Positions 1 to 64,000 of a DNA stretch of 64,000 bases are shown in pieces. Origin of the DNA: Eubacteriales bacterium. GTDB lineage: Bacteria > Bacillota > Clostridia > Oscillospirales > CAG-272. A model generated the notes under the pieces. That model was not told the origin of the DNA. It made no database searches and saw nothing but the letters and a program-made list of their open reading frames with translations. The stretch spans positions 4,941 through 68,940 of the forward strand of contig JAZNZC010000153.1 of the NCBI GenBank assembly GCA_045594745.1. Direction: 5' to 3'. The translations under genes were made by a program, and so were the position numbers. How positions within the stretch are numbered: position 1 is the stretch's first letter; every line of letters begins with the position of its first letter.

Positions 1-1
1 C

Positions 2-490
2 ATCACATCCCTTATGGGCGCTAAGTATTTCGTAGCAGACCTGATGAACAGTGCTGCCGCAGGACTCAACCTCTTCCTGCCTGCCATCATCTTCCTTGTT
101 GCTTGCGTGCTCGCGTTTGCAACCGGTACCTCTTGGGGAACCTTCGGTATCCTGATCCCGATCGTTACCTATATGTTCAACGCAGGCGATCCCATTCTTA
201 TCATCAGTATGTCCGCATGTCTTGCAGGCGCTGTTTGCGGTGACCACTGCTCGCCCATCTCGGATACGACCATTATGTCCTCAGCAGGTGCCGAGTGTAA
301 CCACCTCAACCACGTTTCTACGCAAATGCCTTATGCTATTACCGTGGCAGGTATATCCTTTGTGATGTTTATCCTTGCCGGATTCATTCAAAATGCGTGG
401 ATCTGTCTGCCCATCGGTGTTGTTCTCACGATCGCAACTCTCTTTGTTATCAAAAAGATTGTTGAAAAGAAAGAAGCAACAGCAAAATAA
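2..490 (+). CDS. NhaC-family Na+/H+ antiporter, C-terminal part (5' end lies outside the window)
   Basis: The frame is open from the window edge. Polytopic membrane sequence with ...CGDHCSPISDTTIMSS..., typical of NhaC-type antiporters. A hairpin terminator follows. Confidence 0.7.
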   Translation: MTSLMGAKYFVADLMNSAAAGLNLFLPAIIFLVACVLAFATGTSWGTFGILIPIVTYMFNAGDPILIISMSACLAGAVCGDHCSPISDTTIMSSAGAECNHLNHVSTQMPYAITVAGISFVMFILAGFIQNAWICLPIGVVLTIATLFVIKKIVEKKEATAK

Positions 491-502
491 ACCAAACAAA
501 AA

Positions 503-536
503 GCCCTGCGTGCTTATCACGCAGGGCATATTTTTT
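503..536. terminator. Rho-independent terminator between convergent genes
   Basis: GCCCTGCGTG-cttat-CACGCAGGGC stem-loop followed by a T-run (531-536). An A-rich left flank allows use from both strands. Confidence 0.7.
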
Positions 537-1251
537 AGACCATTTCTTCAATGTGATAGATGTAATCAAGTGAGCGGAGAGCCTCAATAATTTGGCTGTG
601 CGTTTTGTATTTTTTAAGCTCCTGACTGCTGATCGAGATCGAAATTGAATACACGCTGAGTCCCGAATGTTGATATGCGGTGTTCATTTCAATATCGTCG
701 ATCTTCATCCCAAGCTCGCGAATGGTGGTAACAAAGTTTTGAAGATATGCAATATTTTTAAGCTCCAAATGCACCTCAAAGTGGTTGGAGCGGTTTTTGA
801 AATAACGCTCCATACGTGGAAAGACCGAAAGGGTGCAAATGAAAGCAAAGTAAGAAACAAGGGTGACGGTATAGAATCCTGCTCCGATGCAAAGACCAAG
901 AACGGCACTCGCCCAAAGAGCAACAGATGTTGTCAAGCCCTTGATCTGGCTACGGGAGCTATACAAAATGGAATTGACGGTAATGATGGCAACAGAGACA
1001 ATGCTTGCCGCCGAAATGAGGTAAAGACCGCTTTCGGAACCGTTCAAAAGATACAGATCAAGCAGCATTGCAATGGTAGTTGCAAGCGAGACCACCATAA
1101 AGGTACGGAGTCCTGCCGCGTGACGCTTTGTTGAACGCTCAAAGCCGAGATAGGCAGAGAGTAAAAGCGAGAGGGCAATACGCAAAATGATGGAAAAGGC
1201 GTTGAGCTCGGTAGCCCAGGTACCAAGTAAATTTGCAATCGGATCGATCAT
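535..1251 (-). CDS. MgtC/SapB-family membrane protein
   Basis: 238-aa ORF. The N-terminal hydrophobic core (...LSAYLGFERSTKRHAAGLRTFMVVSLATT...) looks MgtC-like, followed by a soluble C-terminal domain. Confidence 0.75.
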   Translation of the reverse strand: MIDPIANLLGTWATELNAFSIILRIALSLLLSAYLGFERSTKRHAAGLRTFMVVSLATTIAMLLDLYLLNGSESGLYLISAASIVSVAIITVNSILYSSRSQIKGLTTSVALWASAVLGLCIGAGFYTVTLVSYFAFICTLSVFPRMERYFKNRSNHFEVHLELKNIAYLQNFVTTIRELGMKIDDIEMNTAYQHSGLSVYSISISISSQELKKYKTHSQIIEALRSLDYIYHIEEMV

Positions 1252-1263
1252 AACAATTCTCCT

Positions 1264-2718
1264 TTATTTTTTGTTGCTGTGAAGATGCCGCATCGAGGGA
1301 CGTGTAGCAGCATAATGTTCTTCGGCTGCCTCGTCAAAGGCTTCTTCATTTTCTTCGTTAAAAGCGGTAGCCGGGGGGATCTGCTCTTGAATCTTTTGGA
1401 TCCGTTCAATGAGCAATTCGACCTCTGTTTTGGGCTTGCCCGCAATGTCGACCTCTTCAACGGGGACGAGATCCTCAAGCTTGTTGGAGTACGCGCCCGA
1501 ATAATAAAGTGAAAGCTTTGCACACGCGGGGCCAACGATCTCATACAGAATGGCAGAAGCCAAAATAACGGTCTCGAGTGCGATTCCGATCTCACCGCCA
1601 AGGGCACGCGCACCCATAGCTGCTAAAGGAATGGCAACGCCTGCTTGCGGAATGAGCGCCAAGCCCAAGAGATTTCGCACGCGTTTTTCCTTTCCGGCAA
1701 GCATCGAGCCGAGAAACGCACCGGTGTATTTTCCAAGAATACGCACGCCAAAGTAGAGCAAACCGACTGCAATAAGTGGCATCGCACCGATCGAGCCGAC
1801 AGAGGAGAAGAGCGTATCCAAACGGAAATTAACGCTGGAACGTACAAAGAACAAAAGCAGAATGGGGGGGCTGAAATAGTTGAGCTGCTTGAATAGCTTA
1901 TCATCGCCCGAGATGTTGATGTAAACAGTACCCATCGACATGCAACCCAAGAGCGGAGAGATGTCAAACAACGCGCAAATGCCGCAGAAAGCAAACAAAA
2001 GTGCGATAGAAATGATCAAACGGTTGTCTGTCGAGCGTTTTTTCGGCATCAACAGCTTCATAAATAAGCCAAAGACGCCGCCAAGGACGAGAACGCCCAA
2101 ATTGGAGAGCAGAGGCATCAGCACGCTGTTTGCCGAAATGCTTTCACCAGAGCCGAGCGCGACCGCTACCGAGATGGCAATGCCGTACGCAAGAAGGGCG
2201 ACAATGTTATCAAGTGCTACCACTTGCAAGAGCGTGTTGACAAAGTCTCCTTTGGCACCTGTTTGACGAATGGTCATCATTGTTGAAGCAGGAGCAGTTG
2301 CAGCGGCAAGAGCCGACAATACAATGGAAAATCCAAGTTGCAAGCGCAGAATAAAATAGGAAAGAACAAAGATCACTATCGAAGCTATGCCTGCCTCAAA
2401 GAGGGTGATGAGAGCTACGCGCGGGCCATTCTTTTTTAGAATTGAGACTTTGAAAAATTCACCTGTTGTAAAGGAGATCAGAGCGAGCGCAATATCCGAA
2501 AGGAAATCCATTCCTTGCACTACGTCCGAGGGAATGAGGTCAAGGCAATAGGGACCAATGAGAATACCTGCTAAAATGTAGGCTGTTACGTTTGGTAGTC
2601 GCAAGAGCTTTGTCAGGCGCGTCATAGCGAACCCGAAAAAGAGCATACAGGCAATCGAAATGATCACCGTTGCAACCGGGGGCATCTCTGCTAACAATTC
2701 GTGCAATCTGTCCAGCAT
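1264..2718 (-). CDS. Cation:proton antiporter (Kef/CPA2-like Na+/H+ exchanger family)
   Basis: 484-aa polytopic membrane ORF with a charged C-terminal tail; resembles the Na_H_exchanger family. Confidence 0.7.
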   Translation of the reverse strand: MLDRLHELLAEMPPVATVIISIACMLFFGFAMTRLTKLLRLPNVTAYILAGILIGPYCLDLIPSDVVQGMDFLSDIALALISFTTGEFFKVSILKKNGPRVALITLFEAGIASIVIFVLSYFILRLQLGFSIVLSALAAATAPASTMMTIRQTGAKGDFVNTLLQVVALDNIVALLAYGIAISVAVALGSGESISANSVLMPLLSNLGVLVLGGVFGLFMKLLMPKKRSTDNRLIISIALLFAFCGICALFDISPLLGCMSMGTVYINISGDDKLFKQLNYFSPPILLLFFVRSSVNFRLDTLFSSVGSIGAMPLIAVGLLYFGVRILGKYTGAFLGSMLAGKEKRVRNLLGLALIPQAGVAIPLAAMGARALGGEIGIALETVILASAILYEIVGPACAKLSLYYSGAYSNKLEDLVPVEEVDIAGKPKTEVELLIERIQKIQEQIPPATAFNEENEEAFDEAAEEHYAATRPSMRHLHSNKK

Positions 2719-2788
2719 ATTCTGTCTCCTTTCTCTAAAATAGGGCTTATATTATATCATAATATGAAGAAAATGTCAAGATTTCCAC

Positions 2789-2817
2789 AAAAAAAGGCTG
2801 TCATGGCAGCCTTTTTA
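2789..2817 (-). terminator. Rho-independent terminator downstream of rpe
   Basis: AGGCTG-tcatgg-CAGCCT hairpin flanked by an A-run and a T-run. On the minus strand a T7 tract follows it. Confidence 0.65.
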
Positions 2818-2830
2818 TTGGTTTTCATCA

Positions 2831-3505
2831 TTATTTTTCTTGCCAAGGGTATTTCTCAGCGATCTTTTTCATACCTGTAATGACCTCGCGCGGCTTTTTT
2901 GCACCAAAGATGGAAGAGCCTGCAACAATGATATTCGCACCCGCCTCGGTAACAAGATGTACGTTCTCGGTCTTAATACCGCCGTCTACCTCAATGTCTA
3001 GCTTGAGTCCCATATTTTGCGCATAGCGTCGAACGGTGCGCACCTTTTCCAATGTCTCGGGAATGAGCGCCTGACCGCCAAAGCCGGGAACGACCGTCAT
3101 AATGAGCGCCATATCGATTTTGGGAAGATAAGGCAACAGACGCTCCACGGGAGTTGCAGGTGAGATCGCCAAACCGCAACGCATCTCGCGACGTTTGATG
3201 TCTGCAATGGTAGCGTCGATGTCTTGACAGGCTTCCAAATGAACAGTAATAATATCAGCACCGGCCCTTACAAAGTCGTCTATGTAACGAATGGGTTCGT
3301 TGATCATCAAGTGCACGTCAAAGATGAGATTGCTGTGAGGACGCAGAGCGGCAATAATGGGAGCACCAAAGCTGATGTTGGGTACAAAAGCACCGTCCAT
3401 TACGTCTAAATGAAGATAATTGGCACCGGCATCGGCCATCTGCTTGACTTCCGATTGCAAATTGGCGAAATCAGCCGCCAACAAAGAGGGCGCAATATAA
3501 ATCAT
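2831..3505 (-). CDS. rpe: Ribulose-phosphate 3-epimerase
   Basis: MIYIAPSLLAADFANL...HLDVMDGAFVPNISFG...DGGI matches the Rpe family. I start at the internal ATG at 3505 rather than the 251-aa ORF start, because the N-terminal extension has no family counterpart. Confidence 0.9.
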   Translation of the reverse strand: MIYIAPSLLAADFANLQSEVKQMADAGANYLHLDVMDGAFVPNISFGAPIIAALRPHSNLIFDVHLMINEPIRYIDDFVRAGADIITVHLEACQDIDATIADIKRREMRCGLAISPATPVERLLPYLPKIDMALIMTVVPGFGGQALIPETLEKVRTVRRYAQNMGLKLDIEVDGGIKTENVHLVTEAGANIIVAGSSIFGAKKPREVITGMKKIAEKYPWQEK

Positions 3506-3667
3506 AAACAATCCTTTCTTGCAAAGAATGCAGAATGCGTGTAGAATTTTGTCAAAACAGGGAAAGACAGCATAAAATACTACCAAGGATTCGTATCACG
3601 CGCGCGGATGGGAATGAGAAAATGCGGGATGTCTGAAGATTATCTTCCGCTGTTGCGGATACTTTCT

Positions 3668-4150
3668 TTACGCGCGAAAAAGGAGGCTGACGGCGTGTGC
3701 CGCAATGCCAAGTCCCTCTCCGGTAAAGCCGAGGTGTTCCTCGGTGGTGGCTTTGACGCTCACGGCATCAAGGGGAAGCTCCAGTGCAGCGGCAATGTTC
3801 TCTCGCATTTCTTGAATGTAGGGAGAAAGACGCGGTGCCTGTGCCACAACGGTCGCATCGATGTTGCCGATCTGCCATCCTTTTTCGCGTATCAGCTCTG
3901 CCGTACGGGAAAGCAGGATGCGGCTATCGATATTTTCGTACTGTGCATCGCTGTCGGGAAAGTGTTTTCCTATATCACCAAGAGCCAGGGCGCCAAGAAG
4001 GGAATCACAGATGGCATGCAGAAGCGCATCGGCATCCGAGTGCCCCAAGAGTCCTTTTTCAAAGGGGATCGTAACACCGCCCAAGATCAAGGCTCTTTCG
4101 GGGACAAGCCTGTGCACATCATAGCCGTGACCTATGCGAAAATTGTACAT
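3668..4150 (-). CDS. ispF: 2-C-methyl-D-erythritol 2,4-cyclodiphosphate synthase
   Basis: 160 aa with [12 protein letters not shown]...[12 protein letters not shown]...DIG, the IspF signature. Its start overlaps the ispD stop by 1 nt. Confidence 0.93.
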
Positions 4151-4899
4151 TATACTTGTTTTTTGGTGTTGCGATAATTGAGAACAGCCTCAGCAAAAGG
4201 AATATCCTCAACGGTCGTGATCTTGATGTTACCAATGCCGCACTCGATCAGATGTACGCGATAGCCAAGACCTTCGATCAGGGTAGCATCATCGGTTGCC
4301 TTGAGGTTGTTTTCCTCGGCACGGATCATAGCGGCCTTGTAAAGAGAGGTGTTGAACACCTGAGGCGTTTGCATCTCCCAAAGATCCTTGCGATCAATGG
4401 TTTCGGTCGTGTTGTGCAGAACAGTTGCGCGTTTAACGGTATCGGTTACCTTGTGAGCGGCACAAGCGGCCATCTGACGGTAAGCACTCAGACAAACCTT
4501 GGTGATCTGTGTGGGTGTAGTCAAACAACGTGCACCGTCGGCAATGGCAACGTATTTTACGTCATTACCAAGTCTTTCAATGCCGTTCTTGGCAGATTCC
4601 TGACGTGTCTCACCGCCGTTTACCAAATGTGTCATTTTGGTAATGCCGTATTTGTGCTTCAACTCACGAATTTTGCCAAAATCCTCGGGCTTAGCAACCA
4701 CAACGATCTCGCGGATGAGAGGGGACTTTTCGTATGCGATCAGAGTGTGTGCCAATACAGGAACACCGTTGATACGATAGAAAAGCTTATCGATGCTTCC
4801 CATACGCTTGGAACTACCTGCCGCCAGAATGACAGCCGAAGTGGCAGAATCGGGAAGATACTTGTGTACTGTTTCTACAATTTGTTGCAACTTGCTCAT
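4150..4899 (-). CDS. ispD: 2-C-methyl-D-erythritol 4-phosphate cytidylyltransferase
   Basis: [13 protein letters not shown]... nucleotidyltransferase motif, coupled to ispF. Start placed at MSKLQQ (the second Met of the ORF). Confidence 0.88.
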
Positions 4900-4942
4900 A
4901 GAGAAGTTCCGTCCTTTCAAACCAAATATATATTGAAAAGAA

Positions 4943-5404
4943 TCAAGCGTTTGATTCAGAGGCTTCGATTTGTGTGATCATATCCACACGGCGTCCGTGC
5001 TTGCCGCCCTCAAATTCGGCGTCGACAAATGCATCAACCAGCTCGAGTGCCATTCCCATACCGACTACGCGCTCGCCAAAGCAGAGAACGTTTGCATCGT
5101 TGTGCATACGCGTCAGGCGTGCACTAAAGGTATCGGAGCAAGCGGCGGCGCGGATGCCGCGGTGCTTGTTTGCGGCCATCGACATACCGATGCCCGTTCC
5201 GCAAATGAGGATACCGAGATCGGTGATACCGTCTTGAATATTTTTGCACAACTCATGTGCAATTTGGGGATAGTCACAGCTATCCGTTGAGTGTGTTCCC
5301 ACGTCAAGAACCTCATATCCGCGCTCCTCAAGGTGAGCGATCACGATCTTTTTGAGTCCAAAACCTGCGTGGTCACAGCCAACGGTGATCTTTTTATTAT
5401 TCAT
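4943..5404 (-). CDS. rpiB: Ribose-5-phosphate isomerase B
   Basis: MNNKKITVGCDHAGFGLK...GILICGTGIGMSMAANK is RpiB/LacAB family. The upstream 54 codons of the ORF look like a spurious extension. Confidence 0.9.
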   Translation of the reverse strand: MNNKKITVGCDHAGFGLKKIVIAHLEERGYEVLDVGTHSTDSCDYPQIAHELCKNIQDGITDLGILICGTGIGMSMAANKHRGIRAAACSDTFSARLTRMHNDANVLCFGERVVGMGMALELVDAFVDAEFEGGKHGRRVDMITQIEASESNA

Positions 5405-5420
5405 TTTGGTTGCCTCTTTT

Positions 5421-6125
5421 CTATATTCCTGTATCCACACCCATCCGCTCGGCGCGTTCGCGCTCGGCTTGGGAAAGGCGCAGATAAATGGGGGACAGCG
5501 TAATATCGGTGCAAAGCTCACCCGATGCATACATTCTTCTTGCCACCTGTGCCACGGAGTAGGCACTTTGATGGCGGTAACGCTCCGATGTCGGGATGAC
5601 AGCGTGTGTCAAAAGCGGCAGAGTAACATCATATCCGTCGCCGCACAAGCGAACGGGCTCTTCAAAAACAGAAAGTCTTTGGTCAAGCTCCGTGATCGCA
5701 ATCGCAGAGTCTGGCATCAATCTCTCAAGCACGCCATCTTTTGCGCGGAAGAGAGCGGTATAGACCTGCTGACGTCTTGCATTCATCACGGGGCAGATAA
5801 GACCGTCGTGATCGCAAAGATTGTAGGCCAGTGCTTCCAAAGTGGAAACACCCGCACAGGGCGTATCCTTGCCGAATGCCAAGCCCTTGACGGTTGCCGC
5901 ACCGATGCGAACGCCCGTAAAGGAGCCGGGACCTGCCGCCGCTGCAAACAGATCAATATCTGCGGGGGAAAGATCAAATTTATCGAGTAAAAATTCAACC
6001 ATTGGAAGAAGCGTTTGGCTGTGTGTGTTTCCGTTGTTCAGAGTAAGCTCACCCAAAAGATGCTCGTCCTCGCAAAGAGCGACTGACGCGACCTTCGCGG
6101 TGCTGTCAAGTGCTAAGATCTTCAA
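5421..6125 (-). CDS. tsaB: tRNA t6A37 biosynthesis protein TsaB
   Basis: MKILALDSTAKVASVAL...GPGSFTGVRIG is the YeaZ/TsaB family. It lies directly downstream of tsaE. Confidence 0.88.
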   Translation of the reverse strand: MKILALDSTAKVASVALCEDEHLLGELTLNNGNTHSQTLLPMVEFLLDKFDLSPADIDLFAAAAGPGSFTGVRIGAATVKGLAFGKDTPCAGVSTLEALAYNLCDHDGLICPVMNARRQQVYTALFRAKDGVLERLMPDSAIAITELDQRLSVFEEPVRLCGDGYDVTLPLLTHAVIPTSERYRHQSAYSVAQVARRMYASGELCTDITLSPIYLRLSQAERERAERMGVDTGI

Positions 6126-6593
6126 TTATGCACCCTCCTTAGAGAACGAAATGGTGATGCGGCGGTGATCTGTGTTTGTGGGATCATCCTTTTCAATGCT
6201 TACGCGAACGCAGTCATCGGGAATAAACTCCAAAATATTCTCGCTCCATTCAACAAGGCAAAAGCCGTCGCGCATCAGATAGTCGTCAAAGCCGATGGAG
6301 AGCAGATCATCCTCGCTCTCAATGCGGTACATATCAAAATGGAAAAGTGAGAATGGGCGTGCTCGGTACTCGTTTACCAAGGAAAAGGTAGGGGAGCGCA
6401 CGAGAGCGCCGGGAGCAACGACCGAAGCGAACCCACGTACAAATGCCGTTTTACCAACGCCAAGGTCGCCAAAAAGCGCAACAAAGCGGGGAAGAGTCGC
6501 ATCCTGCAAAAGAGAGGTTGCAAGCTCTGCACCGCATTGCTCGGTCTGTGCCGCGCAGGTGGTATAAACTGTGCTTTTGTTTTTCATATTCAT
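6126..6593 (-). CDS. tsaE: tRNA t6A37 biosynthesis ATPase TsaE
   Basis: GDLGVGKT Walker A and SPTFSLVNEY motif, typical of YjeE/TsaE. Confidence 0.88.
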   Translation of the reverse strand: MNMKNKSTVYTTCAAQTEQCGAELATSLLQDATLPRFVALFGDLGVGKTAFVRGFASVVAPGALVRSPTFSLVNEYRARPFSLFHFDMYRIESEDDLLSIGFDDYLMRDGFCLVEWSENILEFIPDDCVRVSIEKDDPTNTDHRRITISFSKEGA

Positions 6594-6633
6594 TCCTCGG
6601 TCAATACGCGTGTAGACATAACTCTTCGATTAT

Positions 6634-6661
6634 ATTATAACACGCTGTGTTTCTTTTGTAA
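6634..6661 (-). promoter_or_regulatory. Putative sigma-70-type promoter for tsaE-tsaB-rpiB
   Basis: Minus strand reads TTACAA-16 nt-(TGT)TATAAT, about 40 nt upstream of the tsaE start. Confidence 0.4.
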
Positions 6662-6693
6662 AGAGGTTTATTTCAAATTCTTACCTATAATAA

Positions 6694-6921
6694 TTATTTT
6701 TTCTCGTTTTTCTTGGCGTCACGCATGTCGGGAAGGCTTTGACGTGAGCCATCGGGATACTGAATGACGGTATTCTCCAAAATTCCCGTAAAGCTTGCGC
6801 GAAATTCGGCGATATATTCGGCACGCAGAGCCTTTTGCTCGGCGGCTTCTTCTTCACTCAGTCCTACTTCCTTGGACTTTTTTGCAAGCTCGTTGATGCG
6901 AGCGATCTTTTCTTTTTCCAT
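6694..6921 (-). CDS. DUF896/UPF0291-family small protein
   Basis: 75 aa. MEKEKIARINELAKKSKEVGLSEEEAAEQKALRAEYI matches the pattern of this small helical family. Confidence 0.75.
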   Translation of the reverse strand: MEKEKIARINELAKKSKEVGLSEEEAAEQKALRAEYIAEFRASFTGILENTVIQYPDGSRQSLPDMRDAKKNEKK

Positions 6922-6937
6922 AACAACAGTCTCCTTA

Positions 6938-7645
6938 TCAGATCATAAAAATCGTTCCAATGTCACACAAATCAGTATTGCAAAGAGATACTGTACCAAT
7001 GTCATAAACTTGGCAAAAACTTTTTATTCTATTGTAATCGGGATGCCGAGAGACATCTCCGCAGAAAAACACGCTTTTCATATTGTCGCGCGGAGCAAAG
7101 CTTGCACATCCGCCAATGAAGCCGTAATCATAACCCGAAAGCGTGATGTGTCCTTCTTGTATTTTCAAAACATCAATGCCATATTCTTTTGCACACGCGG
7201 CAATCGAAGCATCCGCTGTAATCAGTGCTTTTTCTCCGATGGGCAGAACCGAGCATTTGGTATATCCTTGGTTGACGTGGCAGAGTGTGAGATTCAACTT
7301 AAGCAATTCTCTTGCGACTGTTTTTGTGTTGCAAAAGAGATGCTTACCCAACGGCAGAGCATTGAGCAGAACATCACGGGGATATTCGCCTCCGTATTCT
7401 TTATCAATCAAACGAATGGGGGCACTGTAAGCCGCGGATATTTCTTCTAATTCTCGCGTGGCAATCTCATAATAACTTTTGGTACAAAGGATTGCATCAG
7501 GTGCAAAGAAGAGAAACATATCGGGGTGTGATGCTACGGGTTTTGGCAGATTTGGATGCGGCGGCAGGCGAAGCGTGCGATGACCGAATTTTTTAAGTGC
7601 CTCTTCGGCTTCACGAGGGAAAGAATGATTTGTTACAGCAAGCAT
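6938..7645 (-). CDS. Conserved hypothetical protein (function unknown)
   Basis: 235-aa ORF with host-like composition, tightly spaced with the DUF896 gene. I recognise no confident motif. Confidence 0.6.
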   Translation of the reverse strand: MLAVTNHSFPREAEEALKKFGHRTLRLPPHPNLPKPVASHPDMFLFFAPDAILCTKSYYEIATRELEEISAAYSAPIRLIDKEYGGEYPRDVLLNALPLGKHLFCNTKTVARELLKLNLTLCHVNQGYTKCSVLPIGEKALITADASIAACAKEYGIDVLKIQEGHITLSGYDYGFIGGCASFAPRDNMKSVFFCGDVSRHPDYNRIKSFCQVYDIGTVSLCNTDLCDIGTIFMI

Positions 7646-7654
7646 ATCAATCTC

Positions 7655-7687
7655 CTAAAATAAAGGGCAGACACGCCGTGTCTGCCT
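7655..7687 (-). terminator. Rho-independent terminator downstream of rpmB
   Basis: GGCAGACAC-gcc-GTGTCTGCC hairpin, followed by TTTATTTT on the minus strand. Confidence 0.75.
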
Positions 7688-7708
7688 TACTTTATTTGCA
7701 CATTCAGA

Positions 7709-7879
7709 TTAAGCCTTCTTCATGGTGCGCAGGCAACGAGAACAAACGTAGATTGCTTTGCTGCCTTCCAACTTTACTTTGCGAATGTTGGGCTTCCAAG
7801 TTCTGTTGGTTTTGCGATGAGAGTGAGAAACGTTTTGACCGAACACAACGCCCTTACTGCAGATACAACATTTTGCCAT
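7709..7879 (-). CDS. rpmB: 50S ribosomal protein L28
   Basis: Absent from the ORF track because it is under 60 aa. Manual translation gives MAKCCICSKGVVFGQNVSHSHRKTNRTWKPNIRKVKLEGSKAIYVCSRCLRTMKKA (56 aa). The SD TAAGGAGG lies 7 nt upstream. Confidence 0.92.
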   Translation of the reverse strand: MAKCCICSKGVVFGQNVSHSHRKTNRTWKPNIRKVKLEGSKAIYVCSRCLRTMKKA

Positions 7880-7954
7880 TTTAGCGACCTCCTTAAGACT
7901 TGCTCATGCCGAAAAAGGAACGGCATAGCTGATTCCATACTTCAAACGACAATT

Positions 7955-7983
7955 ATTATACCATACATTTTTCAAAAAAGCAA
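7955..7983 (-). promoter_or_regulatory. Putative promoter of rpmB
   Basis: Minus strand reads TTGCTT-17 nt-(TGG)TATAAT. Confidence 0.5.
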
Positions 7984-8027
7984 GAGTTTTTTTCGATTTT
8001 TTTATAATTTTTTTATCTTTTTTGCCA

Positions 8028-10130
8028 TTACAGGCAGATTTTTTTCAAAATTTCCTCGTCAATACCGTTTTTGATGGAAACGAAGCCATCGTGCACGGCA
8101 TTTTTGGAAAGCGAGAGGAAAATCCCGCCCGCGTGGTGAAGCGTATCCAAGGCGAAGTCCATCTGCTTTGTTTTCGGTATTTTTGCGCCCGGGCAAAGAA
8201 TAAGGGTTTGCGTTGTCAGGATAGCACGCGAGAGCGCCACAGCATCTTTTTGAGGTTCTGAGAAGAGGGAGACATTCGCTCCGCGGTCTTTCAAGAATGC
8301 GGCAAGCGCCATTGCATTGCTATCGGAGAGGGTGGAAACAATGACGATTTCGGGACGCTCGCAGGCGATGAGGTCTGTGCGTTCGGGAAGCTCAATATCT
8401 GCCTTTGGCAGACGCTTGTATGGGTGTACCTTGCCAATGCAACGCAGAGGGAGAACGTCCTCGGACTCGATCAAGATACACAAGGGGAGCTTATCACCGG
8501 CGGCTGCGGCACCATCCTTTATGACGCAAGTGTGTGTGTCGCTCATTTTGCGAATACCGTCGGTAATCGCTTCACCGACAAGAACACGTGAGGAAAGAAT
8601 CTTTCCCTCATTTGCAAACTTCGTTATTTGATGAAACATTTGTCGCAGGGCAGAAAAATCGGGAAGGCCGTCGGCATCAAGCGCGGGTGAAACAGCATAC
8701 ACAAGAGCGCCTGACTTAGTAAAGGTATTTGCCACTTTCTTTGCTTCCTGTGCCATTGTCCACACCGAGACGGATGGTGTATTTAAGCCTTTAACACCGC
8801 GAACGGATACGCGACCTGCTGTGGCAAGTCCAAGCTCTGTTTGCGCGCGATAAAGACCAAGAACAGCAGACATACATTTACCAACGGTTTTGGCATCACT
8901 CAGATCTTCAGGAAATTCCAAAGCAAGGGAGAGCACTTGATTGCTATACGGTACACCGCACGCGCAAAGCGATGCAGTGGGGGCAAGAATAGTCCAAAGT
9001 GCTGTCTTGTATGGAGCGTTTGCGGGAGCGGAAGATGCCGCCACGCAAGCGGTTGAATTGATGTCTACCACCTCGCCGATCTGCGCAGACATCTCGGGAG
9101 CGAGATAGGTGCACCTGCCACCACCGATTCCGCCAAAGAAAATCACGTCGGGCGACAGGGCAGATTCATCGCCAAGCTTTGCCGAAGTTGCTTTGTAACG
9201 GTTGAGCGTACGTAAAAAGTACGCATCGAGGGCAAATGTTGATTTTTTATCACGTGCAAAAACAAATTGGGGTTCTTTTTTGATCGATGCAAAGGGAAGT
9301 GCCAAAACACTGCCTTTTGCCAAAAGGTTGGCAACAATATTCCATTGATGCGGCGCGACACGCAGAATATAGCATCCGCTAAAGCCATCGCACAAAGTCG
9401 TTGCGGGAACGGAAACCCCAAAGGGAGAGAGTGCGGAGAGTTGAATGAGAACGCCATCCGTCATATCCAAGAGCTGGCGCAAAATACCGCCGTGTCCAAC
9501 GCATGAAACACCTTTTACATATTGCATCAACTCCTTGTCGCGCAAAAGAGCGGAAGTCTTGCGGCGGAATGTGCTAGGTGCATCACCGTCCACGGGAGAC
9601 ATCAAAATCAGTACATCTGCTTCGGCTATTTCTGTGCGGGCAAGCGGGAGCAGACGGAGCCGATAGGTAGAATTCGGAGCGGCAACACAAGAGGCATCGG
9701 GATAGGTGATGCCGTCACGGATATTTTCAACAGAAGGTAATAAATGTGTAGTTACAGTCTCGCCTTTTGCGCGGCGAATATATTCACTTGCCATGCTTGC
9801 TGCCTCGACAAGATTGCAAGGGCGCGAGAGGTTTGGATAGAGCTGCTTACGCTTTTTGAGCAGATCTGCATAGGTGCGAGCCACAAAAGCATCATTTGTC
9901 AAAAGCTCGGTCAAAACTGCAAAAGAGCCATCGCACTCTCGGGCGCTTATCAGCATATCCAACATTTTAAGCTCGTCAACAAAGGGATCGCGCTTGACTT
10001 GATTTTTATAATATGTTCCGCAGAATTTCAGCATTTCGGTAGACATAGAGAGAGAAAGCAGCTCGCGCAGCTTCTCGGCTTGCGGCATACCGATATTTGC
10101 AAAATTGCGAATGACGGAGTGATACGTCAT
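8028..10130 (-). CDS. Large conserved protein with weak AIR-synthase/PurL-like resemblance; function unknown
   Basis: 700 aa from MTYHSV, with SD AGGAGG inside the mtaB 3' end. Two segments resemble PurM/PurL-fold repeats (..GHGGILRQLLDMTDG.., ..GEAITDGIRKMS..) and there is a GATase-like tail. I cannot see the canonical PurL catalytic motifs. Confidence 0.5.
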   Translation of the reverse strand: MTYHSVIRNFANIGMPQAEKLRELLSLSMSTEMLKFCGTYYKNQVKRDPFVDELKMLDMLISARECDGSFAVLTELLTNDAFVARTYADLLKKRKQLYPNLSRPCNLVEAASMASEYIRRAKGETVTTHLLPSVENIRDGITYPDASCVAAPNSTYRLRLLPLARTEIAEADVLILMSPVDGDAPSTFRRKTSALLRDKELMQYVKGVSCVGHGGILRQLLDMTDGVLIQLSALSPFGVSVPATTLCDGFSGCYILRVAPHQWNIVANLLAKGSVLALPFASIKKEPQFVFARDKKSTFALDAYFLRTLNRYKATSAKLGDESALSPDVIFFGGIGGGRCTYLAPEMSAQIGEVVDINSTACVAASSAPANAPYKTALWTILAPTASLCACGVPYSNQVLSLALEFPEDLSDAKTVGKCMSAVLGLYRAQTELGLATAGRVSVRGVKGLNTPSVSVWTMAQEAKKVANTFTKSGALVYAVSPALDADGLPDFSALRQMFHQITKFANEGKILSSRVLVGEAITDGIRKMSDTHTCVIKDGAAAAGDKLPLCILIESEDVLPLRCIGKVHPYKRLPKADIELPERTDLIACERPEIVIVSTLSDSNAMALAAFLKDRGANVSLFSEPQKDAVALSRAILTTQTLILCPGAKIPKTKQMDFALDTLHHAGGIFLSLSKNAVHDGFVSIKNGIDEEILKKICL

Positions 10131-10131
10131 A

Positions 10132-11466
10132 TCATTTACCTCCTTGGTCAATGGTTTTGGGACAAAGCGTGCCCGTGCATTTTTTGCCGTCGTTGCCCGT
10201 GATGTAAACCGTGTGAAGCTGTGATTGTAGAGAATGAGGCGTGGGGCAGGTGACTTCCACAAAGGTGTCGGTGTGTCCCGTCATAATGCCATCTGCATAG
10301 GTTTCAAACAGTACATCCACGGCAGTGTTTGTGTAAGAATCCAAAATCTCTTTTTGGATCTCAGCTTGAACGGCGCTCAATTCGCGCACGCGCTGATGGC
10401 GGATCTCTTCCGGAACCCTTCCGGGCAGTGTTGCGGCAACAGTACCGCGTCTTTCGGAATATGGAAAGACGTGAATCATCAAAAACTTTGCTTTTTTTGC
10501 AAAATCAACAGTCAGCGCAAAGTCTTCCTCAGTTTCACCGGGAAAGCCGACGATAATGTCCGTGGTAAACTGAACACTCGGCATCGCCGCGCGCAGGCGT
10601 TCCATTCCGTCAAGCGCCATTTTGCGGTTATATTTGCGCTTCATCAAGGCAAGAATTTTATCCGATCCGCTTTGCATAGAAAGATGAAAATGCGGTGTCA
10701 GGGATTTCAGCCTTGAGATGCGATCAACAAAATCCTGCTTCATCAAAGAGGGATCAAGCGAGCCGAGACGCACGCGACCTATGTTTGGGATTGCATCTAC
10801 CTCTTCCAAAAGGTCTGCCAAACGGTAGCCGTTATCAAAATCACGTCCGTAAGATGCCGTTTCAATACCCGTTAAAACGACCTCGCGGCATCCACCCTCG
10901 GTAAATGCCCGAACTTCGGCAAGAATATCGGCAGGAGATTTGGAGCGCACCTTTCCACGCGCTTCGGGAATGATGCAATAGGTGCAACGGTTCTCGCAAC
11001 CGTCCTCAATTTTGATGTATGCGCGTGTGCGATCAAATTTTGCGATTTGCATCGTTTCAAATTTGTCAAGAGGCGAAAGGACAATTTCGGCAGATGCATT
11101 TTTGCATCCTTTTTCAAACAAGTTTTCAAGAGCCTCGATTACTTGCAGCTTGCGCCCGTTTCCACAAATGTAGTCAACTCCCGCAATTTTGGAGATCTTA
11201 TCGGAAAACACCTCTGCCATACATCCCGTAACGAGGATATATGCCGCAGGATTGGTCTTGATGACGCGACGGATCAGCTGGCGCGCCTTTCTGTCGGATT
11301 CTGCCGTTACAGTGCAGGTATTGATGATGTAAGCATCGGGGGCCTGTGTAAACGGAACGACCGAAAAGCCACGGGCAATGAGTCCCTCGGCGATAGCTTC
11401 CGATTCATATTGATTGACCTTACACCCGAGGGTGCAAATACCGACGGTTGCGGGAGAATGTGGCAT
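10132..11466 (-). CDS. mtaB: tRNA (N6-threonylcarbamoyladenosine) methylthiotransferase MtaB (MiaB-like radical SAM)
   Basis: Contains TLGCKVNQYESE (UPF0004 domain), the CxxxCxxC radical-SAM cluster (CENRCTYCIIP) and a TRAM-like C-terminus. Start placed at MPHSPAT with a GGAG SD. Confidence 0.85.
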   Translation of the reverse strand: MPHSPATVGICTLGCKVNQYESEAIAEGLIARGFSVVPFTQAPDAYIINTCTVTAESDRKARQLIRRVIKTNPAAYILVTGCMAEVFSDKISKIAGVDYICGNGRKLQVIEALENLFEKGCKNASAEIVLSPLDKFETMQIAKFDRTRAYIKIEDGCENRCTYCIIPEARGKVRSKSPADILAEVRAFTEGGCREVVLTGIETASYGRDFDNGYRLADLLEEVDAIPNIGRVRLGSLDPSLMKQDFVDRISRLKSLTPHFHLSMQSGSDKILALMKRKYNRKMALDGMERLRAAMPSVQFTTDIIVGFPGETEEDFALTVDFAKKAKFLMIHVFPYSERRGTVAATLPGRVPEEIRHQRVRELSAVQAEIQKEILDSYTNTAVDVLFETYADGIMTGHTDTFVEVTCPTPHSLQSQLHTVYITGNDGKKCTGTLCPKTIDQGGK

Positions 11467-11598
11467 AATAATCTCCATTCCGCCGCCACGCGGCGGCACA
11501 ATATAATGATGATGTTTGTATTATCATTATTTTAACACGCTTTTGGAGAAAAGTAAATAAAAAAACGCAAAAAATTACACTGAATTTGCATTTTAGAC

Positions 11599-11627
11599 TT
11601 GAAAAAAGCAAAAAAGAGTTGTATAAT
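11599..11627 (+). promoter_or_regulatory. Putative promoter of upp
   Basis: TTGAAA-17 nt-TATAAT. Confidence 0.55.
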
Positions 11628-11668
11628 GAGGTAGAAAAAGCAATATGCTTGCAAAAGGAGGCAGAACA

Positions 11669-12298
11669 ATGAGTGAATTATTTGTTATGGATCATCCCTT
11701 GATTACCCACAAGCTTTCCATTATGAGAAACAAAAAGACGGGTTCTAAGGATTTTCGTGAGTTACTTGACGAGATCGCAATGCTGATGGGCTATGAATTG
11801 ACGCGTGATCTTCCCACAGAGGATGTCACCATCGAAACTCCCATTACCAAAATGAAGGCAAAAATGATCTCCGGCAAAAAGCTGGCCATCGTACCCATCC
11901 TGCGTGCAGGTCTTGGAATGGTGGACGGTCTGCAACGCCTCATTCCCGTGGCTAAGGTAGGGCATATCGGTCTTTACCGTGATCCCGAAACGCACCTGCC
12001 TGTGGAATACTACTGCAAGCTGCCGCCTGACATTGATGAGAGAATCGTTATCCTTGTTGACCCTATGCTGGCAACGGGTGGCTCTGCTGTTGACGCTTTG
12101 ACAATGCTCAAGGCTCGCGGCTGTAAGCAGATCCGCTTTATGTGCCTGGTTGCCGCTCCCGAGGGTGTTCGCCAAGTACAAGCAAAGCATCCCGATGTCG
12201 ACATTTATGCCGCCGCTCTTGATGATTGTCTCAACGAGCACGCATACATCGTTCCCGGTTTGGGAGATGCAGGCGACCGTATTTTCGGCACACTGTAA
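11669..12298 (+). CDS. upp: Uracil phosphoribosyltransferase
   Basis: [18 protein letters not shown]...ILRAGLGM...DPMLATGGS is the Upp signature. Start placed at MSELF after the AAAGGAGG SD. Confidence 0.93.
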
Positions 12299-12352
12299 TC
12301 AAACTGAAAAGGAGTGTCGGGGAGCTGAACAAGCTCCCCACATTATGTACAG

Positions 12353-13312
12353 ATGAAAATCTTGGTTGTTGGACACAACGATGCGGGGCAGCGCTTGGAT
12401 AAGTTTTTATCCAAAGCCGTCAAAGGACTGCCGATGTCGTTGATGTACAAATATATCCGCACAAAAAAGATAAAGGTCAACCGCGCCCGCACCGAACAAA
12501 AGTATATGCTTTGCGAGGGAGACGAGATTCAACTCTTCATCAGAGACGAGTTTTTTGAATCTCCCGAGTCCGATCGCGGCGCACTTTTTCGCATTGTTCC
12601 CAAGCTCGATATTGTTTACGAGGATGAAAACATTATGCTCCTCAACAAACGCCCCGGCGTGCTTGTGCACGAGGATACTGCCGCCGCAGAGAACACGCTC
12701 ATTATGCACGTCAAAGCGTATCTTGCACAAAAAGGGGAGTATGATCCCGAGAGTGAGCAATCCTTCGCTCCTGCGCTTTGCAACCGTATCGACCGCAACA
12801 CGGGAGGTATCGTCATTGCCGCAAAAAACGCAGAGGCTTTGCGTGAAATGAATGAGAAGATCCGCAACGATGAGCTTCGCAAATGCTATATTTGTGCCGT
12901 CCACGGTGTTCCGCAAAAAGCGTCTGCTACGCTGACGGGCTATCTCAAAAAGAACAGTGCTGACAATACCGTGGATGTCATTGACACGCCGCGCGCAGGA
13001 TATAAAGAGATCATTACGAAATATCATATTCTCAAAGCGCGCAAGGATGCGGCACTGCTTGAGGTAGAACTTGTTACGGGCAGAACGCACCAAATTCGCG
13101 CACATCTTTCTCACATCGGTCATCCGCTGATGGGAGATGGCAAATACGGTGTCAACAAGGAAGATCGCGCCAAGGGATATAAATTCCAAGCGCTTTATGC
13201 TTATCGGTTGACCTTTCGCAAAACAGAGCGCGAAGGCGCGCTGAAGTATTTAGAAGGAAAGACCTTTTCTATCGATCAAAACGACGTTTGGTTTATCAAA
13301 GATTTCACTTAA
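12353..13312 (+). CDS. RluA-family pseudouridine synthase
   Basis: S4-like N-terminus, catalytic HRIDRNTGG-type motif (CNRIDRNTGGIV) and GRTHQIRAH motif. Confidence 0.85.
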   Translation: MKILVVGHNDAGQRLDKFLSKAVKGLPMSLMYKYIRTKKIKVNRARTEQKYMLCEGDEIQLFIRDEFFESPESDRGALFRIVPKLDIVYEDENIMLLNKRPGVLVHEDTAAAENTLIMHVKAYLAQKGEYDPESEQSFAPALCNRIDRNTGGIVIAAKNAEALREMNEKIRNDELRKCYICAVHGVPQKASATLTGYLKKNSADNTVDVIDTPRAGYKEIITKYHILKARKDAALLEVELVTGRTHQIRAHLSHIGHPLMGDGKYGVNKEDRAKGYKFQALYAYRLTFRKTEREGALKYLEGKTFSIDQNDVWFIKDFT

Positions 13313-13322
13313 GGAGGCGCCT

Positions 13323-14921
13323 ATGTGCGAGCGATATAAAAAAATAGCTTTGCCTGCAATGCTTTTGGGCGTGGCGCTGACGGCACTGACGCTGATCTTT
13401 CCAAAGATCGGTTTTTTGGAATGGATCACGCTCATTCCACTCTTTTTGGGAGCGTTCATTTATTGCGCTGATGAAAAGAGAAGCCTGTGGCGCATCTATT
13501 GGGGCGGATTCTTAACGATCTTTGTTTACTATTTTATCGTTTACCATTGGTTTTTAAGTCTCTATCCGCTTGATTTTGTGGGAATGGACAACGCATCCTC
13601 GGTGGTCGTTGTAGCAGCGGGATGGATCGGGCTTTCGGTTTTGCAGGCCATTCCGGGCGGATTGATCTTTCTTATTTTTAAGCTGTTAGAGCGTGGTGGC
13701 GTTTTTGATCGCACGCCTGCTTTGCGTCCCGTCGTTCTTTCGGCATTGTGGATCGTTTTTGAATGGTCCTCAACATTTGGTTGGACGGGTGTTCCGTGGG
13801 GCAGACTCTGCATCGGGCAAAGTGAATATCTGCCTGTTTTGCAATCTGCATCCTTGCTTGGTCCTTACTTTGTCAGTTTTTTGATCTTGATCGTCAACGG
13901 ACTGTTGGCGTATGCCATTCTCAATTATCAAACGCGGATAAAATCCACACTTTGCGTAAGTCTTGCCGCTGTTATTCTGCTTTCAAACATTCTTTTGGGA
14001 TATGGATTGATGCAAAAGAAGGATGAAGAACGCACAACGGTCAAGGTTGCCGCTATCCAAGGCAATGTCGATATGGACGCAAAAGGTGGTACTCTCAACG
14101 AGCTGCTGCGTGTTTATGGCGATATGACGCGAGAGGCTGCCAAAGATGGTGCCGAGATTATCGTTTGGCCCGAGAGCATATTCCCATATCGAATGAATCG
14201 CTATTCGGTTCTGGAAGAGTTTGTTTCGGATCTTGCTGCCGAGTGCGATGTTACGCTTATCGTTGGCGCGCTTTATGGCGGAGAGGACAAAAAAACCTAT
14301 AACACCTTATATATGGTCATGCCGGACGGCAAAATCTCGGATAATCTCTATCACAAACGCCATCTTGTGCCGTTTGGAGAGTATGTTCCAATGAGAGATC
14401 TGATTATGACGCTCATTCCGCCGCTTGCTGAACTGTCGGCTCTTGACGATGATATGAGCCCCGGAAGCGAGACCGCACTGTTTGTAACCGAATGGGGAAA
14501 GCTTGGTGGACTGATCTGCTTTGACTCCATCTATGAAGAATTGACACGCGCAAGCGCCAAGGATGGGGCAAACCTGATGATGCTCCCGAGTAACGACTCC
14601 TGGTGGTTCACAACATCGGTTGAGACCTATCAAAACGAAACACAAGCGATGCTACGCGCCATTGAAAGTGGACGCTATCTCGTTCGTGCGGGAAATACGG
14701 GCATTTCTTCCATCATTACCGAGCACGGCGAGCACAAGGCTTGGCTCGCACCCGAAACCAAGGGGATAGCTATCTCCGAGGTGGAGATGTGTACACACAC
14801 AACGCTCTACACCCGCATCGGCAATCTGTTTGTTTATTTGTGTATGGTGTTTGTTCTCATATTGTATCCTGTTGATTTTCTTATTAACAAGCATAGGAAA
14901 AAACTATCTAAACCGATTTAA
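13323..14921 (+). CDS. lnt: Apolipoprotein N-acyltransferase
   Basis: Multi-TM N-terminus plus a CN-hydrolase domain. E-K-C triad context: VWPESIF, YHKRHLVPFGEYVP, GGLICFDSIY. Confidence 0.85.
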   Translation: MCERYKKIALPAMLLGVALTALTLIFPKIGFLEWITLIPLFLGAFIYCADEKRSLWRIYWGGFLTIFVYYFIVYHWFLSLYPLDFVGMDNASSVVVVAAGWIGLSVLQAIPGGLIFLIFKLLERGGVFDRTPALRPVVLSALWIVFEWSSTFGWTGVPWGRLCIGQSEYLPVLQSASLLGPYFVSFLILIVNGLLAYAILNYQTRIKSTLCVSLAAVILLSNILLGYGLMQKKDEERTTVKVAAIQGNVDMDAKGGTLNELLRVYGDMTREAAKDGAEIIVWPESIFPYRMNRYSVLEEFVSDLAAECDVTLIVGALYGGEDKKTYNTLYMVMPDGKISDNLYHKRHLVPFGEYVPMRDLIMTLIPPLAELSALDDDMSPGSETALFVTEWGKLGGLICFDSIYEELTRASAKDGANLMMLPSNDSWWFTTSVETYQNETQAMLRAIESGRYLVRAGNTGISSIITEHGEHKAWLAPETKGIAISEVEMCTHTTLYTRIGNLFVYLCMVFVLILYPVDFLINKHRKKLSKPI

Positions 14922-14930
14922 GGAGTAAAA

Positions 14931-15350
14931 ATGGCTATTTGGCAACTGCACTTTCAACTGATTCCCATAGGTGGAACGCTTTATGACTTGGATGCCTTAT
15001 TGAGTGATGCGTCCATCTCCATTCTAACCGCTGAATTACCTGAAGCTGTGAGTTGGAGTGACGAGGATAAATTGTTTGGTGATTTGGATGCCACCTGTGT
15101 GGAAATTGCTTTTTATCATTCGATGATTGATGAAATTTCCGTTCGATTGGACATTAGAAGCTTATCAAAAAAGCAATTAGATGCTATCACTGGATTTGCA
15201 CTCTTTAACAACCTTAAAATTCTATACAACGAAAAAACAATAGACGCTACTGCAGATAATGTATGCACAATGATTCGCCAATCTGATGCACTTCGCTTTT
15301 TAGAGAATCCTCAACATTTTTTAACAGAATTATCTGAAACTAATAAGTAA
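14931..15350 (+). CDS. Hypothetical protein (AT-rich singleton)
   Basis: 139-aa ORF with a good SD (TAAGGAG). Visibly more AT-rich than its neighbours. No recognisable motif. Confidence 0.55.
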   Translation: MAIWQLHFQLIPIGGTLYDLDALLSDASISILTAELPEAVSWSDEDKLFGDLDATCVEIAFYHSMIDEISVRLDIRSLSKKQLDAITGFALFNNLKILYNEKTIDATADNVCTMIRQSDALRFLENPQHFLTELSETNK

Positions 15351-15363
15351 AAGGCTAAAAGGA

Positions 15364-15387
15364 GCCGCCTCGTTTTTGCGAGGCGGC
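15364..15387. terminator. Bidirectional hairpin terminator
   Basis: GCCGCCTCG-ttttt-CGAGGCGGC between convergent genes, with a T-rich 3' flank. Confidence 0.7.
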
Positions 15388-15395
15388 ATCTTTGA

Positions 15396-16400
15396 TTATT
15401 TTTTCGATTTTTCGTTTGCCAACGGGTTTTGTGCCATTGCTTTTTCAATGTCAGCATTGGAAACGTGCGTGTAGATCTGCGTAGTGTTGAGCTGTTCGTG
15501 ACCGAGAATTTCCTTGAGTACGCGAACGTCCACGTTGCCCGATTGATACATAAGTGTTGCGGCGGTGTGGCGGAGCTTATGTACCGAATAATGCTTTGAT
15601 TCAAGTCCTGCAAGCTTGAGGTACTTGTAAACCATTGCCTGCACGGTTTTAACGCTCATTCTTTGCTCCAAACGGCTCAAAAAGACCGCCTTTGTGCTAA
15701 CGTGTGCATATTTTTGACTCATGCGGGTGATGAGATAATCGGTCAGAGCCGCTTGGCAAGCATCGTTGAGGTAAATAACACGCTCCTTGCTTCCTTTACC
15801 CATAACACGTAGGGAAGTGAGGTCTGAGTCGATGTCCTTGATGTCAATGCCAACAAGCTCGGAAAGACGCATTCCGCAGTTGAGGAAGAGCGTGAGAATT
15901 GCATAGTCGCGCTTACGAAATTTCGATTCCTTATCGTTATCAACCGCCGCCAAAAGGCGCATCGATTCGTTGAGCGTGAGCACCTTGGGGAGCGTTTTTT
16001 GTGCCTTGGGAGAGTCAATGTCGGTGGTGGGATTGTATTCGAGATAGTGCCGCTTGTTTACCAAATATTTATATAGCGAGCGAATGGCAGAAAGCTTTCG
16101 CGCACGCGCGCACCATTTGTTTTCGCGGTCGTCGGTTACGTAGGCGAGATAGTCGTAAAGATCCTCGGCGCGAATCTTTCCAAGCGCTTCCAAACCAATG
16201 CTCTTGACGTCAATTTTGAAAAACTCCTCGGATTGGAAGGGAATATCATTTTCTCTTGCTATGAGATAGCGAAAAAAGGTGCGCAGATCCAGCAGATATT
16301 CATCCACCGTCTTTTGAGAGCACCCTTGAATGGTTCGCTTATACGATGCGTATTCTTGAATGAGGGAAGAAAATTCACTCTTTGAAATAATGTTTGCCAT
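15396..16400 (-). CDS. Tyrosine site-specific recombinase, XerC/XerD family
   Basis: 334 aa. SAM-like N-domain plus a catalytic C-domain with HKLRHTAAT...LGHEQLNTTQIYTHV (R-H-R-Y context). Confidence 0.8.
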   Translation of the reverse strand: MANIISKSEFSSLIQEYASYKRTIQGCSQKTVDEYLLDLRTFFRYLIARENDIPFQSEEFFKIDVKSIGLEALGKIRAEDLYDYLAYVTDDRENKWCARARKLSAIRSLYKYLVNKRHYLEYNPTTDIDSPKAQKTLPKVLTLNESMRLLAAVDNDKESKFRKRDYAILTLFLNCGMRLSELVGIDIKDIDSDLTSLRVMGKGSKERVIYLNDACQAALTDYLITRMSQKYAHVSTKAVFLSRLEQRMSVKTVQAMVYKYLKLAGLESKHYSVHKLRHTAATLMYQSGNVDVRVLKEILGHEQLNTTQIYTHVSNADIEKAMAQNPLANEKSKK

Positions 16401-16483
16401 ACCATTCCTCCGCGTTACTACCTTAATTATACAACATATATTGCTGTTTTAGTTGATAAATTGTAAATTTTTGCGATATATAG

Positions 16484-16512
16484 TTGCATTTGAGTGGAAA
16501 ATTCGCTATACT
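16484..16512 (+). promoter_or_regulatory. Putative promoter
   Basis: TTGCAT-17 nt-TATACT. Its position excludes the ORF-track start at 16494. Confidence 0.5.
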
Positions 16513-16541
16513 ATATGCAAATACACAAGCGAGGTGGTAAA

Positions 16542-17132
16542 GTGAAAGGCTTTTTCAAAAATCATTCCTACGATATGGTAACCATGCTGCTCAACCAAAT
16601 AGCCATCTCAATGTTTGGATTTACTTTGGTTCTGGCGGCAATGAAAATTGATAACGACACTCTGCGCAATGTTACGAGTATTCTTTCTATCCTGTTTTAT
16701 CTTGTACTTTTGTACATCAAGGCTTGGGACATTGGATTTAAGGATAAAGTATCGGTAGAGCAGGGGAAAAAGACTAACAATCCGTATCGCGGTGCGCTGA
16801 TATCTTTGTGCGCCAATTCCATCAACTTTTTGTTGGCAATCTTCGTTATGCTGCGTGCGCTGTTGCCAAACATTTCCATCATCGATTCTATCGGTGGTGT
16901 AGCACAGGCGATTTGTATGTTCGCACAGGGAATGTATGCAGGTATTCTTGTCAATACCGTGGGCGGTGCGCCTCTCAATTCTTATTGGTTTTCTTATTTC
17001 TTAACTCCGATCCCCGCTATTTTGATCAGTGGATTGGCGTATTATCTTGGCTTACACGACGTAAAGCACACGGGATTCTTCCATAAAAACCAGTATCCCG
17101 AAAGTGACCGCGAACCCAAGAGAAAGGACTAA
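16542..17132 (+). CDS. Hypothetical polytopic membrane protein
   Basis: About 5 predicted TM helices. GTG start after a GAGGTGG SD and downstream of the promoter. No family recognised. Confidence 0.6.
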   Translation: MKGFFKNHSYDMVTMLLNQIAISMFGFTLVLAAMKIDNDTLRNVTSILSILFYLVLLYIKAWDIGFKDKVSVEQGKKTNNPYRGALISLCANSINFLLAIFVMLRALLPNISIIDSIGGVAQAICMFAQGMYAGILVNTVGGAPLNSYWFSYFLTPIPAILISGLAYYLGLHDVKHTGFFHKNQYPESDREPKRKD

Positions 17133-17134
17133 CT

Positions 17135-17764
17135 ATGATTGAAAATCTGATTTTTGACCTTGACGGAACCATTGTCAATTCCTATCCGCTTTTCATTGAA
17201 TCTTTTATCGCCGCATGCAAGAAAAACGATATTGACGTACCCGAAGATCGCAATGCTGTTTATCGACTGCTCAAAATCACCGTTCCGGATGCGTATCGTA
17301 TTCTTGGCGGTGAAGAAAAGGTAGAATATGACCGCTTCTATGCAGATTACGTCGAAACCTATTCCAAAGATTACAGAAACCAACCGGGATTTGCACAAAC
17401 GATTGAACTCATCCAAAATGCCAAAAAAGCAGGGAAAAAGAACTATATTTATACCCACACAGGCCCCGTCGCAAAAGAGGTTTTGGCAAACATCGGCATT
17501 TTAGGCGATTTTGAATTCGTGTTAGATGCTTCCTATCCGTTCCCGATGAAGCCCGCGCCCGATGCTCTTCTGTTCTTGGCAGAGCACTGCGGACTCGACC
17601 CCAAAACTTGCCTGATGATTGGCGACCGCCCGATCGATGCCATTGCCGGAATGAATGCCGGAATGTACGGTTTTTTGTGGGATGAGGACGATCTTTATCC
17701 CGACGCAAAGGTTGATTATCGCTGCAAGGATATCACCGAGGTTGCTAAAATTGTTTGTATATAA
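17135..17764 (+). CDS. HAD-superfamily hydrolase (phosphoglycolate-phosphatase-like)
   Basis: Motif I FDLDGTIV and a distal GDRPIDAIAG (motif IV). Confidence 0.8.
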   Translation: MIENLIFDLDGTIVNSYPLFIESFIAACKKNDIDVPEDRNAVYRLLKITVPDAYRILGGEEKVEYDRFYADYVETYSKDYRNQPGFAQTIELIQNAKKAGKKNYIYTHTGPVAKEVLANIGILGDFEFVLDASYPFPMKPAPDALLFLAEHCGLDPKTCLMIGDRPIDAIAGMNAGMYGFLWDEDDLYPDAKVDYRCKDITEVAKIVCI

Positions 17765-17771
17765 ACAAAAA

Positions 17772-17801
17772 GGACAGAGACGAAAAATCTCTGTTCTTTT
17801 T
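17772..17801. terminator. Bidirectional terminator between the HAD gene and ychF
   Basis: GGACAGAGA-cgaaaaa-TCTCTGTTC with A-run and T-run flanks. Confidence 0.7.
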
Positions 17802-17810
17802 GATTTGCAA

Positions 17811-18905
17811 TTAAACGTTAAATCTGAAGAATACGATATCTCCATCCTGCATAATGTACTCCTTGCCTTCACTGCGGAGCACACCTGCATCCTTTGCGGC
17901 GTTCATCGAGCCGTGCTTTACAAGGTCGTCAAATGCAACGATTTCTGCACGAATAAATCCGCGCTCGATATCCGAGTGGATCTTTCCTGCTGCCTTGGGG
18001 GCCTTGGTTCCTTTGCGAATGGTCCAGGCGCGGCATTCATCGGGACCTGCGGTCAGGAAGCTGATAAGACCGAGCAGGGCATAACTTGCCTTAATGAGGC
18101 GATCCAGTCCGCTTTCCTCAATGCCGAGATCGGAGAGGAACATTTCCTTTTCTTCAGCGTCAAGCTGTGCGATCTCTGCTTCAATTTGACAACAAATGGG
18201 AATGATTTGCGAGTGCTCGCTTGCGGCGTACTCCTTGAGTGCGACGTATGCCTCATAGTCGTTGGGCTCGGATGCGGCGTAGTCCTCGTTGACGTTTGCA
18301 ACGTAAATGACGGGCTTGCGGGTGAGCAGGGGAGTGTCATACAGACAAGCTTCCTCATCGTCGGTCAGTTCCACGGTGCGCGCGCATTTACCGTCGGCAA
18401 GAGCTGCCATCAGCTTTTCAAATACGGCAAGCTCGGTAGCGTATTTCTTATCCGCCTTCATTGCTTTTTTGGTGCGGTCGATGCGACGCTCCAAAATTTC
18501 CATATCCGAGAAGATCAATTCAAGATTGATGGTCTCAAGGTCACGCATCGGGTTGATCTTGCCGTCAACGTGAATAATATTGTCATCCTCAAAGCAGCGT
18601 ACAACGTGCAAAATAGCGTCAACCTCACGGATATTGCCAAGGAATTGGTTACCAAGTCCTTCGCCTTTTGATGCGCCTTTAACAAGACCTGCAATGTCAA
18701 CAAATTCGATGACGGCAGGGGTGTACTTGTTGGGATGGTGCATATCTGCAAGGAAGTCAAGGCGTTTGTCGGGAACGGTCACCACACCCACGTTGGGTTC
18801 GATGGTGCAAAAAGGATAGTTTGCCGATTCTGCGCCTGCGTTTGTCAGCGCGTTGAAGAGCGTGCTCTTTCCCACGTTGGGAAGTCCCACGATACCAAGT
18901 TTCAT
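17811..18905 (-). CDS. ychF: Redox-regulated ATPase YchF
   Basis: [21 protein letters not shown]..., a TGS-like C-terminus and 364 aa length are all typical of YchF/OLA1. Confidence 0.95.
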
Positions 18906-18907
18906 TT
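18890..18907. repeat. Island junction direct repeat, copy 1 (att-like)
   Basis: CGATACCAAGTTTCATTT is identical to 34731-34748. It covers the ychF start codon and codons 1-5 on the minus strand. Confidence 0.85.
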
Positions 18908-18968
18908 TTATCTATTCTCCTTTAAAAGTCTTTATTTTTCAAGGGTTTTCGAGGGTACGGATAAGCGG

Positions 18969-18990
18969 TTACTCCACCATTACTCCACCA
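18969..18990. repeat. Tandem 11-bp repeat TTACTCCACCA x2 (candidate integrase arm-type sites)
   Basis: Seen directly. The core CTCCACCA recurs twice at the other island end (34570-34589) in the same orientation. Confidence 0.55.
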
Positions 18991-19045
18991 AACCGTACAC
19001 CATTAATGAGTTCTGCCGACAATCTTCACTTTTGAGGTACACCAT

Positions 19046-20260
19046 TTAAGTGAAAGCGTCTTCCCAAATCTCGTCGATTTCAGACGAATTTGCTCCCTCA
19101 AACTGTTTGATTGCGTTTGCCATAGAATCGTCCGTTACGTGAACGTATTTGTCCATCGTTGTCTGGATGCTTGCGTGACCGAGTAGCTTTTGCAGAACCT
19201 TGGGAGGCATCCCTCGTTCGATTGCTCTCGTTGCGTATGTATGACGAAGGACGTGCATCGAGAAATGCTTGATGCCTGCCTCGTCGCATAACTTGTAGAG
19301 ATGTGTGTCGTAGGAACTGTTTTTTGCCGGCGCTCCCGTCCTATAGTTTATAAACACAAGATCCCGCATCACGAGAGTGGATTTTTGTCCCGTATAACGA
19401 TCCATGTAGTCGAGCGTTTGTGACAGCATCTCCGATTCCTTTCTCTCTCCGATTTTTGAATGAACAATTTCAAGAATCGAATACGCTCGCTTTGTGAGAG
19501 GAATCGTTCGGTAGCTTTGCGGAGTTTTGGGCGGTCCTGCACGCCAAGAGCCTTGCTTGTGTCTGAACTCTAAGGTCTTGTTGACTGTAAGTGTTCGTTT
19601 CTTCCAATCAATCGCATCCCAGGTAAGACCAATCAATTCTCCCGTTCGCAAACCCGTTTCCAACAACAGCGCATACTGATAATAGTTATGAGAACGCTTT
19701 GCAACCTCCAAAAATTTTTCCTGTTCTTCAACCGTCAGAGCACGAATGTTGCTTGGATCACTAATGGGTATATTGACCTTTAACCCATCCATCGGATGCT
19801 TTGCAATCATATCGTTTAATCTTGCCGATTTGAACATAGCTCCCATTGTTGTGTAGGTTTGAAGAATGGTCGAACCCTTGTATGTATCATACATACTGTT
19901 CACAACCAGTTTGCAGTGAAGCTGTTTTACATCCGTTAACCGCAGATGTCCGATAATTGGCTTCATGTTTCGGATATATCGTTCGCGGTAGTTCCGAATT
20001 GTGTTCGGAGCTAAATCGCCAACGATCTTTGTAATCCAGAAATCAAACCATTCATCAACCGTTGTGTTAGACGGAAGGAACGCTTCCGAATGCTTGTCTG
20101 CATACCTTGCTTCTTCAAGCCAGTTTCTCGCTAATGGAAGTGCCGGAAAGCTTTTTTCGCACCGTTTTCCATATCGGTTTACAAATCTTGCGACGTATAA
20201 ACCATCTTTTCTTTGGCAGATGCCTTTGCCAATTTCTTTGCCTTTTAGATTTTTGCCCAA
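19046..20260 (-). CDS. int: Tyrosine integrase (phage-integrase family)
   Basis: 404 aa. The N-terminus resembles an arm-binding domain. The C-terminal catalytic region reads HVLRHTYATRAIE...LGHASIQTTMDKYVHV. Confidence 0.9.
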   Translation of the reverse strand: MGKNLKGKEIGKGICQRKDGLYVARFVNRYGKRCEKSFPALPLARNWLEEARYADKHSEAFLPSNTTVDEWFDFWITKIVGDLAPNTIRNYRERYIRNMKPIIGHLRLTDVKQLHCKLVVNSMYDTYKGSTILQTYTTMGAMFKSARLNDMIAKHPMDGLKVNIPISDPSNIRALTVEEQEKFLEVAKRSHNYYQYALLLETGLRTGELIGLTWDAIDWKKRTLTVNKTLEFRHKQGSWRAGPPKTPQSYRTIPLTKRAYSILEIVHSKIGERKESEMLSQTLDYMDRYTGQKSTLVMRDLVFINYRTGAPAKNSSYDTHLYKLCDEAGIKHFSMHVLRHTYATRAIERGMPPKVLQKLLGHASIQTTMDKYVHVTDDSMANAIKQFEGANSSEIDEIWEDAFT

Positions 20261-20346
20261 ATTGTACTCCTTTCTCTATCGAAAAAAGAGCCAATGCAAC
20301 AACTTATATTATATCACATTGGCATAGATTTTTCAATAGCTCTTGC

Positions 20347-20532
20347 CTAAATAATCAGCGTATTTTGAATAAAATCCTCGAACGCTTTCCGTTTGACGAG
20401 CTTCTTTGTGCCAACAAACAGAACAAACGTACAGTTTGGTTTTCGAAGCAACTGATCGATCTTGTTAATACCGATATTGCTGTACTCCGCAGCCTCTTTG
20501 ATAGTTAGCGCCGCTTTCAAGTGAATAGGCAC
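20347..20532 (-). CDS. xis: Excisionase/MerR-like HTH DNA-binding protein
   Basis: LTIKEAAEYSNIGINKIDQLLR is a helix-turn-helix of the excisionase (HTH_17) type. It lies upstream of int. The exact start is uncertain: a GTG at 20532, or an upstream non-ATG codon nearer the AGGAGG. Confidence 0.65.
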   Translation of the reverse strand: MPIHLKAALTIKEAAEYSNIGINKIDQLLRKPNCTFVLFVGTKKLVKRKAFEDFIQNTLII

Positions 20533-20568
20533 TTGGATATTGTTCTTCTCTATAATCTGCCTCCTTTC

Positions 20569-20751
20569 TTATAATTGATTAGGTGATGTTTGTGGTGGAG
20601 TATTTTGTTTGTCTGTCTCAAACTCATTCTGTATTGATAGAAAACTGTGCGCTTCACCTCCTTTCAAGTTTTCTATCACCTTACTCAGATCGAGCTTAAA
20701 ATCTGAGTCTGGAGAAAGGCAGGTTTGTTTGCCTTTCAACTGTAACCACAC
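20569..20751 (-). CDS. Hypothetical small protein (weak call)
   Basis: 60-aa GTG-initiated ORF whose stop abuts the SD of the xis-like gene. No motif recognised. Confidence 0.3.
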   Translation of the reverse strand: MWLQLKGKQTCLSPDSDFKLDLSKVIENLKGGEAHSFLSIQNEFETDKQNTPPQTSPNQL

Positions 20752-20929
20752 TTAAAACTCTCGATTTTTATACCTTTTTTCAAAAAAACTTAAATTTTTT
20801 TAATTAAACTTTTCCGTTTTTCAAAGGAGCTTTTAAGTGTCTTTACTAATACAGTGGGAATTTTGACGCAAAATCTCATCACGTTTCAAAAAATTTTTGA
20901 AAATTATTTTCGTTTCAAAAATTGCATAA

Positions 20930-20975
20930 GAAAAAGCCGTTATCGAAAGCGTTACGAAAACGCCTTGATAGCGGC
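20930..20975 (-). terminator. Rho-independent terminator (minus strand)
   Basis: GCCGTTATC...GATAGCGGC long hairpin (with inner AAGCGTT/AACGCC pairing), followed on the minus strand by TTTTTC. Confidence 0.6.
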
Positions 20976-20999
20976 TCTATCTATGCCTGCGCCAAAATG

Positions 21000-21052
21000 A
21001 AAAGTGTAAGCTAAAACTGGAAATCAACGTCCCAATCAAAGCTTACACTTTT
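21000..21052. terminator. Long-loop hairpin / bidirectional terminator-like element downstream of gajB
   Basis: 13-bp perfect stem AAAAGTGTAAGCT / AGCTTACACTTTT with a 27-nt loop. Confidence 0.45.
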
Positions 21053-21132
21053 TGACGATACTATTATAACATATTTACTTTAACTTGTCATCGGCTATTC
21101 TCCGCCTTTTTTTCGCCTTTTTTGTGACATGA

Positions 21133-22476
21133 TTAACTGGTCATTATTTTAGTAAAAAAATCTTTTATCGATGATTGATCATAAACCTTTTCGACTTCTT
21201 TGCAAATTAAAATGACAAGCTTTTCTTTTGATCTTGTCAAGGCAACATAAAGTGCGTTTTTTATTTTATTTTCCGCAGTTTTATCTAAAAAAAGATAGGG
21301 TGCTAATTCGCTCGTGAGTATGAAGAGGCATCGTTCCCCCTCTAATCCCTTTATGCTTTCAATTGAAGAAACCTCATGTTTTTTTGACGTAGTTGTTTGT
21401 TTAACTAACAGTGCATCCTTAACTTTTGCATATTGTTGCTTTGAAAGTGTTCCTGTATGTGTCTCCAAACGATTTATTATTTGTTTTTCGGGTTTGCCTT
21501 GATTATAGAGATCAATCATTCCCTTGGTGTAATTGTATGATCGAATTTCTCGAACTTGTACATCAGGCTCAATCTCACACAAAATAGTATAGATTTCGTA
21601 ATATAGTGTATCAAACCTTGATGGTCTTTCCAACACATTGCTATGTGTTTCGAACAGATCGTTCTTTTGATAAATGTATTTCAAATCAAATTGAGATGAT
21701 AACAGAGTGTCTATATCACAAGAACTCTCAAATATAACCTCTATACTACCGCCGGTTTTTTCAGAGGTTTGGCGTTCATTTTTGTGAATCAAGGAATTTG
21801 TGATTTTAAGATGTTTAGCTGGACAACGATGGCAAGTTGCATCATAAATAACCGATTGTGGTCTTGCATTGATTAATTCTCTAAAATAACCATACCCGCG
21901 AATATCTTGTTTTGGATCGCCTTTAAGTACTACCTCAATTCCTTCAGAATCAAGTTTTTCAAAAATTTCCTTCATATGTCCATCAATATCTTGAGCTTCA
22001 TCAACAAATATCGTTTGGCAATATGATTTGAAGGTTCCCAAAACAATGGATCTGTAATCCTTTTGAAGTTTTTTATCAGTACTCTTTTTCACTACAACCC
22101 ATTTAGCTTTTTCAGGTATCGCCTCTATATGAAGTACATTTCTTCTATCCAATTCTGCGAGTTTGTAATTTTTGAATTCTGGCTTATCGGGAAGTTCTAT
22201 AGTGGAAATTGAACCATAGTGTTTGTTGTAAATTACATAGTAGTAAGGGGATACAAATTCTTGGAACAAAAAGGAATGAATTGTACATACAATGATGTTT
22301 TCAGGAATCACGTCATAATGGGACAATAATTTATCCTTAATAGACTTTACTGCATTGTTAGTAAATGCAACACAAAATATTTTTTTATTTGAAGAATTTT
22401 GTTCGTGTTTTTCAATGATTTCTTTAGCAAGTCCTGTTGTTTTTCCTGCACCTGCCCCAGCAACATTAATTATCAT
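21133..22476 (-). CDS. gajB: Gabija GajB, UvrD/Rep-like SF1 helicase
   Basis: Walker A AGAGKTTG at the N-terminus, FVDEAQDI (motif II) and VALTRSKEKL (motif VI). The start overlaps the gajA 3' end by 11 nt. About 447 aa. Confidence 0.8.
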   Translation of the reverse strand: MIINVAGAGAGKTTGLAKEIIEKHEQNSSNKKIFCVAFTNNAVKSIKDKLLSHYDVIPENIIVCTIHSFLFQEFVSPYYYVIYNKHYGSISTIELPDKPEFKNYKLAELDRRNVLHIEAIPEKAKWVVVKKSTDKKLQKDYRSIVLGTFKSYCQTIFVDEAQDIDGHMKEIFEKLDSEGIEVVLKGDPKQDIRGYGYFRELINARPQSVIYDATCHRCPAKHLKITNSLIHKNERQTSEKTGGSIEVIFESSCDIDTLLSSQFDLKYIYQKNDLFETHSNVLERPSRFDTLYYEIYTILCEIEPDVQVREIRSYNYTKGMIDLYNQGKPEKQIINRLETHTGTLSKQQYAKVKDALLVKQTTTSKKHEVSSIESIKGLEGERCLFILTSELAPYLFLDKTAENKIKNALYVALTRSKEKLVILICKEVEKVYDQSSIKDFFTKIMTS

Positions 22477-24220
22477 CTTTTTTACCTGCCATAAAATCAA
22501 ATATCGCCTGTATATGTGCTGGCATCTGCAATCCAACTAAACTTCCATTAGCAATATCGTGGCTAATAGTAAGCATAACTTCTGCTTTTTGAGATTTCCA
22601 CTTGTCAGACAACTGGTCTTGTGTTAATCCTGTCCACCCAAATTGAGTTCCATATTTACTCTGCAATAAGGTATAATTGCTTCCAGTTTTTACAATTTCC
22701 GGTTCCAATGTGTAATTTTTTGTTGTTGTAACAAGAATTGATTGGCACGAATTATATTTCTCGTGATTCGCTTGTGCGGCGGGTTGATTATCATAATCTC
22801 TAACGATTCCTAAACGTTTGTGGCAATTACTGTTTGTTTTCTGCCATATTTCAATGATTTTTGTAAATCCTTTATGAAATGATAGAACATCAATATCACC
22901 GAGTGTGCTTTGAGAAGCTTGGTATGCCTTAATAAATAATTCTTCAGTTATACCTTCTACCAATATACAACGATGAGACAAGAACAATTTGTAGATATCG
23001 GTATTAGGATTTTTGGAAAGATAATTGCGTTCTTCATCATTAAGTTCTGTTGAAAGTGCATACGCTTCTCCTGCATCCAACACCACTACACTTTCCAAGG
23101 CGTGTTTATTTAAAAATTCTGTGCTATGGGAAGAAAAAATGAGCTGAACACTTTTGTTGTCTTTTGTCAAAGCATTAATAAAACTGCACATCAATCGAAT
23201 ATTATTGATGCACAAATGTGCTTCGGGCTCTTCCATAATCAAAACATTTATTACGGTATCACATTGTTTTTCTTTCCACGAATTTAACAACACGAGTAAT
23301 AATATTAAATTTCTATACCCCAATCCTTGTAATGACAAGCTTTCATCCGCGTACCCGAGTTTTACTCCATTTAAGATAGTTGACAACGGCGGCATATTGG
23401 GCAAAATGCTAATACTTGAAATAAAATCCTTTGCTCCAGGAATCGAACTATAATCCTGCCAATTGAGCACACTATCAACATCTCCGGCCTTTTTTACTTC
23501 GTCGAAAAAAGTTTGATATTGCTTTTCTATATGAACTAAATTTTCGTTGCTATATCGAGACTCTAATAGTTTTACAAGAGATTTATATCCAATCTTGCTG
23601 TTATCATATGAAAAACCATCTCTTTCTGCGGGGAGCATTGTATATTTAAAATATCTCAATACATCATATGCAACCTTCGCTTCTTTTTCAGGGACCACTA
23701 TTGAGTATGTGTACAAACTAATCGGTAGAAGATTACGCTTAACATCTGAAATATTTACAGATGAATCCGATAGAATCTCTTTTACAGATTCCAAAAGCTT
23801 AGACGGCATATCTACGGTAAAACGATATAATAGCCCATATTGAATATTGTTATTAGCTATTTTGAAAGCTATATCTTTTACATAATACAACTCATCCGTT
23901 TCAGGTGTAAAGTGAATTTCCACAGAAACAACAGGAATGCTTTTTATAAAATCATCTAACAAAAGGGAGCCTTCAACAATTTGATCTCGATGCGTTTCCA
24001 AATATTTAAAATACTCGTTTCTCGCTTTTGAATTGATGTCATCCCAGGTTAAATGTTTAGAAATCGTGTTATCCTCGGAGTAAAGTGGAAGAGACAATGC
24101 ACGCAATATATTGCTTTTACCACTATTGTTTTCTCCAATGAAAATAGTAGTTCCTTCAGATTCAAAAGATGTTCCCTCAATATTTCGATAATTTTTTATT
24201 GTGATTTCAGAAATCTTCAT
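22466..24220 (-). CDS. gajA: Gabija GajA, OLD-family ATPase-Toprim nuclease
   Basis: GENNSGKSN Walker A, LIMEEPEAHL Walker B/ABC-like, and a C-terminal Toprim (ILVEGITEE ... VRDYDN). About 584 aa from MKISEITIKNYRN with a GAGGG SD. Paired with a UvrD-like helicase. Confidence 0.8.
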   Translation of the reverse strand: MKISEITIKNYRNIEGTSFESEGTTIFIGENNSGKSNILRALSLPLYSEDNTISKHLTWDDINSKARNEYFKYLETHRDQIVEGSLLLDDFIKSIPVVSVEIHFTPETDELYYVKDIAFKIANNNIQYGLLYRFTVDMPSKLLESVKEILSDSSVNISDVKRNLLPISLYTYSIVVPEKEAKVAYDVLRYFKYTMLPAERDGFSYDNSKIGYKSLVKLLESRYSNENLVHIEKQYQTFFDEVKKAGDVDSVLNWQDYSSIPGAKDFISSISILPNMPPLSTILNGVKLGYADESLSLQGLGYRNLILLLVLLNSWKEKQCDTVINVLIMEEPEAHLCINNIRLMCSFINALTKDNKSVQLIFSSHSTEFLNKHALESVVVLDAGEAYALSTELNDEERNYLSKNPNTDIYKLFLSHRCILVEGITEELFIKAYQASQSTLGDIDVLSFHKGFTKIIEIWQKTNSNCHKRLGIVRDYDNQPAAQANHEKYNSCQSILVTTTKNYTLEPEIVKTGSNYTLLQSKYGTQFGWTGLTQDQLSDKWKSQKAEVMLTISHDIANGSLVGLQMPAHIQAIFDFMAGKKDDN

Positions 24221-24306
24221 AATTGCCCTCTGAGTTGTTATTCCAATTAGTCTGTTTTTTGCGGGAGAATATAATATTTTGTATTCTCCCACAAGTCAAT
24301 TGATTT

Positions 24307-27162
24307 TTACTCCGCGATTCCATCCGTATCAAAGATGTGATCCAGCTCGTCCGAAGTCATAGCGCGAAGCACTTTGTCGCGAACGACCATATCGGTCAGA
24401 TCCAATCTAGCGAACTTACTTCCGCTGGCATTGTTGTTCTTGTGAATCAACTGAATTCTGCCAATGCGGTTCTCATTTCTTGCATACTCTGCAAGAGCTT
24501 TTGCCTTGGGAAGATTATCCGCATACTGATTTCCGTGGGGCTCAAGAATGTCTACGACATACTCAGCATAAGGATCGCTACGCACTACCAAGAAATCTGG
24601 ATAGAATGCTTTCTTTTCTCCACCGATTTCATAAGGCAAGCAGAGCGCCCACGTGCCTCTTGAAGGATTACGTAACCAGCAAACAAAATCGTTTCTGCGT
24701 GCTTCCTCCTCTATAAGAGAGCTTTCCCACCCGTTCAGCTTGATTTTTGCGATTCCGGTTTCGGGAGATGCAAGCAGATGGTTATCGTATTCAGTTCCTT
24801 CGGGATCTTCACGAACACAAATATTTTCGGGAATCGCGAAAATCTGCTCGCTGATTACATCACTATCCGCCATAATATCGTGATATTTTTTCTTGCAGGA
24901 ATCCGACTTACTAACAATGGCGATACGATACTTTTTGCTGAACTCGTTCAGCTTTTTCTTCGCATATTCACCAAGCTTTGTCCTACAATCATCATCGTTG
25001 GCAAAGAGCACACAGTCAATTTTGTGAGCATTGGGATCGTCTTCATCGTAATACAAATATCCGTATTTGCTTGGGAAGCCATAGCGTCCAAGCTTGGCAT
25101 CTGCATCTCTTACACGCCTGTCAAGGTCGTTCTCAGACATCATAGTAAGATCGTCAAAGTAATTATCAACCAAAGCTTGTCCGAATGGATCAAATACCTG
25201 AATCGATAATTTGAATTCCAATACTTGTTTTGCGAGTTCCTCATATTTACCTGTGCGGTGAAGCTCATCAACGTATGCACGAATCAAACCGAGAACGTCA
25301 TCAATAACTTCATCACGCGCATTTTGGTAAATAAGGTTATGTGTAAGAAGATCAGCGAGGTCAAGAAGCGATTTGAGGTAATCATTGATGCGGTCATGAC
25401 GGATAAAATACGTTAAATAACCTTGTGCATTGATGAAATCAATGATCTCAACGCGATCAATATCCGTTTGAATTACAAGTTGCCTGCCGGGTGCGGGCGG
25501 TGTAAACAACGGAGTAGTCGGCGTGCTTGGCGCGGGGACGGTAACGGTCATCGGAGGATTATATTCCGGTGCATTGTTTTCTCCTACAGGAGCAGAATGA
25601 GTATGGGAAGGAACAGAAGGATTATCGCTTGTTGGTGCAGTGGTGACAGGTGTCACAGAGCTTGTATCGGCTGAAACGGGTGCATCAAACATGCTCGTTT
25701 GTCCGGGAACGCCAACCGGCTGGCGCGTGTTTCTCGGCGTGTGAACCGTCCAAGTAACGTAGGTAGGTTCTTCAAGCGATTCGCCGTTGATTTCCGTAGG
25801 AATATCTCCGCCCTCATTGCTTTGCAATTCTTCTACTACGTGCTTAACAGTTTCCTTGTTGAAGTAAGGCAAATAGAGCTTTACGTCGTTCAAAAACTCA
25901 TCGCGCTGTACGCGCATCTGCAAGGGCGTTCTAACCATTCTACCGAGCAACTGTGCGATATAGGTGGGATCATTGCGGACAGCAAAGGACATCATGGTCT
26001 CTGCTCTGGGGCAATCCCATCCCGTTGACAGTGCTTCCTTGAAGAAAACAACCTTGATCTTGTGATCGTCAGCAATTTCAGATGCCTTTATGTGCGGAAT
26101 TTTAAGACCGTTTAATTCAACAGTCGTATTTTCACCAAAACAATGAACAACCTCACCCGGCGCAAATCGTTTCCCGAGCTTTTCTTCGATTTTGGCAAGA
26201 ACGTCTTCAAGGTTGGTATCCGACAACGCAGCGCCGCTTCCTTTACGAACCTGAACTACGAAAACAGGATCAACGTTTGCATAGTGCTGCTCAGTCGTAT
26301 ACTGCTTCCATCTCAGACACTTTTTCTGCCATTCTTCCACGGCGGCTTCCAAAAGCACCATATCGTTATTCTTTTCGGGATCCTCGGGATAAGTGATCGC
26401 AATTCTATCCTTGAGAAGACCGGAGCTGCGAACGTCATCGGCAGTAATGACATACTTTTGGAGTCCTACGTTCGTTATATTGCCAACCAACGTGTTAAAT
26501 CTATCTGCTGTGGCACTGATACCGAGAATTACGGGCATTGAACGCATCGTGCGCTTAATACCGTTTTCCATATATTCATAGCCCTTGATAAAGCGCTGCA
26601 TAATGGTTGTGTCGGTACCTGCTTCTCGTTTGCTTTTTGCTCCACGGTGTGCCTCATCAATGATAAAATACAAGTGATCTGATTTGTTCTGAATCGTATT
26701 ATCGAGCGTTTCCCAAATCGTATACTGACGGGAATCGGAATGCTGACTCAGTTTGGCACTACGGCTGATTTTCTGTGTGTTAAGAAAATAAATATTGCCG
26801 TCCTCAAGCATTTCCATATCAAAGGAATCCTCGGAGATTGTAACACACTGACCGAAACGAAGTTTGCTCGTTTTTAGCTCAATCTTTGCCTTGGACTGCT
26901 CGTTCAATTCCGGAGAATCTGACAGCCAAACAAAGATAGCCTCGGGTTGCTCGGAATAAGTCGTTCCATCAGGCATCGTTGTGCCAAAGTAAATGTTCTC
27001 AATCAATGCTGCGGCAATAATGGTTTTACCGGCACCGGTGGGCGCTTGCAGAGAAACGACCTGAGTTTTATGCCTGCGCTGATATGTACCAAGAGCTTCC
27101 GCAATATCAAGACGCAACTCTTTTACGGCTTTTTCCTGAAAGGATATTAAATCTACCTTCAT
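24307..27162 (-). CDS. res: Type III restriction enzyme Res-like subunit (SF2 helicase plus C-terminal PD-(D/E)xK-like nuclease)
   Basis: APTGAGKT (motif I), IIDEAHRG (DEAH), STGWDCPRAE (motif VI), and C-terminal YPDFLVV...DILEPHG. 4-nt overlap with the upstream mod gene. Confidence 0.8.
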   Translation of the reverse strand: MKVDLISFQEKAVKELRLDIAEALGTYQRRHKTQVVSLQAPTGAGKTIIAAALIENIYFGTTMPDGTTYSEQPEAIFVWLSDSPELNEQSKAKIELKTSKLRFGQCVTISEDSFDMEMLEDGNIYFLNTQKISRSAKLSQHSDSRQYTIWETLDNTIQNKSDHLYFIIDEAHRGAKSKREAGTDTTIMQRFIKGYEYMENGIKRTMRSMPVILGISATADRFNTLVGNITNVGLQKYVITADDVRSSGLLKDRIAITYPEDPEKNNDMVLLEAAVEEWQKKCLRWKQYTTEQHYANVDPVFVVQVRKGSGAALSDTNLEDVLAKIEEKLGKRFAPGEVVHCFGENTTVELNGLKIPHIKASEIADDHKIKVVFFKEALSTGWDCPRAETMMSFAVRNDPTYIAQLLGRMVRTPLQMRVQRDEFLNDVKLYLPYFNKETVKHVVEELQSNEGGDIPTEINGESLEEPTYVTWTVHTPRNTRQPVGVPGQTSMFDAPVSADTSSVTPVTTAPTSDNPSVPSHTHSAPVGENNAPEYNPPMTVTVPAPSTPTTPLFTPPAPGRQLVIQTDIDRVEIIDFINAQGYLTYFIRHDRINDYLKSLLDLADLLTHNLIYQNARDEVIDDVLGLIRAYVDELHRTGKYEELAKQVLEFKLSIQVFDPFGQALVDNYFDDLTMMSENDLDRRVRDADAKLGRYGFPSKYGYLYYDEDDPNAHKIDCVLFANDDDCRTKLGEYAKKKLNEFSKKYRIAIVSKSDSCKKKYHDIMADSDVISEQIFAIPENICVREDPEGTEYDNHLLASPETGIAKIKLNGWESSLIEEEARRNDFVCWLRNPSRGTWALCLPYEIGGEKKAFYPDFLVVRSDPYAEYVVDILEPHGNQYADNLPKAKALAEYARNENRIGRIQLIHKNNNASGSKFARLDLTDMVVRDKVLRAMTSDELDHIFDTDGIAE

Positions 27163-29357
27163 CTGCTGTTCCTCCCTGCATTTATTCTAAAGTTATCGAG
27201 ATAATCTCGGTATAATTGATATGTTTTCTTACCTTCAAGAGCTTTTGTCATAGAAACAAATCCTGCCTCATAATCGGTAACAAGGTAAACAACCTCAATT
27301 TCGGGATGCTCGTCCAACTGATTCTTGAACTCTGCAAAAGCATTCTCGTTATTCAAAATTGCCATTTTGTTTTTAGGCAGAATGAGTATGTCAGGTATAT
27401 TTTTGTCAATCGTGGGACACTCACCGACTGCCCCCGCCTTCATCCACAAAGTAGATAACAGCTCTTTGAACTGCATACCAAGTGAAACCTTGGTTTTATC
27501 AAGAAATCCGAGTTTGAAGAAGACGGCATTTGCATGAAAGCCATCGGATCGTTTGATTTCGGCCAATTGGGGAAGTTTTTGTACTTCTTTTTTAATATAT
27601 ATTTTTTTTGAAGTGGGCTTTCCAGTCTTTTTAGAAACGATAGTATCCTCATCGTCTATTATATATTCTTCTTCGATAACACCATAATCGCCATCTAAGG
27701 GATTGCCGTTCACATCTTTGCCAAGAATACTGCAAACTGTCCGAGGCCATGTTACATATCGCGCTATACCCTTATTTTCCCATTCTTCGTCTCCTTGCTT
27801 AATACCACGTGCTTCAAATTCATTTTTTTCAGCTTCACTGATCTCATTGTTTGTTATCATTATACAACGACGTTTACCACCATCTTCCGCATTAAGAAGA
27901 TTAGTGGCGTGAAGTGTTGTACCCGAACCGGCAAAGAAATCAACAATCAAAGCATTGGGTTTGTTGGCGGTTGCATAATACAAACAATCTTTAACTGCAT
28001 ACAACGATTTTGGATAAGAAAATCTGTTTGGTGTAAGAATTGACTTTACAATGTTTGAGCCAAACCACTGAGCATCATGAGTGTGCTTGTTCCAATTCGT
28101 TGTTGGAGGGATTTCTTTGCTTTCATAATAAAATGCATTAACACTGCCATCATCGCAAATGTTTTTAATAAAGGCTTTTCCGGATTCAATGTCAGAAATT
28201 ATTCCTCCAGTTAGGTATGAGATAACATATTTCTGCGGTTTATTGGGAGTGTGTTTTCCAACTCTTATATATCCTTTATTTAAACGAGCGAGAAATTCTT
28301 CTTTCACGCATCCCCACATCATTTCCATCCCATTATCGCGAATTGGAAAAACTGCAGTACACCCAGCAGGAGCAACAACATCACACATTTTGTCCACTCC
28401 AAAAATAAGGGGATCTCCTACCGAATGGATCTTCTTTGTACTATCATCAACAAATACAGGATAGAACTGCTTTTTTGTTTTATTCCATGTGTTTGTTGGT
28501 CCAGATCTACGTAAAGTATCCCAAACCACTGGCGTATTTTGGCCTTCGCTTCCATCCAAAGCAATAGAAGCAGAACCTATTCTGACAAAGAACAAATATT
28601 CATCGGTTCGAGAAAACTCATATTTGCGTCCTGTACCTGCACGATTAATAACACTACTGACCATTTGAATATTTGCATATGAAAACATTTCTTCAAGCAA
28701 ACATCCAAGATGCAAATATTCTTTTTCATCAATTGTAACAATTAAAATAGAATCATAGGGGTTAAGCAAACGTTTGGCTATTTCTAACCGCTTTTGCATA
28801 AAAGATAACCATTTACTATGCTTATATTCATCATTTTCATCTACATATTTGTTATTATACTTCCAATCTGTTGCGCCAGAGTTATAAGGGGGATCTATAT
28901 AAATACAATCAACTTTACCCGCATAAAGATATTCGAGAAGCTGGAGCGCGTGATAATTATCCGCCTCAATAAGAGTATGCCACAGATCGCTATCGGGAGC
29001 ATTGCAAACACTATCCAACAGCTTGAGACAAGGATAGATTGCCTCGCCAAACTCGGCTGTAACAACCAGATCTTCAACGGGATATTCTATTGCTGTATTG
29101 CCGCTTTTCGGCATACACCAAGCCTTACCGTTCTCAATCTTTAATACCTTGAAGGTAGTGTTGACCGATCCAGACTTCAACGAAACGGTTGCCCCCTTCT
29201 TAACAGGAATGTCGTAAAGGGGAGTACATTCGGGCAAATGCTCCTCAAATACCAAACCGAATTTCTTCTGCTTGGCAAGCTTATTTGCCGCTTCCTGAAT
29301 CTGCGCACGAAGCTCGGGATTTTCTATTTTTGCAATCAATTCATTTAATGCTGCCAT
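27159..29357 (-). CDS. mod: Beta-class N6-adenine/N4-cytosine DNA methyltransferase, type III Mod-like
   Basis: IYIDPPYNSG (motif IV) precedes VDFFAGSGTT (motif I), which is the beta-class order typical of type III Mod. Translationally coupled to res. Confidence 0.85.
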   Translation of the reverse strand: MAALNELIAKIENPELRAQIQEAANKLAKQKKFGLVFEEHLPECTPLYDIPVKKGATVSLKSGSVNTTFKVLKIENGKAWCMPKSGNTAIEYPVEDLVVTAEFGEAIYPCLKLLDSVCNAPDSDLWHTLIEADNYHALQLLEYLYAGKVDCIYIDPPYNSGATDWKYNNKYVDENDEYKHSKWLSFMQKRLEIAKRLLNPYDSILIVTIDEKEYLHLGCLLEEMFSYANIQMVSSVINRAGTGRKYEFSRTDEYLFFVRIGSASIALDGSEGQNTPVVWDTLRRSGPTNTWNKTKKQFYPVFVDDSTKKIHSVGDPLIFGVDKMCDVVAPAGCTAVFPIRDNGMEMMWGCVKEEFLARLNKGYIRVGKHTPNKPQKYVISYLTGGIISDIESGKAFIKNICDDGSVNAFYYESKEIPPTTNWNKHTHDAQWFGSNIVKSILTPNRFSYPKSLYAVKDCLYYATANKPNALIVDFFAGSGTTLHATNLLNAEDGGKRRCIMITNNEISEAEKNEFEARGIKQGDEEWENKGIARYVTWPRTVCSILGKDVNGNPLDGDYGVIEEEYIIDDEDTIVSKKTGKPTSKKIYIKKEVQKLPQLAEIKRSDGFHANAVFFKLGFLDKTKVSLGMQFKELLSTLWMKAGAVGECPTIDKNIPDILILPKNKMAILNNENAFAEFKNQLDEHPEIEVVYLVTDYEAGFVSMTKALEGKKTYQLYRDYLDNFRINAGRNSR

Positions 29358-29652
29358 TTTTGTTTTCTCCGTTTCTCTTATCCACTAAAAATAGAAGCTG
29401 TTCGCCCAGAATATATCGAAGATCAATTTCAGTTATTTGATTTCGAGGTTTACTTACTGTTGTGGGCAACGAATTTACTTTCGCGTATATATCAGAATGA
29501 TTTCCATAATTTGATACAATTTGTCTGTTGGCAGAATCCATATCAAGCGGATTTTTCTGATACTCATTCCACGTATCCAATATATCTTTTTCCAACGGTG
29601 TAATCATCCGCTGACTTTTTAAAAATTCAATTAAAATACTTACTTTATCCAT
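29341..29652 (-). CDS. Hypothetical 103-aa protein, translationally linked to mod
   Basis: The ORF overlaps the mod start by 17 nt and lies 15 nt downstream of the ATPase gene. No motif recognised. Confidence 0.55.
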   Translation of the reverse strand: MDKVSILIEFLKSQRMITPLEKDILDTWNEYQKNPLDMDSANRQIVSNYGNHSDIYAKVNSLPTTVSKPRNQITEIDLRYILGEQLLFLVDKRNGENKNGSIK

Positions 29653-29667
29653 CTTATTTTCCCAAAC

Positions 29668-31053
29668 TCAAATCATTTTCTCATACTCAACCAGCGTTAC
29701 GTTACCCATTTCGGTTGTTTTGTCAATGCAGCCCTTGGTAAAGCCGGATTTGGCGAAGAGGTAGTAATGCACGTTCTTGTAGTGGAAGAGTTTGCTACGT
29801 TCAACGAGCAGATCGAGCACGCCGACGTCAACCTTTTCGTTTGTCCACTTGCACTCGCCAAAGAGGGCGGTGTTTTTATCGGCTTCGCCCATAATATCGA
29901 TCTCGGTCTGGGACTTAGATTTCGAATCGTTACCCCACCAACGTCCGAGAGAGGTAAACTCAATGGGACATTTGCCCGAGAGAAGCTGCTTCCAGAGATA
30001 CTGCTTGCAGATCTCCTCGAACACTCTGCCCATATACTCGGACAGATGCGGCTCGATGCGCTTATATGCGAGATCGGATGCGCCGCGCGCGATGATGGAA
30101 TTGTTTTCGGGCACGAAGCGATACCAGAAGCGGAACATATTATCCTCAACCGAATAGATCGACTTGCGGGATGCCTTTTCACCGTAGGGCGTTTCCTTTT
30201 GAACGATGCCGAGAGAGAGCAGATTTTTTAGATAGATAGAGCATACGTTGGTATCCTCGCCTACCTTGCTGGAAATCTCGGACATACGCGACGCACCCGT
30301 TGCAATAGCGGTGATGATCGCGTTATAGATCGCCGGCTCGCGCACCTCCTGCTTGAGCAGATTGGTCGTTTCCTCAAACAAGGGAGAGGTCGGGTTCAGA
30401 TAGGTATTCTTGATATTTTCCTCGATGCTGAGCTTATCGTCGATCTGCAAGAGGTATTGCGGAGTTCCGCCGACGATACCGTAAATGAGGGCTTTGTCCT
30501 CGCTGGAAGCGTTGGGGAAATAACGGCAGGTTTCCTCAAAATCGAAGGGGTTGATCTTCATCTGCGCCGTCTTTCTTCCGTAAAGAGGGGCTTTGTAGGA
30601 AAGCACGTAATCCTCCATAAAGGACATGGACGAGCCGCAAAGAATGAGCATCAGCTTGGAGGTATCCTTATATTTATCGATCAGAAGCTGGAGCGTGGAT
30701 GCAAGGCTCTTTGAGGAACGGGCAACGTAAGGATACTCGTCGATTGCAAGCACGATCCTCTCATTCTCAGCCATCTTGAAAACGTACTCCAAAGCCGCCT
30801 GGAATGAAGCGAAAGAGGTTTCAAGCGAGAACCCCGTACCGTATTCAAGTATGCTCTTTGAAAAGTTATCAAGATTTTGCTTGGCATTGCTCTCAACGCC
30901 CATAAAATATATCGCTTTTTTGTCACGAACAAACTCGTTGATCAGCGCCGTCTTACCGACACGGCGGCGACCGTAAATAACCGCAAATTCAAATTTATCC
31001 GAAGCGTACAGCCTATTCAAAGCCGTCAGCTCACGTTCTCTGCCAATAAACAT
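29668..31053 (-). CDS. ATP-binding protein: archaeal-type ATPase (ATPase_2-like) N-domain plus DUF234-type PD-(D/E)xK C-domain
   Basis: FIGRERELTALNRLY...VIYGRRRVGKTAL (Walker A), LAIDEYPY (Walker B), and C-terminal ...GRWWG...EIDIMGE...GECKW (D/ExK-like). Start placed at MFIGRE with an AGGAGG SD. Confidence 0.75.
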   Translation of the reverse strand: MFIGRERELTALNRLYASDKFEFAVIYGRRRVGKTALINEFVRDKKAIYFMGVESNAKQNLDNFSKSILEYGTGFSLETSFASFQAALEYVFKMAENERIVLAIDEYPYVARSSKSLASTLQLLIDKYKDTSKLMLILCGSSMSFMEDYVLSYKAPLYGRKTAQMKINPFDFEETCRYFPNASSEDKALIYGIVGGTPQYLLQIDDKLSIEENIKNTYLNPTSPLFEETTNLLKQEVREPAIYNAIITAIATGASRMSEISSKVGEDTNVCSIYLKNLLSLGIVQKETPYGEKASRKSIYSVEDNMFRFWYRFVPENNSIIARGASDLAYKRIEPHLSEYMGRVFEEICKQYLWKQLLSGKCPIEFTSLGRWWGNDSKSKSQTEIDIMGEADKNTALFGECKWTNEKVDVGVLDLLVERSKLFHYKNVHYYLFAKSGFTKGCIDKTTEMGNVTLVEYEKMI

Positions 31054-31153
31054 AAAAATATGCCTCCTTGTATCAGTTGACACTATTATAGCACACATTT
31101 TCAGTTTAGTCAAGTACGATTTGGTAAATTGTGATTATATATTTTTGAATTAC

Positions 31154-31200
31154 GGAACAATATTCGGAACATTGCACGTTTTCTGTTCCGCATATTGTTC
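31154..31200. promoter_or_regulatory. Imperfect 16-17-bp inverted repeat with GGAACA/TGTTCC half-sites (candidate operator)
   Basis: GGAACAATATTCGGAAC - 14 nt - GTTCCGCATATTGTTC (one mismatch), about 100 nt upstream of the ATPase operon in the divergent intergenic region. Confidence 0.4.
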
Positions 31201-31323
31201 TTTGGCACCGCTTATGAGAAAAAAGAAGACTGCCGGGAGCGCGCTCTGGTAGACGATATACCAAACTCATTTTTAACTATTTGTAAATAATGCGAAATTC
31301 AAGATAAATTCATCAAGCCACCC

Positions 31324-31351
31324 TTGTTTTTCCATACTGATATGGTATAAT
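31324..31351 (+). promoter_or_regulatory. Putative promoter of the solitary membrane-protein gene
   Basis: TTGTTT-16 nt-(TGG)TATAAT. Confidence 0.5.
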
Positions 31352-31372
31352 TAAGGTAATCTGTTAAAGAAG

Positions 31373-32218
31373 GTGATTTATGATTTGAAGAAAGTAAAAA
31401 AATCGATACAGGCAATTCTTATAACTTTTGTTGTAGGCGCTCTTGTTCCGAGAATTTTCAGTTTATCAGATTTTGGACTAGTCAATAAATTGGCTTGGAA
31501 AGGTCTGTTGGGAGCAGCTTTTGGAATTGCAACATTTCTTGTTGGCATTTTATATTCGTGCCATTTAATCTCTGGAAAAAGATCCGGAGGAAAAACACGA
31601 ATCGGAATATATATTTCTATCGTACTGATTCTATGTTGTGCTGCCCCAATGCTTGCACTTGTCGTTGCTACGATGTCTAAAATCGTTGCTGTAATTTTAG
31701 CCTTCGCAATGATGTGCGGCTTAACGTATTTGATTTGCAAGCTTATTAAATGGTTATCTAAAAAGAAACAACCCGAGGCTCGTTCTATAGGGAGCTCAGC
31801 TAAAAATCAAGAAACAAAATCACATGACAACACAAGTATAGAAAACAATATTCAAAACACGGTTGTTTCCGGTGATGTTAAATCAGAGATTATTGAATCT
31901 TGCACCATCGAAAAACCGACAATTACCGAACAATCGACCGGTGAATGTGAAGAAGTCACGGGGCTTCAACCAGCTGTAGCACATCTCGAAAACTTTGATG
32001 CTTGTTTTACCTTGTATGAGCTTGCAATGTATCACGATTTCGAATCTGGTTGTATGACGGTAACGAACGACGAGAATCCAGATTTGAAGTGGGTTAAAAT
32101 TTACAAGCCATGTTATGGCAACGGAAAGTTTTATGGATATGTAATGATGAACAATGCGCATCATTCGGTTAATGGTGAAATATTTTTTGCAAACAGACCA
32201 ATTTGGTATTTGGTATGA
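31373..32218 (+). CDS. Hypothetical membrane protein (about 4 TM helices plus a C-terminal soluble domain)
   Basis: 281-aa ORF, AT-rich, the only plus-strand gene in the island. The start is uncertain: GTG at 31373 abuts the SD, and TTG at 31385 is an alternative. Confidence 0.55.
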   Translation: MIYDLKKVKKSIQAILITFVVGALVPRIFSLSDFGLVNKLAWKGLLGAAFGIATFLVGILYSCHLISGKRSGGKTRIGIYISIVLILCCAAPMLALVVATMSKIVAVILAFAMMCGLTYLICKLIKWLSKKKQPEARSIGSSAKNQETKSHDNTSIENNIQNTVVSGDVKSEIIESCTIEKPTITEQSTGECEEVTGLQPAVAHLENFDACFTLYELAMYHDFESGCMTVTNDENPDLKWVKIYKPCYGNGKFYGYVMMNNAHHSVNGEIFFANRPIWYLV

Positions 32219-32250
32219 AGCAATAAATTACTTTCTGGATAATTTAAACG

Positions 32251-32296
32251 AAAATGGGTATGACACAAAGCGAACGCCGTGTGCCATTCCCATTTT
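32251..32296. terminator. Bidirectional terminator between convergent island genes
   Basis: AAAATGGG...CCCATTTT outer stem with inner ATGACAC/GTGTGCCAT pairing. Confidence 0.55.
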
Positions 32297-32298
32297 AT

Positions 32299-33465
32299 TT
32301 AGTTATTCAGCACTTCTTTTTCTACGAACGCAAACGAAATTTGTTTGATGATAGCATTGCTGCCTTCCATATACTTTTGCACGAACTTTGCCATCCAATC
32401 GTAACAGATGATTTCGCCAAGCACATCCGGATACAACGCTAACGCTTCCTTAAATCGTTTCAGTCTGGTAAGATCACAATCGAGAAGTGATAAAACGTGT
32501 TTCTTTCCTTCTTCTGAGGTGACCAAAGCATCGTAATCAAATCGACCACACCCAAAGGTGCGCTCCTCGTCATCAAACAACAGTTGCAAAAGCTCATCTT
32601 TCCAATTCGGTATAGTAAGGAATTTCAAAAATCGTGCACCATACTCATTTAACGGAACATAGTGAATGTAGAAAAACTGACTATCAAATCGATATTCCTT
32701 ACGGCTGATCTTCTTGGTTGATTCAATCGAGCCCATTGCGATCTCTGGTGAAACCCCGAAAATGATTGCCGAATGGATACGGTCAACGCTATACGCCGCA
32801 TTAGCCTCATAAATAAATTCAAGATTTATTCTCGCCTTCATCTCACCCTCGCCCGACCATTTCATCACGGAATCGCGTGTATTGAATACGCAATAACAAT
32901 CGTTACCGGCGAATAGCCCACCGACCATTCGTGTAAAATTCGTTTTGTTTGCCTCGCTGTCCTCTCCGCCGATCTGCTTGATTGCGCGACTTGTGAGAAA
33001 GAAAGGAGAGCCCGGGGCGATCAGGTATGCACGTCTGCCGATTTTGAGTTTGGGCAGATTATGCGGCAATACTTCGATCCCCGCGTCCATACAGACTGCC
33101 AGGGCTTCACCGACTCGGTGGTTTCGGTCAAGGTGTGATGCGTTCATCGGTAGGCTATAACCGTGAGTGATGCTTTCGTAATACTCACCCTCGCCAAGCC
33201 AAGTGAGTATGGGAAGCGCCCCTGCATAGAGGCGAATGGTTTTCGTTTTGCTTCTGCCGCAGAGATTGAATAGCTTCGGAAGCGATAACGTTTCGCCCGT
33301 CACGCTATTCTTCACCGTCAGCGGCGACAGCCCATCCTTTACCAGCTTGCGATACATACGCTTGTTGCCGAGAAGATGCAAGGATTTCACGGGATATTCA
33401 CCCGCAACGGATAATAGGCACATCAAACGATAGAGCTGACTGCCCGGTTTCATTGTTTTCATCAT
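32299..33465 (-). CDS. Hypothetical 388-aa protein (possible N-terminal winged-helix domain); function unknown
   Basis: Strong SD (AGGAGG, 8-nt spacer) and host-like composition. The N-terminus LYRLMCLLSVAGEYPVKSLHLLG looks wHTH-like. I recognise no catalytic motif. Confidence 0.6.
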   Translation of the reverse strand: MMKTMKPGSQLYRLMCLLSVAGEYPVKSLHLLGNKRMYRKLVKDGLSPLTVKNSVTGETLSLPKLFNLCGRSKTKTIRLYAGALPILTWLGEGEYYESITHGYSLPMNASHLDRNHRVGEALAVCMDAGIEVLPHNLPKLKIGRRAYLIAPGSPFFLTSRAIKQIGGEDSEANKTNFTRMVGGLFAGNDCYCVFNTRDSVMKWSGEGEMKARINLEFIYEANAAYSVDRIHSAIIFGVSPEIAMGSIESTKKISRKEYRFDSQFFYIHYVPLNEYGARFLKFLTIPNWKDELLQLLFDDEERTFGCGRFDYDALVTSEEGKKHVLSLLDCDLTRLKRFKEALALYPDVLGEIICYDWMAKFVQKYMEGSNAIIKQISFAFVEKEVLNN

Positions 33466-33653
33466 ATAGTTTTCCTCCTTATATGTAAGAATTTTTTAGA
33501 ATTGTGTCATCGGGAGAATTGCGACATGATGACTGCTCTCAATGTCGCAACGCTCCCACGAAAATCTCCCGAAAAGTCAGGTTTTATAAGGCTTTTTCGA
33601 GCTTTCGGGAGGTGTAAGAAATTTTTAGCGAAAATCGGTTGTTTTTACATCTG

Positions 33654-34358
33654 TCAGATTATGCTTTCAGGCGGATTTTCAAGCAGAAAAACGCCATTTT
33701 CGGGGAACGTAGGCTCTGCATTCTGCCACGTTTGAAAGTCCGATTTCGGTACAATATAGACCTCTGTGCGATCCTCGTCGCCTGCCGCAGTACAATAGAA
33801 ATGCTCGCAAACTCGAGGACTATCGTCAGGCAGAACGTACATCGCAACAGCATCGGTCGTCAGATTAATTTCGATGTTGTCATGATCGCGCCGCTGACGT
33901 TCCTTGAAATCCCGATTGTAAACGTGACGGTAGATCAGCACGCAATCACGGTAACGGACGATTGGCTTTCCTCGGAAGAACCGTTCAAGCGCGGGATAGA
34001 GGATTCCTCGTATGTAGTCCACAGAGCCTTTCTGCTTTTTAGGGAGCAGTGCGGGAATCTGCATACAGAACCAGCCGTCTTTCGTAAAACCGATTTTCAC
34101 AGGCACAACCTCAAGCATAGTGTCCTCAATCATTTGGAATGCGTTTGGTCTTCCGAAGTAGGCGGGCATCATACGGCAGATGAGTGTGGTACGCTCGGTT
34201 TTCTCATAGGCACGCAGAGCATACTCATAGGCGCGTTCAGCATTGTCGCTTGCAAATGCCTCCTCTGCCATAGCGAGCCAACTCAAAAACTCGGCATTTT
34301 GTTTCTTTGCTTTTCTAAGATGATCCATAAACGGATGTGTTGTTTTTGTTTGTTTCAT
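33654..34358 (-). CDS. RusA-like endodeoxyribonuclease-domain protein with an N-terminal helical extension
   Basis: The C-terminal half contains RQRRDHDNIEINLTTDAVAMYVLPDDSPRV. This parallels the RusA core as I recall it: [34 protein letters not shown] SD. Confidence 0.55.
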   Translation of the reverse strand: MKQTKTTHPFMDHLRKAKKQNAEFLSWLAMAEEAFASDNAERAYEYALRAYEKTERTTLICRMMPAYFGRPNAFQMIEDTMLEVVPVKIGFTKDGWFCMQIPALLPKKQKGSVDYIRGILYPALERFFRGKPIVRYRDCVLIYRHVYNRDFKERQRRDHDNIEINLTTDAVAMYVLPDDSPRVCEHFYCTAAGDEDRTEVYIVPKSDFQTWQNAEPTFPENGVFLLENPPESII

Positions 34359-34380
34359 AAATTTTCTCCTTTCTAAATCA

Positions 34381-34451
34381 AAAAATGGTAAAAGAAAAAG
34401 CGTGCATCAAAAGCAAAACACATAATGTGTTAAGCTCTGATACACGCTTTT
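34381..34451 (-). terminator. Long hairpin plus U-tract immediately upstream of the RusA-like gene SD (insulator terminator or leader attenuator)
   Basis: AAAAGCGTGCATCA ... TGATACACGCTTTT (one mismatch; inner AACACA/TGTGTT), followed on the minus strand by a T-rich run that reaches the SD. Confidence 0.45.
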
Positions 34452-34569
34452 AGCGTCTTATACAGATCTATTGAGTTTTGAGACAAGACTGTTTTTGTTG
34501 CATCGTTCCTTTTTCGGATGTTTTTTTCGGCACACCATTTTGCCGTGTTTTTAGGCGTTTTTTCGCCTG

Positions 34570-34589
34570 CTCCACCAAATCCTCCACCA
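34570..34589. repeat. CTCCACCA x2 (candidate arm-type sites, right end of island)
   Basis: GCTCCACCAAATCCTCCACCAAAACCG mirrors the left-end sequence TTACTCCACCATTACTCCACCAAACCG. Confidence 0.5.
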
Positions 34590-34677
34590 AAACCGCATTT
34601 ACTTGCATAAATTTTTATGGAGTTTTATGATCGAGTGGAATTTTTGAACGTCCGAAGATCCCTTGTGCCATAAGGCT

Positions 34678-34746
34678 TTATCGACTTTTATGGAGATATA
34701 TTTTAGTGCTGAAATTTGGTCGGTCATCACCGATACCAAGTTTCAT
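34678..34746 (-). pseudogene. Displaced ychF 5' remnant (MKLGI + 17 unrelated codons)
   Basis: ATG AAA CTT GGT ATC is identical to the ychF start. It then diverges and stops after 22 codons. It is preceded by its own SD and promoter. Confidence 0.7.
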
Positions 34747-34748
34747 TT
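34731..34748. repeat. Island junction direct repeat, copy 2 (att-like)
   Basis: CGATACCAAGTTTCATTT is identical to 18890-18907. Confidence 0.85.
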
Positions 34749-34780
34749 GTTTTGTGCTCCTTTGTCTTTTTATCCCATCT

Positions 34781-34809
34781 ATTATATCATAAAGAAAGAA
34801 GTTTTGCAA
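34781..34809 (-). promoter_or_regulatory. Orphaned native ychF promoter
   Basis: Minus strand reads TTGCAA-17 nt-TATAAT, followed by an AAAGGAGC SD and the remnant ATG. Confidence 0.65.
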
Positions 34810-34874
34810 TAGCCGCGCCGAAATTATTTCTTACTTTTGCAAAATTTGAGTGAGGAAAGAATGTTACAAAACTT

Positions 34875-34903
34875 TTGCCAAATCAAAAATTCTCGTTTAT
34901 AAT
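34875..34903 (+). promoter_or_regulatory. Putative upstream promoter (P1) facing the response-regulator operon
   Basis: TTGCCA-17 nt-TATAAT, about 290 nt upstream of the RR start codon. Confidence 0.45.
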
Positions 34904-35036
34904 TTGAATTTTAGAAAATGTTAATAACATTTAATGAATTTTGAACAAAAATCGGGCATGTTTTTCTATAAAATGACAAAAAACACGTTATTTTGCACAA
35001 AAAATATAAAAAATCAAAAAAATGTTCAAAAACCAT

Positions 35037-35065
35037 TTGCAATTTATTCGATTTTGTGTTATAAT
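35037..35065 (+). promoter_or_regulatory. Putative promoter (P2) of the response-regulator/htrA operon
   Basis: TTGCAA-17 nt-TATAAT with TGT immediately upstream of the -10. Confidence 0.55.
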
Positions 35066-35195
35066 GTTGTTACAAGAAAAAATCACATTAAATGAACAAA
35101 TTGTTTCAAAATTCATATTTTCGTCACGATATCACCCCATTTATATTTTATAATGTATGCGATGAATTGGACAGGCAAAAAGGAGAACAATATCT

Positions 35196-35888
35196 ATGAC
35201 CGATACAAAAATTCTGATTATTGATGATGATTCCAACGTAACCGAGGTGCTCAAATCCTATTTTGAAAACGAAGGCTACGATATTAAGATTGCGACCGAC
35301 GGTATGGAAGGTCTTAACTATTTTAAGATTTTCTCTCCCGACCTCGTGCTTTTGGACATTATGCTTCCCAAAAAGGACGGATGGCAGGTTTGCCGTGAGA
35401 TTCGCGAAATTTCTTCCAAGCCCATCATTATGGTTACTGCCAAGAGCGATGCCTTTGACACCGTTCTCGGTTTGGAGCTCGGTGCCGACGATTTCGTTAC
35501 CAAGCCCTTTGATATCAAGGTTCTCTCGGCTCGTGTTAAGGCAGTTCTGCGCCGCTGTCAGGCAAGCACTCGCCAGAGTGAAGAGGAAGTGATCAAATTT
35601 GAAAACATCGAGATCAGCCTGCAAAAGTATGAGCTTAAGCTCAACAACCGCTCGGTTGATATTCCGCCCAAGGAACTCGAGCTTTTGTATTTTTTGGCAT
35701 CCAACTACAACCGCGTTTTCACGCGTGACCAGCTCCTTGACAAGGTTTGGGGCTTTGACTACCTTGGTGACTCCCGCACAGTTGATGTCCACGTAAAGCG
35801 CCTGCGCGAAAAGCTTGAGGGGGTATCCGATAAATGGATACTCAAAACCGTTTGGGGCGTTGGCTACAAGTTCGAGCTTTTGAACTAA
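35196..35888 (+). CDS. OmpR/PhoB-family response regulator
   Basis: Receiver domain (IIDDD..., LLDIMLPKKDG, TAK) plus a winged-helix trans_reg_C domain (...TVDVHVKRLREKL...VWGVGYKF). Confidence 0.9.
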   Translation: MTDTKILIIDDDSNVTEVLKSYFENEGYDIKIATDGMEGLNYFKIFSPDLVLLDIMLPKKDGWQVCREIREISSKPIIMVTAKSDAFDTVLGLELGADDFVTKPFDIKVLSARVKAVLRRCQASTRQSEEEVIKFENIEISLQKYELKLNNRSVDIPPKELELLYFLASNYNRVFTRDQLLDKVWGFDYLGDSRTVDVHVKRLREKLEGVSDKWILKTVWGVGYKFELLN

Positions 35889-35923
35889 TCGATACTTATT
35901 GAATTTTGAAAAGGAGAAGCGAT

Positions 35924-37102
35924 ATGTCAGAAAAGCAAAACAATCAGCCCAAGCAAGATGCGGCTTCTGATCAGTCCTATTCCTTTTATTGGAACTATAA
36001 TGACCAACTCGCTCACGATCGCGAGGAAAAAGAAAAGCGCTCACGTCACGGCGTACTCGTTTACGTTACGGTCCTTGTTGCTGTATTCTTGCTCTCTTTT
36101 GCAATGCTTGCGGCAACGATCGTTTGGTATGGAGAAGGGGGCGGCATTCCGCCTGTAACTCCGCAAACGAACACGGGGGCAGTTGCAGAGGCGGTCAATC
36201 CCTCTGTTGTTCTTATCAGCGCTGCGTCTGCTTATTCTGCCGGCAACGGCACAGGCTTTTTCCTCAGTACTGACGGTTACATTGCAACAAACTATCACGT
36301 TATAGCTGCTGCAACAGCGATCAGAGTAACGCTCTACAACGGAGAAATGCTTGATGCGAAGCTTATCGGTTACCGCGCCGAGGATGATCTTGCCGTTATC
36401 AAGATCGATGGCAAGGGATATCCTGCTGTAACGATCGGAAACTCGGATGCACTTGCCGTTGGCGACATTGCGATCGCCATTGGCAACCCCGGTGGAGCCG
36501 AGGGCGGATGGACGACCACACAGGGCATTATTTCCGCTTTGAACCGCACGATCTCTATTGAAGAAACTGCTTATTTTAGTGAGATGAAGATGCTTCAAAC
36601 CGATGCACAGGTCAATCCCGGCAACTCCGGTGGACCTCTTTGCAACGCATCCGGCGAGGTGATTGGCGTTATCACACGCAAAATAAGTGACTACGAGGGC
36701 ATCGGTTATGCTATTCCCATCAACGAAGCGATCCTCACGCTGAATGCCATTATGGAAGGAAAACTCGATGGTTTTGTTTCGTCGGTTTCCAAATCCCGTC
36801 CTAAGGTTGGCATTACGGGTTCTGAAATTACCAAAGGCGAAAAATTCCAACTTGAGTTTGGCGGCGAAGAATATACCGCTCCTGTTCCCGGATTTTTTGT
36901 AACGGCGGTATCCCAAAGCACGGGTGCTTACGGCGTTGTTGAGGTGGGAGACATCATCTGCGCTGTTAATGGCAAGACGATTACCGATCTCGAAAGCTTC
37001 AAAACCGAGCTTTACAAATGCTATGTCGGTCAAAAGGTGACCTTTGACCTCTATCGAAAAAACGAAAAAATGACCGTTGAGATTACTCTTGGCGTCACGT
37101 AA
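35924..37102 (+). CDS. HtrA/DegP-family trypsin-like serine protease with PDZ domain
   Basis: N-terminal TM helix, catalytic context TNYHV / DLAVIK / GNSGGPL, and a C-terminal PDZ-like region. Start placed at MSEKQ after an AAAGGAGA SD. Confidence 0.85.
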   Translation: MSEKQNNQPKQDAASDQSYSFYWNYNDQLAHDREEKEKRSRHGVLVYVTVLVAVFLLSFAMLAATIVWYGEGGGIPPVTPQTNTGAVAEAVNPSVVLISAASAYSAGNGTGFFLSTDGYIATNYHVIAAATAIRVTLYNGEMLDAKLIGYRAEDDLAVIKIDGKGYPAVTIGNSDALAVGDIAIAIGNPGGAEGGWTTTQGIISALNRTISIEETAYFSEMKMLQTDAQVNPGNSGGPLCNASGEVIGVITRKISDYEGIGYAIPINEAILTLNAIMEGKLDGFVSSVSKSRPKVGITGSEITKGEKFQLEFGGEEYTAPVPGFFVTAVSQSTGAYGVVEVGDIICAVNGKTITDLESFKTELYKCYVGQKVTFDLYRKNEKMTVEITLGVT

Positions 37103-37157
37103 TATCAAAAAAGGGTGTGGAAATCGTATTTCTGCATTCTTTTTTTCTTCATAACTC

Positions 37158-37186
37158 TTGACGAAAGGTGTTTTTTTGTTTATAAT
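37158..37186 (+). promoter_or_regulatory. Putative promoter of proBA(C)
   Basis: TTGACG-17 nt-TATAAT. Confidence 0.55.
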
Positions 37187-37220
37187 GTAGAAAAGATTAC
37201 ACAGAGAGGATTACACAACA

Positions 37221-37997
37221 ATGAGAGTGGTAATTAAAATTGGTACATCAACGCTCGCGCACGCAAACGGACATCTCAACATTCGTCGTGTTGAGGAGCT
37301 GTGCAAGGTGATCAGTGACCTCAAAAACAGCGGATGCGAGATCATTCTTGTTTCATCCGGTGCTATCGGTATGGGAGTGGGTAAGCTATCGCTGAAAGAA
37401 AAGCCTCAAGACATTCCCACAAAGCAGGCAGCTGCCGCCGTGGGGCAATGCGAGTTGATGTATACCTATGACCGTTTGTTCCAGAAATATCACCACACCG
37501 TTGCGCAGATCCTTTTAACGGGCTCTGATTTCAAGCACGATGACCGGTATCATAACTTCCAAAATACGCTTAGCCGTCTTTTGGAGCTTGAGGTTCTGCC
37601 CATTATCAACGAAAACGACACCATTGCCACCGATGAGATCAAGGTAGGCGACAATGATACGCTTTCTGCCATGGTTGCCGCAAGCGTGGGGGCTGACCGC
37701 CTCGTTCTGCTATCGGATATTGACGGCCTTTATACCGCAGATCCGCATAAGTGCGCCAATGCGAAGCTGATCCACAATGTGGACGAGCTCACTCCCGAGA
37801 TTATGGCACTTGCAGGGGATGCAGGCTCGGCTCTCGGTACAGGCGGAATGAAAACCAAGCTCCACGCCGCCGAGCTTTGCCGAGACGCGGGATGCGAAAT
37901 GGTCATTCTCAACGGCGCAGAACCCAATCTCCTGTATGATCTTTTCGATGGGAAGAACGTTGGAACACGCTTTTTTTCAAAAGGAGAGAGAATATGA
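37221..37997 (+). CDS. proB: Glutamate 5-kinase (short form without PUA domain)
   Basis: VIKIGTSTL..., an amino-acid-kinase fold, and a 4-nt overlap with proA. Confidence 0.9.
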
Positions 37998-39250
37998 CAA
38001 CACTTGAAATATTGCAAGGTGCAAAAGCTGCCGCTCCCGCACTCGCTCTGCTTTCCACCCAAGAAAAAAATCAGGCTTTGCTCGCTATGGCAGATGCTCT
38101 TGAGGAGAATATGGAAGCCATTTTAGAGGCGAACAATGCTGACATAGAAAGCGCAAAAGATACGATGAATTCGGTTATGATCGACCGTTTGCGCCTCACT
38201 CCCGAGCGCATCAAAGGGATGGCACAAGGAATTCGTGAGGTTGTGGATCTTCCCGATCCCGTAGGCAAAATTACCGATAACTTCACCCGTCCCAACGGCA
38301 TCAAGGTCAGTAAAATGCGTGTACCGATGGGCGTGGTTGCCATTATTTACGAGAGCCGCCCCAACGTTACATCCGATGCGGCGGCATTGGCACTCAAGAG
38401 CGGAAACGTTTGTGTTCTGCGTGGCGGAAAAGAGGCTTACCGTTCTTCAACCGCCATCGTAAAAGCACTGAAAAAAGGACTTGCATTCCTCGGACTTCCC
38501 ACAACCTTTGTCAATATTCTCGAGGATACCACCCGAGCAGGTGCTAACGAATTGATGACCGCCACCGAGTACGTTGATCTGCTCATCCCACGCGGCGGTG
38601 CAGGACTTATTCGCGCTTGCGTGGAAAACGCCAAGGTGCCTTGCATCCAAACGGGCACGGGCATCTGCCACGTTTACGTGGATGCCGATGCCGATCTCGA
38701 TATGGCACTGAATATTATCGAAAACGCAAAAACCTCGCGTCCCTCTGTCTGCAATGCAGAAGAGGTCTGCCTTGTCAGTCGTAAGGTTGCAAAGGAATTT
38801 TTACCTCGCCTAAAGGAGCGCCTTGTCGATGCACGTATTCGTGACGGCAAAACACCCGTAGAGTTTCGCGTTGATGCCGAAGCGGGCGCAATTATCGAAG
38901 GAACACCTGCTACCGATGCAGACTTCGACACCGAATTTCTCAATTACATTCTCGCAATAAAGGTGGTAGAGGATGTTAAGGAAGCCGTAGAGCATATCGC
39001 GCTTCATTCAACACATCACAGTGATGCGATTATCACGAAGAATGAACATAACGCCGCGTACTTCACGGCGGCTGTGGATAGTTCCGCGGTTTACGTAAAC
39101 GCGTCAACGCGCTTTACCGATGGCGGTGAGTTTGGTCTCGGATGCGAGATCGGCATTTCCACCCAAAAGCTCCACGCAAGAGGTCCGATGGGCTTGGAAG
39201 AACTGACCACCTACAAATATGTCATCAACGGAAGCGGACAGATCCGCTGA
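37994..39250 (+). CDS. proA: Glutamate-5-semialdehyde dehydrogenase
   Basis: 418 aa of the aldehyde dehydrogenase family (..IYESRPNVT.., ..CNAEE..), located between proB and proC. Confidence 0.92.
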
Positions 39251-39266
39251 TGGGGAAGGATTCATT

Positions 39267-40073
39267 ATGAAAATAAAATTTGGTTTTATCGGTTGCGGTA
39301 ATATGGGCGGAGCTTTGGCACAAGCCGTTGCAAAGTCTGCAAATCCCACCGAGATCGCACTCTGTGATGCCAATATCGAAAGAGCCGCCGCACTTGCCGA
39401 ATCTCTTGGTTGTGGTGTTGCTCTCCTTGAACAGGTTGCACAGGATGCTGAATATATCTTTTTAGGTGTAAAACCCCAAGGCTTTGAGGGACTGTTTGCA
39501 GAAATTTCTCCTATTCTCAAAAACAGAAAAGACCGCTTTGTGCTTGTCAGTATGGCGGCAGGCGTCAGCATTGCGGCTGTGGAGAAGATGTGCGAAACAA
39601 AAGCACCTATCATTCGTATTATGCCCAACACGCCCGTTTCTGTTGGCGAGGGAATGATCCTCTATACCGCAAACGATGCCGTTACCGAAAAAGAAATCGA
39701 CACCTTTTTGCAGGCACTTGCAAAAGCGGGCAAGCTCGATGAGATTGCCGAGGATAAGATCGATGCCGCAAGTGCACTTTCGGGATGCGGCCCTGCATTC
39801 GTTTATCTCTTTGCCGAGGCTCTCGCCGATGGCGCAGTAGAATGTGGCCTCGCGCGCGACAAAGCAAATCTTTATGCCGCGCAAACGCTTTTGGGAGCGG
39901 CTGAACTGTTGCTCCAAAGCGGAAAGCATCCGGGTGAATTGAAGGATGCCGTATGCAGCCCCGGTGGTACGACCATCGCAGGCGTGCACGCACTTGAGGA
40001 AGGCTCGTTCCGTTCCACCGCAATGAGTGCCGTCACCGCGGCGTATGAAAAGACTTTGAAATTGAAGAAATAA
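39267..40073 (+). CDS. proC: Pyrroline-5-carboxylate reductase
   Basis: MKIKFGFIGCGNMGGALA Rossmann N-terminus and the SPGGTTIAG motif. Confidence 0.9.
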   Translation: MKIKFGFIGCGNMGGALAQAVAKSANPTEIALCDANIERAAALAESLGCGVALLEQVAQDAEYIFLGVKPQGFEGLFAEISPILKNRKDRFVLVSMAAGVSIAAVEKMCETKAPIIRIMPNTPVSVGEGMILYTANDAVTEKEIDTFLQALAKAGKLDEIAEDKIDAASALSGCGPAFVYLFAEALADGAVECGLARDKANLYAAQTLLGAAELLLQSGKHPGELKDAVCSPGGTTIAGVHALEEGSFRSTAMSAVTAAYEKTLKLKK

Positions 40074-40102
40074 AAATACTGCCACCGGGTAGTAGATGCA
40101 AA

Positions 40103-40161
40103 AAGCATCCGTTTACACATCGTTAGGTCTTTGAAGATGTGTTGACGGATGCTTCTTTTTT
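40103..40161 (+). terminator. Strong hairpin plus T-tract between proC and pnuC
   Basis: AAGCATCCGT-tt-ACACATC ... GATGTGT-tg-ACGGATGCTT followed by CTTTTTT, which runs directly into the pnuC SD (GGAGG). Confidence 0.65.
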
Positions 40162-40171
40162 GGAGGTGTTT

Positions 40172-40867
40172 ATGAAAAAACTGTTTTCTTATTTTTCAAA
40201 AGGGGAAATTGCATTATGGTGCTCTTCCGTGACTTTAATACTAATATCTTTTATTGCGTTCGATCGGGGAAATTATCTAACTTTATGTGCATCTCTTATT
40301 GGAGTAACATCCCTTATTTTTAATGCAAAAGGGAATCCGTTTGGGCAAGTGCTGATGATCGTTTTTAGTATTCTTTATGGGATTATTTCCTATACTTTCC
40401 GTTACTATGGCGAAATGATCACCTATCTTGGTATGACGATGCCGATGGCGGTTGTTGCTCTGATCGCTTGGCTAAAGCATCCTTTTCAAGGTAAAAAATC
40501 CGAGGTGGCAGTCAATCGAATTTCTAAAAAAGAACAGGTATTTATGTGGGAACTTACAACACTTGTTACCGTTGCTTTTTACTTTATTTTGGCTCATTTT
40601 CAAACCGCCAATCTCATACCGAGCACGATTTCGGTAACTACAAGCTTTATTGCGGTCTACTTAACGTTTCGCAGAACTCCTCATTTTGCGCTTGCTTACG
40701 CGGCAAATGATTTAGTTTTGATTCTTCTTTGGACTTTGGCGAGCATCGAGAACGTCCGCTACATTTCTGTTGTGGTATGCTTTGTTGCATTTGCAGTCAA
40801 CGATTTGTATTGTTATATAAGTTGGCGGAAGATGGAAAAAAGACAGCAGCTGCAACGAAATCAATAA
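40172..40867 (+). CDS. pnuC: Nicotinamide riboside transporter PnuC
   Basis: About 7 TM helices. ...LIGVTSLIFNAKGNPFGQ... and the W-rich C-terminal motif are typical of PnuC. Start placed at MKKLF after a GGAGG SD. Confidence 0.85.
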   Translation: MKKLFSYFSKGEIALWCSSVTLILISFIAFDRGNYLTLCASLIGVTSLIFNAKGNPFGQVLMIVFSILYGIISYTFRYYGEMITYLGMTMPMAVVALIAWLKHPFQGKKSEVAVNRISKKEQVFMWELTTLVTVAFYFILAHFQTANLIPSTISVTTSFIAVYLTFRRTPHFALAYAANDLVLILLWTLASIENVRYISVVVCFVAFAVNDLYCYISWRKMEKRQQLQRNQ

Positions 40868-40873
40868 CAAAAA

Positions 40874-40898
40874 ACGGAGAGGTGGCTCTCCGTTTTTT
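40874..40898. terminator. Bidirectional terminator
   Basis: ACGGAGAG-gtgg-CTCTCCGT with A-run and T-run flanks. Confidence 0.7.
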
Positions 40899-40904
40899 AG
40901 TGTA

Positions 40905-41696
40905 TTATAATGGAGTTTTTTCCAATAGCTTTGTCTCCATCTTTTCTACACTCTCTTGTGCATATTTTGCCAATTCTTTATTAGGATGATTTGTGTATTC
41001 CATAATAATCTTCAAATTTTCCTCTGATGGATAGTATAGCAAACACTCTATGGCAGTAAATGCGGTCTCTCTAACAATAACTTCCAATGAAGGCTTATAG
41101 TCCCCATCTTCTAACATGCCTACATCAGCTCTTGTTACATTTTTGTTCATTAAGTGAGCTGCCATAATTTCACCAAGCTCTTTTGGTGCCCATTTTCGAG
41201 CGATCATTATCGCTGTAAAAGGAAGAATATACACTTCTCTTCGATATTTCATTAACGCAACAAGTTCAGAAGATATTTTAGAGGATTTTAATTTTGAAAA
41301 AGCATTATCATATTTTAAATATATGTGAGCAGTTGATGGAGTTGACATGTAATAAGAAGACGCTCGAAAATGGTTATATAGGTCCATAATAATTCTATCC
41401 AACCCTTTGACTCTCGGTTTATCATAAAGAATACTTGAAACAAGAACCGCTCTACAAGATTCTGACTCAAATTGATGAATATATTTTAAAAGAATGGAAC
41501 TTACACCTGCAGGAGGATCTATCATTCTAATTTCCGCTAAATAATGATATTTATATGGATGGTCTGGAAATGATTCGTTGATCTCGTCGCACATCCGTTT
41601 TAGAACGTCTTTATCATTGCCATCCATTTTATATCCTCTTCCTTCTCGTTCATCAATTATTGCATTTGCTAAAAAACGTTTATAAATAACTGCCAT
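40905..41696 (-). CDS. Hypothetical protein (AT-rich, all-helical/repeat-like)
   Basis: 263-aa ORF 27 nt downstream of radA. Markedly more AT-rich than its neighbours. No motif recognised. Confidence 0.55.
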   Translation of the reverse strand: MAVIYKRFLANAIIDEREGRGYKMDGNDKDVLKRMCDEINESFPDHPYKYHYLAEIRMIDPPAGVSSILLKYIHQFESESCRAVLVSSILYDKPRVKGLDRIIMDLYNHFRASSYYMSTPSTAHIYLKYDNAFSKLKSSKISSELVALMKYRREVYILPFTAIMIARKWAPKELGEIMAAHLMNKNVTRADVGMLEDGDYKPSLEVIVRETAFTAIECLLYYPSEENLKIIMEYTNHPNKELAKYAQESVEKMETKLLEKTPL

Positions 41697-41723
41697 ATAT
41701 CCTCCCTTGGTTTATTGCTACTA

Positions 41724-43115
41724 TTACTCGCTCTCCTTCATCATATTCAGCACTTCATAAATGCCTCTTATGGGAATGATATTGATGCTCTCTGTTTCGA
41801 TTTTACGCTTCTCAATATTACGGTAGGGAACGATGGCATGCTTAAAGCCGAGGCGTTCCGCTTCCTTGATGCGTTGCTCCAAATTGGAGACGGAGCGACA
41901 TTCTCCTGCAAGTCCAAGCTCTCCAATGGCGATCAAGTCATCGGGGATGATGCGGTCTGTCATTGAGGAAATGAGTGCCATCGCAAGTGCTACGTCGGTG
42001 GCAGGCTCGTCCAAACGCATACCGCCTATGACGTTGAGATACACGTCGTTTTGATAGAATTTCAGTCCGAGTCTTTTCTCCAAAACCGCAATGATAAGGC
42101 ACATACGGTTGTAATCTATGCCGTTTGTGGTGCGACGCGGAGCAGGGAACGCAGTGGGGGTAACGAGTGCCTGAATTTCGGCAATGATGGGGCGCGTGCC
42201 CTCTATTGTGCAAACGGCACAGTTGCCCGAAATGTTCTTCGGTCTGCCCGCGAGCAGCATTTGCGAGGGGTTGTCCACCTCGATAAGACCTTTGTCGGTC
42301 ATCTCAAATACGCCAATTTCATTGGTGGAGCCGTAGCGGTTCTTGATGGCGCGGATGATGCGGTATGCTTGTTGGCGCTCGCCCTCAAAATAGAGCACGG
42401 CATCCACCATGTGTTCAAGCACCTTGGGGCCTGCAATACTGCCTTCCTTGTTGACGTGTCCGACCATAATGACCGAAATACCGTCACTCTTTGCTTTGTT
42501 GATAAAGGAAAGCGCGGTCTCCTTGACCTGCGTGGTACTACCGGGAGCAGAGTTGACCGATGCGGAATAGATGGTCTGTATCGAGTCGACGATGATAACG
42601 TCGGGCTTGATCTTGTCAACCTCTTTGAGAATGCTTTCAATATTGGATTCGGTCAGAATAAAGAGAGAATTGCCTTGCACGCCAAGCCGCTTTGCGCGGA
42701 GCTTGAGCTGACCGCCCGACTCCTCACCCGAAACGTATAAAACGCGGCGGCTCTCGCCAAGAGAATCGCAAATTTGCATCAGGAGTGTTGATTTTCCAAT
42801 GCCGGGCTCGCCCGAAAGAAGCACAACAGACCCATGAACAAGTCCGCCGCCGAGCACGCGGTCAAGCTCACCAAGTCCCGTTGTACGACGCATATAGTCG
42901 GGAATCTCCAAATCGGTAAAGCCAACTGCGTGGTTGTCGCCAAGAGATGGAATCATGCTTACGCGCTTGGGAGCATTTGCCACAGGAGCAATCTCTTGCA
43001 CATCCTCAACAAAGGCGTTCCAAGCGCCGCAAGAGGGGCATTTTCCAAGCCACTTGGCGCTCTTATATTCACATTCTGAGCAGATGTAAAACGTTTTCAG
43101 TCCTTTCATTTTCAC
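41724..43115 (-). CDS. radA: DNA repair protein RadA/Sms
   Basis: N-terminal zinc ribbon (CSECEYKSAKWLGKCPSCGAWN), Walker A GEPGIGKST, KNRYG motif and a Lon-like C-terminus. Confidence 0.95.
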   Translation of the reverse strand: MKMKGLKTFYICSECEYKSAKWLGKCPSCGAWNAFVEDVQEIAPVANAPKRVSMIPSLGDNHAVGFTDLEIPDYMRRTTGLGELDRVLGGGLVHGSVVLLSGEPGIGKSTLLMQICDSLGESRRVLYVSGEESGGQLKLRAKRLGVQGNSLFILTESNIESILKEVDKIKPDVIIVDSIQTIYSASVNSAPGSTTQVKETALSFINKAKSDGISVIMVGHVNKEGSIAGPKVLEHMVDAVLYFEGERQQAYRIIRAIKNRYGSTNEIGVFEMTDKGLIEVDNPSQMLLAGRPKNISGNCAVCTIEGTRPIIAEIQALVTPTAFPAPRRTTNGIDYNRMCLIIAVLEKRLGLKFYQNDVYLNVIGGMRLDEPATDVALAMALISSMTDRIIPDDLIAIGELGLAGECRSVSNLEQRIKEAERLGFKHAIVPYRNIEKRKIETESINIIPIRGIYEVLNMMKESE

Positions 43116-43180
43116 AATCAGGCCTTTCTTTTTTTACTTACCATCATTATACAGCATCCTCTCCCTTTTTGCAAGAGGTT

Positions 43181-43906
43181 TTATGCAATTCCACGCAAAA
43201 TTCCCATACAAAGGGTGAGGGCAAGCTGTTGGCGGTAACCTTCATCACCAAGGAGTGCCGCTTCTGCGGGACTTGAAAGAAATCCACATTCAACAAGAAC
43301 AGCAGGGCATTCCAAATGATGCAAGAGATAGATACTGCTGCCGCTCCGCTTTACGGGGCGATCGTTTTCGGGTTGCAGGAGTTCTTGTGTGGTCGAATGA
43401 ATGGTTTTCGCGAGTCCTAAGGAAGCATCATTGTTATCCGAATACCACACCTGCACACCCTCACAAGAGGGATGCGGATAGGTGTTCATGTGCAAACTAA
43501 TAAACACGGCATCGGATGAATCCTGTGCAATTTTGAGTCGTGCCGCCATGTCGAGCATCTTTTTACGTCCTTGAAAATCGACGTTTCTGTCATAAAGAAG
43601 TGTGTCTGTCTCACGTGTCAACACAACTTTCACACCGTTTGCTGTCAAAATATCACGCATCGCGAGCGCGAGCGCGAGGTTGAGGTCTTTTTCAAGGAGT
43701 CCATCTTTGCTTGATGCACCGCCGTCCTCGCCGCCGTGCCCTGCATCCAAAATGACGGTTTTAGGTGGGGAAGAATTCTCATTATTCAAAACATCCAATT
43801 CTTTTTTGGGACGTGTAGCCTCGGCAACACCGAACAAAATCGCAAACAGAATGCTCAAAAAGAGCAAAAATGCCAAAAAGCGACAAGAGAATACCTGCTT
43901 TTTCAA
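43181..43906 (-). CDS. cwlD: N-acetylmuramoyl-L-alanine amidase, CwlD-like
   Basis: Signal/TM N-terminus and the Amidase_3 core VILDAGHGGEDGGA...SLHMN...ECGFLS. Confidence 0.7.
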   Translation of the reverse strand: MKKQVFSCRFLAFLLFLSILFAILFGVAEATRPKKELDVLNNENSSPPKTVILDAGHGGEDGGASSKDGLLEKDLNLALALAMRDILTANGVKVVLTRETDTLLYDRNVDFQGRKKMLDMAARLKIAQDSSDAVFISLHMNTYPHPSCEGVQVWYSDNNDASLGLAKTIHSTTQELLQPENDRPVKRSGSSIYLLHHLECPAVLVECGFLSSPAEAALLGDEGYRQQLALTLCMGILRGIA

Positions 43907-43980
43907 ATCGATTTTTCTCCATTCATCAGAATTTGCACAGCAATTTATGCATAAAAATCAAAGAATATTCATTTTATCTG

Positions 43981-44008
43981 TTGACATTCTAAAAAAATAT
44001 TGTATAAT
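43981..44008 (+). promoter_or_regulatory. Putative promoter of the nusB operon
   Basis: TTGACA-16 nt-TATAAT. Confidence 0.5.
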
Positions 44009-44087
44009 AATATAAGATGGGTTATTATGTGGTATTGTGCCCTTTATGACAAGATGTGCCCCAAATGGGAGAAAGGAATTGCAAGCA

Positions 44088-44507
44088 ATGGCAGCAATTA
44101 CAAGAAAAGAAGCAAGAGCCGAGGTCTTTCACCTGCTTTTTGAGACCGAATTTCATACCGAGGTATCTCCTGAGGAGATCTATGCACTCTCTCGCGAGGA
44201 TCGCGAGTTCGTTGATGATGCATACATCCGCCGCGTATACTTCGGTGTCAGAGAACATCTTGACGAGATCGACGAAATCATGGCGCGTCACTCCAACGGT
44301 TGGAAGCCGAGTCGCATCACCCCCGTATCTCGCAGTGCCATTCGTCTGTGTATCTTTGAAATGAAATATATGGACGATATTCCTGCGGCGGTTTCTATCA
44401 ACGAGGCTATTGAGCTTGTCAAGACCTATGACGATCCCAAAATGCGTACCTTCGTCAACGGCGTTCTGCATGGCGCAAAGGTAGAATTGGAAGTGGCGGC
44501 AGAATAA
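44088..44507 (+). CDS. nusB: Transcription antitermination factor NusB
   Basis: TRKEARAEVFHLLFETEF ... NEAIELVK..., NusB family. Start placed at MAAITRKE. Confidence 0.88.
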   Translation: MAAITRKEARAEVFHLLFETEFHTEVSPEEIYALSREDREFVDDAYIRRVYFGVREHLDEIDEIMARHSNGWKPSRITPVSRSAIRLCIFEMKYMDDIPAAVSINEAIELVKTYDDPKMRTFVNGVLHGAKVELEVAAE

Positions 44508-45454
44508 TGACCGAATGCTTCATTGGCATCGATACCAGTAACTATACGACCTCGGCGGCGATCTGCACAAAAGATGGCGAGATCGTTGCCAATCTCAAAA
44601 TTCCGCTTCCTGTCAGGGCGGGCGAGTGTGGACTTCGTCAGAGTGATGCAGTTTTTGCACACGTTAAAAATCTGCCTGCCATTATGCAGAGTCTTAACAA
44701 AGAGCTCTCGGGAATGAAACCTCTTGCAATCGGCGTTTCTGCAACGCCAAGACCTGTTGAAGGCTCCTATATGCCGTGCTTTCTTTCGGGGATCGCTGCG
44801 GCAGAAAGCTTTGCGGCGGCGGTAGATATTCCGCTTTTGCGATTTTCACATCAAGAGGGACACATTATGGCGGCAACCTACTCGGCAAGAGCAATGCACC
44901 TGTTGGAGAGGGAACGGTTCGCAGCTTTTCACGTCTCAGGCGGAACGACCGAAGTTCTCCTTGCCACTCCGACCGCCCGTGGATTTGACATCGAGCTTTT
45001 CGCGGCGACTGCCGACATCAATGCAGGACAAGCCATCGACCGCATAGGCGTGATGCTTGGATTGCAATTTCCGTGCGGCAAAGAGCTCGAAAAGCTTGCC
45101 GAAAAGAATGATAAAAAGATTCCAAGGTCGCGCATATCCGTAAAGGACGGATACTGCAATCTTTCGGGGCTTGAAAATATGGCAACCAAGCTATTGCAAG
45201 AGAGTGGCGATGCTACTCTTGTTGCCGCGTTTACCCAACAGTTCATTGCAGAAACGCTCATTGCAATGACAAATGAGCTGGATGCACGCATCCCGTCGCT
45301 TCCGATCGTTTATGCGGGCGGCGTGATGAGCAACCGCTATCTGCAATCGCGCCTTGGCAAGAGGGAAAACACATATTTTGCTGAGCCGCAGTTTTCTGCG
45401 GATAATGCGGCAGGAATTGCTCTGCTTTGCCAAAAGCAGTTCCTCAAAATTTGA
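44507..45454 (+). CDS. Kae1/TsaD-family (ASKHA fold) protein, divergent paralogue
   Basis: IGIDTSNYTTS... N-terminus, an HQEGH metal-binding-like motif and an ADNAAGIA C-terminal motif. About 315 aa. It is not the canonical TsaD sequence pattern. Confidence 0.6.
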   Translation: MTECFIGIDTSNYTTSAAICTKDGEIVANLKIPLPVRAGECGLRQSDAVFAHVKNLPAIMQSLNKELSGMKPLAIGVSATPRPVEGSYMPCFLSGIAAAESFAAAVDIPLLRFSHQEGHIMAATYSARAMHLLERERFAAFHVSGGTTEVLLATPTARGFDIELFAATADINAGQAIDRIGVMLGLQFPCGKELEKLAEKNDKKIPRSRISVKDGYCNLSGLENMATKLLQESGDATLVAAFTQQFIAETLIAMTNELDARIPSLPIVYAGGVMSNRYLQSRLGKRENTYFAEPQFSADNAAGIALLCQKQFLKI

Positions 45455-45469
45455 CGAAAGGAGCGCACA

Positions 45470-46684
45470 ATGCAGCAGGAAAGACAAACGCTGTCGGTTA
45501 CACAACTGAATGAATATTTGAAAATGCTTCTCGATGGCGACCGTGTGCTTTCCAATGTGTTTGTGCGCGGTGAAATATCCAATTTTAAGCTCTATTTGTC
45601 GGGGCACGCTTATTTCACGCTCAAGGATGATGCAGGGCAACTCAAGTCTGTGATGTTCCGTTCCTACTTCTCGCGCCTGGTTTTTTTGCCCGAGGACGGT
45701 ATGCGTGTCATCGCCCATGGACGGGTTTCCGTGTATGAGAGCAGCGGACAGTATCAGCTTTATGTAGATGATCTTCAACCCGATGGCGCAGGTTCGCTTG
45801 CAATGCGCTTTGAACAGCTCAAACGCAAGCTCGCCGCCGAGGGATTGTTTGATGAATCCCGCAAGCGTCCGCTCCCGCCCATGCCGCGAAGAATTGGTGT
45901 TATCACATCTCCTTCAGGTGCGGCAGTGCATGATATCATCAACGTGCTTGGAAGACGGTTTCCTGCCGCTGAGATGATCCTTTACCCGAGCGAGGTGCAG
46001 GGAACACAAGCTCCCGCACAGCTCATTTCGGGCCTGGAGTTCTTCTCAATGACAGGGTTGGTTGATGTCATCATTCTCGGTCGCGGCGGTGGATCCGCCG
46101 AAGACCTTTGGGCCTTTAATGATGAATATTTGGCGCGTGCGGTCGCATCTTGTGCTGTTCCCGTTATTTCTGCCGTTGGGCACGAGAGCGACTTTACCAT
46201 TTGCGATTTTGTAGCAGACCGTCGCGCACCCACTCCCTCGGCGGCGGCAGAGATTGCCGTTCCCGATATGGGGGAGATTTTGCGTGGCTTTGCATCTGTC
46301 CGCGGAAAGATGCAGACATCGATGCAAAAGCTGATTTTGCAGGAGAGACGGATCTTGAACCAGATCGCGCAGTCGCGTGTATTCAGCCGTCCCGAACAAA
46401 TGCTGGATAACTTCCGTATGCGTTTGGATGAGCATGAAGCAGACTTGGATCGCGGAGTGGGGCAAGCGCTTTTGCAAAGAAAACAAACTGTCGCTTCGGT
46501 TGCCGGAAAATTGCAAGCGCTCAATCCCTTGTCTGTTTTGTCAAGAGGATATGCAACCATCAGCCGAGACGGCGCATCTATTACGAGTGTAAAACAAATC
46601 AACGATAACGACACGCTGGATATCCGAATGGCGGACGGTTCTGTTCGCGCCACGGTATCGCAACGAAAGGATATACAAAAATGA
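45470..46684 (+). CDS. xseA: Exodeoxyribonuclease VII large subunit
   Basis: OB-fold N-terminus (V.GEISNFK...SGH.YFTLKD), the catalytic region, and a 4-nt overlap with xseB. Confidence 0.93.
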   Translation: MQQERQTLSVTQLNEYLKMLLDGDRVLSNVFVRGEISNFKLYLSGHAYFTLKDDAGQLKSVMFRSYFSRLVFLPEDGMRVIAHGRVSVYESSGQYQLYVDDLQPDGAGSLAMRFEQLKRKLAAEGLFDESRKRPLPPMPRRIGVITSPSGAAVHDIINVLGRRFPAAEMILYPSEVQGTQAPAQLISGLEFFSMTGLVDVIILGRGGGSAEDLWAFNDEYLARAVASCAVPVISAVGHESDFTICDFVADRRAPTPSAAAEIAVPDMGEILRGFASVRGKMQTSMQKLILQERRILNQIAQSRVFSRPEQMLDNFRMRLDEHEADLDRGVGQALLQRKQTVASVAGKLQALNPLSVLSRGYATISRDGASITSVKQINDNDTLDIRMADGSVRATVSQRKDIQK

Positions 46685-46920
46685 CGAAAAAAACAGTAAC
46701 CTTTGAGGCGGCAATGGAACGCCTCGAGGAGATAACAAGACTTCTGGAGTCGGGCGCCGAAGGGCTTGACCAATCCCTCAAACTTTACGAAGAGGGTGTC
46801 TCGCTCATTCGTCTCTGCACTCAAAAATTGGAGTCTGCCGAGCAAAGCGTAAAGATTTTGCAGATGGGCGAAGAGGGGATAACCCTTGCCGATTTTGAAA
46901 GCAAAGGTGACAAGGCATGA
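46681..46920 (+). CDS. xseB: Exodeoxyribonuclease VII small subunit
   Basis: 79 aa. FEAAMERLEEITRLLESG...LDQSLKLYEEG is the XseB signature. Confidence 0.9.
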   Translation: MTKKTVTFEAAMERLEEITRLLESGAEGLDQSLKLYEEGVSLIRLCTQKLESAEQSVKILQMGEEGITLADFESKGDKA

Positions 46921-47807
46921 TAAGTGAGGCTTTGGAGCTTTTGATGCATCGTAACGCGGTTCTGACCGAGGATGCTTTACGTGGGTATTATACAGATGAT
47001 CCTGACTTAAAAATCCTGTTAGATGCTGAACGATACAGCCTTTTTGCAGGTGGCAAGCGTATCCGTCCAATGCTCACCATCGAGTTCTGCCGTTTGTTTG
47101 GCGGCGACGAGGCCGCGGCTCTGCCGTTTGCTTGCGCTGTGGAAATGATCCACACATATTCGCTCATTCACGACGATCTTCCTTGTATGGATGACGATGA
47201 TCTTCGTCGAGGTAAGCCTTGCAACCACAAGGTTTTTGGTGAGGGGATGGCTCTTCTCGCCGGAGATGCGCTTTTGACGGGGGCATTCGAGGCGGCGGCA
47301 ACAAATACAGAGGCGGGCCCAGAGATCTCCGCTATGGCTGTGGCATATCTTGCAGGCTGTGCCGGACGCTACGGTATGATCGGCGGTCAAGTTATGGACG
47401 TTGAGGGTGAGGGAAAAGAAATGGGGCTCGAATCCCTTCTCAAGCTTCACTCACTCAAAACAGGCGCATTGATCGGTGCATCCTGTGTGCTTGGCGCGCT
47501 CGCGGCAGGCGTGCGCTTTGATAACCCCGCAATGGCAGATGTTGTCACCTACTCCGAAAATATTGGTTTGGTTTTCCAGATCATTGATGATATTCTCGAT
47601 GCCACCGCCACCGAGGAACAGCTCGGCAAAAGCGTTGGTGGCGACAAAGAACGCAAAAAGAACACGTTTCTCAATTTCTATTCGGTGGAGGAAGCGCGTT
47701 TTTATGCGGAACAACTGACTCGCGAGGCTGTTGCAGCCATCAAAAAGTATCCCGACTCCGATGCACTTGCTTCATTGGCAGAGTGGCTTCTTGTACGTGA
47801 CAAATAA
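46917..47807 (+). CDS. ispA: Polyprenyl (farnesyl/geranylgeranyl) diphosphate synthase
   Basis: FARM LIHDDLPCMDDDDLRRG and SARM QIIDDILD motifs. Confidence 0.85.
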   Translation: MISEALELLMHRNAVLTEDALRGYYTDDPDLKILLDAERYSLFAGGKRIRPMLTIEFCRLFGGDEAAALPFACAVEMIHTYSLIHDDLPCMDDDDLRRGKPCNHKVFGEGMALLAGDALLTGAFEAAATNTEAGPEISAMAVAYLAGCAGRYGMIGGQVMDVEGEGKEMGLESLLKLHSLKTGALIGASCVLGALAAGVRFDNPAMADVVTYSENIGLVFQIIDDILDATATEEQLGKSVGGDKERKKNTFLNFYSVEEARFYAEQLTREAVAAIKKYPDSDALASLAEWLLVRDK

Positions 47808-47828
47808 AGAAAGAAAAGGAATAAGAAA

Positions 47829-48299
47829 ATGCAAGATTTGATTACGAACTACTACCTTATATCGGCTATGTCCGCGTGGCTCTTGGCGCAGTTCCTCAAA
47901 ATCTTTACCGGCTTTTTCAAGGAACAGAAGTTTTCCTTCAAAACATTGTTTTTTGGAACGGGTGGAATGCCCAGCTCGCACACGGCAACGGTTGCGGCTC
48001 TTTGCACCGCCTGTGCCATAGGAGAAGGCTTTGATTCGGCTATCTTTGCCATTTCAGTCGTGCTTGCTATCATCGTAATGATCGATGCTACGGGTGTTCG
48101 TCGCGAAACCGGAAAGCAGTCTCGTGCACTTAACATTATCATAGAGGAACTTTTCAAATCCGATGATAAAAATTTTGACACACGTTTTAAGGAGCTCATC
48201 GGTCATACTCCTTTGCAGGTCGTCTTTGGGTTTATTACAGGAATGGCTACCGCAATCGCACTTTCTTTCATTCCCGTATTCAACGTATCCATCTTATGA
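47829..48299 (+). CDS. Divergent PAP2-family membrane protein (DUF212)
   Basis: GGMPSSHTA ... DATGVRR motifs and about 4 TM helices. Confidence 0.75.
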   Translation: MQDLITNYYLISAMSAWLLAQFLKIFTGFFKEQKFSFKTLFFGTGGMPSSHTATVAALCTACAIGEGFDSAIFAISVVLAIIVMIDATGVRRETGKQSRALNIIIEELFKSDDKNFDTRFKELIGHTPLQVVFGFITGMATAIALSFIPVFNVSIL

Positions 48300-49084
48300 G
48301 AGCAGACCTTTTTTTGACCGAAAAAGGATATGCTCCCAGCCGTAAAAAAGCACAGATGTTGATTGACGAGGGAAAAGTATCTATCGACGGTCGCATTGTG
48401 CAAAAGGCGGCGCAGCAGATAGATGACGGAGAGCATACCGTCCTTGTGGCACTTAGCGATGAGGTGCGCTATGTCGGTCGCGGCGGTTTGAAGCTGGAAG
48501 CGGCACTTGATGCCTTTGACATTGATCCAAAAGGGAAAATCGCTCTCGATATCGGCGCATCCACGGGCGGATTTACCGATTGCCTTTTGCAACGCGGTGC
48601 CCAAAAGGTTTACGCTATTGATGCGGGTGTGGGACAACTCTCTGCAAGCTTGCTTACCAATCCCGCTGTCGTTTCCATAGAAAAGTTGAACGCACGAAAT
48701 CTTTCTCCCGAGCATATCGATAACACGCTTGCAGATTTGATCGTGATGGACGTTTCTTTTATTTCCGCAACCTATATTATCCCGCGTTTTCCCGCGCTGA
48801 TGGCAGAGGATGGCGAGGCCGTTTGCCTTGTCAAGCCGCAATTTGAGGTAGGGAGAGCGATGATCGGCAAAGGCGGTATCGTGCGCGACAGAGCCGCACA
48901 CGCCGATGCTATCAAACGGGTATGCACATCAGCCGAGAGCGTAGGACTTCGTCCGACTGCGCTCATTCCGTCACCTATCGAAGGCGGCGATGGCAACCGT
49001 GAATTTTTATTGCATCTTGTGCGTAAAGACGCACACGGTCAGGTGCTTTCGGATGAACAAATTTTTGAAGTAACAGCAAAGTAA
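48296..49084 (+). CDS. tlyA: TlyA-family rRNA (cytidine-2'-O)-methyltransferase
   Basis: S4 N-domain, GGLKLEAAL and DIGASTGGFTDCLLQRGA (FtsJ fold). Confidence 0.88.
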   Translation: MRADLFLTEKGYAPSRKKAQMLIDEGKVSIDGRIVQKAAQQIDDGEHTVLVALSDEVRYVGRGGLKLEAALDAFDIDPKGKIALDIGASTGGFTDCLLQRGAQKVYAIDAGVGQLSASLLTNPAVVSIEKLNARNLSPEHIDNTLADLIVMDVSFISATYIIPRFPALMAEDGEAVCLVKPQFEVGRAMIGKGGIVRDRAAHADAIKRVCTSAESVGLRPTALIPSPIEGGDGNREFLLHLVRKDAHGQVLSDEQIFEVTAK

Positions 49085-49105
49085 TAGCATGAGGAGGCGA
49101 TAACA

Positions 49106-49984
49106 GTGCTAAAAATTGCATTGATCACCAATTTTAATATTCCCGAAAAGGCGAATGCCGCCACGGTTGTGGCAGACCGCTTGCAGGGCAAGGATTGCCG
49201 CATTCTCGTTGCCGCTTTCAACAAAGAAAAGCTGATGCGCGTTGGTAAGCATCGCGACGAGTTTGTGTATATGCCACTGGAAGCTGTCTATTCCGAAGCC
49301 GATATCATCATCGTTTTGGGAGGTGACGGGACCATCCTTGAGGTGGCGCGTCGCGCGGCAAACCGCGGAACCCCCATTCTTGGTATCAATCTTGGCAGAC
49401 TCGGATATATGGCAGAGCTTGAAATGTCGGGACTTGACGGCCTTGATGAGCTCTTTACGGGGAACTATACGCTTGACCGTCGTTCAATGCTGCGTGTTGA
49501 ACTGTTTTCGGGCAATGAGCTTCGCTCCTTCTGTTATGCACTCAATGATGCCGTTATTTCAAACGGCTCGATTTCGCGCATTGTGGATTTAGAGCTTTTG
49601 CAGGGCGGCAAGCACGTAGCAAATTATCGTGCCGACGGCCTCATCATTGCAACTCCCACAGGTTCGACGGCTTATTCGATGTCGGCGGGCGGCGCTGTGG
49701 TCGATCCCGCTGTGCCTTGCTTCTGTGTCACGCCCATCTGTCCACACTCCTTTGGCGCACGTCCTTTGATATTCGCAGATAGTACAGTGCTCGAGGTTCG
49801 CAATACGTGCGCGAGAGAAAAGATGCTTTACTTGACCGTTGACGGTCGTATGAATTTTGAACTTTACCGTAACCAAACGGTTCGCATTACAAAATCCGAT
49901 CTCAAAACCAATCTCATCCGCCTGACGCCCAGCAGCTTTTACAGCAATTTACGCGCCAAGATGAGATCGAATCAGATCGACTAA
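49106..49984 (+). CDS. nadK: NAD kinase
   Basis: The GGDGT motif context GGDGTILEVAR ... GINLGRLGY... ; GTG start after a GAGGAGG SD. Confidence 0.9.
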   Translation: MLKIALITNFNIPEKANAATVVADRLQGKDCRILVAAFNKEKLMRVGKHRDEFVYMPLEAVYSEADIIIVLGGDGTILEVARRAANRGTPILGINLGRLGYMAELEMSGLDGLDELFTGNYTLDRRSMLRVELFSGNELRSFCYALNDAVISNGSISRIVDLELLQGGKHVANYRADGLIIATPTGSTAYSMSAGGAVVDPAVPCFCVTPICPHSFGARPLIFADSTVLEVRNTCAREKMLYLTVDGRMNFELYRNQTVRITKSDLKTNLIRLTPSSFYSNLRAKMRSNQID

Positions 49985-49994
49985 GGAGGACGAT

Positions 49995-50444
49995 ATGAAA
50001 AGACTTCGTCAGGAAAAAATGTTGGAGCTGATCTCCAAATATGAAATTGACACACAGGATGAACTGATCGATCGCTTGCGCGAGAGTGGCTTTGAGGTCA
50101 CACAGGCAACCGTCTCCCGCGATATCCGCGAACTTAAAATTTCCAAAATGACCACGGGCAGGGGTACATATCGTTATGTTCTTCCCAAGCAAACGGCAAC
50201 TACTTCCAATATGAAGTTTAATTCTGCGCTGATCGATGCACTTATCCATGTCGATTACGCCTGCAATATTGTTGTTCTCAAAACTCATGCAGGTCTTGCG
50301 AACGCAGTTGCTGTTGGTCTTGACTCGATGCACCTGGAAAATATTCTGGGTTGCGTTGCAGGAGACGATACCATTCTGCTTGTTTCGCGCAGCGAGGATG
50401 CCGCACACAAGATTGCAGAACGCTTCCGTGATATGATCAGATAA
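49995..50444 (+). CDS. argR: Arginine repressor
   Basis: 149 aa. Winged-helix N-terminus (QATVSRDIRELK) and GTIAGDDT-like C-terminus (GCVAGDDTILLV). Confidence 0.9.
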   Translation: MKRLRQEKMLELISKYEIDTQDELIDRLRESGFEVTQATVSRDIRELKISKMTTGRGTYRYVLPKQTATTSNMKFNSALIDALIHVDYACNIVVLKTHAGLANAVAVGLDSMHLENILGCVAGDDTILLVSRSEDAAHKIAERFRDMIR

Positions 50445-50453
50445 AAAGCAAAG

Positions 50454-52121
50454 ATGCTAACGTCACTACATATTGAAAACATAGCTGTCATTCGACGGGC
50501 TGATTTAGACCTTGAAAAGGGGTTCTCGGCTCTGACGGGTGAAACGGGAGCAGGTAAATCGATGATCGTTGATAGCATCAACCTGCTCCTTGGCAATCGA
50601 ACCTCGCGAGAGATCATTCGCTCGGGCGAGACGAGTGCCATGGTCAGTGCTGTTTTTGAGGAACTTTCAGATGTCGCCATCGAGCAAATCCGCGAGATGG
50701 GCTTTGACGTTGAGGATGCCTCTGTGATGCTTTCGCGTACCATCACGATCGACGGTCGCTCACAAACGCGCCTGAACGGTCGCATCATCACACAAGCGAT
50801 ACAAAAAGAGATCGCACGGTTGCTCATCAGTATCCAAGGGCAAGCGGATAGTCAAAATCTCTTGCAAAAGAGCCGTCACCGCGAGCTTCTTGATGCATAC
50901 GGCACTTCAAAAGATGCACTTGCCGACTACCGAACCGCCTTTGAAGAGCTGAAAGCGTGTCGCAAAGAGGTACAGGCACTCTCACAGGATAGTGCCGAAA
51001 AGCTGCGTCTTTCCGAAATGCTCAAATACCAAATTGAAGATATCGACGCTATGAAGCTCAAGGATGGGGAAGAGGAAACGCTCATGCGTGAGCGCGACCG
51101 CCTTGCAAATCTTGAACGCATCAACAAGCAAACAGCCACGATTTGCCGTCTTTTGCGAGACTCCGAAAAGGGAAATGCTTACGATGTTATCCGCCGTGCA
51201 GAAACCTTGTTGCAGTCGTTGAACGGTCTTGTCGATGATACCGACACACTCTCTTCGCGTCTCGCCTTTGCCGCATCCGAAATCGAGGATGTTGCCGAGA
51301 CGGTTCGTTCTTATATGGATGATGATCACGAGGATCCCACCGCGCGCATCGACCGCATTGAAGGTCGCCTTGAGGGAATCGCAAAACTCAAACGCAAATA
51401 CGGCGCCGATGTTGCGGCTGTCCTTGCTTTTCGTGCAGATGCCGCCGCGCGATTGGATGCTTTAGAAACCTCTGACGAGCGTCTGTCTGCTTTGCAAAAG
51501 CAGGTTGAAAAGCTCACTAAAATTGCCGAAAAGCACGCAACCGTTTTGAGACAGAAACGAAAAGAAGCCGCAAAAGAAATTGTTAAGCAAGTTACAGAGT
51601 CGCTCTCTTTCTTGGATATGCCCAAGGTTCGCTTTGAAATTGCTATCAATCCCACCGACCTTTGTGAACACGGCGGCGACGATATTGAATTTTTGATTGC
51701 GACCAACCCCGGCGAGCCGCTAATGCCGCTTTCTAAAATTGCTTCGGGCGGTGAGCTTTCCCGTATTATGCTCGCGCTTCGCTCGGTTCTCAACGATCAC
51801 GACGGCGTTGATACTGTCATTTTTGATGAGATCGATACCGGCGTGTCCGGAAAAACCTCGCGAAAGATCGGCATTAAGCTCAGAGAGACCGCCAAAACGG
51901 GAACACAGGTGCTCTGTGTTACGCACTCCGCGCAGATCGCGTCTCTTGCCGATAATCACTATCGCATTACCAAACACGAGCGCGATGGCAGAGCAGAAAC
52001 CGATGTTCTGCTTCTCGGCGATGACGAACGCGTAGACGAAATTGCGCGTATTCTAGGTAGCATTGAGCCTACCGCCGCACAGCGCAACGCCGCGCGCGAG
52101 ATGATAGAGGAATACAGATAA
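50454..52121 (+). CDS. recN: DNA repair protein RecN
   Basis: SMC-like protein with Walker A GETGAGKS, a coiled-coil middle, the signature SGGELSR and Walker B VIFDEIDTG. Confidence 0.95.
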   Translation: MLTSLHIENIAVIRRADLDLEKGFSALTGETGAGKSMIVDSINLLLGNRTSREIIRSGETSAMVSAVFEELSDVAIEQIREMGFDVEDASVMLSRTITIDGRSQTRLNGRIITQAIQKEIARLLISIQGQADSQNLLQKSRHRELLDAYGTSKDALADYRTAFEELKACRKEVQALSQDSAEKLRLSEMLKYQIEDIDAMKLKDGEEETLMRERDRLANLERINKQTATICRLLRDSEKGNAYDVIRRAETLLQSLNGLVDDTDTLSSRLAFAASEIEDVAETVRSYMDDDHEDPTARIDRIEGRLEGIAKLKRKYGADVAAVLAFRADAAARLDALETSDERLSALQKQVEKLTKIAEKHATVLRQKRKEAAKEIVKQVTESLSFLDMPKVRFEIAINPTDLCEHGGDDIEFLIATNPGEPLMPLSKIASGGELSRIMLALRSVLNDHDGVDTVIFDEIDTGVSGKTSRKIGIKLRETAKTGTQVLCVTHSAQIASLADNHYRITKHERDGRAETDVLLLGDDERVDEIARILGSIEPTAAQRNAAREMIEEYR

Positions 52122-52122
52122 T

Positions 52123-52596
52123 ATGCAAAAAACAAACGCGATGCGGCGCTTGGATGCCGCAAAAATTCCTTATGAGGTGCTCGAATACGAGGTTGACGAA
52201 AATGACCTTTCGGGTATGCACATTGCAGAGCAGCTTGGATTTCCGCCCGAGCAAATGTTCAAAACACTTGTGGCAAAAGGAGATAAAACAGGCCCCTTGG
52301 TCTTTTGTATCCCTGTTGCCGAGGAGATCGATCTGCGCCGCGCCGCAAGTATTACGGGAAACAAACGCATTGAAATGATCCACGTTAAGGATCTTTTGGC
52401 TCTTACAGGTTACATCCGCGGTGGCGTTTCACCCATCGGGATGAAAAAGACTTTTCCCACATACATTCACGAAAGTGCTCTGCAGTTTGAGCGTATCACG
52501 GTCAGCTCCGGTACGCGTGGTGCACAGCTTTTGCTCCCACGAGCCGAACTTTTGCAGTTTTTGTGTGCAAAAACTGCTGATCTTACCGCAAAATAA
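52123..52596 (+). CDS. ybaK: Cys-tRNA(Pro)/Cys-tRNA(Cys) deacylase YbaK
   Basis: 157 aa. ...MFKTLV...GYIRGGVSPIG... is the YbaK/EbsC family. Confidence 0.85.
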   Translation: MQKTNAMRRLDAAKIPYEVLEYEVDENDLSGMHIAEQLGFPPEQMFKTLVAKGDKTGPLVFCIPVAEEIDLRRAASITGNKRIEMIHVKDLLALTGYIRGGVSPIGMKKTFPTYIHESALQFERITVSSGTRGAQLLLPRAELLQFLCAKTADLTAK

Positions 52597-52608
52597 TCAT
52601 ATTTATAC

Positions 52609-52637
52609 TTGAAACCCAACCAATTTTGTTGTATAAT
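52609..52637 (+). promoter_or_regulatory. Putative promoter of argS
   Basis: TTGAAA-17 nt-TATAAT. Confidence 0.55.
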
Positions 52638-52670
52638 ATTACAGTTGACTAAAAATAGAAAGGATTTTCT

Positions 52671-54404
52671 ATGCAAACCATTAAATTACGTATTGCCGAA
52701 AAAATCGCATCTGCAGTTCTCGCAATCAATGCCGAGGCACAACTCAATGCACAAGACGTTGCCGCTATGCTCGAGTATCCGCCCGATAGCAATATGGGCG
52801 ATATTGCATTTCCTTGCTTCCGTTTGAGCAAGGCTCTGCGCCGCTCTCCTGTGCAGATCGCAACTGCTCTTACAGAGCTTTTGAATGACTCCGCAATAGA
52901 TACCGTTGAAGCCGTTAACGGATATCTGAATATTAAAATCAGCAACACCTATCTTGCAGAGAGTGTGCTTCCGGAAATCCTTGTTAAAAAAGAGAATTAC
53001 GGTGCACAAGATTTTGGAAAAGGGAAAACCGTTGTTTTGGATTATTCCTCTCCCAATCTTGCAAAGCCCTTCCATATAGGGCATCTTGGTACTACCGTAA
53101 TCGGCCATTCTATCAAGAAGCTCCACGAGTTTGCAGGCTACCGTTGTGTAGGTATCAACTATATTGGTGACTGGGGTACGCAGTTTGGCAAACTGATTGT
53201 TGCTTATAAGAAGTGGGGCAATAAAGAAGAAGTAGAAAACGGCGGTGTAGATGCGTTGGTAGATTTGTATGTACGCATTAACAATGCTATTTCCGGTAAC
53301 GAGGAAATGGGTATTGTTGCTGATCCCTCGCTTGCAGACGAAGCAAGAGCCGAATTCCACAAAATGGAGATGGGTGACGAAGAAAATCTTGCTCTTTGGC
53401 GCTGGCTCGTAAAACTCTCCATTAAAGCAAACGATAAGATTTATCAACAGCTTGGTATCACCTTTGATAGCTATAAGGGTGAAAGCAGTTACACCGAGGA
53501 TATGCCCGCTCAAATTGAAAAGCTCAGAGAGCAGGGATTGCTCAAAATCGATGACGGAGCATCTTTGGTTGATTTGAGCGAATACGGAATGCCGCCGTGC
53601 TTGATTTTGAAGCGCGATGGTTCTTCTTTGTATCCTACCCGTGATATCGCCGCTGCTTATGATAGAAAGCAATTATACGATTTTGATAAATGCATTTACG
53701 TTACGAGCACCCAACAAATTCTTCACTTTAAGCAGTGGTATAAGGTTGTTGAATTGATGGGCTATGATTGGTATGATAAACTCGTTCACGTTCCTTATGG
53801 TACTGTATCCATTAACGGAGCTAAATTGGCTACCAGAACAGGCAACGTTGTTCTTCTGAAAGACCTTTTTGAAGCGGCAGTTGAAAAAGTAAAAGGTATT
53901 ATGGAAGAAAAGAACCCCAATCTTGAAAATAAAGAAGAAGTGGCCGAAGCCATTGGCGTTGGTGCTATCGTCTTCTATTATCTTACCAATAATCGTATTA
54001 AGGACATCAACTTCAGCCTTGAGGAAGCGCTCAGTTTTGAAGGCAACACAGGTCCTTACGTGCAATATACCTACGCACGCGCTTGCTCGGTATTGAATCG
54101 TGCGGGTGAGGTCGCAGATGTTCCTGTTCAAATTACGACCGAAGAAGAAGCCGCACTCGTTAAAACGCTGTGCCGCTTTGGTGAGAGAGTTTGCTCGGCG
54201 ATCGCCGATTATGAACCCAGCTACATTACACGCTTCATTCTCGACGTTGCCGCGGAATTCACCCGCTTCTATCACAACTGCACCATTCTCGGTGCTGACG
54301 ATCCTGCCATGCGCGCTTCTCGCGTAAAGTTGACCGAGGCTACCAAGATCGTTCTCGGCAACGCCTTTGATCTGATCTGTTTGAAAAAGACAGAAAAGGT
54401 CTGA
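52671..54404 (+). CDS. argS: Arginine--tRNA ligase
   Basis: The class I HIGH region reads SSPNLAKPFHIGHL. Also has an Arg_tRNA_synt_N domain and a DALR anticodon-binding C-terminus. 577 aa. Confidence 0.95.
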   Translation: MQTIKLRIAEKIASAVLAINAEAQLNAQDVAAMLEYPPDSNMGDIAFPCFRLSKALRRSPVQIATALTELLNDSAIDTVEAVNGYLNIKISNTYLAESVLPEILVKKENYGAQDFGKGKTVVLDYSSPNLAKPFHIGHLGTTVIGHSIKKLHEFAGYRCVGINYIGDWGTQFGKLIVAYKKWGNKEEVENGGVDALVDLYVRINNAISGNEEMGIVADPSLADEARAEFHKMEMGDEENLALWRWLVKLSIKANDKIYQQLGITFDSYKGESSYTEDMPAQIEKLREQGLLKIDDGASLVDLSEYGMPPCLILKRDGSSLYPTRDIAAAYDRKQLYDFDKCIYVTSTQQILHFKQWYKVVELMGYDWYDKLVHVPYGTVSINGAKLATRTGNVVLLKDLFEAAVEKVKGIMEEKNPNLENKEEVAEAIGVGAIVFYYLTNNRIKDINFSLEEALSFEGNTGPYVQYTYARACSVLNRAGEVADVPVQITTEEEAALVKTLCRFGERVCSAIADYEPSYITRFILDVAAEFTRFYHNCTILGADDPAMRASRVKLTEATKIVLGNAFDLICLKKTEKV

Positions 54405-54453
54405 TCACTTTGTTTTCAATAATTATTTCTATATATCGAAAGGATGAATCATT

Positions 54454-55185
54454 ATGTCCGGACATAGCAAATGGGCGAATATCAAGCACAAAAAAGAAAA
54501 GACCGATGCCGCAAGAGGTAAGATCTTTACCAAGATCGGCAAAGAGATCACCATCGCAGTCAAAGAGGGAGGCGGTGAGCCTGCTTCCAACTCCAAGCTG
54601 CGCGACCTGATCCAAAAGGCAAAAGCAAACAACGTTCCCAACGATAACATTGAGCGTTGCATCAAAAAGGCGCTCGGCGGCGGCGGTGAGAACTATGAGG
54701 AGGTATCCTACGAGGGTTACGGTCCCGCAGGTGTTGCTGTTATCGTTACTGCTACTACCGATAACCGCAACCGCACCGCAGGCAACGTACGCGCTTACTT
54801 CTCCAAATACCACGGCAACATGGGGCAGACCGGTTGCGTAGGCTATCTGTTCACAGATGTTGGTGAGATCGTTAACAACAACGAGGATGGCGACGTTGAC
54901 GAGGATAAATTGATGGAGCAAGCACTTGAGGCAGGTGCGGCAGACTTCAAAGCAGAGGGAGATGTTTTTATCATCACCACCGAGCCCGACGATGTTTATA
55001 ACATTCAAGAAGACCTCAAAGCCGCAGGATATGAGATTCTCTCGGCAGAAAAAACCAAGCAGGCATCCACCTCTGTTACGCTTGAGAGCGAAGATGACAT
55101 CAAGTTTATGAATCTTCTCATCGATAAGCTTGAAGAAGATGATGACGTTATGGATGTTTATCACAACTGGGAAAACTGCGATTGA
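54454..55185 (+). CDS. yebC: YebC/PmpR-family DNA-binding transcriptional regulator
   Basis: MSGHSKWANIKHKKEKTDAARGKIFTK... is the diagnostic N-terminus. Confidence 0.93.
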   Translation: MSGHSKWANIKHKKEKTDAARGKIFTKIGKEITIAVKEGGGEPASNSKLRDLIQKAKANNVPNDNIERCIKKALGGGGENYEEVSYEGYGPAGVAVIVTATTDNRNRTAGNVRAYFSKYHGNMGQTGCVGYLFTDVGEIVNNNEDGDVDEDKLMEQALEAGAADFKAEGDVFIITTEPDDVYNIQEDLKAAGYEILSAEKTKQASTSVTLESEDDIKFMNLLIDKLEEDDDVMDVYHNWENCD

Positions 55186-55213
55186 TTTTTTTGAAAAAAG
55201 TTTCAAAAAACTA

Positions 55214-55242
55214 TTGACAAACACTTCTTTGTGTGGTATACT
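55214..55242 (+). promoter_or_regulatory. Promoter of T-box unit 1
   Basis: TTGACA-17 nt-TATACT. Confidence 0.6.
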
Positions 55243-55249
55243 ACACGTA

Positions 55250-55520
55250 ATTTAGTAAAGGCTATGACGAAGAAGGTCGAGTAAGGGAGTCCACAGAGAG
55301 TCGGATAAGGTGTGAACCGATGACAAAATTACTCAAGACCCATCACTTCCGAGCCGGATGTTCGAAAGATATTTTATTAAGTAGAATTTCCCGTGATTGC
55401 TGCGTCAAGGCATAGGAATTGTTTGATTCCAAGAGTGGCGACTGTGTCGCAATTTGAGTGGTACCGCGAGTGTATTTTCACACCCGTCTCAAAGTTTGAG
55501 ACGGGTGTTTTATATTTTTG
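55250..55520 (+). promoter_or_regulatory. T-box riboswitch leader 1 (putative Ile, AUC specifier)
   Basis: Stem I has a GA/K-turn (AUGAC...CGA), an AGAGAG bulge and a GGUGUGA distal loop. The specifier-loop 3' side reads CAUCA directly before the CUUC helix. The T-box sequence AATTTGAGTGGTACCGCG is at 55451-55468. The terminator CACCCGTCTC-aaagtt-GAGACGGGTG plus T-run is at 55481-55511. Confidence 0.85.
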
Positions 55521-55538
55521 TAAAAGGAGGAAACCAAA

Positions 55539-57806
55539 ATGTCTACTTCATCATCCAACACTTTGCAGGAGGTCGCTCTGCGAATTCGCGAAATGCGCGA
55601 GATCTTTGATTTCAGTGTTGAAACGATGGCAGAAAAGACCGAAGTATCGGTAGAGGAATATTGCAGATATGAAAGCGGAGAGTTGGATTTTCCGTTCACC
55701 TTCATTCACAAATGTGCTCTTGCTTTTGGAATTGGTATGACCGATTTGCTCGAAGGTCGCAGCGCACATCTTTCGTCTTACACGGTCACCCGACGTGGGC
55801 AAGGACAACAGACCGCAAAGGAGGAAGGCATTGAGATTTCTAACCTTGCTCCTATGTTCCGCAAAAAGCTGGCTGAGCCTTATTGGGTTCACTACGAATA
55901 TAATCCCGATCTGCAAAATCGTCCTATTCACCTCACAAAGCACTCAGGTCAAGAGTTCGATATGGTGCTCAAGGGCAAGCTCAAGGTACAGATCGGTGAG
56001 AATGTCGAATACCTTAGTGAGGGCGATAGCATCTATTACAACAGCTCCACACCCCACGGTATGATCGCGATTGACGGTGAGGATTGTCTCTTTGTTGCAG
56101 TTGTTATGTCCGGTGAGGATGAGAAAGAGGATGTTATCAGAGACACACTCATTCCTATGTGTGCACCGCAAAAAGAACTTGTATGCGATCACTTTATTTC
56201 CACGGTCGAGGACGAAAACGGACTTTTGCAATCCATCGACTTCCACAACGACGATCAATTCAACTTTGGATTTGACGTTGTTGATGCTATCGCGCAAAAG
56301 GATCCCGAAAAGCTTGCGATGATCCATATTGCAAACGATAAGACCGAGCGTCGCTTTACCTTTAATGATATGAAGCGCAAATCAGCGCAATGTGCCAACT
56401 ATTTCAAATCCTTAGGCATCAAAAAAGGTGACCGTGTTATGCTTGTTCTCAAGCGTCACTATCAATTCTGGTTTGCTATTATTGGTCTGCATAAGCTTGG
56501 TGCGATCGTCATTCCCGCAACCAATCAGCTGCAGGCACACGATTTTGAATATCGCTTTGAAGCAGCAGATATCAGTGCGATCATTTGTACAGCGGATGGT
56601 GATGTGGCGCATCAAGTCGATCTTGCACAAGAGAAGTGCCCAATGCTGAAAACAAAGGTGCTTGTCGGCGGCAAGCGCGAAGGATGGAAGGATTTTGACG
56701 AGGAATTTGAACTCTTTAGCGCACATTTCTATCGCACCGAAGAGACTCCTTGCGGCGACGATCTGATGCTGATGTTCTTCACATCCGGCACCACAGGATA
56801 TCCCAAGATCGCGGCGCACACCTATAAATATCCTCTTGGTCACTTTGTTACCGCAAAGCACTGGCACGGTGTTAGTGACGGCAGCCTGCACTTTACCATT
56901 TCCGAAACGGGATGGGGAAAGGCTCTGTGGGGCAAGCTCTACGGTCAATGGCTGTGTGAGGGTGCAGTCTTTACCTACGATTTCGACCGCTTTGATGCGT
57001 CGGAGATCCTTCCGATGTTTGCAAAATACAACATTACAACCTTCTGTGCACCTCCCACGATGCTCCGCATGATGATCAAGCAGGATATCTCCAAATACGA
57101 TCTTTCTTCCATCAAGCATATGACAACCGCAGGTGAGGCACTCAATCCCGAGGTTTACCGTCAGTTTGAAAAGGCTACGGGACTTCAGATCATGGAAGGC
57201 TTTGGTCAGACCGAATTGACGCTTACCATTGCTAACCTGATCGGCGGCACGCACAAGCTCGGCTCTATGGGTAAGCCCATTCCGCTTTACGATGTTGACA
57301 TCGTCGATCCCGACGGCAATCCTGTGGCAGATGGCGAGACGGGAGAGATCATCGTTCGCACCGATAAGAAAGTACCTTGCGGACTCTTTGCAGGCTACTA
57401 TCGAAACGAAGAAAAGCCCGCCGAGGTTTGGCACGACGGTATGTACCACACAGGAGATACTGCGTGGAGAGATGAGGACGGCTTCTATTGGTACGTTGGT
57501 CGCGTAGATGACGTTATCAAGTCCTCGGGCTATCGCATTGGTCCCTTTGAAATCGAAAGCGTTATTATGGAGCTGCCTTACGTCCTTGAATGTGGCGTTT
57601 CTGCCGCTCCCGATGAGGTCAGTGGTCAGGTCGTTAAGGCATCTATCGTCCTTACAAAGGGAACTGAACCTACTGAGGAACTCAAAAAAGAAATTCAAAA
57701 CTACGTTAAGGAGCATACGGCACCTTACAAATATCCGCGTATCGTTGTTTTCCGCGATGAGCTTCCCAAAACCATCAGCGGAAAGATCCAGCGCAACAAG
57801 CTTTGA
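55539..57806 (+). CDS. Fusion protein: XRE-type HTH + cupin + AMP-forming acyl-CoA synthetase (copy 1)
   Basis: N-terminal HTH (SVETMAEKTEVSVEEYCRYESGE), cupin (GQEFDMVLKGKL...GDSIYYNSSTPHGM), then an ANL-family enzyme (MFFTSGTTGYPK, YHTGD, SSGYRIGPFEIES, PKTISGKIQRNKL). 755 aa. AAAGGAGG SD. Confidence 0.85.
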   Translation: MSTSSSNTLQEVALRIREMREIFDFSVETMAEKTEVSVEEYCRYESGELDFPFTFIHKCALAFGIGMTDLLEGRSAHLSSYTVTRRGQGQQTAKEEGIEISNLAPMFRKKLAEPYWVHYEYNPDLQNRPIHLTKHSGQEFDMVLKGKLKVQIGENVEYLSEGDSIYYNSSTPHGMIAIDGEDCLFVAVVMSGEDEKEDVIRDTLIPMCAPQKELVCDHFISTVEDENGLLQSIDFHNDDQFNFGFDVVDAIAQKDPEKLAMIHIANDKTERRFTFNDMKRKSAQCANYFKSLGIKKGDRVMLVLKRHYQFWFAIIGLHKLGAIVIPATNQLQAHDFEYRFEAADISAIICTADGDVAHQVDLAQEKCPMLKTKVLVGGKREGWKDFDEEFELFSAHFYRTEETPCGDDLMLMFFTSGTTGYPKIAAHTYKYPLGHFVTAKHWHGVSDGSLHFTISETGWGKALWGKLYGQWLCEGAVFTYDFDRFDASEILPMFAKYNITTFCAPPTMLRMMIKQDISKYDLSSIKHMTTAGEALNPEVYRQFEKATGLQIMEGFGQTELTLTIANLIGGTHKLGSMGKPIPLYDVDIVDPDGNPVADGETGEIIVRTDKKVPCGLFAGYYRNEEKPAEVWHDGMYHTGDTAWRDEDGFYWYVGRVDDVIKSSGYRIGPFEIESVIMELPYVLECGVSAAPDEVSGQVVKASIVLTKGTEPTEELKKEIQNYVKEHTAPYKYPRIVVFRDELPKTISGKIQRNKL

Positions 57807-57849
57807 TAAAACATTCTTATAATAAATGTTGGAAAAATTATAAAAGCTC

Positions 57850-57878
57850 TTGACAAATAACCAAAAGTGTGATACAAT
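57850..57878 (+). promoter_or_regulatory. Promoter of T-box unit 2
   Basis: TTGACA-17 nt-(TGA)TACAAT. Confidence 0.6.
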
Positions 57879-57884
57879 CTTAAT

Positions 57885-58165
57885 AATTTAGAAAGGCACT
57901 GACGAAGAGGGTGCCGACAAAGCGGTCTTTGCAGAGAAATGGCGGACGGTGCGAGCCATAGACCTCGGTCGGTATTTGTAGCTTCCGAGCCGAAGGGAAG
58001 AACGAGCGAAAGCTCCATTAGACCCCTTCCGTGATTGCTGCGTCAACGCATAGGAGCTGTCAGGCTCCAAGAGTGGCGACTATGTCGCAATTTGAGTGGT
58101 ACCGCGGGTGTTATTGCACTCGTCTCAAGGTTATTTTCACTTTGGGACGAGTGCATTTCTTGTTC
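57885..58165 (+). promoter_or_regulatory. T-box riboswitch leader 2 (putative Val, GUA specifier)
   Basis: Same architecture as leader 1, with compensatory changes in stem III. The specifier-loop 3' side reads UUUGUAG before CUUC. The T-box AATTTGAGTGGTACCGCG is at 58089-58106. The terminator GCACTCGTC...GACGAGTGC is at 58116-58154, followed by a T-rich tract. Confidence 0.85.
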
Positions 58166-58191
58166 CCGAGTAAGAAACGGAGAGAGAAAGA

Positions 58192-60480
58192 ATGAAACAA
58201 ATGAGCGGATTGGATTTCAAGATCCAGGAAATGGCCGAGCGTATTCGTGAGTTGCGTGAGATCACGCGATATACTCCCGAGGAGATGGCGGCAAAGACCG
58301 ACGTAACAACCGAAGAATACCTTGCGTGTGAGAACGGTCAGAGCGACCTTAACTTTGCGTTTATCTACCGTTGTGCACTGGCTTTTGGCGTAAACGTCAC
58401 CGATATTATCGACGGTGTCAGCCCCAAGCTCAAGTCTTACACGGTCACGCGCAACGGCGCGGGACAGCGTATCGAGCAAGCGCACGGAATGACCTACTTC
58501 AATCTGGCGTATGCGTTCCAAAACCGTATTGCAGAGCCTTTGTACGTTCGCAGTGAGTACAACGAAGAAGCACAACACAAGGATATTGAATTGACCACCC
58601 ACGCGGGACAAGAGATCGATATCGTTATTTCGGGTAGTCTGATGGTTCAGGTCGGCTCTCACAAGGAGATCCTGCGTGCAGGTGACAGCATCTACTACGA
58701 TAGTAGCGCGCCTCACGGTATGATCGCCGTTGACGGTCAGGATTGCGAGTTTTATGCAATCGTTCTCAATCCCACGGGCGAACCTATCCCCGAGTTGACT
58801 CCCGCAAAGCTTGTCAAGGGAACAGCTATTCCAACAAAGGATACCAAGGAGCGCATCTATCAAAAGTTCATCGACGTTGTCGAGAACGAAAACGGTACTC
58901 CTACATCCATTCAATTCAAAAATACCGAGAACTTCAATTTTGCATTCGATCTTGTCGATGCACTTGCCGATAAAGAGCCGCAAAAGCTTGCAATGCTCCA
59001 TATTTCGCAAGATAAGACCGAGCGCAGATTTACTTTTAAGGATATCAAAAAAGCATCGGCACAATGTGCTAACTATTTCAAGTCACTTGGCATCAAAAAA
59101 GGCGACCGCGTTATGCTCGTTCTCAAGCGTCATTATCAGTTCTGGTTTGCGATGCTTGGTCTGAATAAGCTCGGTGCCATTGCTATTCCTGCTCCCAATC
59201 AGCTCCAGGAGCACGACTTTGAATATCGCTTCAAGGCAGCAGGGATCAGCACGATCCTTTGTACCTCGGACGGAGATACCGCACATCAAATTGAGCTTGC
59301 TGCTGCGACTTGTCCTGAGCTCAAGAACTTCTTGATCGTAAACGGTAAGCGCAAGGGCTGGAGAAGCTTCGATGAAGAATATCCGCTTTACAGCTCTCAT
59401 TACAACCGTGGCGAGGATGCTCCCGGCGGCAATGATCTGATGCTGATGTTCTTTACATCGGGAACAACGGGATACCCCAAGATAGCGGCGCACAATTATA
59501 AATATGCACTCGGACATTTCCACACCGCAAAATATTGGCACAACGCCGATCCCAACGGATTGCACTTTACTATTTCGGATACGGGCTGGGCAAAGGCAAT
59601 GTGGGGCAAGCTCTACGGCCAATGGCTGTGCGAAGCCGCAACCTTTGTTTACGATTTCGACCGCTTTGATGCATCTGAGATCCTGCCCATGTTTGCAAAA
59701 TACAACATCACGACCTTCTGCGCACCTCCCACGATGCTGCGTATGATGATCAAGCAGGATATCTCCAAATACGATCTTTCCTCGGTCAAGCATATGACAA
59801 CCGCAGGCGAGGCGCTTAACCCCGAGGTTTATCGTCAGTTTGAAAAGGCAACCGGACTCCAAATTCTTGAGGGCTTTGGCCAAACTGAGAGCACAATGAT
59901 CATTGGTAATCTTATAGGTGCTTCGCATAAGATCGGTTCGATGGGTAAGCCCGCACCGATCTACGATGTAGAGCTCGTCGATGTCGACGGAAATCCCGTA
60001 GCAGTTGGTGAAAGTGGTGAGATCGTTGTCAACGTCAAAAACGGAGCACCTTGCGGACTCTTTACCGGTTACTACCGCGACGAAGAAAAGACCGCCGAGG
60101 TTTGGCACGATGGCTACTATCACACCGGCGACGTTGCTTGGCGTGATGAGGACGGCTTCTATTGGTACGTCGGACGCGCTGATGACGTTATCAAATCTTC
60201 GGGTTACCGCATCGGTCCTTTTGAGATCGAAAGCGTTATTATGGAACTGCCTTACGTTCTTGAGTGCGGTGTTTCTGCCGCTCCCGACGAAGTCAGAGGA
60301 CAGATCGTAAAGGCTTCTATCGTTCTTACAAAGGGAACCGAGCCAACCGAAGAACTCAAAAAAGAAATTCAGAATTACGTTAAGGAGCACACAGCTCCCT
60401 ATAAATACCCCAGACTTGTGGTATTCCGTGATGAACTTCCCAAAACCACAAGTGGAAAAATTCAGAGGAACAAATTATGA
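58192..60480 (+). CDS. Fusion protein: XRE-type HTH + cupin + AMP-forming acyl-CoA synthetase (copy 2)
   Basis: 762-aa paralogue of 55539-57806 with the same three-domain order. The C-terminal two thirds are very similar at both protein and DNA level. Confidence 0.85.
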   Translation: MKQMSGLDFKIQEMAERIRELREITRYTPEEMAAKTDVTTEEYLACENGQSDLNFAFIYRCALAFGVNVTDIIDGVSPKLKSYTVTRNGAGQRIEQAHGMTYFNLAYAFQNRIAEPLYVRSEYNEEAQHKDIELTTHAGQEIDIVISGSLMVQVGSHKEILRAGDSIYYDSSAPHGMIAVDGQDCEFYAIVLNPTGEPIPELTPAKLVKGTAIPTKDTKERIYQKFIDVVENENGTPTSIQFKNTENFNFAFDLVDALADKEPQKLAMLHISQDKTERRFTFKDIKKASAQCANYFKSLGIKKGDRVMLVLKRHYQFWFAMLGLNKLGAIAIPAPNQLQEHDFEYRFKAAGISTILCTSDGDTAHQIELAAATCPELKNFLIVNGKRKGWRSFDEEYPLYSSHYNRGEDAPGGNDLMLMFFTSGTTGYPKIAAHNYKYALGHFHTAKYWHNADPNGLHFTISDTGWAKAMWGKLYGQWLCEAATFVYDFDRFDASEILPMFAKYNITTFCAPPTMLRMMIKQDISKYDLSSVKHMTTAGEALNPEVYRQFEKATGLQILEGFGQTESTMIIGNLIGASHKIGSMGKPAPIYDVELVDVDGNPVAVGESGEIVVNVKNGAPCGLFTGYYRDEEKTAEVWHDGYYHTGDVAWRDEDGFYWYVGRADDVIKSSGYRIGPFEIESVIMELPYVLECGVSAAPDEVRGQIVKASIVLTKGTEPTEELKKEIQNYVKEHTAPYKYPRLVVFRDELPKTTSGKIQRNKL

Positions 60481-61139
60481 TGAACAAACGCGTTTTGTTG
60501 CTGTGCGGACATTACGGTAGCGGCAAAACCAACATCGCCGTCAATCTGGCACAAGCGATCAAGAGGGAATACTCAACGGTGACTCTTGCCGACCTTGACA
60601 TCGTCAATCCTTATTTTCGTTCTAAGGACAGTGCTATTGAACTGGAAGAGGCGGGGATTCGACTCATTTGCTCCAATTATGCAAACAGTAACGTTGATAT
60701 TCCCGCGCTTCCGTCAGATCTCTACGCACTCACCGATGACCGCCGTATGAAAGCCATCATCGATGTGGGCGGCGACGATCGCGGTGCATTGGTTCTTGGC
60801 AGACTTGCTCCCGCAATTCTGTCAGAAAACGATTATGAGATGCTGATGGTGATCAACTGCTACCGACCGCTCACAAGAGATGCCGCATCCACGCTTGAGG
60901 TGATGCGCGAGATCGAGTATGCCGGCGGTATTCGCTTTACGGCATTGGTCAACAACTCCAATCTCGGAGCAGAGACCACCGCAGAGGATGTACTCGCATC
61001 GATGCGCTATGCCGATGAAGTGGCGGCTATGTCCAACCTGCCCGTCGTTATGACAACAGCAGACGAAAGATTGCAGAGTGAATTACAGGATAAGATTCCA
61101 AATCTTTTCCCACTCAAGCTGCAAAAAAAGATACAATAA
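60477..61139 (+). CDS. P-loop NTPase (MinD/ParA/CooC-like, deviant Walker A)
   Basis: LLLCGHYGSGKTNIAVNLA at the N-terminus. ATGA overlap with the upstream ligase gene. 220 aa. Confidence 0.6.
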   Translation: MMNKRVLLLCGHYGSGKTNIAVNLAQAIKREYSTVTLADLDIVNPYFRSKDSAIELEEAGIRLICSNYANSNVDIPALPSDLYALTDDRRMKAIIDVGGDDRGALVLGRLAPAILSENDYEMLMVINCYRPLTRDAASTLEVMREIEYAGGIRFTALVNNSNLGAETTAEDVLASMRYADEVAAMSNLPVVMTTADERLQSELQDKIPNLFPLKLQKKIQ

Positions 61140-61176
61140 TGGTTTACAAATCCTACTAAAAAGGAGTTACATAAAA

Positions 61177-61383
61177 ATGGCAAAATTAACGTTTTTGACC
61201 GATAATTGCAAGGGCTGCGGTCTGTGTGTGGACGCTTGCCCCAAAAAGGTGCTTCGTTTGGCACCCGATAAGATCAACAAAAAAGGACATCACCCCGTAG
61301 AGGCAGAAAACCCCGATGCTTGCATTGGCTGTGCATTCTGCGCTACGATGTGTCCCGATTGCATTATTACTGTTGAGAGGTGA
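61177..61383 (+). CDS. 4Fe-4S ferredoxin-type protein (delta subunit of 2-oxoacid:ferredoxin oxidoreductase)
   Basis: Two CxxCxxCxxxCP motifs (CKGCGLCVDACP, CIGCAFCATMCP). 68 aa from MAKLTF with an AAGGAG SD. Confidence 0.85.
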   Translation: MAKLTFLTDNCKGCGLCVDACPKKVLRLAPDKINKKGHHPVEAENPDACIGCAFCATMCPDCIITVER

Positions 61384-61388
61384 TCAAA

Positions 61389-62456
61389 ATGGCAGATAAA
61401 GTATTGATGAAAGGCAACGAAGCCATTGCCGAGGCCGCAATTCACGCAGGCTGCAGACATTATTTTGGCTATCCCATCACCCCTCAAACCGAGATCGCGG
61501 CTTATATGGCAAAAAAGATGCCCAAGATCGGCGGCACTTTTCTGCAAGCTGAAAGTGAGATCGCGGCGATCAATATGGTCTACGGTGTGGCATCCGCAGG
61601 ACACCGCGTTATGACCTCTTCCTCAAGCCCCGGAATCGCACTCAAGAGCGAAGGCCTTTCTTACCTCGCAGGCTCGGATCTGCCGTCTTTGGTCGTTAAC
61701 GTTCAACGCGGTGGTCCCGGACTTGGCGGTATTCAGCCCAGCCAATCTGACTATTTCCAAGCAACCAAGGCAGGCGGTCACGGCGACTTCCGTATGATCG
61801 TTCTCGCTCCCGCATCCGTTCAGGAGATGGCAGAGCTCACCGTCAAGGGCTTTGAACTTGCCGATACATACCGCATGACCGCTATGATCCTTGCCGACGG
61901 TACGATGGGGCAGATGATGGAGCCTGTGGCACTTGACGACCTTGTTGTCAAGCCTGCACCTGCAAAGCCTTGGGCGACTACCGGCACCAAGATGCAACGC
62001 GCTCACAATATTACTAATTCGCTCTCTCTCGTTCCCGAAGAGCTCGAAAAGCTGAATTTCGCTCGCTATGAGCGTTACCGCACCATTGAGGAAAACGAGG
62101 TCATGTACGAGGAATATATGATGGACGATGCAGAGATCTGTATTGCCGCTTTCGGTATTGCCGCACGTGTTTCCAAAAACGCGATCAATGAGGCGAGAAA
62201 AGCGGGCATTAAGGTTGGTATGATCCGTCCCATCACGCTCTGGCCCTTCCCGAAGGAAGTATTCCGTCGCGCCGCAGATAAGGTCAACAGCTTTATTTCT
62301 GTTGAGCTTTCTATGGGGCAGATGATCGAGGACGTTCGCCTTGCAACCGAATGCAAAAAGCCTGTAATGCTTTGCAATCGTGCAGGCGGTATGATCCCGT
62401 CTCCCGATCAAGTACTCGAAGCAATTAAGAACGCCGCGAAAGGAGGAGAGAACTAA
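61389..62456 (+). CDS. vorB: 2-oxoacid:ferredoxin oxidoreductase alpha subunit (VorB-like, 3-methyl-2-oxobutanoate type)
   Basis: MADKVLMKGNEAIAEAAIHAGCRHYFGYPITPQTEI is the typical N-terminus of the VOR/KOR alpha subunit. Substrate assignment comes from context only. Confidence 0.8.
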   Translation: MADKVLMKGNEAIAEAAIHAGCRHYFGYPITPQTEIAAYMAKKMPKIGGTFLQAESEIAAINMVYGVASAGHRVMTSSSSPGIALKSEGLSYLAGSDLPSLVVNVQRGGPGLGGIQPSQSDYFQATKAGGHGDFRMIVLAPASVQEMAELTVKGFELADTYRMTAMILADGTMGQMMEPVALDDLVVKPAPAKPWATTGTKMQRAHNITNSLSLVPEELEKLNFARYERYRTIEENEVMYEEYMMDDAEICIAAFGIAARVSKNAINEARKAGIKVGMIRPITLWPFPKEVFRRAADKVNSFISVELSMGQMIEDVRLATECKKPVMLCNRAGGMIPSPDQVLEAIKNAAKGGEN

Positions 62457-63214
62457 TGGTTGTATTTAAGAAACCCCACGCTCTGACCGATGCACCCTTC
62501 CATTATTGCCCCGGTTGCACCCACGGTATCATTCACCGTTTGGTAGCCGAGGTCATTGACGAGCTCGGCATTGAGGGCAGAACCATCGGTATTGCTCCCG
62601 TTGGTTGCTCGGTTATGGCTTATAACTACTTTAACTGTGATATGATCGAGGCCGCACACGGTCGCGCACCTGCTGTTGCTACCGGTGTTAAGCGCGCCAA
62701 CCCCGAGGAACATATCGTTTTCACCTACCAAGGCGACGGTGACCTCGCATCTATCGGCATGGCAGAAACCGTTCACGCCGCCGCAAGAAACGAAAATATC
62801 ACCATTATCTTTATTAACAATGCAATTTACGGTATGACCGGCGGTCAGATGGCGCCCACATCGCTTCCCGGACAGGTTACACAGACCTCTCCTTACGGTC
62901 GCGACACCAACCACTGCGGGTTCCCGATTCGTGTATGCGAAATGCTCTCCGAGCTTGAGGGCCCCGAATATCTCGCCCGTGTTACCGTTAATAACGTAAA
63001 GAATGTAAATAACGCTAAAAAAGCGATCAAAAAGGCATTCCAAAATCAGATCGATGGCAAAGGCTTCTCTTTGGTCGAAGTACTTTCCACCTGTCCTACC
63101 AACTGGGGTATGACTCCTCAGAAGGCTCTGCAATGGATCGATGAGAAAATGATCCCTTATTATCCGCTTGGCGTTTATAAGGATAGAAGTGGGGAGGAGG
63201 AATCGGCAAAATGA
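62456..63214 (+). CDS. 2-oxoacid:ferredoxin oxidoreductase beta subunit (TPP-binding)
   Basis: HYCPGCTHG..., GDGD... and IFINNAIYGMTGGQ TPP-binding motifs. Start/stop overlaps the alpha subunit gene. Confidence 0.88.
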   Translation: MVVFKKPHALTDAPFHYCPGCTHGIIHRLVAEVIDELGIEGRTIGIAPVGCSVMAYNYFNCDMIEAAHGRAPAVATGVKRANPEEHIVFTYQGDGDLASIGMAETVHAAARNENITIIFINNAIYGMTGGQMAPTSLPGQVTQTSPYGRDTNHCGFPIRVCEMLSELEGPEYLARVTVNNVKNVNNAKKAIKKAFQNQIDGKGFSLVEVLSTCPTNWGMTPQKALQWIDEKMIPYYPLGVYKDRSGEEESAK

Positions 63215-63744
63215 GTACAAAGCAAATGCTGTTTTCCGGCTTTGGCGGACAGGGAATTCTGTTTGCCGGTAAATTTATCGCTTACAAAGGACTGATGGAG
63301 GAAAAGCAAGTCAGTTGGCTTCCGTCCTACGGTCCCGAAATGCGCGGTGGTACTGCAAGTTGTAGCGTCATCGTCAGCGACGAGCCTGTTGGCTCCCCCA
63401 TTGTATCCAACCCCGATATCCTGATCGCTATGAACCTGCCGTCTCTTGATAAATTCGAGTCGACTGTTGTTCCCGGCGGAATGATTTTTGCTGACTCCAC
63501 TCTTATCGAGCGCAAGGTTGAACGCGATGATGTTAAGGTGTTCTACATTCCCGCGACACAACTCGCAAGCGACAATGGCACGCCCACACTCGCAAACATG
63601 ATCATCGTTGGTAAGGTGCTCAAGGAAATTGGCGACTACAACGAAGAAAACATCACCGCTGCACTTAAAAAAGTTATTTCTGCAAAGCGCGCGGATATGC
63701 TTGATATCAACCTTGGCGCTATGCGTCTTGGTGCCCAAAACTAA
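63211..63744 (+). CDS. 2-oxoacid:ferredoxin oxidoreductase gamma subunit
   Basis: [14 protein letters not shown]...YGPEMRGG is the gamma (POR/KOR) subunit family. 4-nt overlap with the beta subunit gene. Confidence 0.88.
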
Positions 63745-63769
63745 TTCAAAATACAGAAAGGGTAGTACT

Positions 63770-64000
63770 ATGTTGAATATTTCCATTACAAAATGTGATG
63801 CTCCCAAGGCAAAGCCGGATGCTTCTACCCTGGGCTTTGGTAAAATTTTTACCGACCATATGTTCATTGTTGACTATTCTCACGAAAAGGGTTGGTACAA
63901 TGCGCGCATCGTTCCGTTTGCAAACATTTCTCTCCATCCCGCATCCACCGTTCTGCATTACGGCTCTGAGATTTTCGAGGGTCTGAAGGCTTATCGCCGC
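63770..64000 (+). CDS. ilvE: Branched-chain amino acid aminotransferase (N-terminal part; continues beyond the window)
   Basis: Not in the ORF track because it has no stop in the window. Manual translation gives MLNISITKCDAPKAKPDASTLGFGKIFTDHMFIVDY...HYGSEIFEGLKAYR, a class IV BCAT signature. Confidence 0.85.
   Translation, partial: MLNISITKCDAPKAKPDASTLGFGKIFTDHMFIVDYSHEKGWYNARIVPFANISLHPASTVLHYGSEIFEGLKAYRR

Follow-up and report, generated by a model that had tools for sequence, protein, structure and literature searches.

Adjacent T-box leaders with isoleucine and valine specifier codons precede paralogous acyl-CoA synthetase genes of gut and rumen Clostridia

The window, a 64,000-nucleotide stretch of DNA from a Eubacteriales bacterium (GCA_045594745.1, JAZNZC010000153.1:4941-68940), contains two T-box leaders, each followed by a gene for an AMP-binding acyl-CoA synthetase with an N-terminal HTH-cupin module (ligases I and V, paralogues that are 70% identical), and downstream of these lie a P-loop NTPase gene and the genes of a four-subunit ferredoxin oxidoreductase (Table 1). 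Each leader has its own strong promoter of the sigma-70 type, making two independent transcription units. The unit 1 promoter is kept as TTGACAA...GTGnTAtAAT across 67 Ile-class upstream regions, and that of unit 2 is conserved in 43 Val-class upstream regions. A search of these 67 + 43 regions for a palindromic HTH operator found none conserved; only the promoter hexamers, the extended -10 and phased A-tracts upstream of the -35 were seen.

Table 1. Features of the locus, numbered from the first nucleotide of the window
Feature	Position	Strand	Details or basis
Promoter, unit 1	55214-55242	+	TTGACA, 17 nt spacer, TATACT, TG extension; 11/12 consensus matches
T-box leader 1 (Ile), including terminator and U tract	55255-55519	+	RF00230, fold
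Stem I, leader 1	55260-55355	+	RF00230, alignment, fold; 17/20 consensus pairs doubly changed (68 sequences)
Specifier AUC (Ile), then A55345	55342-55344	+	RF00230 register; invariant in 70/70 Ile-class leaders
Extra hairpin GGAAUU-GUUU-GAUUCC, leader 1	55415-55430	+	Between Stem IIA/B and Stem III; covariation
Stem III proper GCGAC-UGU-GUCGC, leader 1	55438-55450	+	RF00230, covariation; flanks GAGUG and AA
T-box bulge UGGUACC, leader 1	55459-55465	+	Sequence, RF00230
Terminator, leader 1	55480-55508	+	13 pairs
Ligase I, HTH_19 + Cupin_2 + AMP-binding acyl-CoA synthetase, 755 aa	55539-57806	+	Ile-leader clade
Promoter, unit 2	57850-57878	+	TTGACA, 17 nt spacer, TACAAT, TG extension; 11/12 consensus matches
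T-box leader 2 (Val), including terminator and U-rich tail	57890-58165	+	RF00230, fold
Specifier GUA (Val), then G57981	57978-57980	+	RF00230 register; Val class GUA 54, GUC 5
Extra hairpin GGAGCU-GUCA-GGCUCC, leader 2	58053-58068	+	Covariation
Stem III proper GCGAC-UAU-GUCGC, leader 2	58076-58088	+	3' of extra hairpin
T-box bulge UGGUACC, leader 2	58097-58103	+	Sequence, RF00230
Terminator, leader 2	58115-58155	+	17 pairs
Ligase V, HTH_19 + Cupin_2 + AMP-binding acyl-CoA synthetase, 762 aa	58192-60480	+	Val-leader clade
P-loop NTPase (CbiA/ParA/Mrp-like)	60477-61139	+	Overlaps ligase V stop codon; conserved cluster member
Four-subunit 2-oxoacid:ferredoxin oxidoreductase	61177-63744	+	Domain and NCBIfam matches; gene order conserved in related loci
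Oxidoreductase delta (2x[4Fe-4S])	61177-61383	+	Two CxxCxxCxxxCP motifs
Oxidoreductase alpha	61380-62456	+	NCBIfam PRK07119 VorB, 542.5 bits (cut-off 399)
Oxidoreductase beta	62456-63214	+	TPP-binding
Oxidoreductase gamma	63211-63744	+	POR gamma subunit

Both leaders align with the Rfam T-box model RF00230 end to end (model positions 1-219), leader 1 at 55255-55494 (+) with 86.1 bits (E 1.4e-18) and leader 2 at 57890-58130 (+) with 69.4 bits (E 2.7e-14). These scores fall under the RF00230 gathering score of 93 bits, a curated cut-off and not a structural feature, and a default Rfam scan of the whole window at the gathering threshold gave no match, the leaders appearing only in E-value mode. 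We attribute the shortfall to the atypical specifier region and an inserted hairpin. Further weak Rfam hits in this region, among them PyrG leader, caiA and a miRNA, were set aside as terminator hairpins or chance matches. Each leader carries, in order, a K-turn, a specifier bulge, an AG bulge with distal loop, Stem II with an S-turn and a IIA/B pseudoknot. An extra hairpin and Stem III follow, and then a T-box antiterminator that overlaps a strong intrinsic terminator and shares a CGUCUCA strand with it; both are complete transcriptional T-box leaders. The predicted folds have energies of -21.8 kcal/mol for leader 1 (centroid, z -5.3) and -30.3 kcal/mol for leader 2 (z -6.4), and covariation across relatives is seen in Stem I, in the IIB helix, in the extra hairpin and in Stem III.

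Stem I begins with the K-turn (GA motif) GGC-NNN-GA...GA-GCC at its base; in 68 + 44 sequences this motif either stays the same or covaries, with G-C replaced by A-U at the first pair. In leader 1 the stem comprises the K-turn GGC-UAU-GA / GA-GCC, the lower helix GAAG/CUUC and the specifier bulge, above which stand a covarying helix GGUC/GACC, an AGAGA bulge and a GGUGUGA distal loop. The platform for the tRNA elbow, made up of the AG bulge and the distal loop, reads CAGAGAG and GGUGUGA in leader 1 and CAGAGAA and GGUGCGA in leader 2, in columns that are conserved in both class alignments. The Stem I S-turn (AGUA/GAA, loop E) above the specifier is absent from both leaders in the RF00230 alignment and the class alignments; the model's AGUA and GAA positions are filled by covarying Watson-Crick pairs of the GGUC/GACC type, and in the Val class AG(G/U) lies opposite UUUGUAG. 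The S-turn is listed as a typical T-box feature (PMC7583486), and since typical is not universal we treat its absence as a variant trait.

The 3' part of the leaders is similarly well defined. The Stem II S-turn is seen in the RF00230 alignment as CGAA...AGUAG in leader 1 and GAA...UUAGA in leader 2, and the Stem IIA/B pseudoknot is present, with a IIB helix (UGCU/GGCA) that is doubly changed in three of its four pairs. The initial annotation had pointed to compensatory changes in Stem III (GGAAUU...GAUUCC versus GGAGCU...GGCUCC); the covariation is real, five of the six pairs changing on both sides family-wide with 97.7% of cells paired (112 leaders), but the hairpin is the extra one and not Stem III, an error of naming only. 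The actual Stem III has flanks of the RRRxG...AA form given in PMC7583486 and runs into the 7-nt T-box bulge (GAGUG-GCGAC...GUCGC-AA-UUUGAGUGGUACCGCG). The UGGUACC motif of this bulge is present in 128 of 129 classified leaders, and the predicted pairing of its UGGU with the 3' ACCA end of tRNA implies a discriminator A.

The covariance model places its specifier positions on AUC in leader 1 and GUA in leader 2, exactly where the initial annotation had proposed them, at the coordinates it gave, and the lower Stem I and UGGU bulge that it described as common to both leaders have the sequences it stated. Each triplet is followed by a purine, as had been noted, and then by the same strand (AUC-A or GUA-G before CUUC-C-GA-GCC), a register that agrees with TBDB, by whose rule a single base separates the specifier from the helix. 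We compared 131 leaders with a readable Stem I, made up of 129 homologous leaders from 80 related species-level genomes and the two in the window. The specifier is AUC in 70, GUA in 54 and GUC in five, so that the only change seen, GUA/GUC, is synonymous for Val. Across the 68 distinct Stem I sequences of the Ile class the three AUC columns are invariant, and in the Val class G and U are invariant with A or C as third base. The bases flanking the triplet are variable: in the Ile class the 5' neighbor is C in 49, U in 16, A in two and G in one, and the 3' neighbor is A in 38, G in eight and, in place of the usual purine, C in 22 of the 68; the base 5' of GUA is G or C in some Val leaders (CGGUAG, CCGUAG). 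Conservation of the specifiers with varying flanks across relatives therefore settles the register, and the fixed AUC of the Ile class and fixed G and U of the Val class bear out the earlier view that two branched-chain codons here were unlikely to arise by chance. The specifier loops of one genome (L075) are atypical.

Of the 80 loci, 50 have the full arrangement T(Ile)-ligase-T(Val)-ligase-P-loop-delta-alpha-beta-gamma, an order that is never reversed, and in five loci (L016, L044, L053, L060 and L072) a single Ile-controlled ligase lies directly 5' of the oxidoreductase. The ligases belong to a family with more than 586 matches in species-level genomes of gut and rumen Clostridia, where source names read only "cupin domain-containing" or "AMP-binding protein". 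One split in the protein tree parts all 49 Val-leader proteins from all 70 Ile-leader proteins, so codon class and downstream paralogue clade coincide perfectly, and the leader class is always the same despite a within-clade divergence of ~25%. This coincidence supports the proposal that each tandem unit senses a different amino acid. A scan of the window and of 60 of the 80 loci (L001-L060) found no gene for tRNA-Ile or tRNA-Val, and the matches to anticodon and discriminator are therefore assumed.

Both ligases have the AMP-forming ANL core, with matches to PF00501 and PF13193 at E 2.6e-66 and 8.4e-21 for ligase I and 8.8e-62 and 4.2e-21 for ligase V. The best-scoring family for both is MbcS (NCBIfam NF047394; 435.5 and 433.9 bits), and as these scores lie far under its equivalog cut-off of 850 bits we file the ligases as MbcS relatives, not as MbcS. 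The closest solved relative of the catalytic domains is MacsMa (PDB 3ETC, E 4.7e-184). MbcS is selective for 2-methylbutyrate and isobutyrate (PMC10026030), and MacsMa prefers 2-methylbutyrate (PMC10455477). Ligase I is a predicted 2-methylbutyrate-CoA ligase and ligase V a predicted isobutyrate-CoA ligase. The oxidoreductase qualifies as a ketoisovalerate:ferredoxin oxidoreductase (VOR), its VorB-type alpha subunit passing the curated cut-off and the delta, beta and gamma subunits being present. The match between codons and a branched-chain pathway that was noted at the outset is upheld by the VorB score and by the kinship of the ligases with MbcS and MacsMa.

Taken together, these data make it highly probable that salvage of 2-methylbutyrate into Ile, or of isobutyrate into Val, is induced by the uncharged form of tRNA-Ile or tRNA-Val. 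By the established T-box mechanism, the anticodon of uncharged tRNA-Ile(GAU) or tRNA-Val(UAC) would pair with the specifier and its free ACCA end with the UGGU of the bulge, stabilizing the antiterminator so that RNA polymerase reads into the gene, whereas charged tRNA could not pair and the terminator would form. From the gene content, ligase I would convert 2-methylbutyrate, and ligase V isobutyrate, to the CoA thioester, the ferredoxin-dependent oxidoreductase would reductively carboxylate these acyl-CoAs to 2-oxo-3-methylvalerate and 2-oxoisovalerate, and transamination would yield Ile and Val. Each unit would turn on salvage of the acid matching the scarce amino acid. It is established that organisms of the rumen make Ile and Leu from branched volatile fatty acids (PMC10658910, PMC7356843), and the locus points to a starvation-controlled route by which gut and rumen Clostridia would obtain Ile and Val from short-chain branched acids. 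The oxidoreductase belongs to the unit of the Val leader alone, and the proposal does not account for its rise under Ile starvation alone.

We considered whether both ligases might share one broad substrate range, the two leaders giving OR-type control of a single activity with no partition between Ile and Val, which we think unlikely but worth serious attention. MbcS itself accepts both acids (PMC10026030), and several genomes have a single Ile-controlled ligase upstream of the oxidoreductase. The two catalytic domains closely resemble each other: 12 residues divide the Ile from the Val clade without exception, of which one is catalytic (G460 in ligase I, A467 in ligase V) and 11 lie in the HTH-cupin module. 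The two clades are nevertheless held apart over the divergence noted above with a constant leader class, and the sole catalytic difference falls in the GW-x-K motif, which we take to line the acyl pocket as in Acs, where Gly versus Ala would fit a larger versus a smaller acid.

It is improbable, in our judgment, that the T-box assignments are right and the ligases instead supply branched acyl-CoA primers for membrane fatty acids, with Ile or Val shortage as a proxy for primer shortage. This is the role of MbcS in S. aureus (PMC10026030, PMC11167679), and MbcS is the best NCBIfam match. The ligases are, however, tightly and consistently linked to a VorB-type oxidoreductase that is not needed to make primers from acids and exactly suits the conversion of acyl-CoA to 2-oxoacid, and surveyed T-boxes govern genes for aminoacyl-tRNA synthetases, amino-acid biosynthesis and amino-acid transport (PMC3766115).

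That the leaders are read in another register and sense other tRNAs, leader 1 presenting CAU (His) or UCA (Ser) and leader 2 UGU (Cys) or UAG, is the least credible alternative and can be virtually dismissed, since the covariance model picks AUC and GUA, as does the TBDB rule, the genes that follow are specific to branched-chain compounds, and the CAU and UGU registers fail for want of a conserved 5' base: CAU occurs in 49 of 68 leaders, with U, A or G before AUC in the other 19, G or C before GUA breaks UGU, and a +1 shift in the Val class yields the stop triplets UAG and UAA. The C73 of tRNA-His and U73 of tRNA-Cys would also mismatch UGGU. The Ser register keeps its meaning across the Ile class, where a 3' A, C or G gives UCA, UCC or UCG, all Ser codons; a tRNA-Ser(CGA) in a related genome (L045) ends in G73-CCA, which argues only weakly against this register because the U of UGGU could form a wobble pair with G73.

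Reading AUC and GUA as the specifiers, the leaders are new members of a known riboswitch class with a target so far undescribed. They have the domain order and motifs of transcriptional T-boxes of Firmicutes (B. subtilis tyrS, ileS and valS, and the Leu-specific ilv-leu), namely the K-turn, the specifier bulge, AGAGA and GGUGNRA T-loops, the Stem II S-turn, a IIA/B pseudoknot with an F-box-like GCGUNA, the RRRxG...AA flanks, UGGNACC and a competing terminator, and by analogy would follow the same logic of amino-acid-specific induction upon tRNA uncharging. They differ in having no Stem I S-turn, with Watson-Crick pairs directly above a 5-nt bulge N-AUC-N, in sub-gathering scores, in the extra covarying hairpin before Stem III, in the frequent 3' C of Ile-class relatives, and in a target that is an HTH-cupin-acyl-CoA synthetase and not an aminoacyl-tRNA synthetase, classical ilv gene or transporter. 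In literature searches and in the TBDB preprint, Wels 2008, Sun 2013 and a T-box review, we found no account of acyl-CoA synthetase or VOR genes being governed by a T-box. Leaders of this kind add a large, well-sampled T-box subfamily, without the Stem I S-turn and often without the 3' purine, that standard Rfam thresholds overlook.

Duplication of T-boxes with a change of specificity is treated in comparative surveys cited in PMC3766115; as in such cases, leader and gene were duplicated together and the specifier then changed, but here both have remained side by side, forming a constant Ile-then-Val pair in many genera. The specifier codons serve as built-in function labels, marking one clade of a widespread protein family as "Ile" and the other as "Val".

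The ligases share the AMP-forming ANL-superfamily catalytic domain with MbcS and Macs, both of which prefer 2-methylbutyrate as characterized, but unlike these enzymes they carry an N-terminal HTH_19 + Cupin_2 module of ~230 aa, are T-box controlled and are linked to a VOR operon. The oxidoreductase resembles known VOR in its four subunits (delta, alpha, beta, gamma) and VorB-type alpha. Rumen physiology has long known the conversions of isobutyrate to Val, 2-methylbutyrate to Ile and isovalerate to Leu (PMC10658910, PMC7356843), whereas here the enzyme shares its operon with a P-loop protein and with AMP-forming ligases dedicated to the route, under predicted tRNA-sensing control. The locus thereby offers a concrete gene set for the branched-acid route in Firmicutes, with acid-specific ligases (predicted), VOR and a P-loop helper.

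For the HTH-cupin module, searched as the N-terminal 206 aa, no PDB sequence match came up at E <= 0.01. Because 11 of the 12 clade-separating residues lie in this module, we raise the tentative and somewhat doubtful idea that the fusions are bifunctional enzyme-regulators, by analogy with BirA (ligase and repressor), whose N-terminal domain would read a second, unit-specific signal, for example the acid or the amino acid. If so, expression would require uncharged tRNA, sensed by the T-box, and also the right ligand, sensed by the HTH-cupin module. In some genomes a Leu-T-box / LeuA-like / TIM-barrel-ligase unit lies next door; together with it, and if the same idea holds, the loci would form a three-channel, riboswitch-labelled system leading from branched fatty acids to Ile, Val and Leu.

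Two closely alike units can be read between positions 55000 and 58400 of the window, each made up of a promoter, a leader of ~260 nt and a large ORF. Both leaders align with the Rfam T-box model RF00230 over its whole length. Because they score under its gathering score of 93, standard annotation would miss both of these clear T-box leaders; a scan of the window at the default setting gave no match, and they surfaced only in E-value mode. We attribute the low scores to an atypical specifier region and an inserted hairpin. Just 5' of the unit 1 -35 element lies an A/T-only near-palindrome, TTTTTTGAAAAAAGTTTCAAAAAA (55186-55213), which could be an UP-element or a protein site; phased A-tracts like those it contains (GAAAAA-N4-CAAAAA) are conserved in Ile-class promoters, and no clear operator palindrome was found in the promoter regions.

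Features of the two units, their surroundings and the Leu-specifier leaders of related loci (window positions unless a locus is named)
Feature	Position	Detail
RecN/SMC-like ATPase, YbaK-type protein, arginyl-tRNA synthetase, YebC-family protein	50454-55185	upstream, same strand
YbaK-type free-standing aminoacyl-tRNA editing domain protein	52123-52596	
Arginyl-tRNA synthetase	52671-54404	
Promoter, unit 1	55214-55242	TTGACA-17-TATACT; 11/12 consensus positions, TG extension
T-box leader 1	55255-55494	RF00230 1-219; 86.1 bits, E 1.4e-18
Specifier AUC	55342-55344	RF00230 alignment
Extra hairpin, leader 1	55415-55430	compensatory changes
Terminator, leader 1	55480-55508	13 pairs; z -5.3 vs shuffles
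Ligase I	55539-57806	HTH_19, Cupin_2, AMP-binding, AMP-binding_C
HTH-cupin module, ligase I	55539-56230	N-terminal ~230 aa
Promoter, unit 2	57850-57878	TTGACA-17-TACAAT; 11/12 consensus positions, TG extension
T-box leader 2	57890-58130	RF00230 1-219; 69.4 bits, E 2.7e-14
Specifier GUA	57978-57980	RF00230 alignment
Extra hairpin, leader 2	58053-58068	compensatory changes
Terminator, leader 2	58115-58155	17 pairs; z -6.4 vs shuffles
Ligase V	58192-60480	HTH_19, Cupin_2, AMP-binding, AMP-binding_C
HTH-cupin module, ligase V	58192-58900	N-terminal ~230 aa
P-loop NTPase	60477-61139	220 aa; overlaps ligase V stop codon (ATGA), translationally coupled
Delta subunit	61177-61383	ferredoxin-like, two clusters
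Leu-specifier T-box (spans with downstream genes)	L035:1483-5657, L074:1464-5628	
Leu-specifier T-box, others	L079:718-939, L054:1370-1619, L059:1355-1601, L044:10163-10382, L053:10988-11171	

The 755-aa ligase I has thousands of relatives with the identical four-domain architecture. Scanning a single genome for each GTDB species yielded at least 599 candidate stretches, at least 586 of them confirmed, from which we kept 80 loci of Oscillospiraceae, Acutalibacteraceae, Ruminococcus and allied MAGs (rumen, gut, faeces), together with the isolate Erysipelotrichaceae bacterium NK3D112. Searching these loci with a profile of the window's two leaders recovered 131 homologous leaders. Read in a common register and with the window's pair included, the specifier is AUC in 70 leaders (the Ile class) and GUA in 54 or GUC in 5 (the Val class); two are atypical and two are fragments without Stem I. 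Both atypical leaders belong to Clostridiales bacterium W3P12.070 (L075:3042-3292 and L075:8451-8702), whose P-loop/VOR operon carries its own T-box; this leader and that of the first ligase have remodelled specifier bulges, with AUC and then AAAU or UGAAU before the helix, and the Rfam model chooses AUC in the first leader and is ambiguous (GAA-U) in the second. In some loci (L039, L049, L056, L057, L070 and L073) ligases are present and the family profile found no leader, which points to either loss of control or leaders that have diverged too far.

The initial annotation had proposed AUC and GUA as specifiers of leaders 1 and 2, and covariance-model alignment placed them at exactly those positions, the model consensus GAAa-uuc-a-CCcu falling on AAGAccc-AUC-A-CUUC and UAUUu-GUA-G-CUUC, respectively. 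After each triplet come a single purine and then the lower helix's 3' strand (CUUC-C-GA-GCC), and both placements agree with the TBDB rule, by which the specifier takes up positions 2-4 of the bulge, counted from its 3' end. Registers reading CAU, UGU or UAG are ruled out, as the triplet is fixed while its neighbours vary: AUC is invariant in the Ile class (base before, C49/U16/A2/G1; base after, A38/C22/G8), and in the Val class, where the preceding base is mostly U and sometimes G or C (CGGUAG, CCGUAG), the sole change within the triplet is a synonymous A to C. The only alternative that needs argument is the Ile-class +1 register, whose triplets (UCA, UCC, UCG) all encode Ser. It fails because the A of AUC is invariant, because the homologous Val-class register yields stop triplets, and because the model, the TBDB rule and gene content all favour AUC. 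On sequence grounds we regard the T-box identity of the leaders and their codon assignments as established.

RNAalifold was applied to the distinct Stem I sequences of each class, 68 for Ile and 44 for Val. It recovered four elements: the distal helix, the lower helix GAAG/CUUC, the K-turn stem and, directly above the specifier bulge, a covarying helix (GGUC/GACC, GGCU/AGCC, GGUA/UACC and others). Double changes affect 17 of 20 pairs in the Ile class and 13 of 19 in the Val class, and the bulge itself remains unpaired. In the 3' half of 112 leaders, 95.1% of cells were paired, against 26-49% with partners slid, and none of 500 shuffles matched the observed covariation; compensatory changes occur in the IIB pseudoknot helix, the extra hairpin and Stem III. 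The compensatory changes previously ascribed to Stem III are real and lie in the extra hairpin; the stem GCGAC-NNN-GUCGC is the true Stem III, and its flanks, GAGUG and AA, are of a type described in a review (PMC7583486). Of 129 classified leaders, 128 have UGGUACC as the T-box bulge, which implies a discriminator A. A CGUCUCA strand is common to the terminators and the antiterminator, and the predicted mode of regulation is transcription attenuation.

The leaders depart from the textbook T-box in several respects. Where a Stem I S-turn (AGUA/GAA) would normally lie above the specifier (PMC7583486), they have ordinary base pairs, so that the Ile-class bulge has just 2 nt on its 5' side and 5 nt on its 3' side. 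In one third of Ile-class relatives C replaces the conserved purine after the specifier, GUA departs from the tendency towards C in the third position, and a hairpin is inserted ahead of Stem III. The mechanism is predicted to be the known one, the leaders being new members with some variant traits.

Ligases I and V are 70% identical. Their top NCBIfam model is the acyl-CoA synthetase MbcS, at 435 bits well under the cut-off of 850, and the top solved structure is MacsMa (PDB 3ETC, E 4.7e-184); MbcS selectively activates 2-methylbutyrate and isobutyrate (PMC10026030) and MacsMa prefers 2-methylbutyrate (PMC10455477). In a neighbour-joining tree of 120 full-length ligases, one split parts 49/49 Val-leader from 70/70 Ile-leader proteins, and for 119 the nearest neighbour is of the same leader class. 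Twelve alignment columns cleanly part the two types, 11 of them in the HTH-cupin module (ligase I residues 9, 52, 58, 71, 76, 95, 98, 100, 110, 115 and 125), which suggests that this module reads a unit-specific signal or operator; no PDB sequence homologue of it was found at E <= 0.01. The sole clade-specific catalytic-domain residue is Gly-460 in ligase I (56916-56918) and Ala-467 in ligase V (59590-59592), within SETGW-G-K in all Ile-type and SDTGW-A-K in all Val-type proteins. We take this motif to be aligned with the acyl-pocket segment (GW-V310-T311) of acetyl-CoA synthetase, where Gly would suit a C5 acid and Ala a C4 acid.

Downstream of ligase V lie a P-loop NTPase and the delta, alpha, beta and gamma subunits of a 2-oxoacid:ferredoxin oxidoreductase, whose alpha subunit exceeds the cut-off of the model for VorB, the ketoisovalerate:ferredoxin oxidoreductase (VOR) alpha subunit (542.5 bits versus 399). 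The NTPase, with weak CbiA/ParA/Mrp-like matches, is kept between the ligase and VOR genes in nearly all loci and may serve the oxidoreductase as an Fe-S or assembly factor. Fifty of the 80 loci show the complete order T(Ile)-ligase-T(Val)-ligase-P-loop-delta-alpha-beta-gamma; contig ends interrupt it in others, and no locus reverses it; in a few genomes the Ile unit stands alone, directly before the oxidoreductase genes. In the window these genes stand behind the Val leader only; between ligase I and promoter 2 there is no terminator. The upstream argS-YebC neighbourhood is retained in the closest relatives (L001, L002 and L004).

Scarcity of the cognate amino acid would induce the ligase genes through the T-box. 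With the oxidoreductase running reductively, the Ile unit would convert 2-methylbutyrate via 2-methylbutyryl-CoA and 2-oxo-3-methylvalerate to Ile, and the Val unit isobutyrate via isobutyryl-CoA and 2-oxoisovalerate to Val. Salvage is the coherent reading because activation is the direction in which an AMP-forming ligase works and a T-box induces under cognate scarcity; we infer tRNA binding, flux direction and the division of substrates between ligases I and V. The route from branched acids to amino acids is known physiology of rumen organisms (PMC10658910, PMC7356843). In the literature searched we found no account of acyl-CoA synthetase or VOR genes under T-box control; the 2008 survey of Vitreschak et al. 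or TBDB may list related leaders. What the finding offers is mostly a predicted function for a large, unannotated protein family and a gene-level handle on the assimilation of branched fatty acids.

Seven loci, the window not among them, carry a third T-box that is more divergent and has a specifier for Leu, CUG-G or CUC-G/A, adjoining the lower helix. In L035 and L074, the two loci whose downstream genes were read, it precedes two genes that lie directly upstream of the Ile unit: a LeuA-like gene (HMGL-like plus LeuA_dimer) and one for an 825-aa protein in which a xylose-isomerase-like TIM barrel (AP_endonuc_2) is fused to an AMP-binding ligase. This arrangement may be a Leu/isovalerate counterpart.

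Follow-up and report, generated by a model that had tools for sequence, protein, structure and literature searches.

Physiological and biochemical work by Allison and co-workers is said to have described how rumen bacteria reductively carboxylate branched-chain volatile fatty acids, and an anabolic VOR (a 2-oxoacid:ferredoxin oxidoreductase of the ketoisovalerate type) occurs in methanogens. The carbon skeletons of isoleucine and valine are those of 2-methylbutyrate and isobutyrate. An HTH shares one polypeptide with an adenylate-forming or other metabolic enzyme in BirA, PutA and NadR, and HppE (hydroxypropylphosphonate epoxidase), HEPD, MPnS and Psf4 place an XRE-like alpha domain before a cupin. 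The T-boxes of amino-acid biosynthesis (Rfam RF00230) control genes for aminoacyl-tRNA synthetases, transporters or de novo ilv enzymes. Among acyl-CoA ligases, MacsMa (the medium-chain acyl-CoA synthetase of Methanosarcina acetivorans) favours 2-methylbutyrate (PMC10455477), and MbcS selects 2-methylbutyrate and isobutyrate while hardly using isovalerate (PMC10026030). The XRE-cupin proteins that have been characterised repress adjacent enzyme genes locally and are transferred horizontally together with them (PMC7901475).

In the window (the whole 64,000-nt stretch of DNA that was analysed), two consecutive genes encode proteins of 755 aa (copy 1) and 762 aa (copy 2) that are free of internal stops (Table 1). 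Pfam searches found HTH_19, Cupin_2, AMP-binding and AMP-binding_C in both copies, in agreement with the HTH-cupin-ligase layout read from the sequence in an earlier note. The HTH_19 match of copy 2 (33.8 bits) lies above the Pfam cutoff, the N-terminal module also matches HTH_3 and HTH_31, and an AF2 model of the copy 1 N-terminal part has a pLDDT of 86.7. An assembly artefact does not account for the fusion: the best 120 database relatives are all of similar size (726–757 aa), and 116 of the 120 cover 100% of the query. Cupin_2 and both AMP-binding families are present in all 120 and an HTH family in 80, and a relative of the fused protein is encoded in at least 586 species genomes.

Table 1 Features of the locus, with positions in the window.
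Feature	Position	Strand	Details
Promoter 1	55214..55242	+	TTGACA, 17-nt spacer, TG-extended TATACT; 11/12 match
T-box leader 1 (isoleucine-specific)	55255..55519	+	Specifier AUC 55342-55344, then A55345
Leader 1 T-box motif	55451-55468	+	AATTTGAGTGGTACCGCG
Leader 1 terminator hairpin and U-run	55480-55508	+	Fold z = -4.1
Copy 1	55539..57806	+	HTH, cupin, linker and ligase; predicted 2-methylbutyrate-CoA ligase
Copy 1 XRE-like HTH	aa 9-73; 55563-55757	+	Pfam
Copy 1 cupin	aa ~90-190; 55806-56108	+	Pfam
Copy 1 linker	aa 191-245	+	Low-confidence
Copy 1 Macs/MbcS-type AMP-forming acyl-CoA ligase	aa 246-755; 56274-57803	+	Pfam, PDB 3ETC, NCBIfam MbcS
Promoter 2	57850..57878	+	TTGACA, 17-nt spacer, TG-extended TACAAT; 11/12 match
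T-box leader 2 (valine-specific)	57890..58165	+	Specifier GUA 57978-57980, then G57981
Leader 2 T-box motif	58089-58106	+	
Leader 2 terminator hairpin	58115-58155	+	Fold z = -4.8
Copy 2	58192..60480	+	Same four domains as copy 1; predicted isobutyrate-CoA ligase
P-loop NTPase, conserved	60477..61139	+	Start overlaps copy 2 stop (ATGA)
2x[4Fe-4S] ferredoxin (oxidoreductase delta subunit)	61177..61383	+	Pfam Fer4 families
VOR-type 2-oxoacid:ferredoxin oxidoreductase alpha/beta/gamma	61380..63744	+	Alpha 61380-62456, beta 62456-63214, gamma 63211-63744
ilvE start (branched-chain amino-acid aminotransferase)	63770..64000	+	Extends past window end

Promoters 1 and 2 are the two best promoter-like sites in a 10-kb scan, and the hairpins of leaders 1 and 2 are the two best terminator-like hairpins in the same 10 kb; the TTGACA-17-extended -10 layout is kept in 67 orthologous copy-1 leaders and 57 copy-2 leaders. 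Both leaders match RF00230 below its gathering score of 93 (leader 1, 55255-55494, 86.1 bits, E = 2.9e-17; leader 2, 57890-58130, 69.4 bits, E = 5.6e-13), and eight orthologous leaders exceed that score, at 94–121 bits. As in other members of the family, a Stem I with specifier loop, AGAGA and GGUG motifs is followed by a T-box sequence with UGGU and by a terminator hairpin overlapping the antiterminator region. Leader 1 has an isoleucine specifier and leader 2 a valine specifier, conserved over more than 100 related leaders: the specifier position reads ATC in 70 of 72 parsed copy-1 leaders, where the flanking bases vary, and GTA (50) or GTC (6) in all 56 parsed copy-2 leaders. An independent metagenome sample contained 32 leaders with a T-box core, from fused and split forms, of which 29 were readable, all with ATC or GTA. 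No leucine specifier was seen among the specifiers read in these leaders. The RF00230 matches and the conserved AUC versus GUA/GUC specifiers bear out the proposal of control by tRNA charging. This locus differs from described RF00230 T-boxes in that two stand in series with differing specifiers, each before a paralogous enzyme, and in that the target is a predicted salvage ligase, for which we found no description as a T-box target in the searchable literature.

Two strong promoters, two T-box leaders and two ORFs confirm that promoter, T-box and gene are repeated head-to-tail as a unit. The "long near-identical DNA stretches" of the earlier note were overstated: overall DNA identity is 68%, with 95% in the best 60-nt window and a longest exact run of 38 nt, and the two proteins are 70% identical. 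Its observation that the N-terminal halves are more diverged was correct (44–60% identity between paralogs versus 71–88% for the ligase halves); within each paralog, the N-terminal module is conserved at 66–76%. Sub-functionalisation, also proposed there, agrees with the differing, conserved specifiers and with the location of 11 of the 13 fixed paralog differences in the N-terminal module (aa 19-115). The sole fixed difference in the ligase is G460 in copy 1, which is Ala in copy 2, so the two ligases may share their substrate preference. A recent duplication is ruled out: the duplication is old, because each paralog has its own set of orthologues in about 57 further genomes. Dozens of Clostridia from gut and rumen carry the copy-1/copy-2 pair in synteny, and gene order is kept in most of 80 genomes.

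The ligase half of copy 1 matches PDB 3ETC (MacsMa) with E = 2e-184, and NCBIfam MbcS is its best model at 435 bits; this falls short of the equivalog cutoff of 850, and the substrate specificity is therefore an extrapolation. Both ligase halves align with 3ETC over their whole length and have all ANL core motifs (in copy 1, A3 TSGTTGYPK and A10 SGKIQR are intact), and the 2-methylbutyrate/isobutyrate preference of the two characterised enzymes agrees with the Ile and Val T-boxes of this locus. Branched acids, named as candidate ligands in the earlier note, thus fit the closest characterised enzymes. Both the substrates and the pairing of acid with copy are predictions: copy 1 would act on 2-methylbutyrate and copy 2 on isobutyrate. 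The differences lie in the surroundings: 3ETC aligns from residue 53 on and has no HTH-cupin in its chain, and MbcS has a role in lipid synthesis, whereas the ligases of this locus are linked to VOR, ilvE and T-boxes.

No terminator was found between copy 2 and the VOR genes in the 10-kb scan. The P-loop NTPase, which almost all loci have between the ligase and VOR genes, has a weak CbiA/ParA-like Pfam match (24.5 bits, below cutoff), with no NCBIfam match and no sequence relative in the PDB. For the ferredoxin, the ATG start was inferred from the translation (the mechanical ORF begins at 61078). The VOR alpha subunit scores 542 bits on NCBIfam VorB NF005507 (cutoff 399), the subunits match Pfam POR_N, PFOR_II, TPP_enzyme_C and POR, and their start and stop codons overlap. 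The partial ilvE (translation in the window: MLNISITK...FTDHMF...YGSEIFEGLKAYRR) directly follows VOR-gamma, as it also does in five of the seven longer loci (L016, L044, L053, L060 and L072), with IlvE of L016 and L060 scoring 481 bits on NF009897 (cutoff 307). VOR and ilvE are positioned behind the Val T-box only, an awkward arrangement for starvation of isoleucine alone.

The N-terminal module has long been a dedicated partner of the ligase family, either fused to it or encoded one gene upstream. Bacteria and at least one archaeon also encode the HTH-cupin as a gene of its own immediately before a ligase gene of this type; within -51 to +109 nt downstream of 39 of the 44 stand-alone homologues lies a ligase 44–60% identical to the ligase halves of the window. 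This split-gene form, the differing specifiers and the downstream VOR and ilvE that give the pathway had gone unremarked in the earlier note. Stop and start codons overlap in many split pairs, and fusion is recurrent; both imply that module and ligase are made in equimolar quantities, a pattern more usual for protein partners. We think it most likely that the module binds a ligand or a metal and works on the ligase protein, for instance in paralog-specific feedback or substrate sensing.

In a rival reading, which develops the earlier note's suggestion of a possible trigger enzyme with possible autoregulation, the module would be a working XRE-cupin repressor domain that binds an operator near the promoter of its own gene. 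A small molecule on the cupin or the ligase (like the acyl-adenylate of BirA) would then free the operator, adding autoregulation on top of the T-box. We consider this unlikely, even though the HTH_19, HTH_3 and HTH_31 matches agree with it and the HTH is under purifying selection. BirA, PutA and NadR offer a logical model for such a protein, but the likeness is only an analogy, and BirA has an unrelated fold (a winged HTH with a class II synthetase-like domain). Two-domain layout and fold are shared with PuuR, ErfA, PsdR, PauR and 1Y9Q. The last of these, annotated as an HTH_3 regulator and a template for modelling real XRE-cupin repressors such as ErfA (PMC7901475), is the top fold match of the module, but it is the only "regulator" structure, and HppE-type enzymes, whose XRE-like domain does not bind DNA, match equally well (HppE over the two-domain module: profile E = 3e-12, fold E = 1.7e-13, ~19% identity). 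The split form resembles the "local functional units" of XRE-cupin factors and their enzyme genes (PMC7901475), and the 32 of 45 split pairs without a T-box must be controlled by other means; unlike in those factors, the module here often overlaps or is fused with the ligase gene and is present in at least one archaeon. The invariant H135, E139 and H173 of the module have counterparts in PuuR, which retains the His/Glu/His positions. The HTH segment, however, carries a net charge of -8 and -7 in the two copies (mean -7.5 among 60 stand-alone relatives, family range -12 to -3) versus +2 in PuuR, a proven XRE-cupin repressor; by a count from the alignment, the alpha domain of HppE is acidic too. 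Canonical XRE proteins contact DNA through Lys/Arg or polar residues of helix 3 and the next loop, whereas here helix 3 starts acidic (S-V-E-E-Y) and the loop after it has an invariant Asp50. Helix 3 positions vary, and helices 4-5 are the best-conserved part of the HTH. Short inverted repeats are in weak excess in copy-1 promoter spacers (z about 3), but a search of 124 T-box promoters and of 30 that have no T-box found no shared palindrome or operator. DNA binding, autoregulation and trigger-enzyme function are thus not supported.

It is less probable still that the cupin module is itself catalytic, as an isomerase, epimerase or similar enzyme that depends on a metal and takes the acid, acyl-CoA or 2-oxoacid as its substrate in a two-enzyme protein. 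The profile and fold matches to HppE, Psf4, MPnS and HEPD span both sub-domains, the invariant triad aligns with the HppE metal ligands, and the module is tightly co-transcribed with the ligase or fused to it. Nevertheless, the regulator PuuR has the same triad, the identity to HppE is low, and the proposed pathway has no need of a further reaction. Only chiral 2-methylbutyrate could give an epimerase a purpose, but the module is kept in the Val copy as well. HppE-type enzymes act on phosphonates in the antibiotic pathways of aerobic organisms, whereas this module accompanies an acyl-CoA ligase in carriers that are seemingly gut and rumen anaerobes plus a methanogen-order archaeon (inferred from source records), so that HppE-like chemistry, which depends on oxygen, is unlikely in them. 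Our preferred reading remains a ligand-sensing partner module.

In the proposed pathway, uncharged tRNA-Ile would allow readthrough of T-box 1 (AUC) into copy 1, and uncharged tRNA-Val readthrough of T-box 2 (GUA) into copy 2 and the genes that follow. With ATP, the ligase half of copy 1 would convert 2-methylbutyrate, and that of copy 2 isobutyrate, to acyl-CoAs, which the ferredoxin-dependent VOR, running reductively here, would carboxylate to 2-oxo-3-methylvalerate and 2-oxoisovalerate; IlvE would then transaminate both to isoleucine and valine. The predicted chemistry (acid, acyl-CoA, 2-oxoacid, amino acid) is that of the rumen pathway and the methanogen VOR, and the carriers are likewise rumen and gut Clostridia, with a methanogen-order archaeon; we found no report in the searchable literature of a dedicated gene cluster in which T-boxes control paralogous Ile and Val ligases. 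Very improbable is an operon for oxidative catabolism (Ile/Val to 2-oxoacid to acyl-CoA) or branched-chain fatty-acid priming: VOR reactions are reversible, IlvE is bidirectional and MbcS, the nearest named family, supplies lipid synthesis in S. aureus (PMC10026030), but T-boxes turn genes on at amino-acid scarcity, the wrong signal for catabolism, an AMP-forming ligase consumes ATP for acyl-CoA and is not an energy-harvesting enzyme, and VOR and ilvE in one transcription unit would be superfluous for lipid priming alone. Taken together, the Ile and Val specifiers, the MacsMa/MbcS-like ligases and the downstream VOR and ilvE make salvage the most likely function. AMP-forming ligases proceed towards acyl-CoA, and this direction, with induction by uncharged tRNA, points to a role in supply. 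The locus is thus probably an operon that makes isoleucine and valine from environmental branched short-chain acids.

The tandem pair consists of two intact open reading frames (copy 1 and copy 2), and a Pfam search matched HTH_19, Cupin_2, AMP-binding and AMP-binding_C in both, which bears out the earlier note's description of an HTH and a cupin domain fused to a complete ligase, twice in tandem. The head-to-tail repeat of promoter, T-box and gene was likewise found, as each copy has its own near-consensus promoter and T-box leader. A missed stop codon or frameshift as the origin of the fusion is excluded, since the best 120 database relatives are similar in length (all 726-757 aa, 116 with 100% query coverage) and in domains (Cupin_2 and both AMP-binding families in every one, an HTH family in 80). 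A relative of the fused protein or of its ligase is encoded in at least 586 species genomes, out of which we sampled 80 related genomic loci for gene context and leaders; most of these keep the order fusion, fusion, P-loop NTPase, ferredoxin and 2-oxoisovalerate:ferredoxin oxidoreductase (VOR). The architecture is thus real and widespread, and its first structural description was largely right. The "long near-identical DNA stretches" reported between the two units were overstated: they share 68% identity overall, 95% in the best 60-nt window and no exact run longer than 38 nt, and the proteins are 70% identical. A recent duplication can be ruled out because each paralog has its own orthologues in other genomes. 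First copies in the 80 loci are 71-96% identical to copy 1 of the window and complete second copies about 63-70%, and each paralog is conserved at 66-89% inside its own group, which together make the two genes ancient paralogs. Eight of the fetched loci hold a single copy, with an Ile-type T-box in all six that have a readable leader.

Features of the tandem ligase locus in the window and of related loci (L numbers denote fetched related genomic loci and refer to their own coordinates)
Feature	Coordinates	Strand	Details
Promoter 1	55214		TTGACA-17-TATACT, extended -10
T-box leader 1	55255-55494		RF00230, 86.1 bits, E=2.9e-17 (permissive Rfam scan)
Specifier 1	55342-55344		AUC, then A (cmscan alignment)
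Copy 1	55539-57806	+	intact ORF, 755 aa
Promoter 2	57850		TTGACA-17-TACAAT, extended -10
T-box leader 2	57890-58130		RF00230, 69.4 bits, E=5.6e-13 (permissive Rfam scan)
Specifier 2	57978-57980		GUA, then G (cmscan alignment)
T-box motif	55451-55468 and 58089-58106		AATTTGAGTGGTACCGCG, one per leader
Copy 2	58192-60480	+	intact ORF, 762 aa
P-loop NTPase	60477-61139	+	220 aa; start overlaps copy 2 stop; Walker A GHYGSGKT
2x[4Fe-4S] ferredoxin	61177-61383
2-oxoacid:ferredoxin oxidoreductase alpha, beta, gamma	61380-63744
ilvE (branched-chain aminotransferase) start	63770		runs past window end
Residues fixed differently between paralogs, N-terminal	aa 19-115		M19L, P52N, H57Y, K58R, L71I, A76P, E95A, I98M, I100Y, K110R, Y115L
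Residue fixed differently between paralogs, ligase	aa 460		G460 in copy 1, Ala in copy 2; single difference within 510 residues
A/T-rich tracts	55150-55213		e.g. TTTTTGAAAAAAGTTTCAAAAAA; equivalents in about 60 loci
AAA_15 ATPase, ResIII helicase, N6/N4 DNA methylase, ATPase_2/DUF234 protein	22466-31113	-	clustered
~825-aa fusion	L059 3097-5577		also L035, L049, L054, L057, L065, L070, L074, L078, L079
Tandem fused pair with degenerate second ligase	L089 2111-7978		second protein P0162, 758 aa
LeuA-like gene 3' of VOR-gamma	L073 6459-7856		single-copy locus
TPP riboswitch, glycine riboswitch, 6S RNA	L005 1431-1550; L009 1700-1781; L025 4809-4997		fetched flanks

An Rfam scan of the 64-kb window at gathering threshold (93 bits for RF00230) gave no match, and a permissive scan of the same sequence returned the two T-box leaders and nothing else; eight orthologous leaders pass the curated cutoff, at 94-121 bits. 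Both T-box motifs include the UGGN for pairing with the 3' end of the tRNA and overlap a terminator/antiterminator switch. Hairpins followed by U-runs lie 3' of the T-box motifs (terminator fold z = -4.1 in leader 1 and -4.8 in leader 2), and the T-box core was seen in 134 of 147 related leaders. Specifiers were read with a fuzzy anchor placed in the conserved 3' flank and with a stricter structural parser. Of the parsed leaders, 70 of 72 in front of copy-1 orthologues have ATC as the specifier, and all 56 in front of copy-2 orthologues have GTA (50) or GTC (6). The variable neighbouring bases and the synonymous changes at the third base of the Val codon fix the codon reading frame. The conserved contrast of ATC with GTA/GTC indicates that copy 1 would answer to tRNA-Ile and copy 2 to tRNA-Val, a specificity predicted from the leader sequences. 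The T-box bulge UGGU of both leaders is compatible with a discriminator A. An independent metagenome sample contributed 32 leaders with a T-box core, from fused and split forms, and all 29 readable specifiers were ATC or GTA; neither Leu nor any other specifier was seen among them. No tRNA genes occur within the 64-kb window. Upstream of the copy-1 -35 box, A/T-rich tracts recur in many species and resemble an UP element. A short palindrome near the copy-1 promoter of the window is not kept in sequence in other loci. Unrelated RNA elements appear in fetched flanks. A gene cluster on the minus strand of the window has a content that suggests a defence island or a type III restriction-modification system.

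Both ligase halves match AMP-binding and AMP-binding_C (Pfam E=2.6e-66 and 8.4e-21 in copy 1, 8.8e-62 and 4.2e-21 in copy 2) and have an intact A3 P-loop motif (TSGTTGYPK) and A10 lysine motif (SGKIQR). The closest solved structure is PDB 3ETC (E=2e-184), the Methanosarcina acetivorans enzyme MacsMa, which prefers 2-methylbutyrate (PMC10455477). Among NCBIfam models the best is MbcS (NF047394), at 435.5 and 433.9 bits, far under its 850-bit equivalog cutoff; purified MbcS is selective for 2-methylbutyrate and isobutyrate (Km <10 uM) and makes hardly any use of isovalerate (PMC10026030). Isoleucine and valine have the carbon skeletons of 2-methylbutyrate and isobutyrate. Judging from these relatives and from T-boxes that are exclusively of the Ile or Val type, the window ligases would be selective for 2-methylbutyrate and isobutyrate. 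A third, Leu-specific member was sought in an 825-aa ligase-like gene upstream and rejected, as this gene is an AP_endonuc_2 plus AMP-binding protein with 24% identity and no T-box core upstream. Such fusions of a xylose-isomerase-like TIM barrel to an AMP-binding ligase adjoin copy 1 upstream in about ten loci and present a further case of an ANL ligase with an uncharacterised N-terminal domain fused to it. In one further locus, L089, the second protein of the tandem fused pair (P0162) has a degenerate A3 motif (SYSYGMAKP) and no A10 lysine, and may be a catalytically dead sensor copy; this pair is followed by a class I/II aminotransferase, not by VOR.

Copy 2 runs into the downstream genes, with stop codons that overlap the next start; terminator-like sites are absent from the stretch between copy 2 and VOR/ilvE and also after copy 1. 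In nearly all related loci the P-loop NTPase is encoded between the ligase and VOR. Pfam gives it a CbiA/ParA-like match below threshold, and neither NCBIfam nor the PDB sequences hold a relative; it may be a maturation or accessory factor of the oxidoreductase. VOR alpha matches NCBIfam VorB (NF005507, 3-methyl-2-oxobutanoate) at 542.5 bits against a cutoff of 399, and the genes adjoining it carry Pfam TPP_enzyme_C, POR and Fer4. In five of the seven loci with enough downstream sequence, the gene after VOR-gamma encodes the same aminotransferase as in the window (ilvE), and it passes the branched-chain equivalog cutoff (481 versus 307 bits). Taken together, the ligase would convert a branched acid to its acyl-CoA at the expense of ATP, VOR would carboxylate the acyl-CoA to the 2-oxoacid with reduced ferredoxin and CO2, and IlvE would yield the amino acid. 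An AMP-forming ligase and the predicted induction by uncharged tRNA both argue for this biosynthetic direction, on the grounds of established enzymology and T-box biology. Together with the linkage to ilvE, these two features lead us to infer that VOR acts as a reductive carboxylase on branched acyl-CoAs. Reductive carboxylation of branched acids is a route known from rumen physiology. We found no literature that links it to these genes or T-boxes or describes the fusion or the operon, and an earlier prediction may exist.

VOR and ilvE lie behind the Val T-box only, and a transcript started at promoter 1 has to cross both T-boxes (55214-64000); in single-copy loci everything lies behind the Ile T-box. 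How the shared enzymes behind the Val T-box would serve during starvation for isoleucine only is a regulatory puzzle. In the single-copy locus L073, the gene 3' of VOR-gamma is not ilvE but a LeuA-like gene of the 2-isopropylmalate synthase family (under the equivalog cutoffs), an arrangement that hints at a link between salvaged 2-oxoisovalerate and leucine synthesis. The whole locus, with two fused ligases, P-loop NTPase and VOR and a T-box of 120.9 bits, is present in Erysipelotrichaceae bacterium NK3D112 (L059, JNJQ01000009.1), a named strain rather than a MAG, which appears to be a cultured isolate practical for experiments.

The N-terminal module, i.e., the XRE-like HTH and cupin part of the fused protein, is a partner dedicated to this ligase family. 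Used as query in an exhaustive search, aa 1-230 retrieved 2027 relatives, comprising fused proteins of ~760 aa and many stand-alone proteins of ~185 aa with 33-45% identity. Examples of the stand-alone gene come from a Methanocella archaeon, Hydrogenoanaerobacterium and an Acutalibacteraceae MAG. In each, a ~550-aa ligase is encoded 3-48 nt downstream of it on the same strand, and these ligases are 50-59% identical to the window ligase halves. Similarly, 39 of 44 stand-alone genes in the metagenome sample are followed by such a ligase, at gaps of -51 to +109 nt and with many stop/start overlaps. This conserved adjacency means that the fusion joins a conserved two-gene pair. In the same sample, a T-box core lies 5' of 13 of the 45 split and 18 of the 29 fused forms.

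Cupin_2 scores 43 bits in both copies, and HTH_19 scores 33.8 bits in copy 2, above the 30.2-bit cutoff, and 22.1 bits in copy 1, below it. A phmmer search of the module against PDB gave no match and a profile was needed, which retrieved the enzyme HppE (E=3.2e-12, both sub-domains; structures 1ZZ6/4J1X matched over profile positions 9-182), the putative regulator 1Y9Q (2.1e-11) and also methylphosphonate synthase. The AlphaFold model of the module is confident (pLDDT 86.7), and Foldseek placed 1Y9Q (E=1.2e-13) and HppE (E=1.7e-13) level; with this tie, the fold search fails to separate regulator from enzyme. Superposed on HppE, the module reaches a TM of about 0.46; the domains match but their relative orientation differs. 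The full-length AlphaFold model is poor (mean pLDDT 62, pTM 0.50), and the packing of module and ligase is not readable from it. Across 62 sequences H135, E139 and H173 never vary, and they align with the corresponding metal-triad residues of HppE; the regulator PuuR, however, also keeps these His/Glu/His positions, and we therefore dropped the triad as evidence for an enzyme.

We lean, by some distance short of confidence, towards the module being a protein-level ligand- or metal-sensing partner of the ligase. The main alternative is the one advanced in the earlier note, namely that it is a DNA-binding repressor and the fused protein a trigger enzyme. Pfam HTH models do match the module, the majority of split pairs have no T-box, and XRE-cupin proteins of known function act as local repressors on neighbouring enzyme genes (PMC7901475). 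However, the HTH has a net charge of -8 and -7 in the two window proteins (mean -7.5 in 60 stand-alone relatives), compared with +2 in PuuR, a proven XRE-cupin repressor. Helix 3 reads SVEEY or TTEEY and is followed by a loop with an invariant Asp50, and its positions vary, whereas helices 4-5 are the most conserved stretch of the HTH. An HTH of neutral or positive charge whose recognition helix is polar or basic, as expected of the DNA-binding surface of an XRE-cupin factor, was not found. Nor did the promoters offer a common operator: no shared palindrome was visible by eye in 124 aligned T-box promoters, nothing was shared by 30 promoters without a T-box from very diverse lineages, and inverted repeats in the promoter spacer were in small, marginal excess (arms averaging 3.20 nt against 2.96 nt; z about 3). 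DNA binding is the weakest part of the original proposal, and we regard it as unlikely. That the cupin is itself catalytic, as its resemblance to HppE might imply, strikes us as quite improbable. No phosphonate genes were found near the locus, the carriers appear to be anaerobes, and membership in the HppE-like phosphonate enzymes is unlikely.

Returning to the module as a sensing partner, the divergence of the paralogs is concentrated in it: 13 residues are fixed differently between the two groups, 11 of them in aa 19-115, one in the linker and one in the ligase. In a comparison of the window with 57 other genomes, synonymous-codon identity is higher between paralogs of one genome than between those of different genomes; the surplus is 0.11 for the HTH region and climbs to 0.25 at the ligase C-terminus. 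The baseline excess reflects shared codon usage, and the added likeness of the 3' half points to occasional, partial gene conversion confined to the ligase halves, by which these would stay alike and the sensor halves distinct; the effect is modest in the window itself. A bolder version, which we put forward tentatively, is that the module represents a new class of regulatory domain for adenylate-forming ligases. A non-DNA-binding pseudo-HTH and a metal-dependent cupin pocket would read an end product or a substrate of the pathway (Ile versus Val, their 2-oxoacids or the branched acids) and gate an otherwise promiscuous ligase post-translationally, and paralog-specific residues in aa 76-115 would set the amino-acid branch of each copy. 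The partnership, split or fused, would be ancient, spanning bacteria and at least one methanogen-order archaeon.

The locus combines known kinds of element, namely a T-box, a Macs/MbcS ligase, VOR and an XRE-cupin module, and the most informative result is its probable operon-level function together with the Ile/Val split. The very abundant module family is annotated merely as "cupin domain-containing" or "XRE family regulator"; its HTH is probably not a DNA binder and the accessory module mis-annotated, which calls for caution in automated regulon annotation. The pair is also a natural example of sub-functionalised paralogs, in which riboswitch specifier and sensor module diverged jointly and the catalytic core stayed nearly unchanged. 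Many fibre-degrading Clostridia of the rumen and gut need branched-chain volatile fatty acids, a requirement known since the 1960s and used in ruminant feeding, yet no explanation at the level of genes turned up in the searchable literature. Concrete candidates for that need are given by this locus: T-boxes specific for Ile and Val, two ligases, VOR and IlvE.
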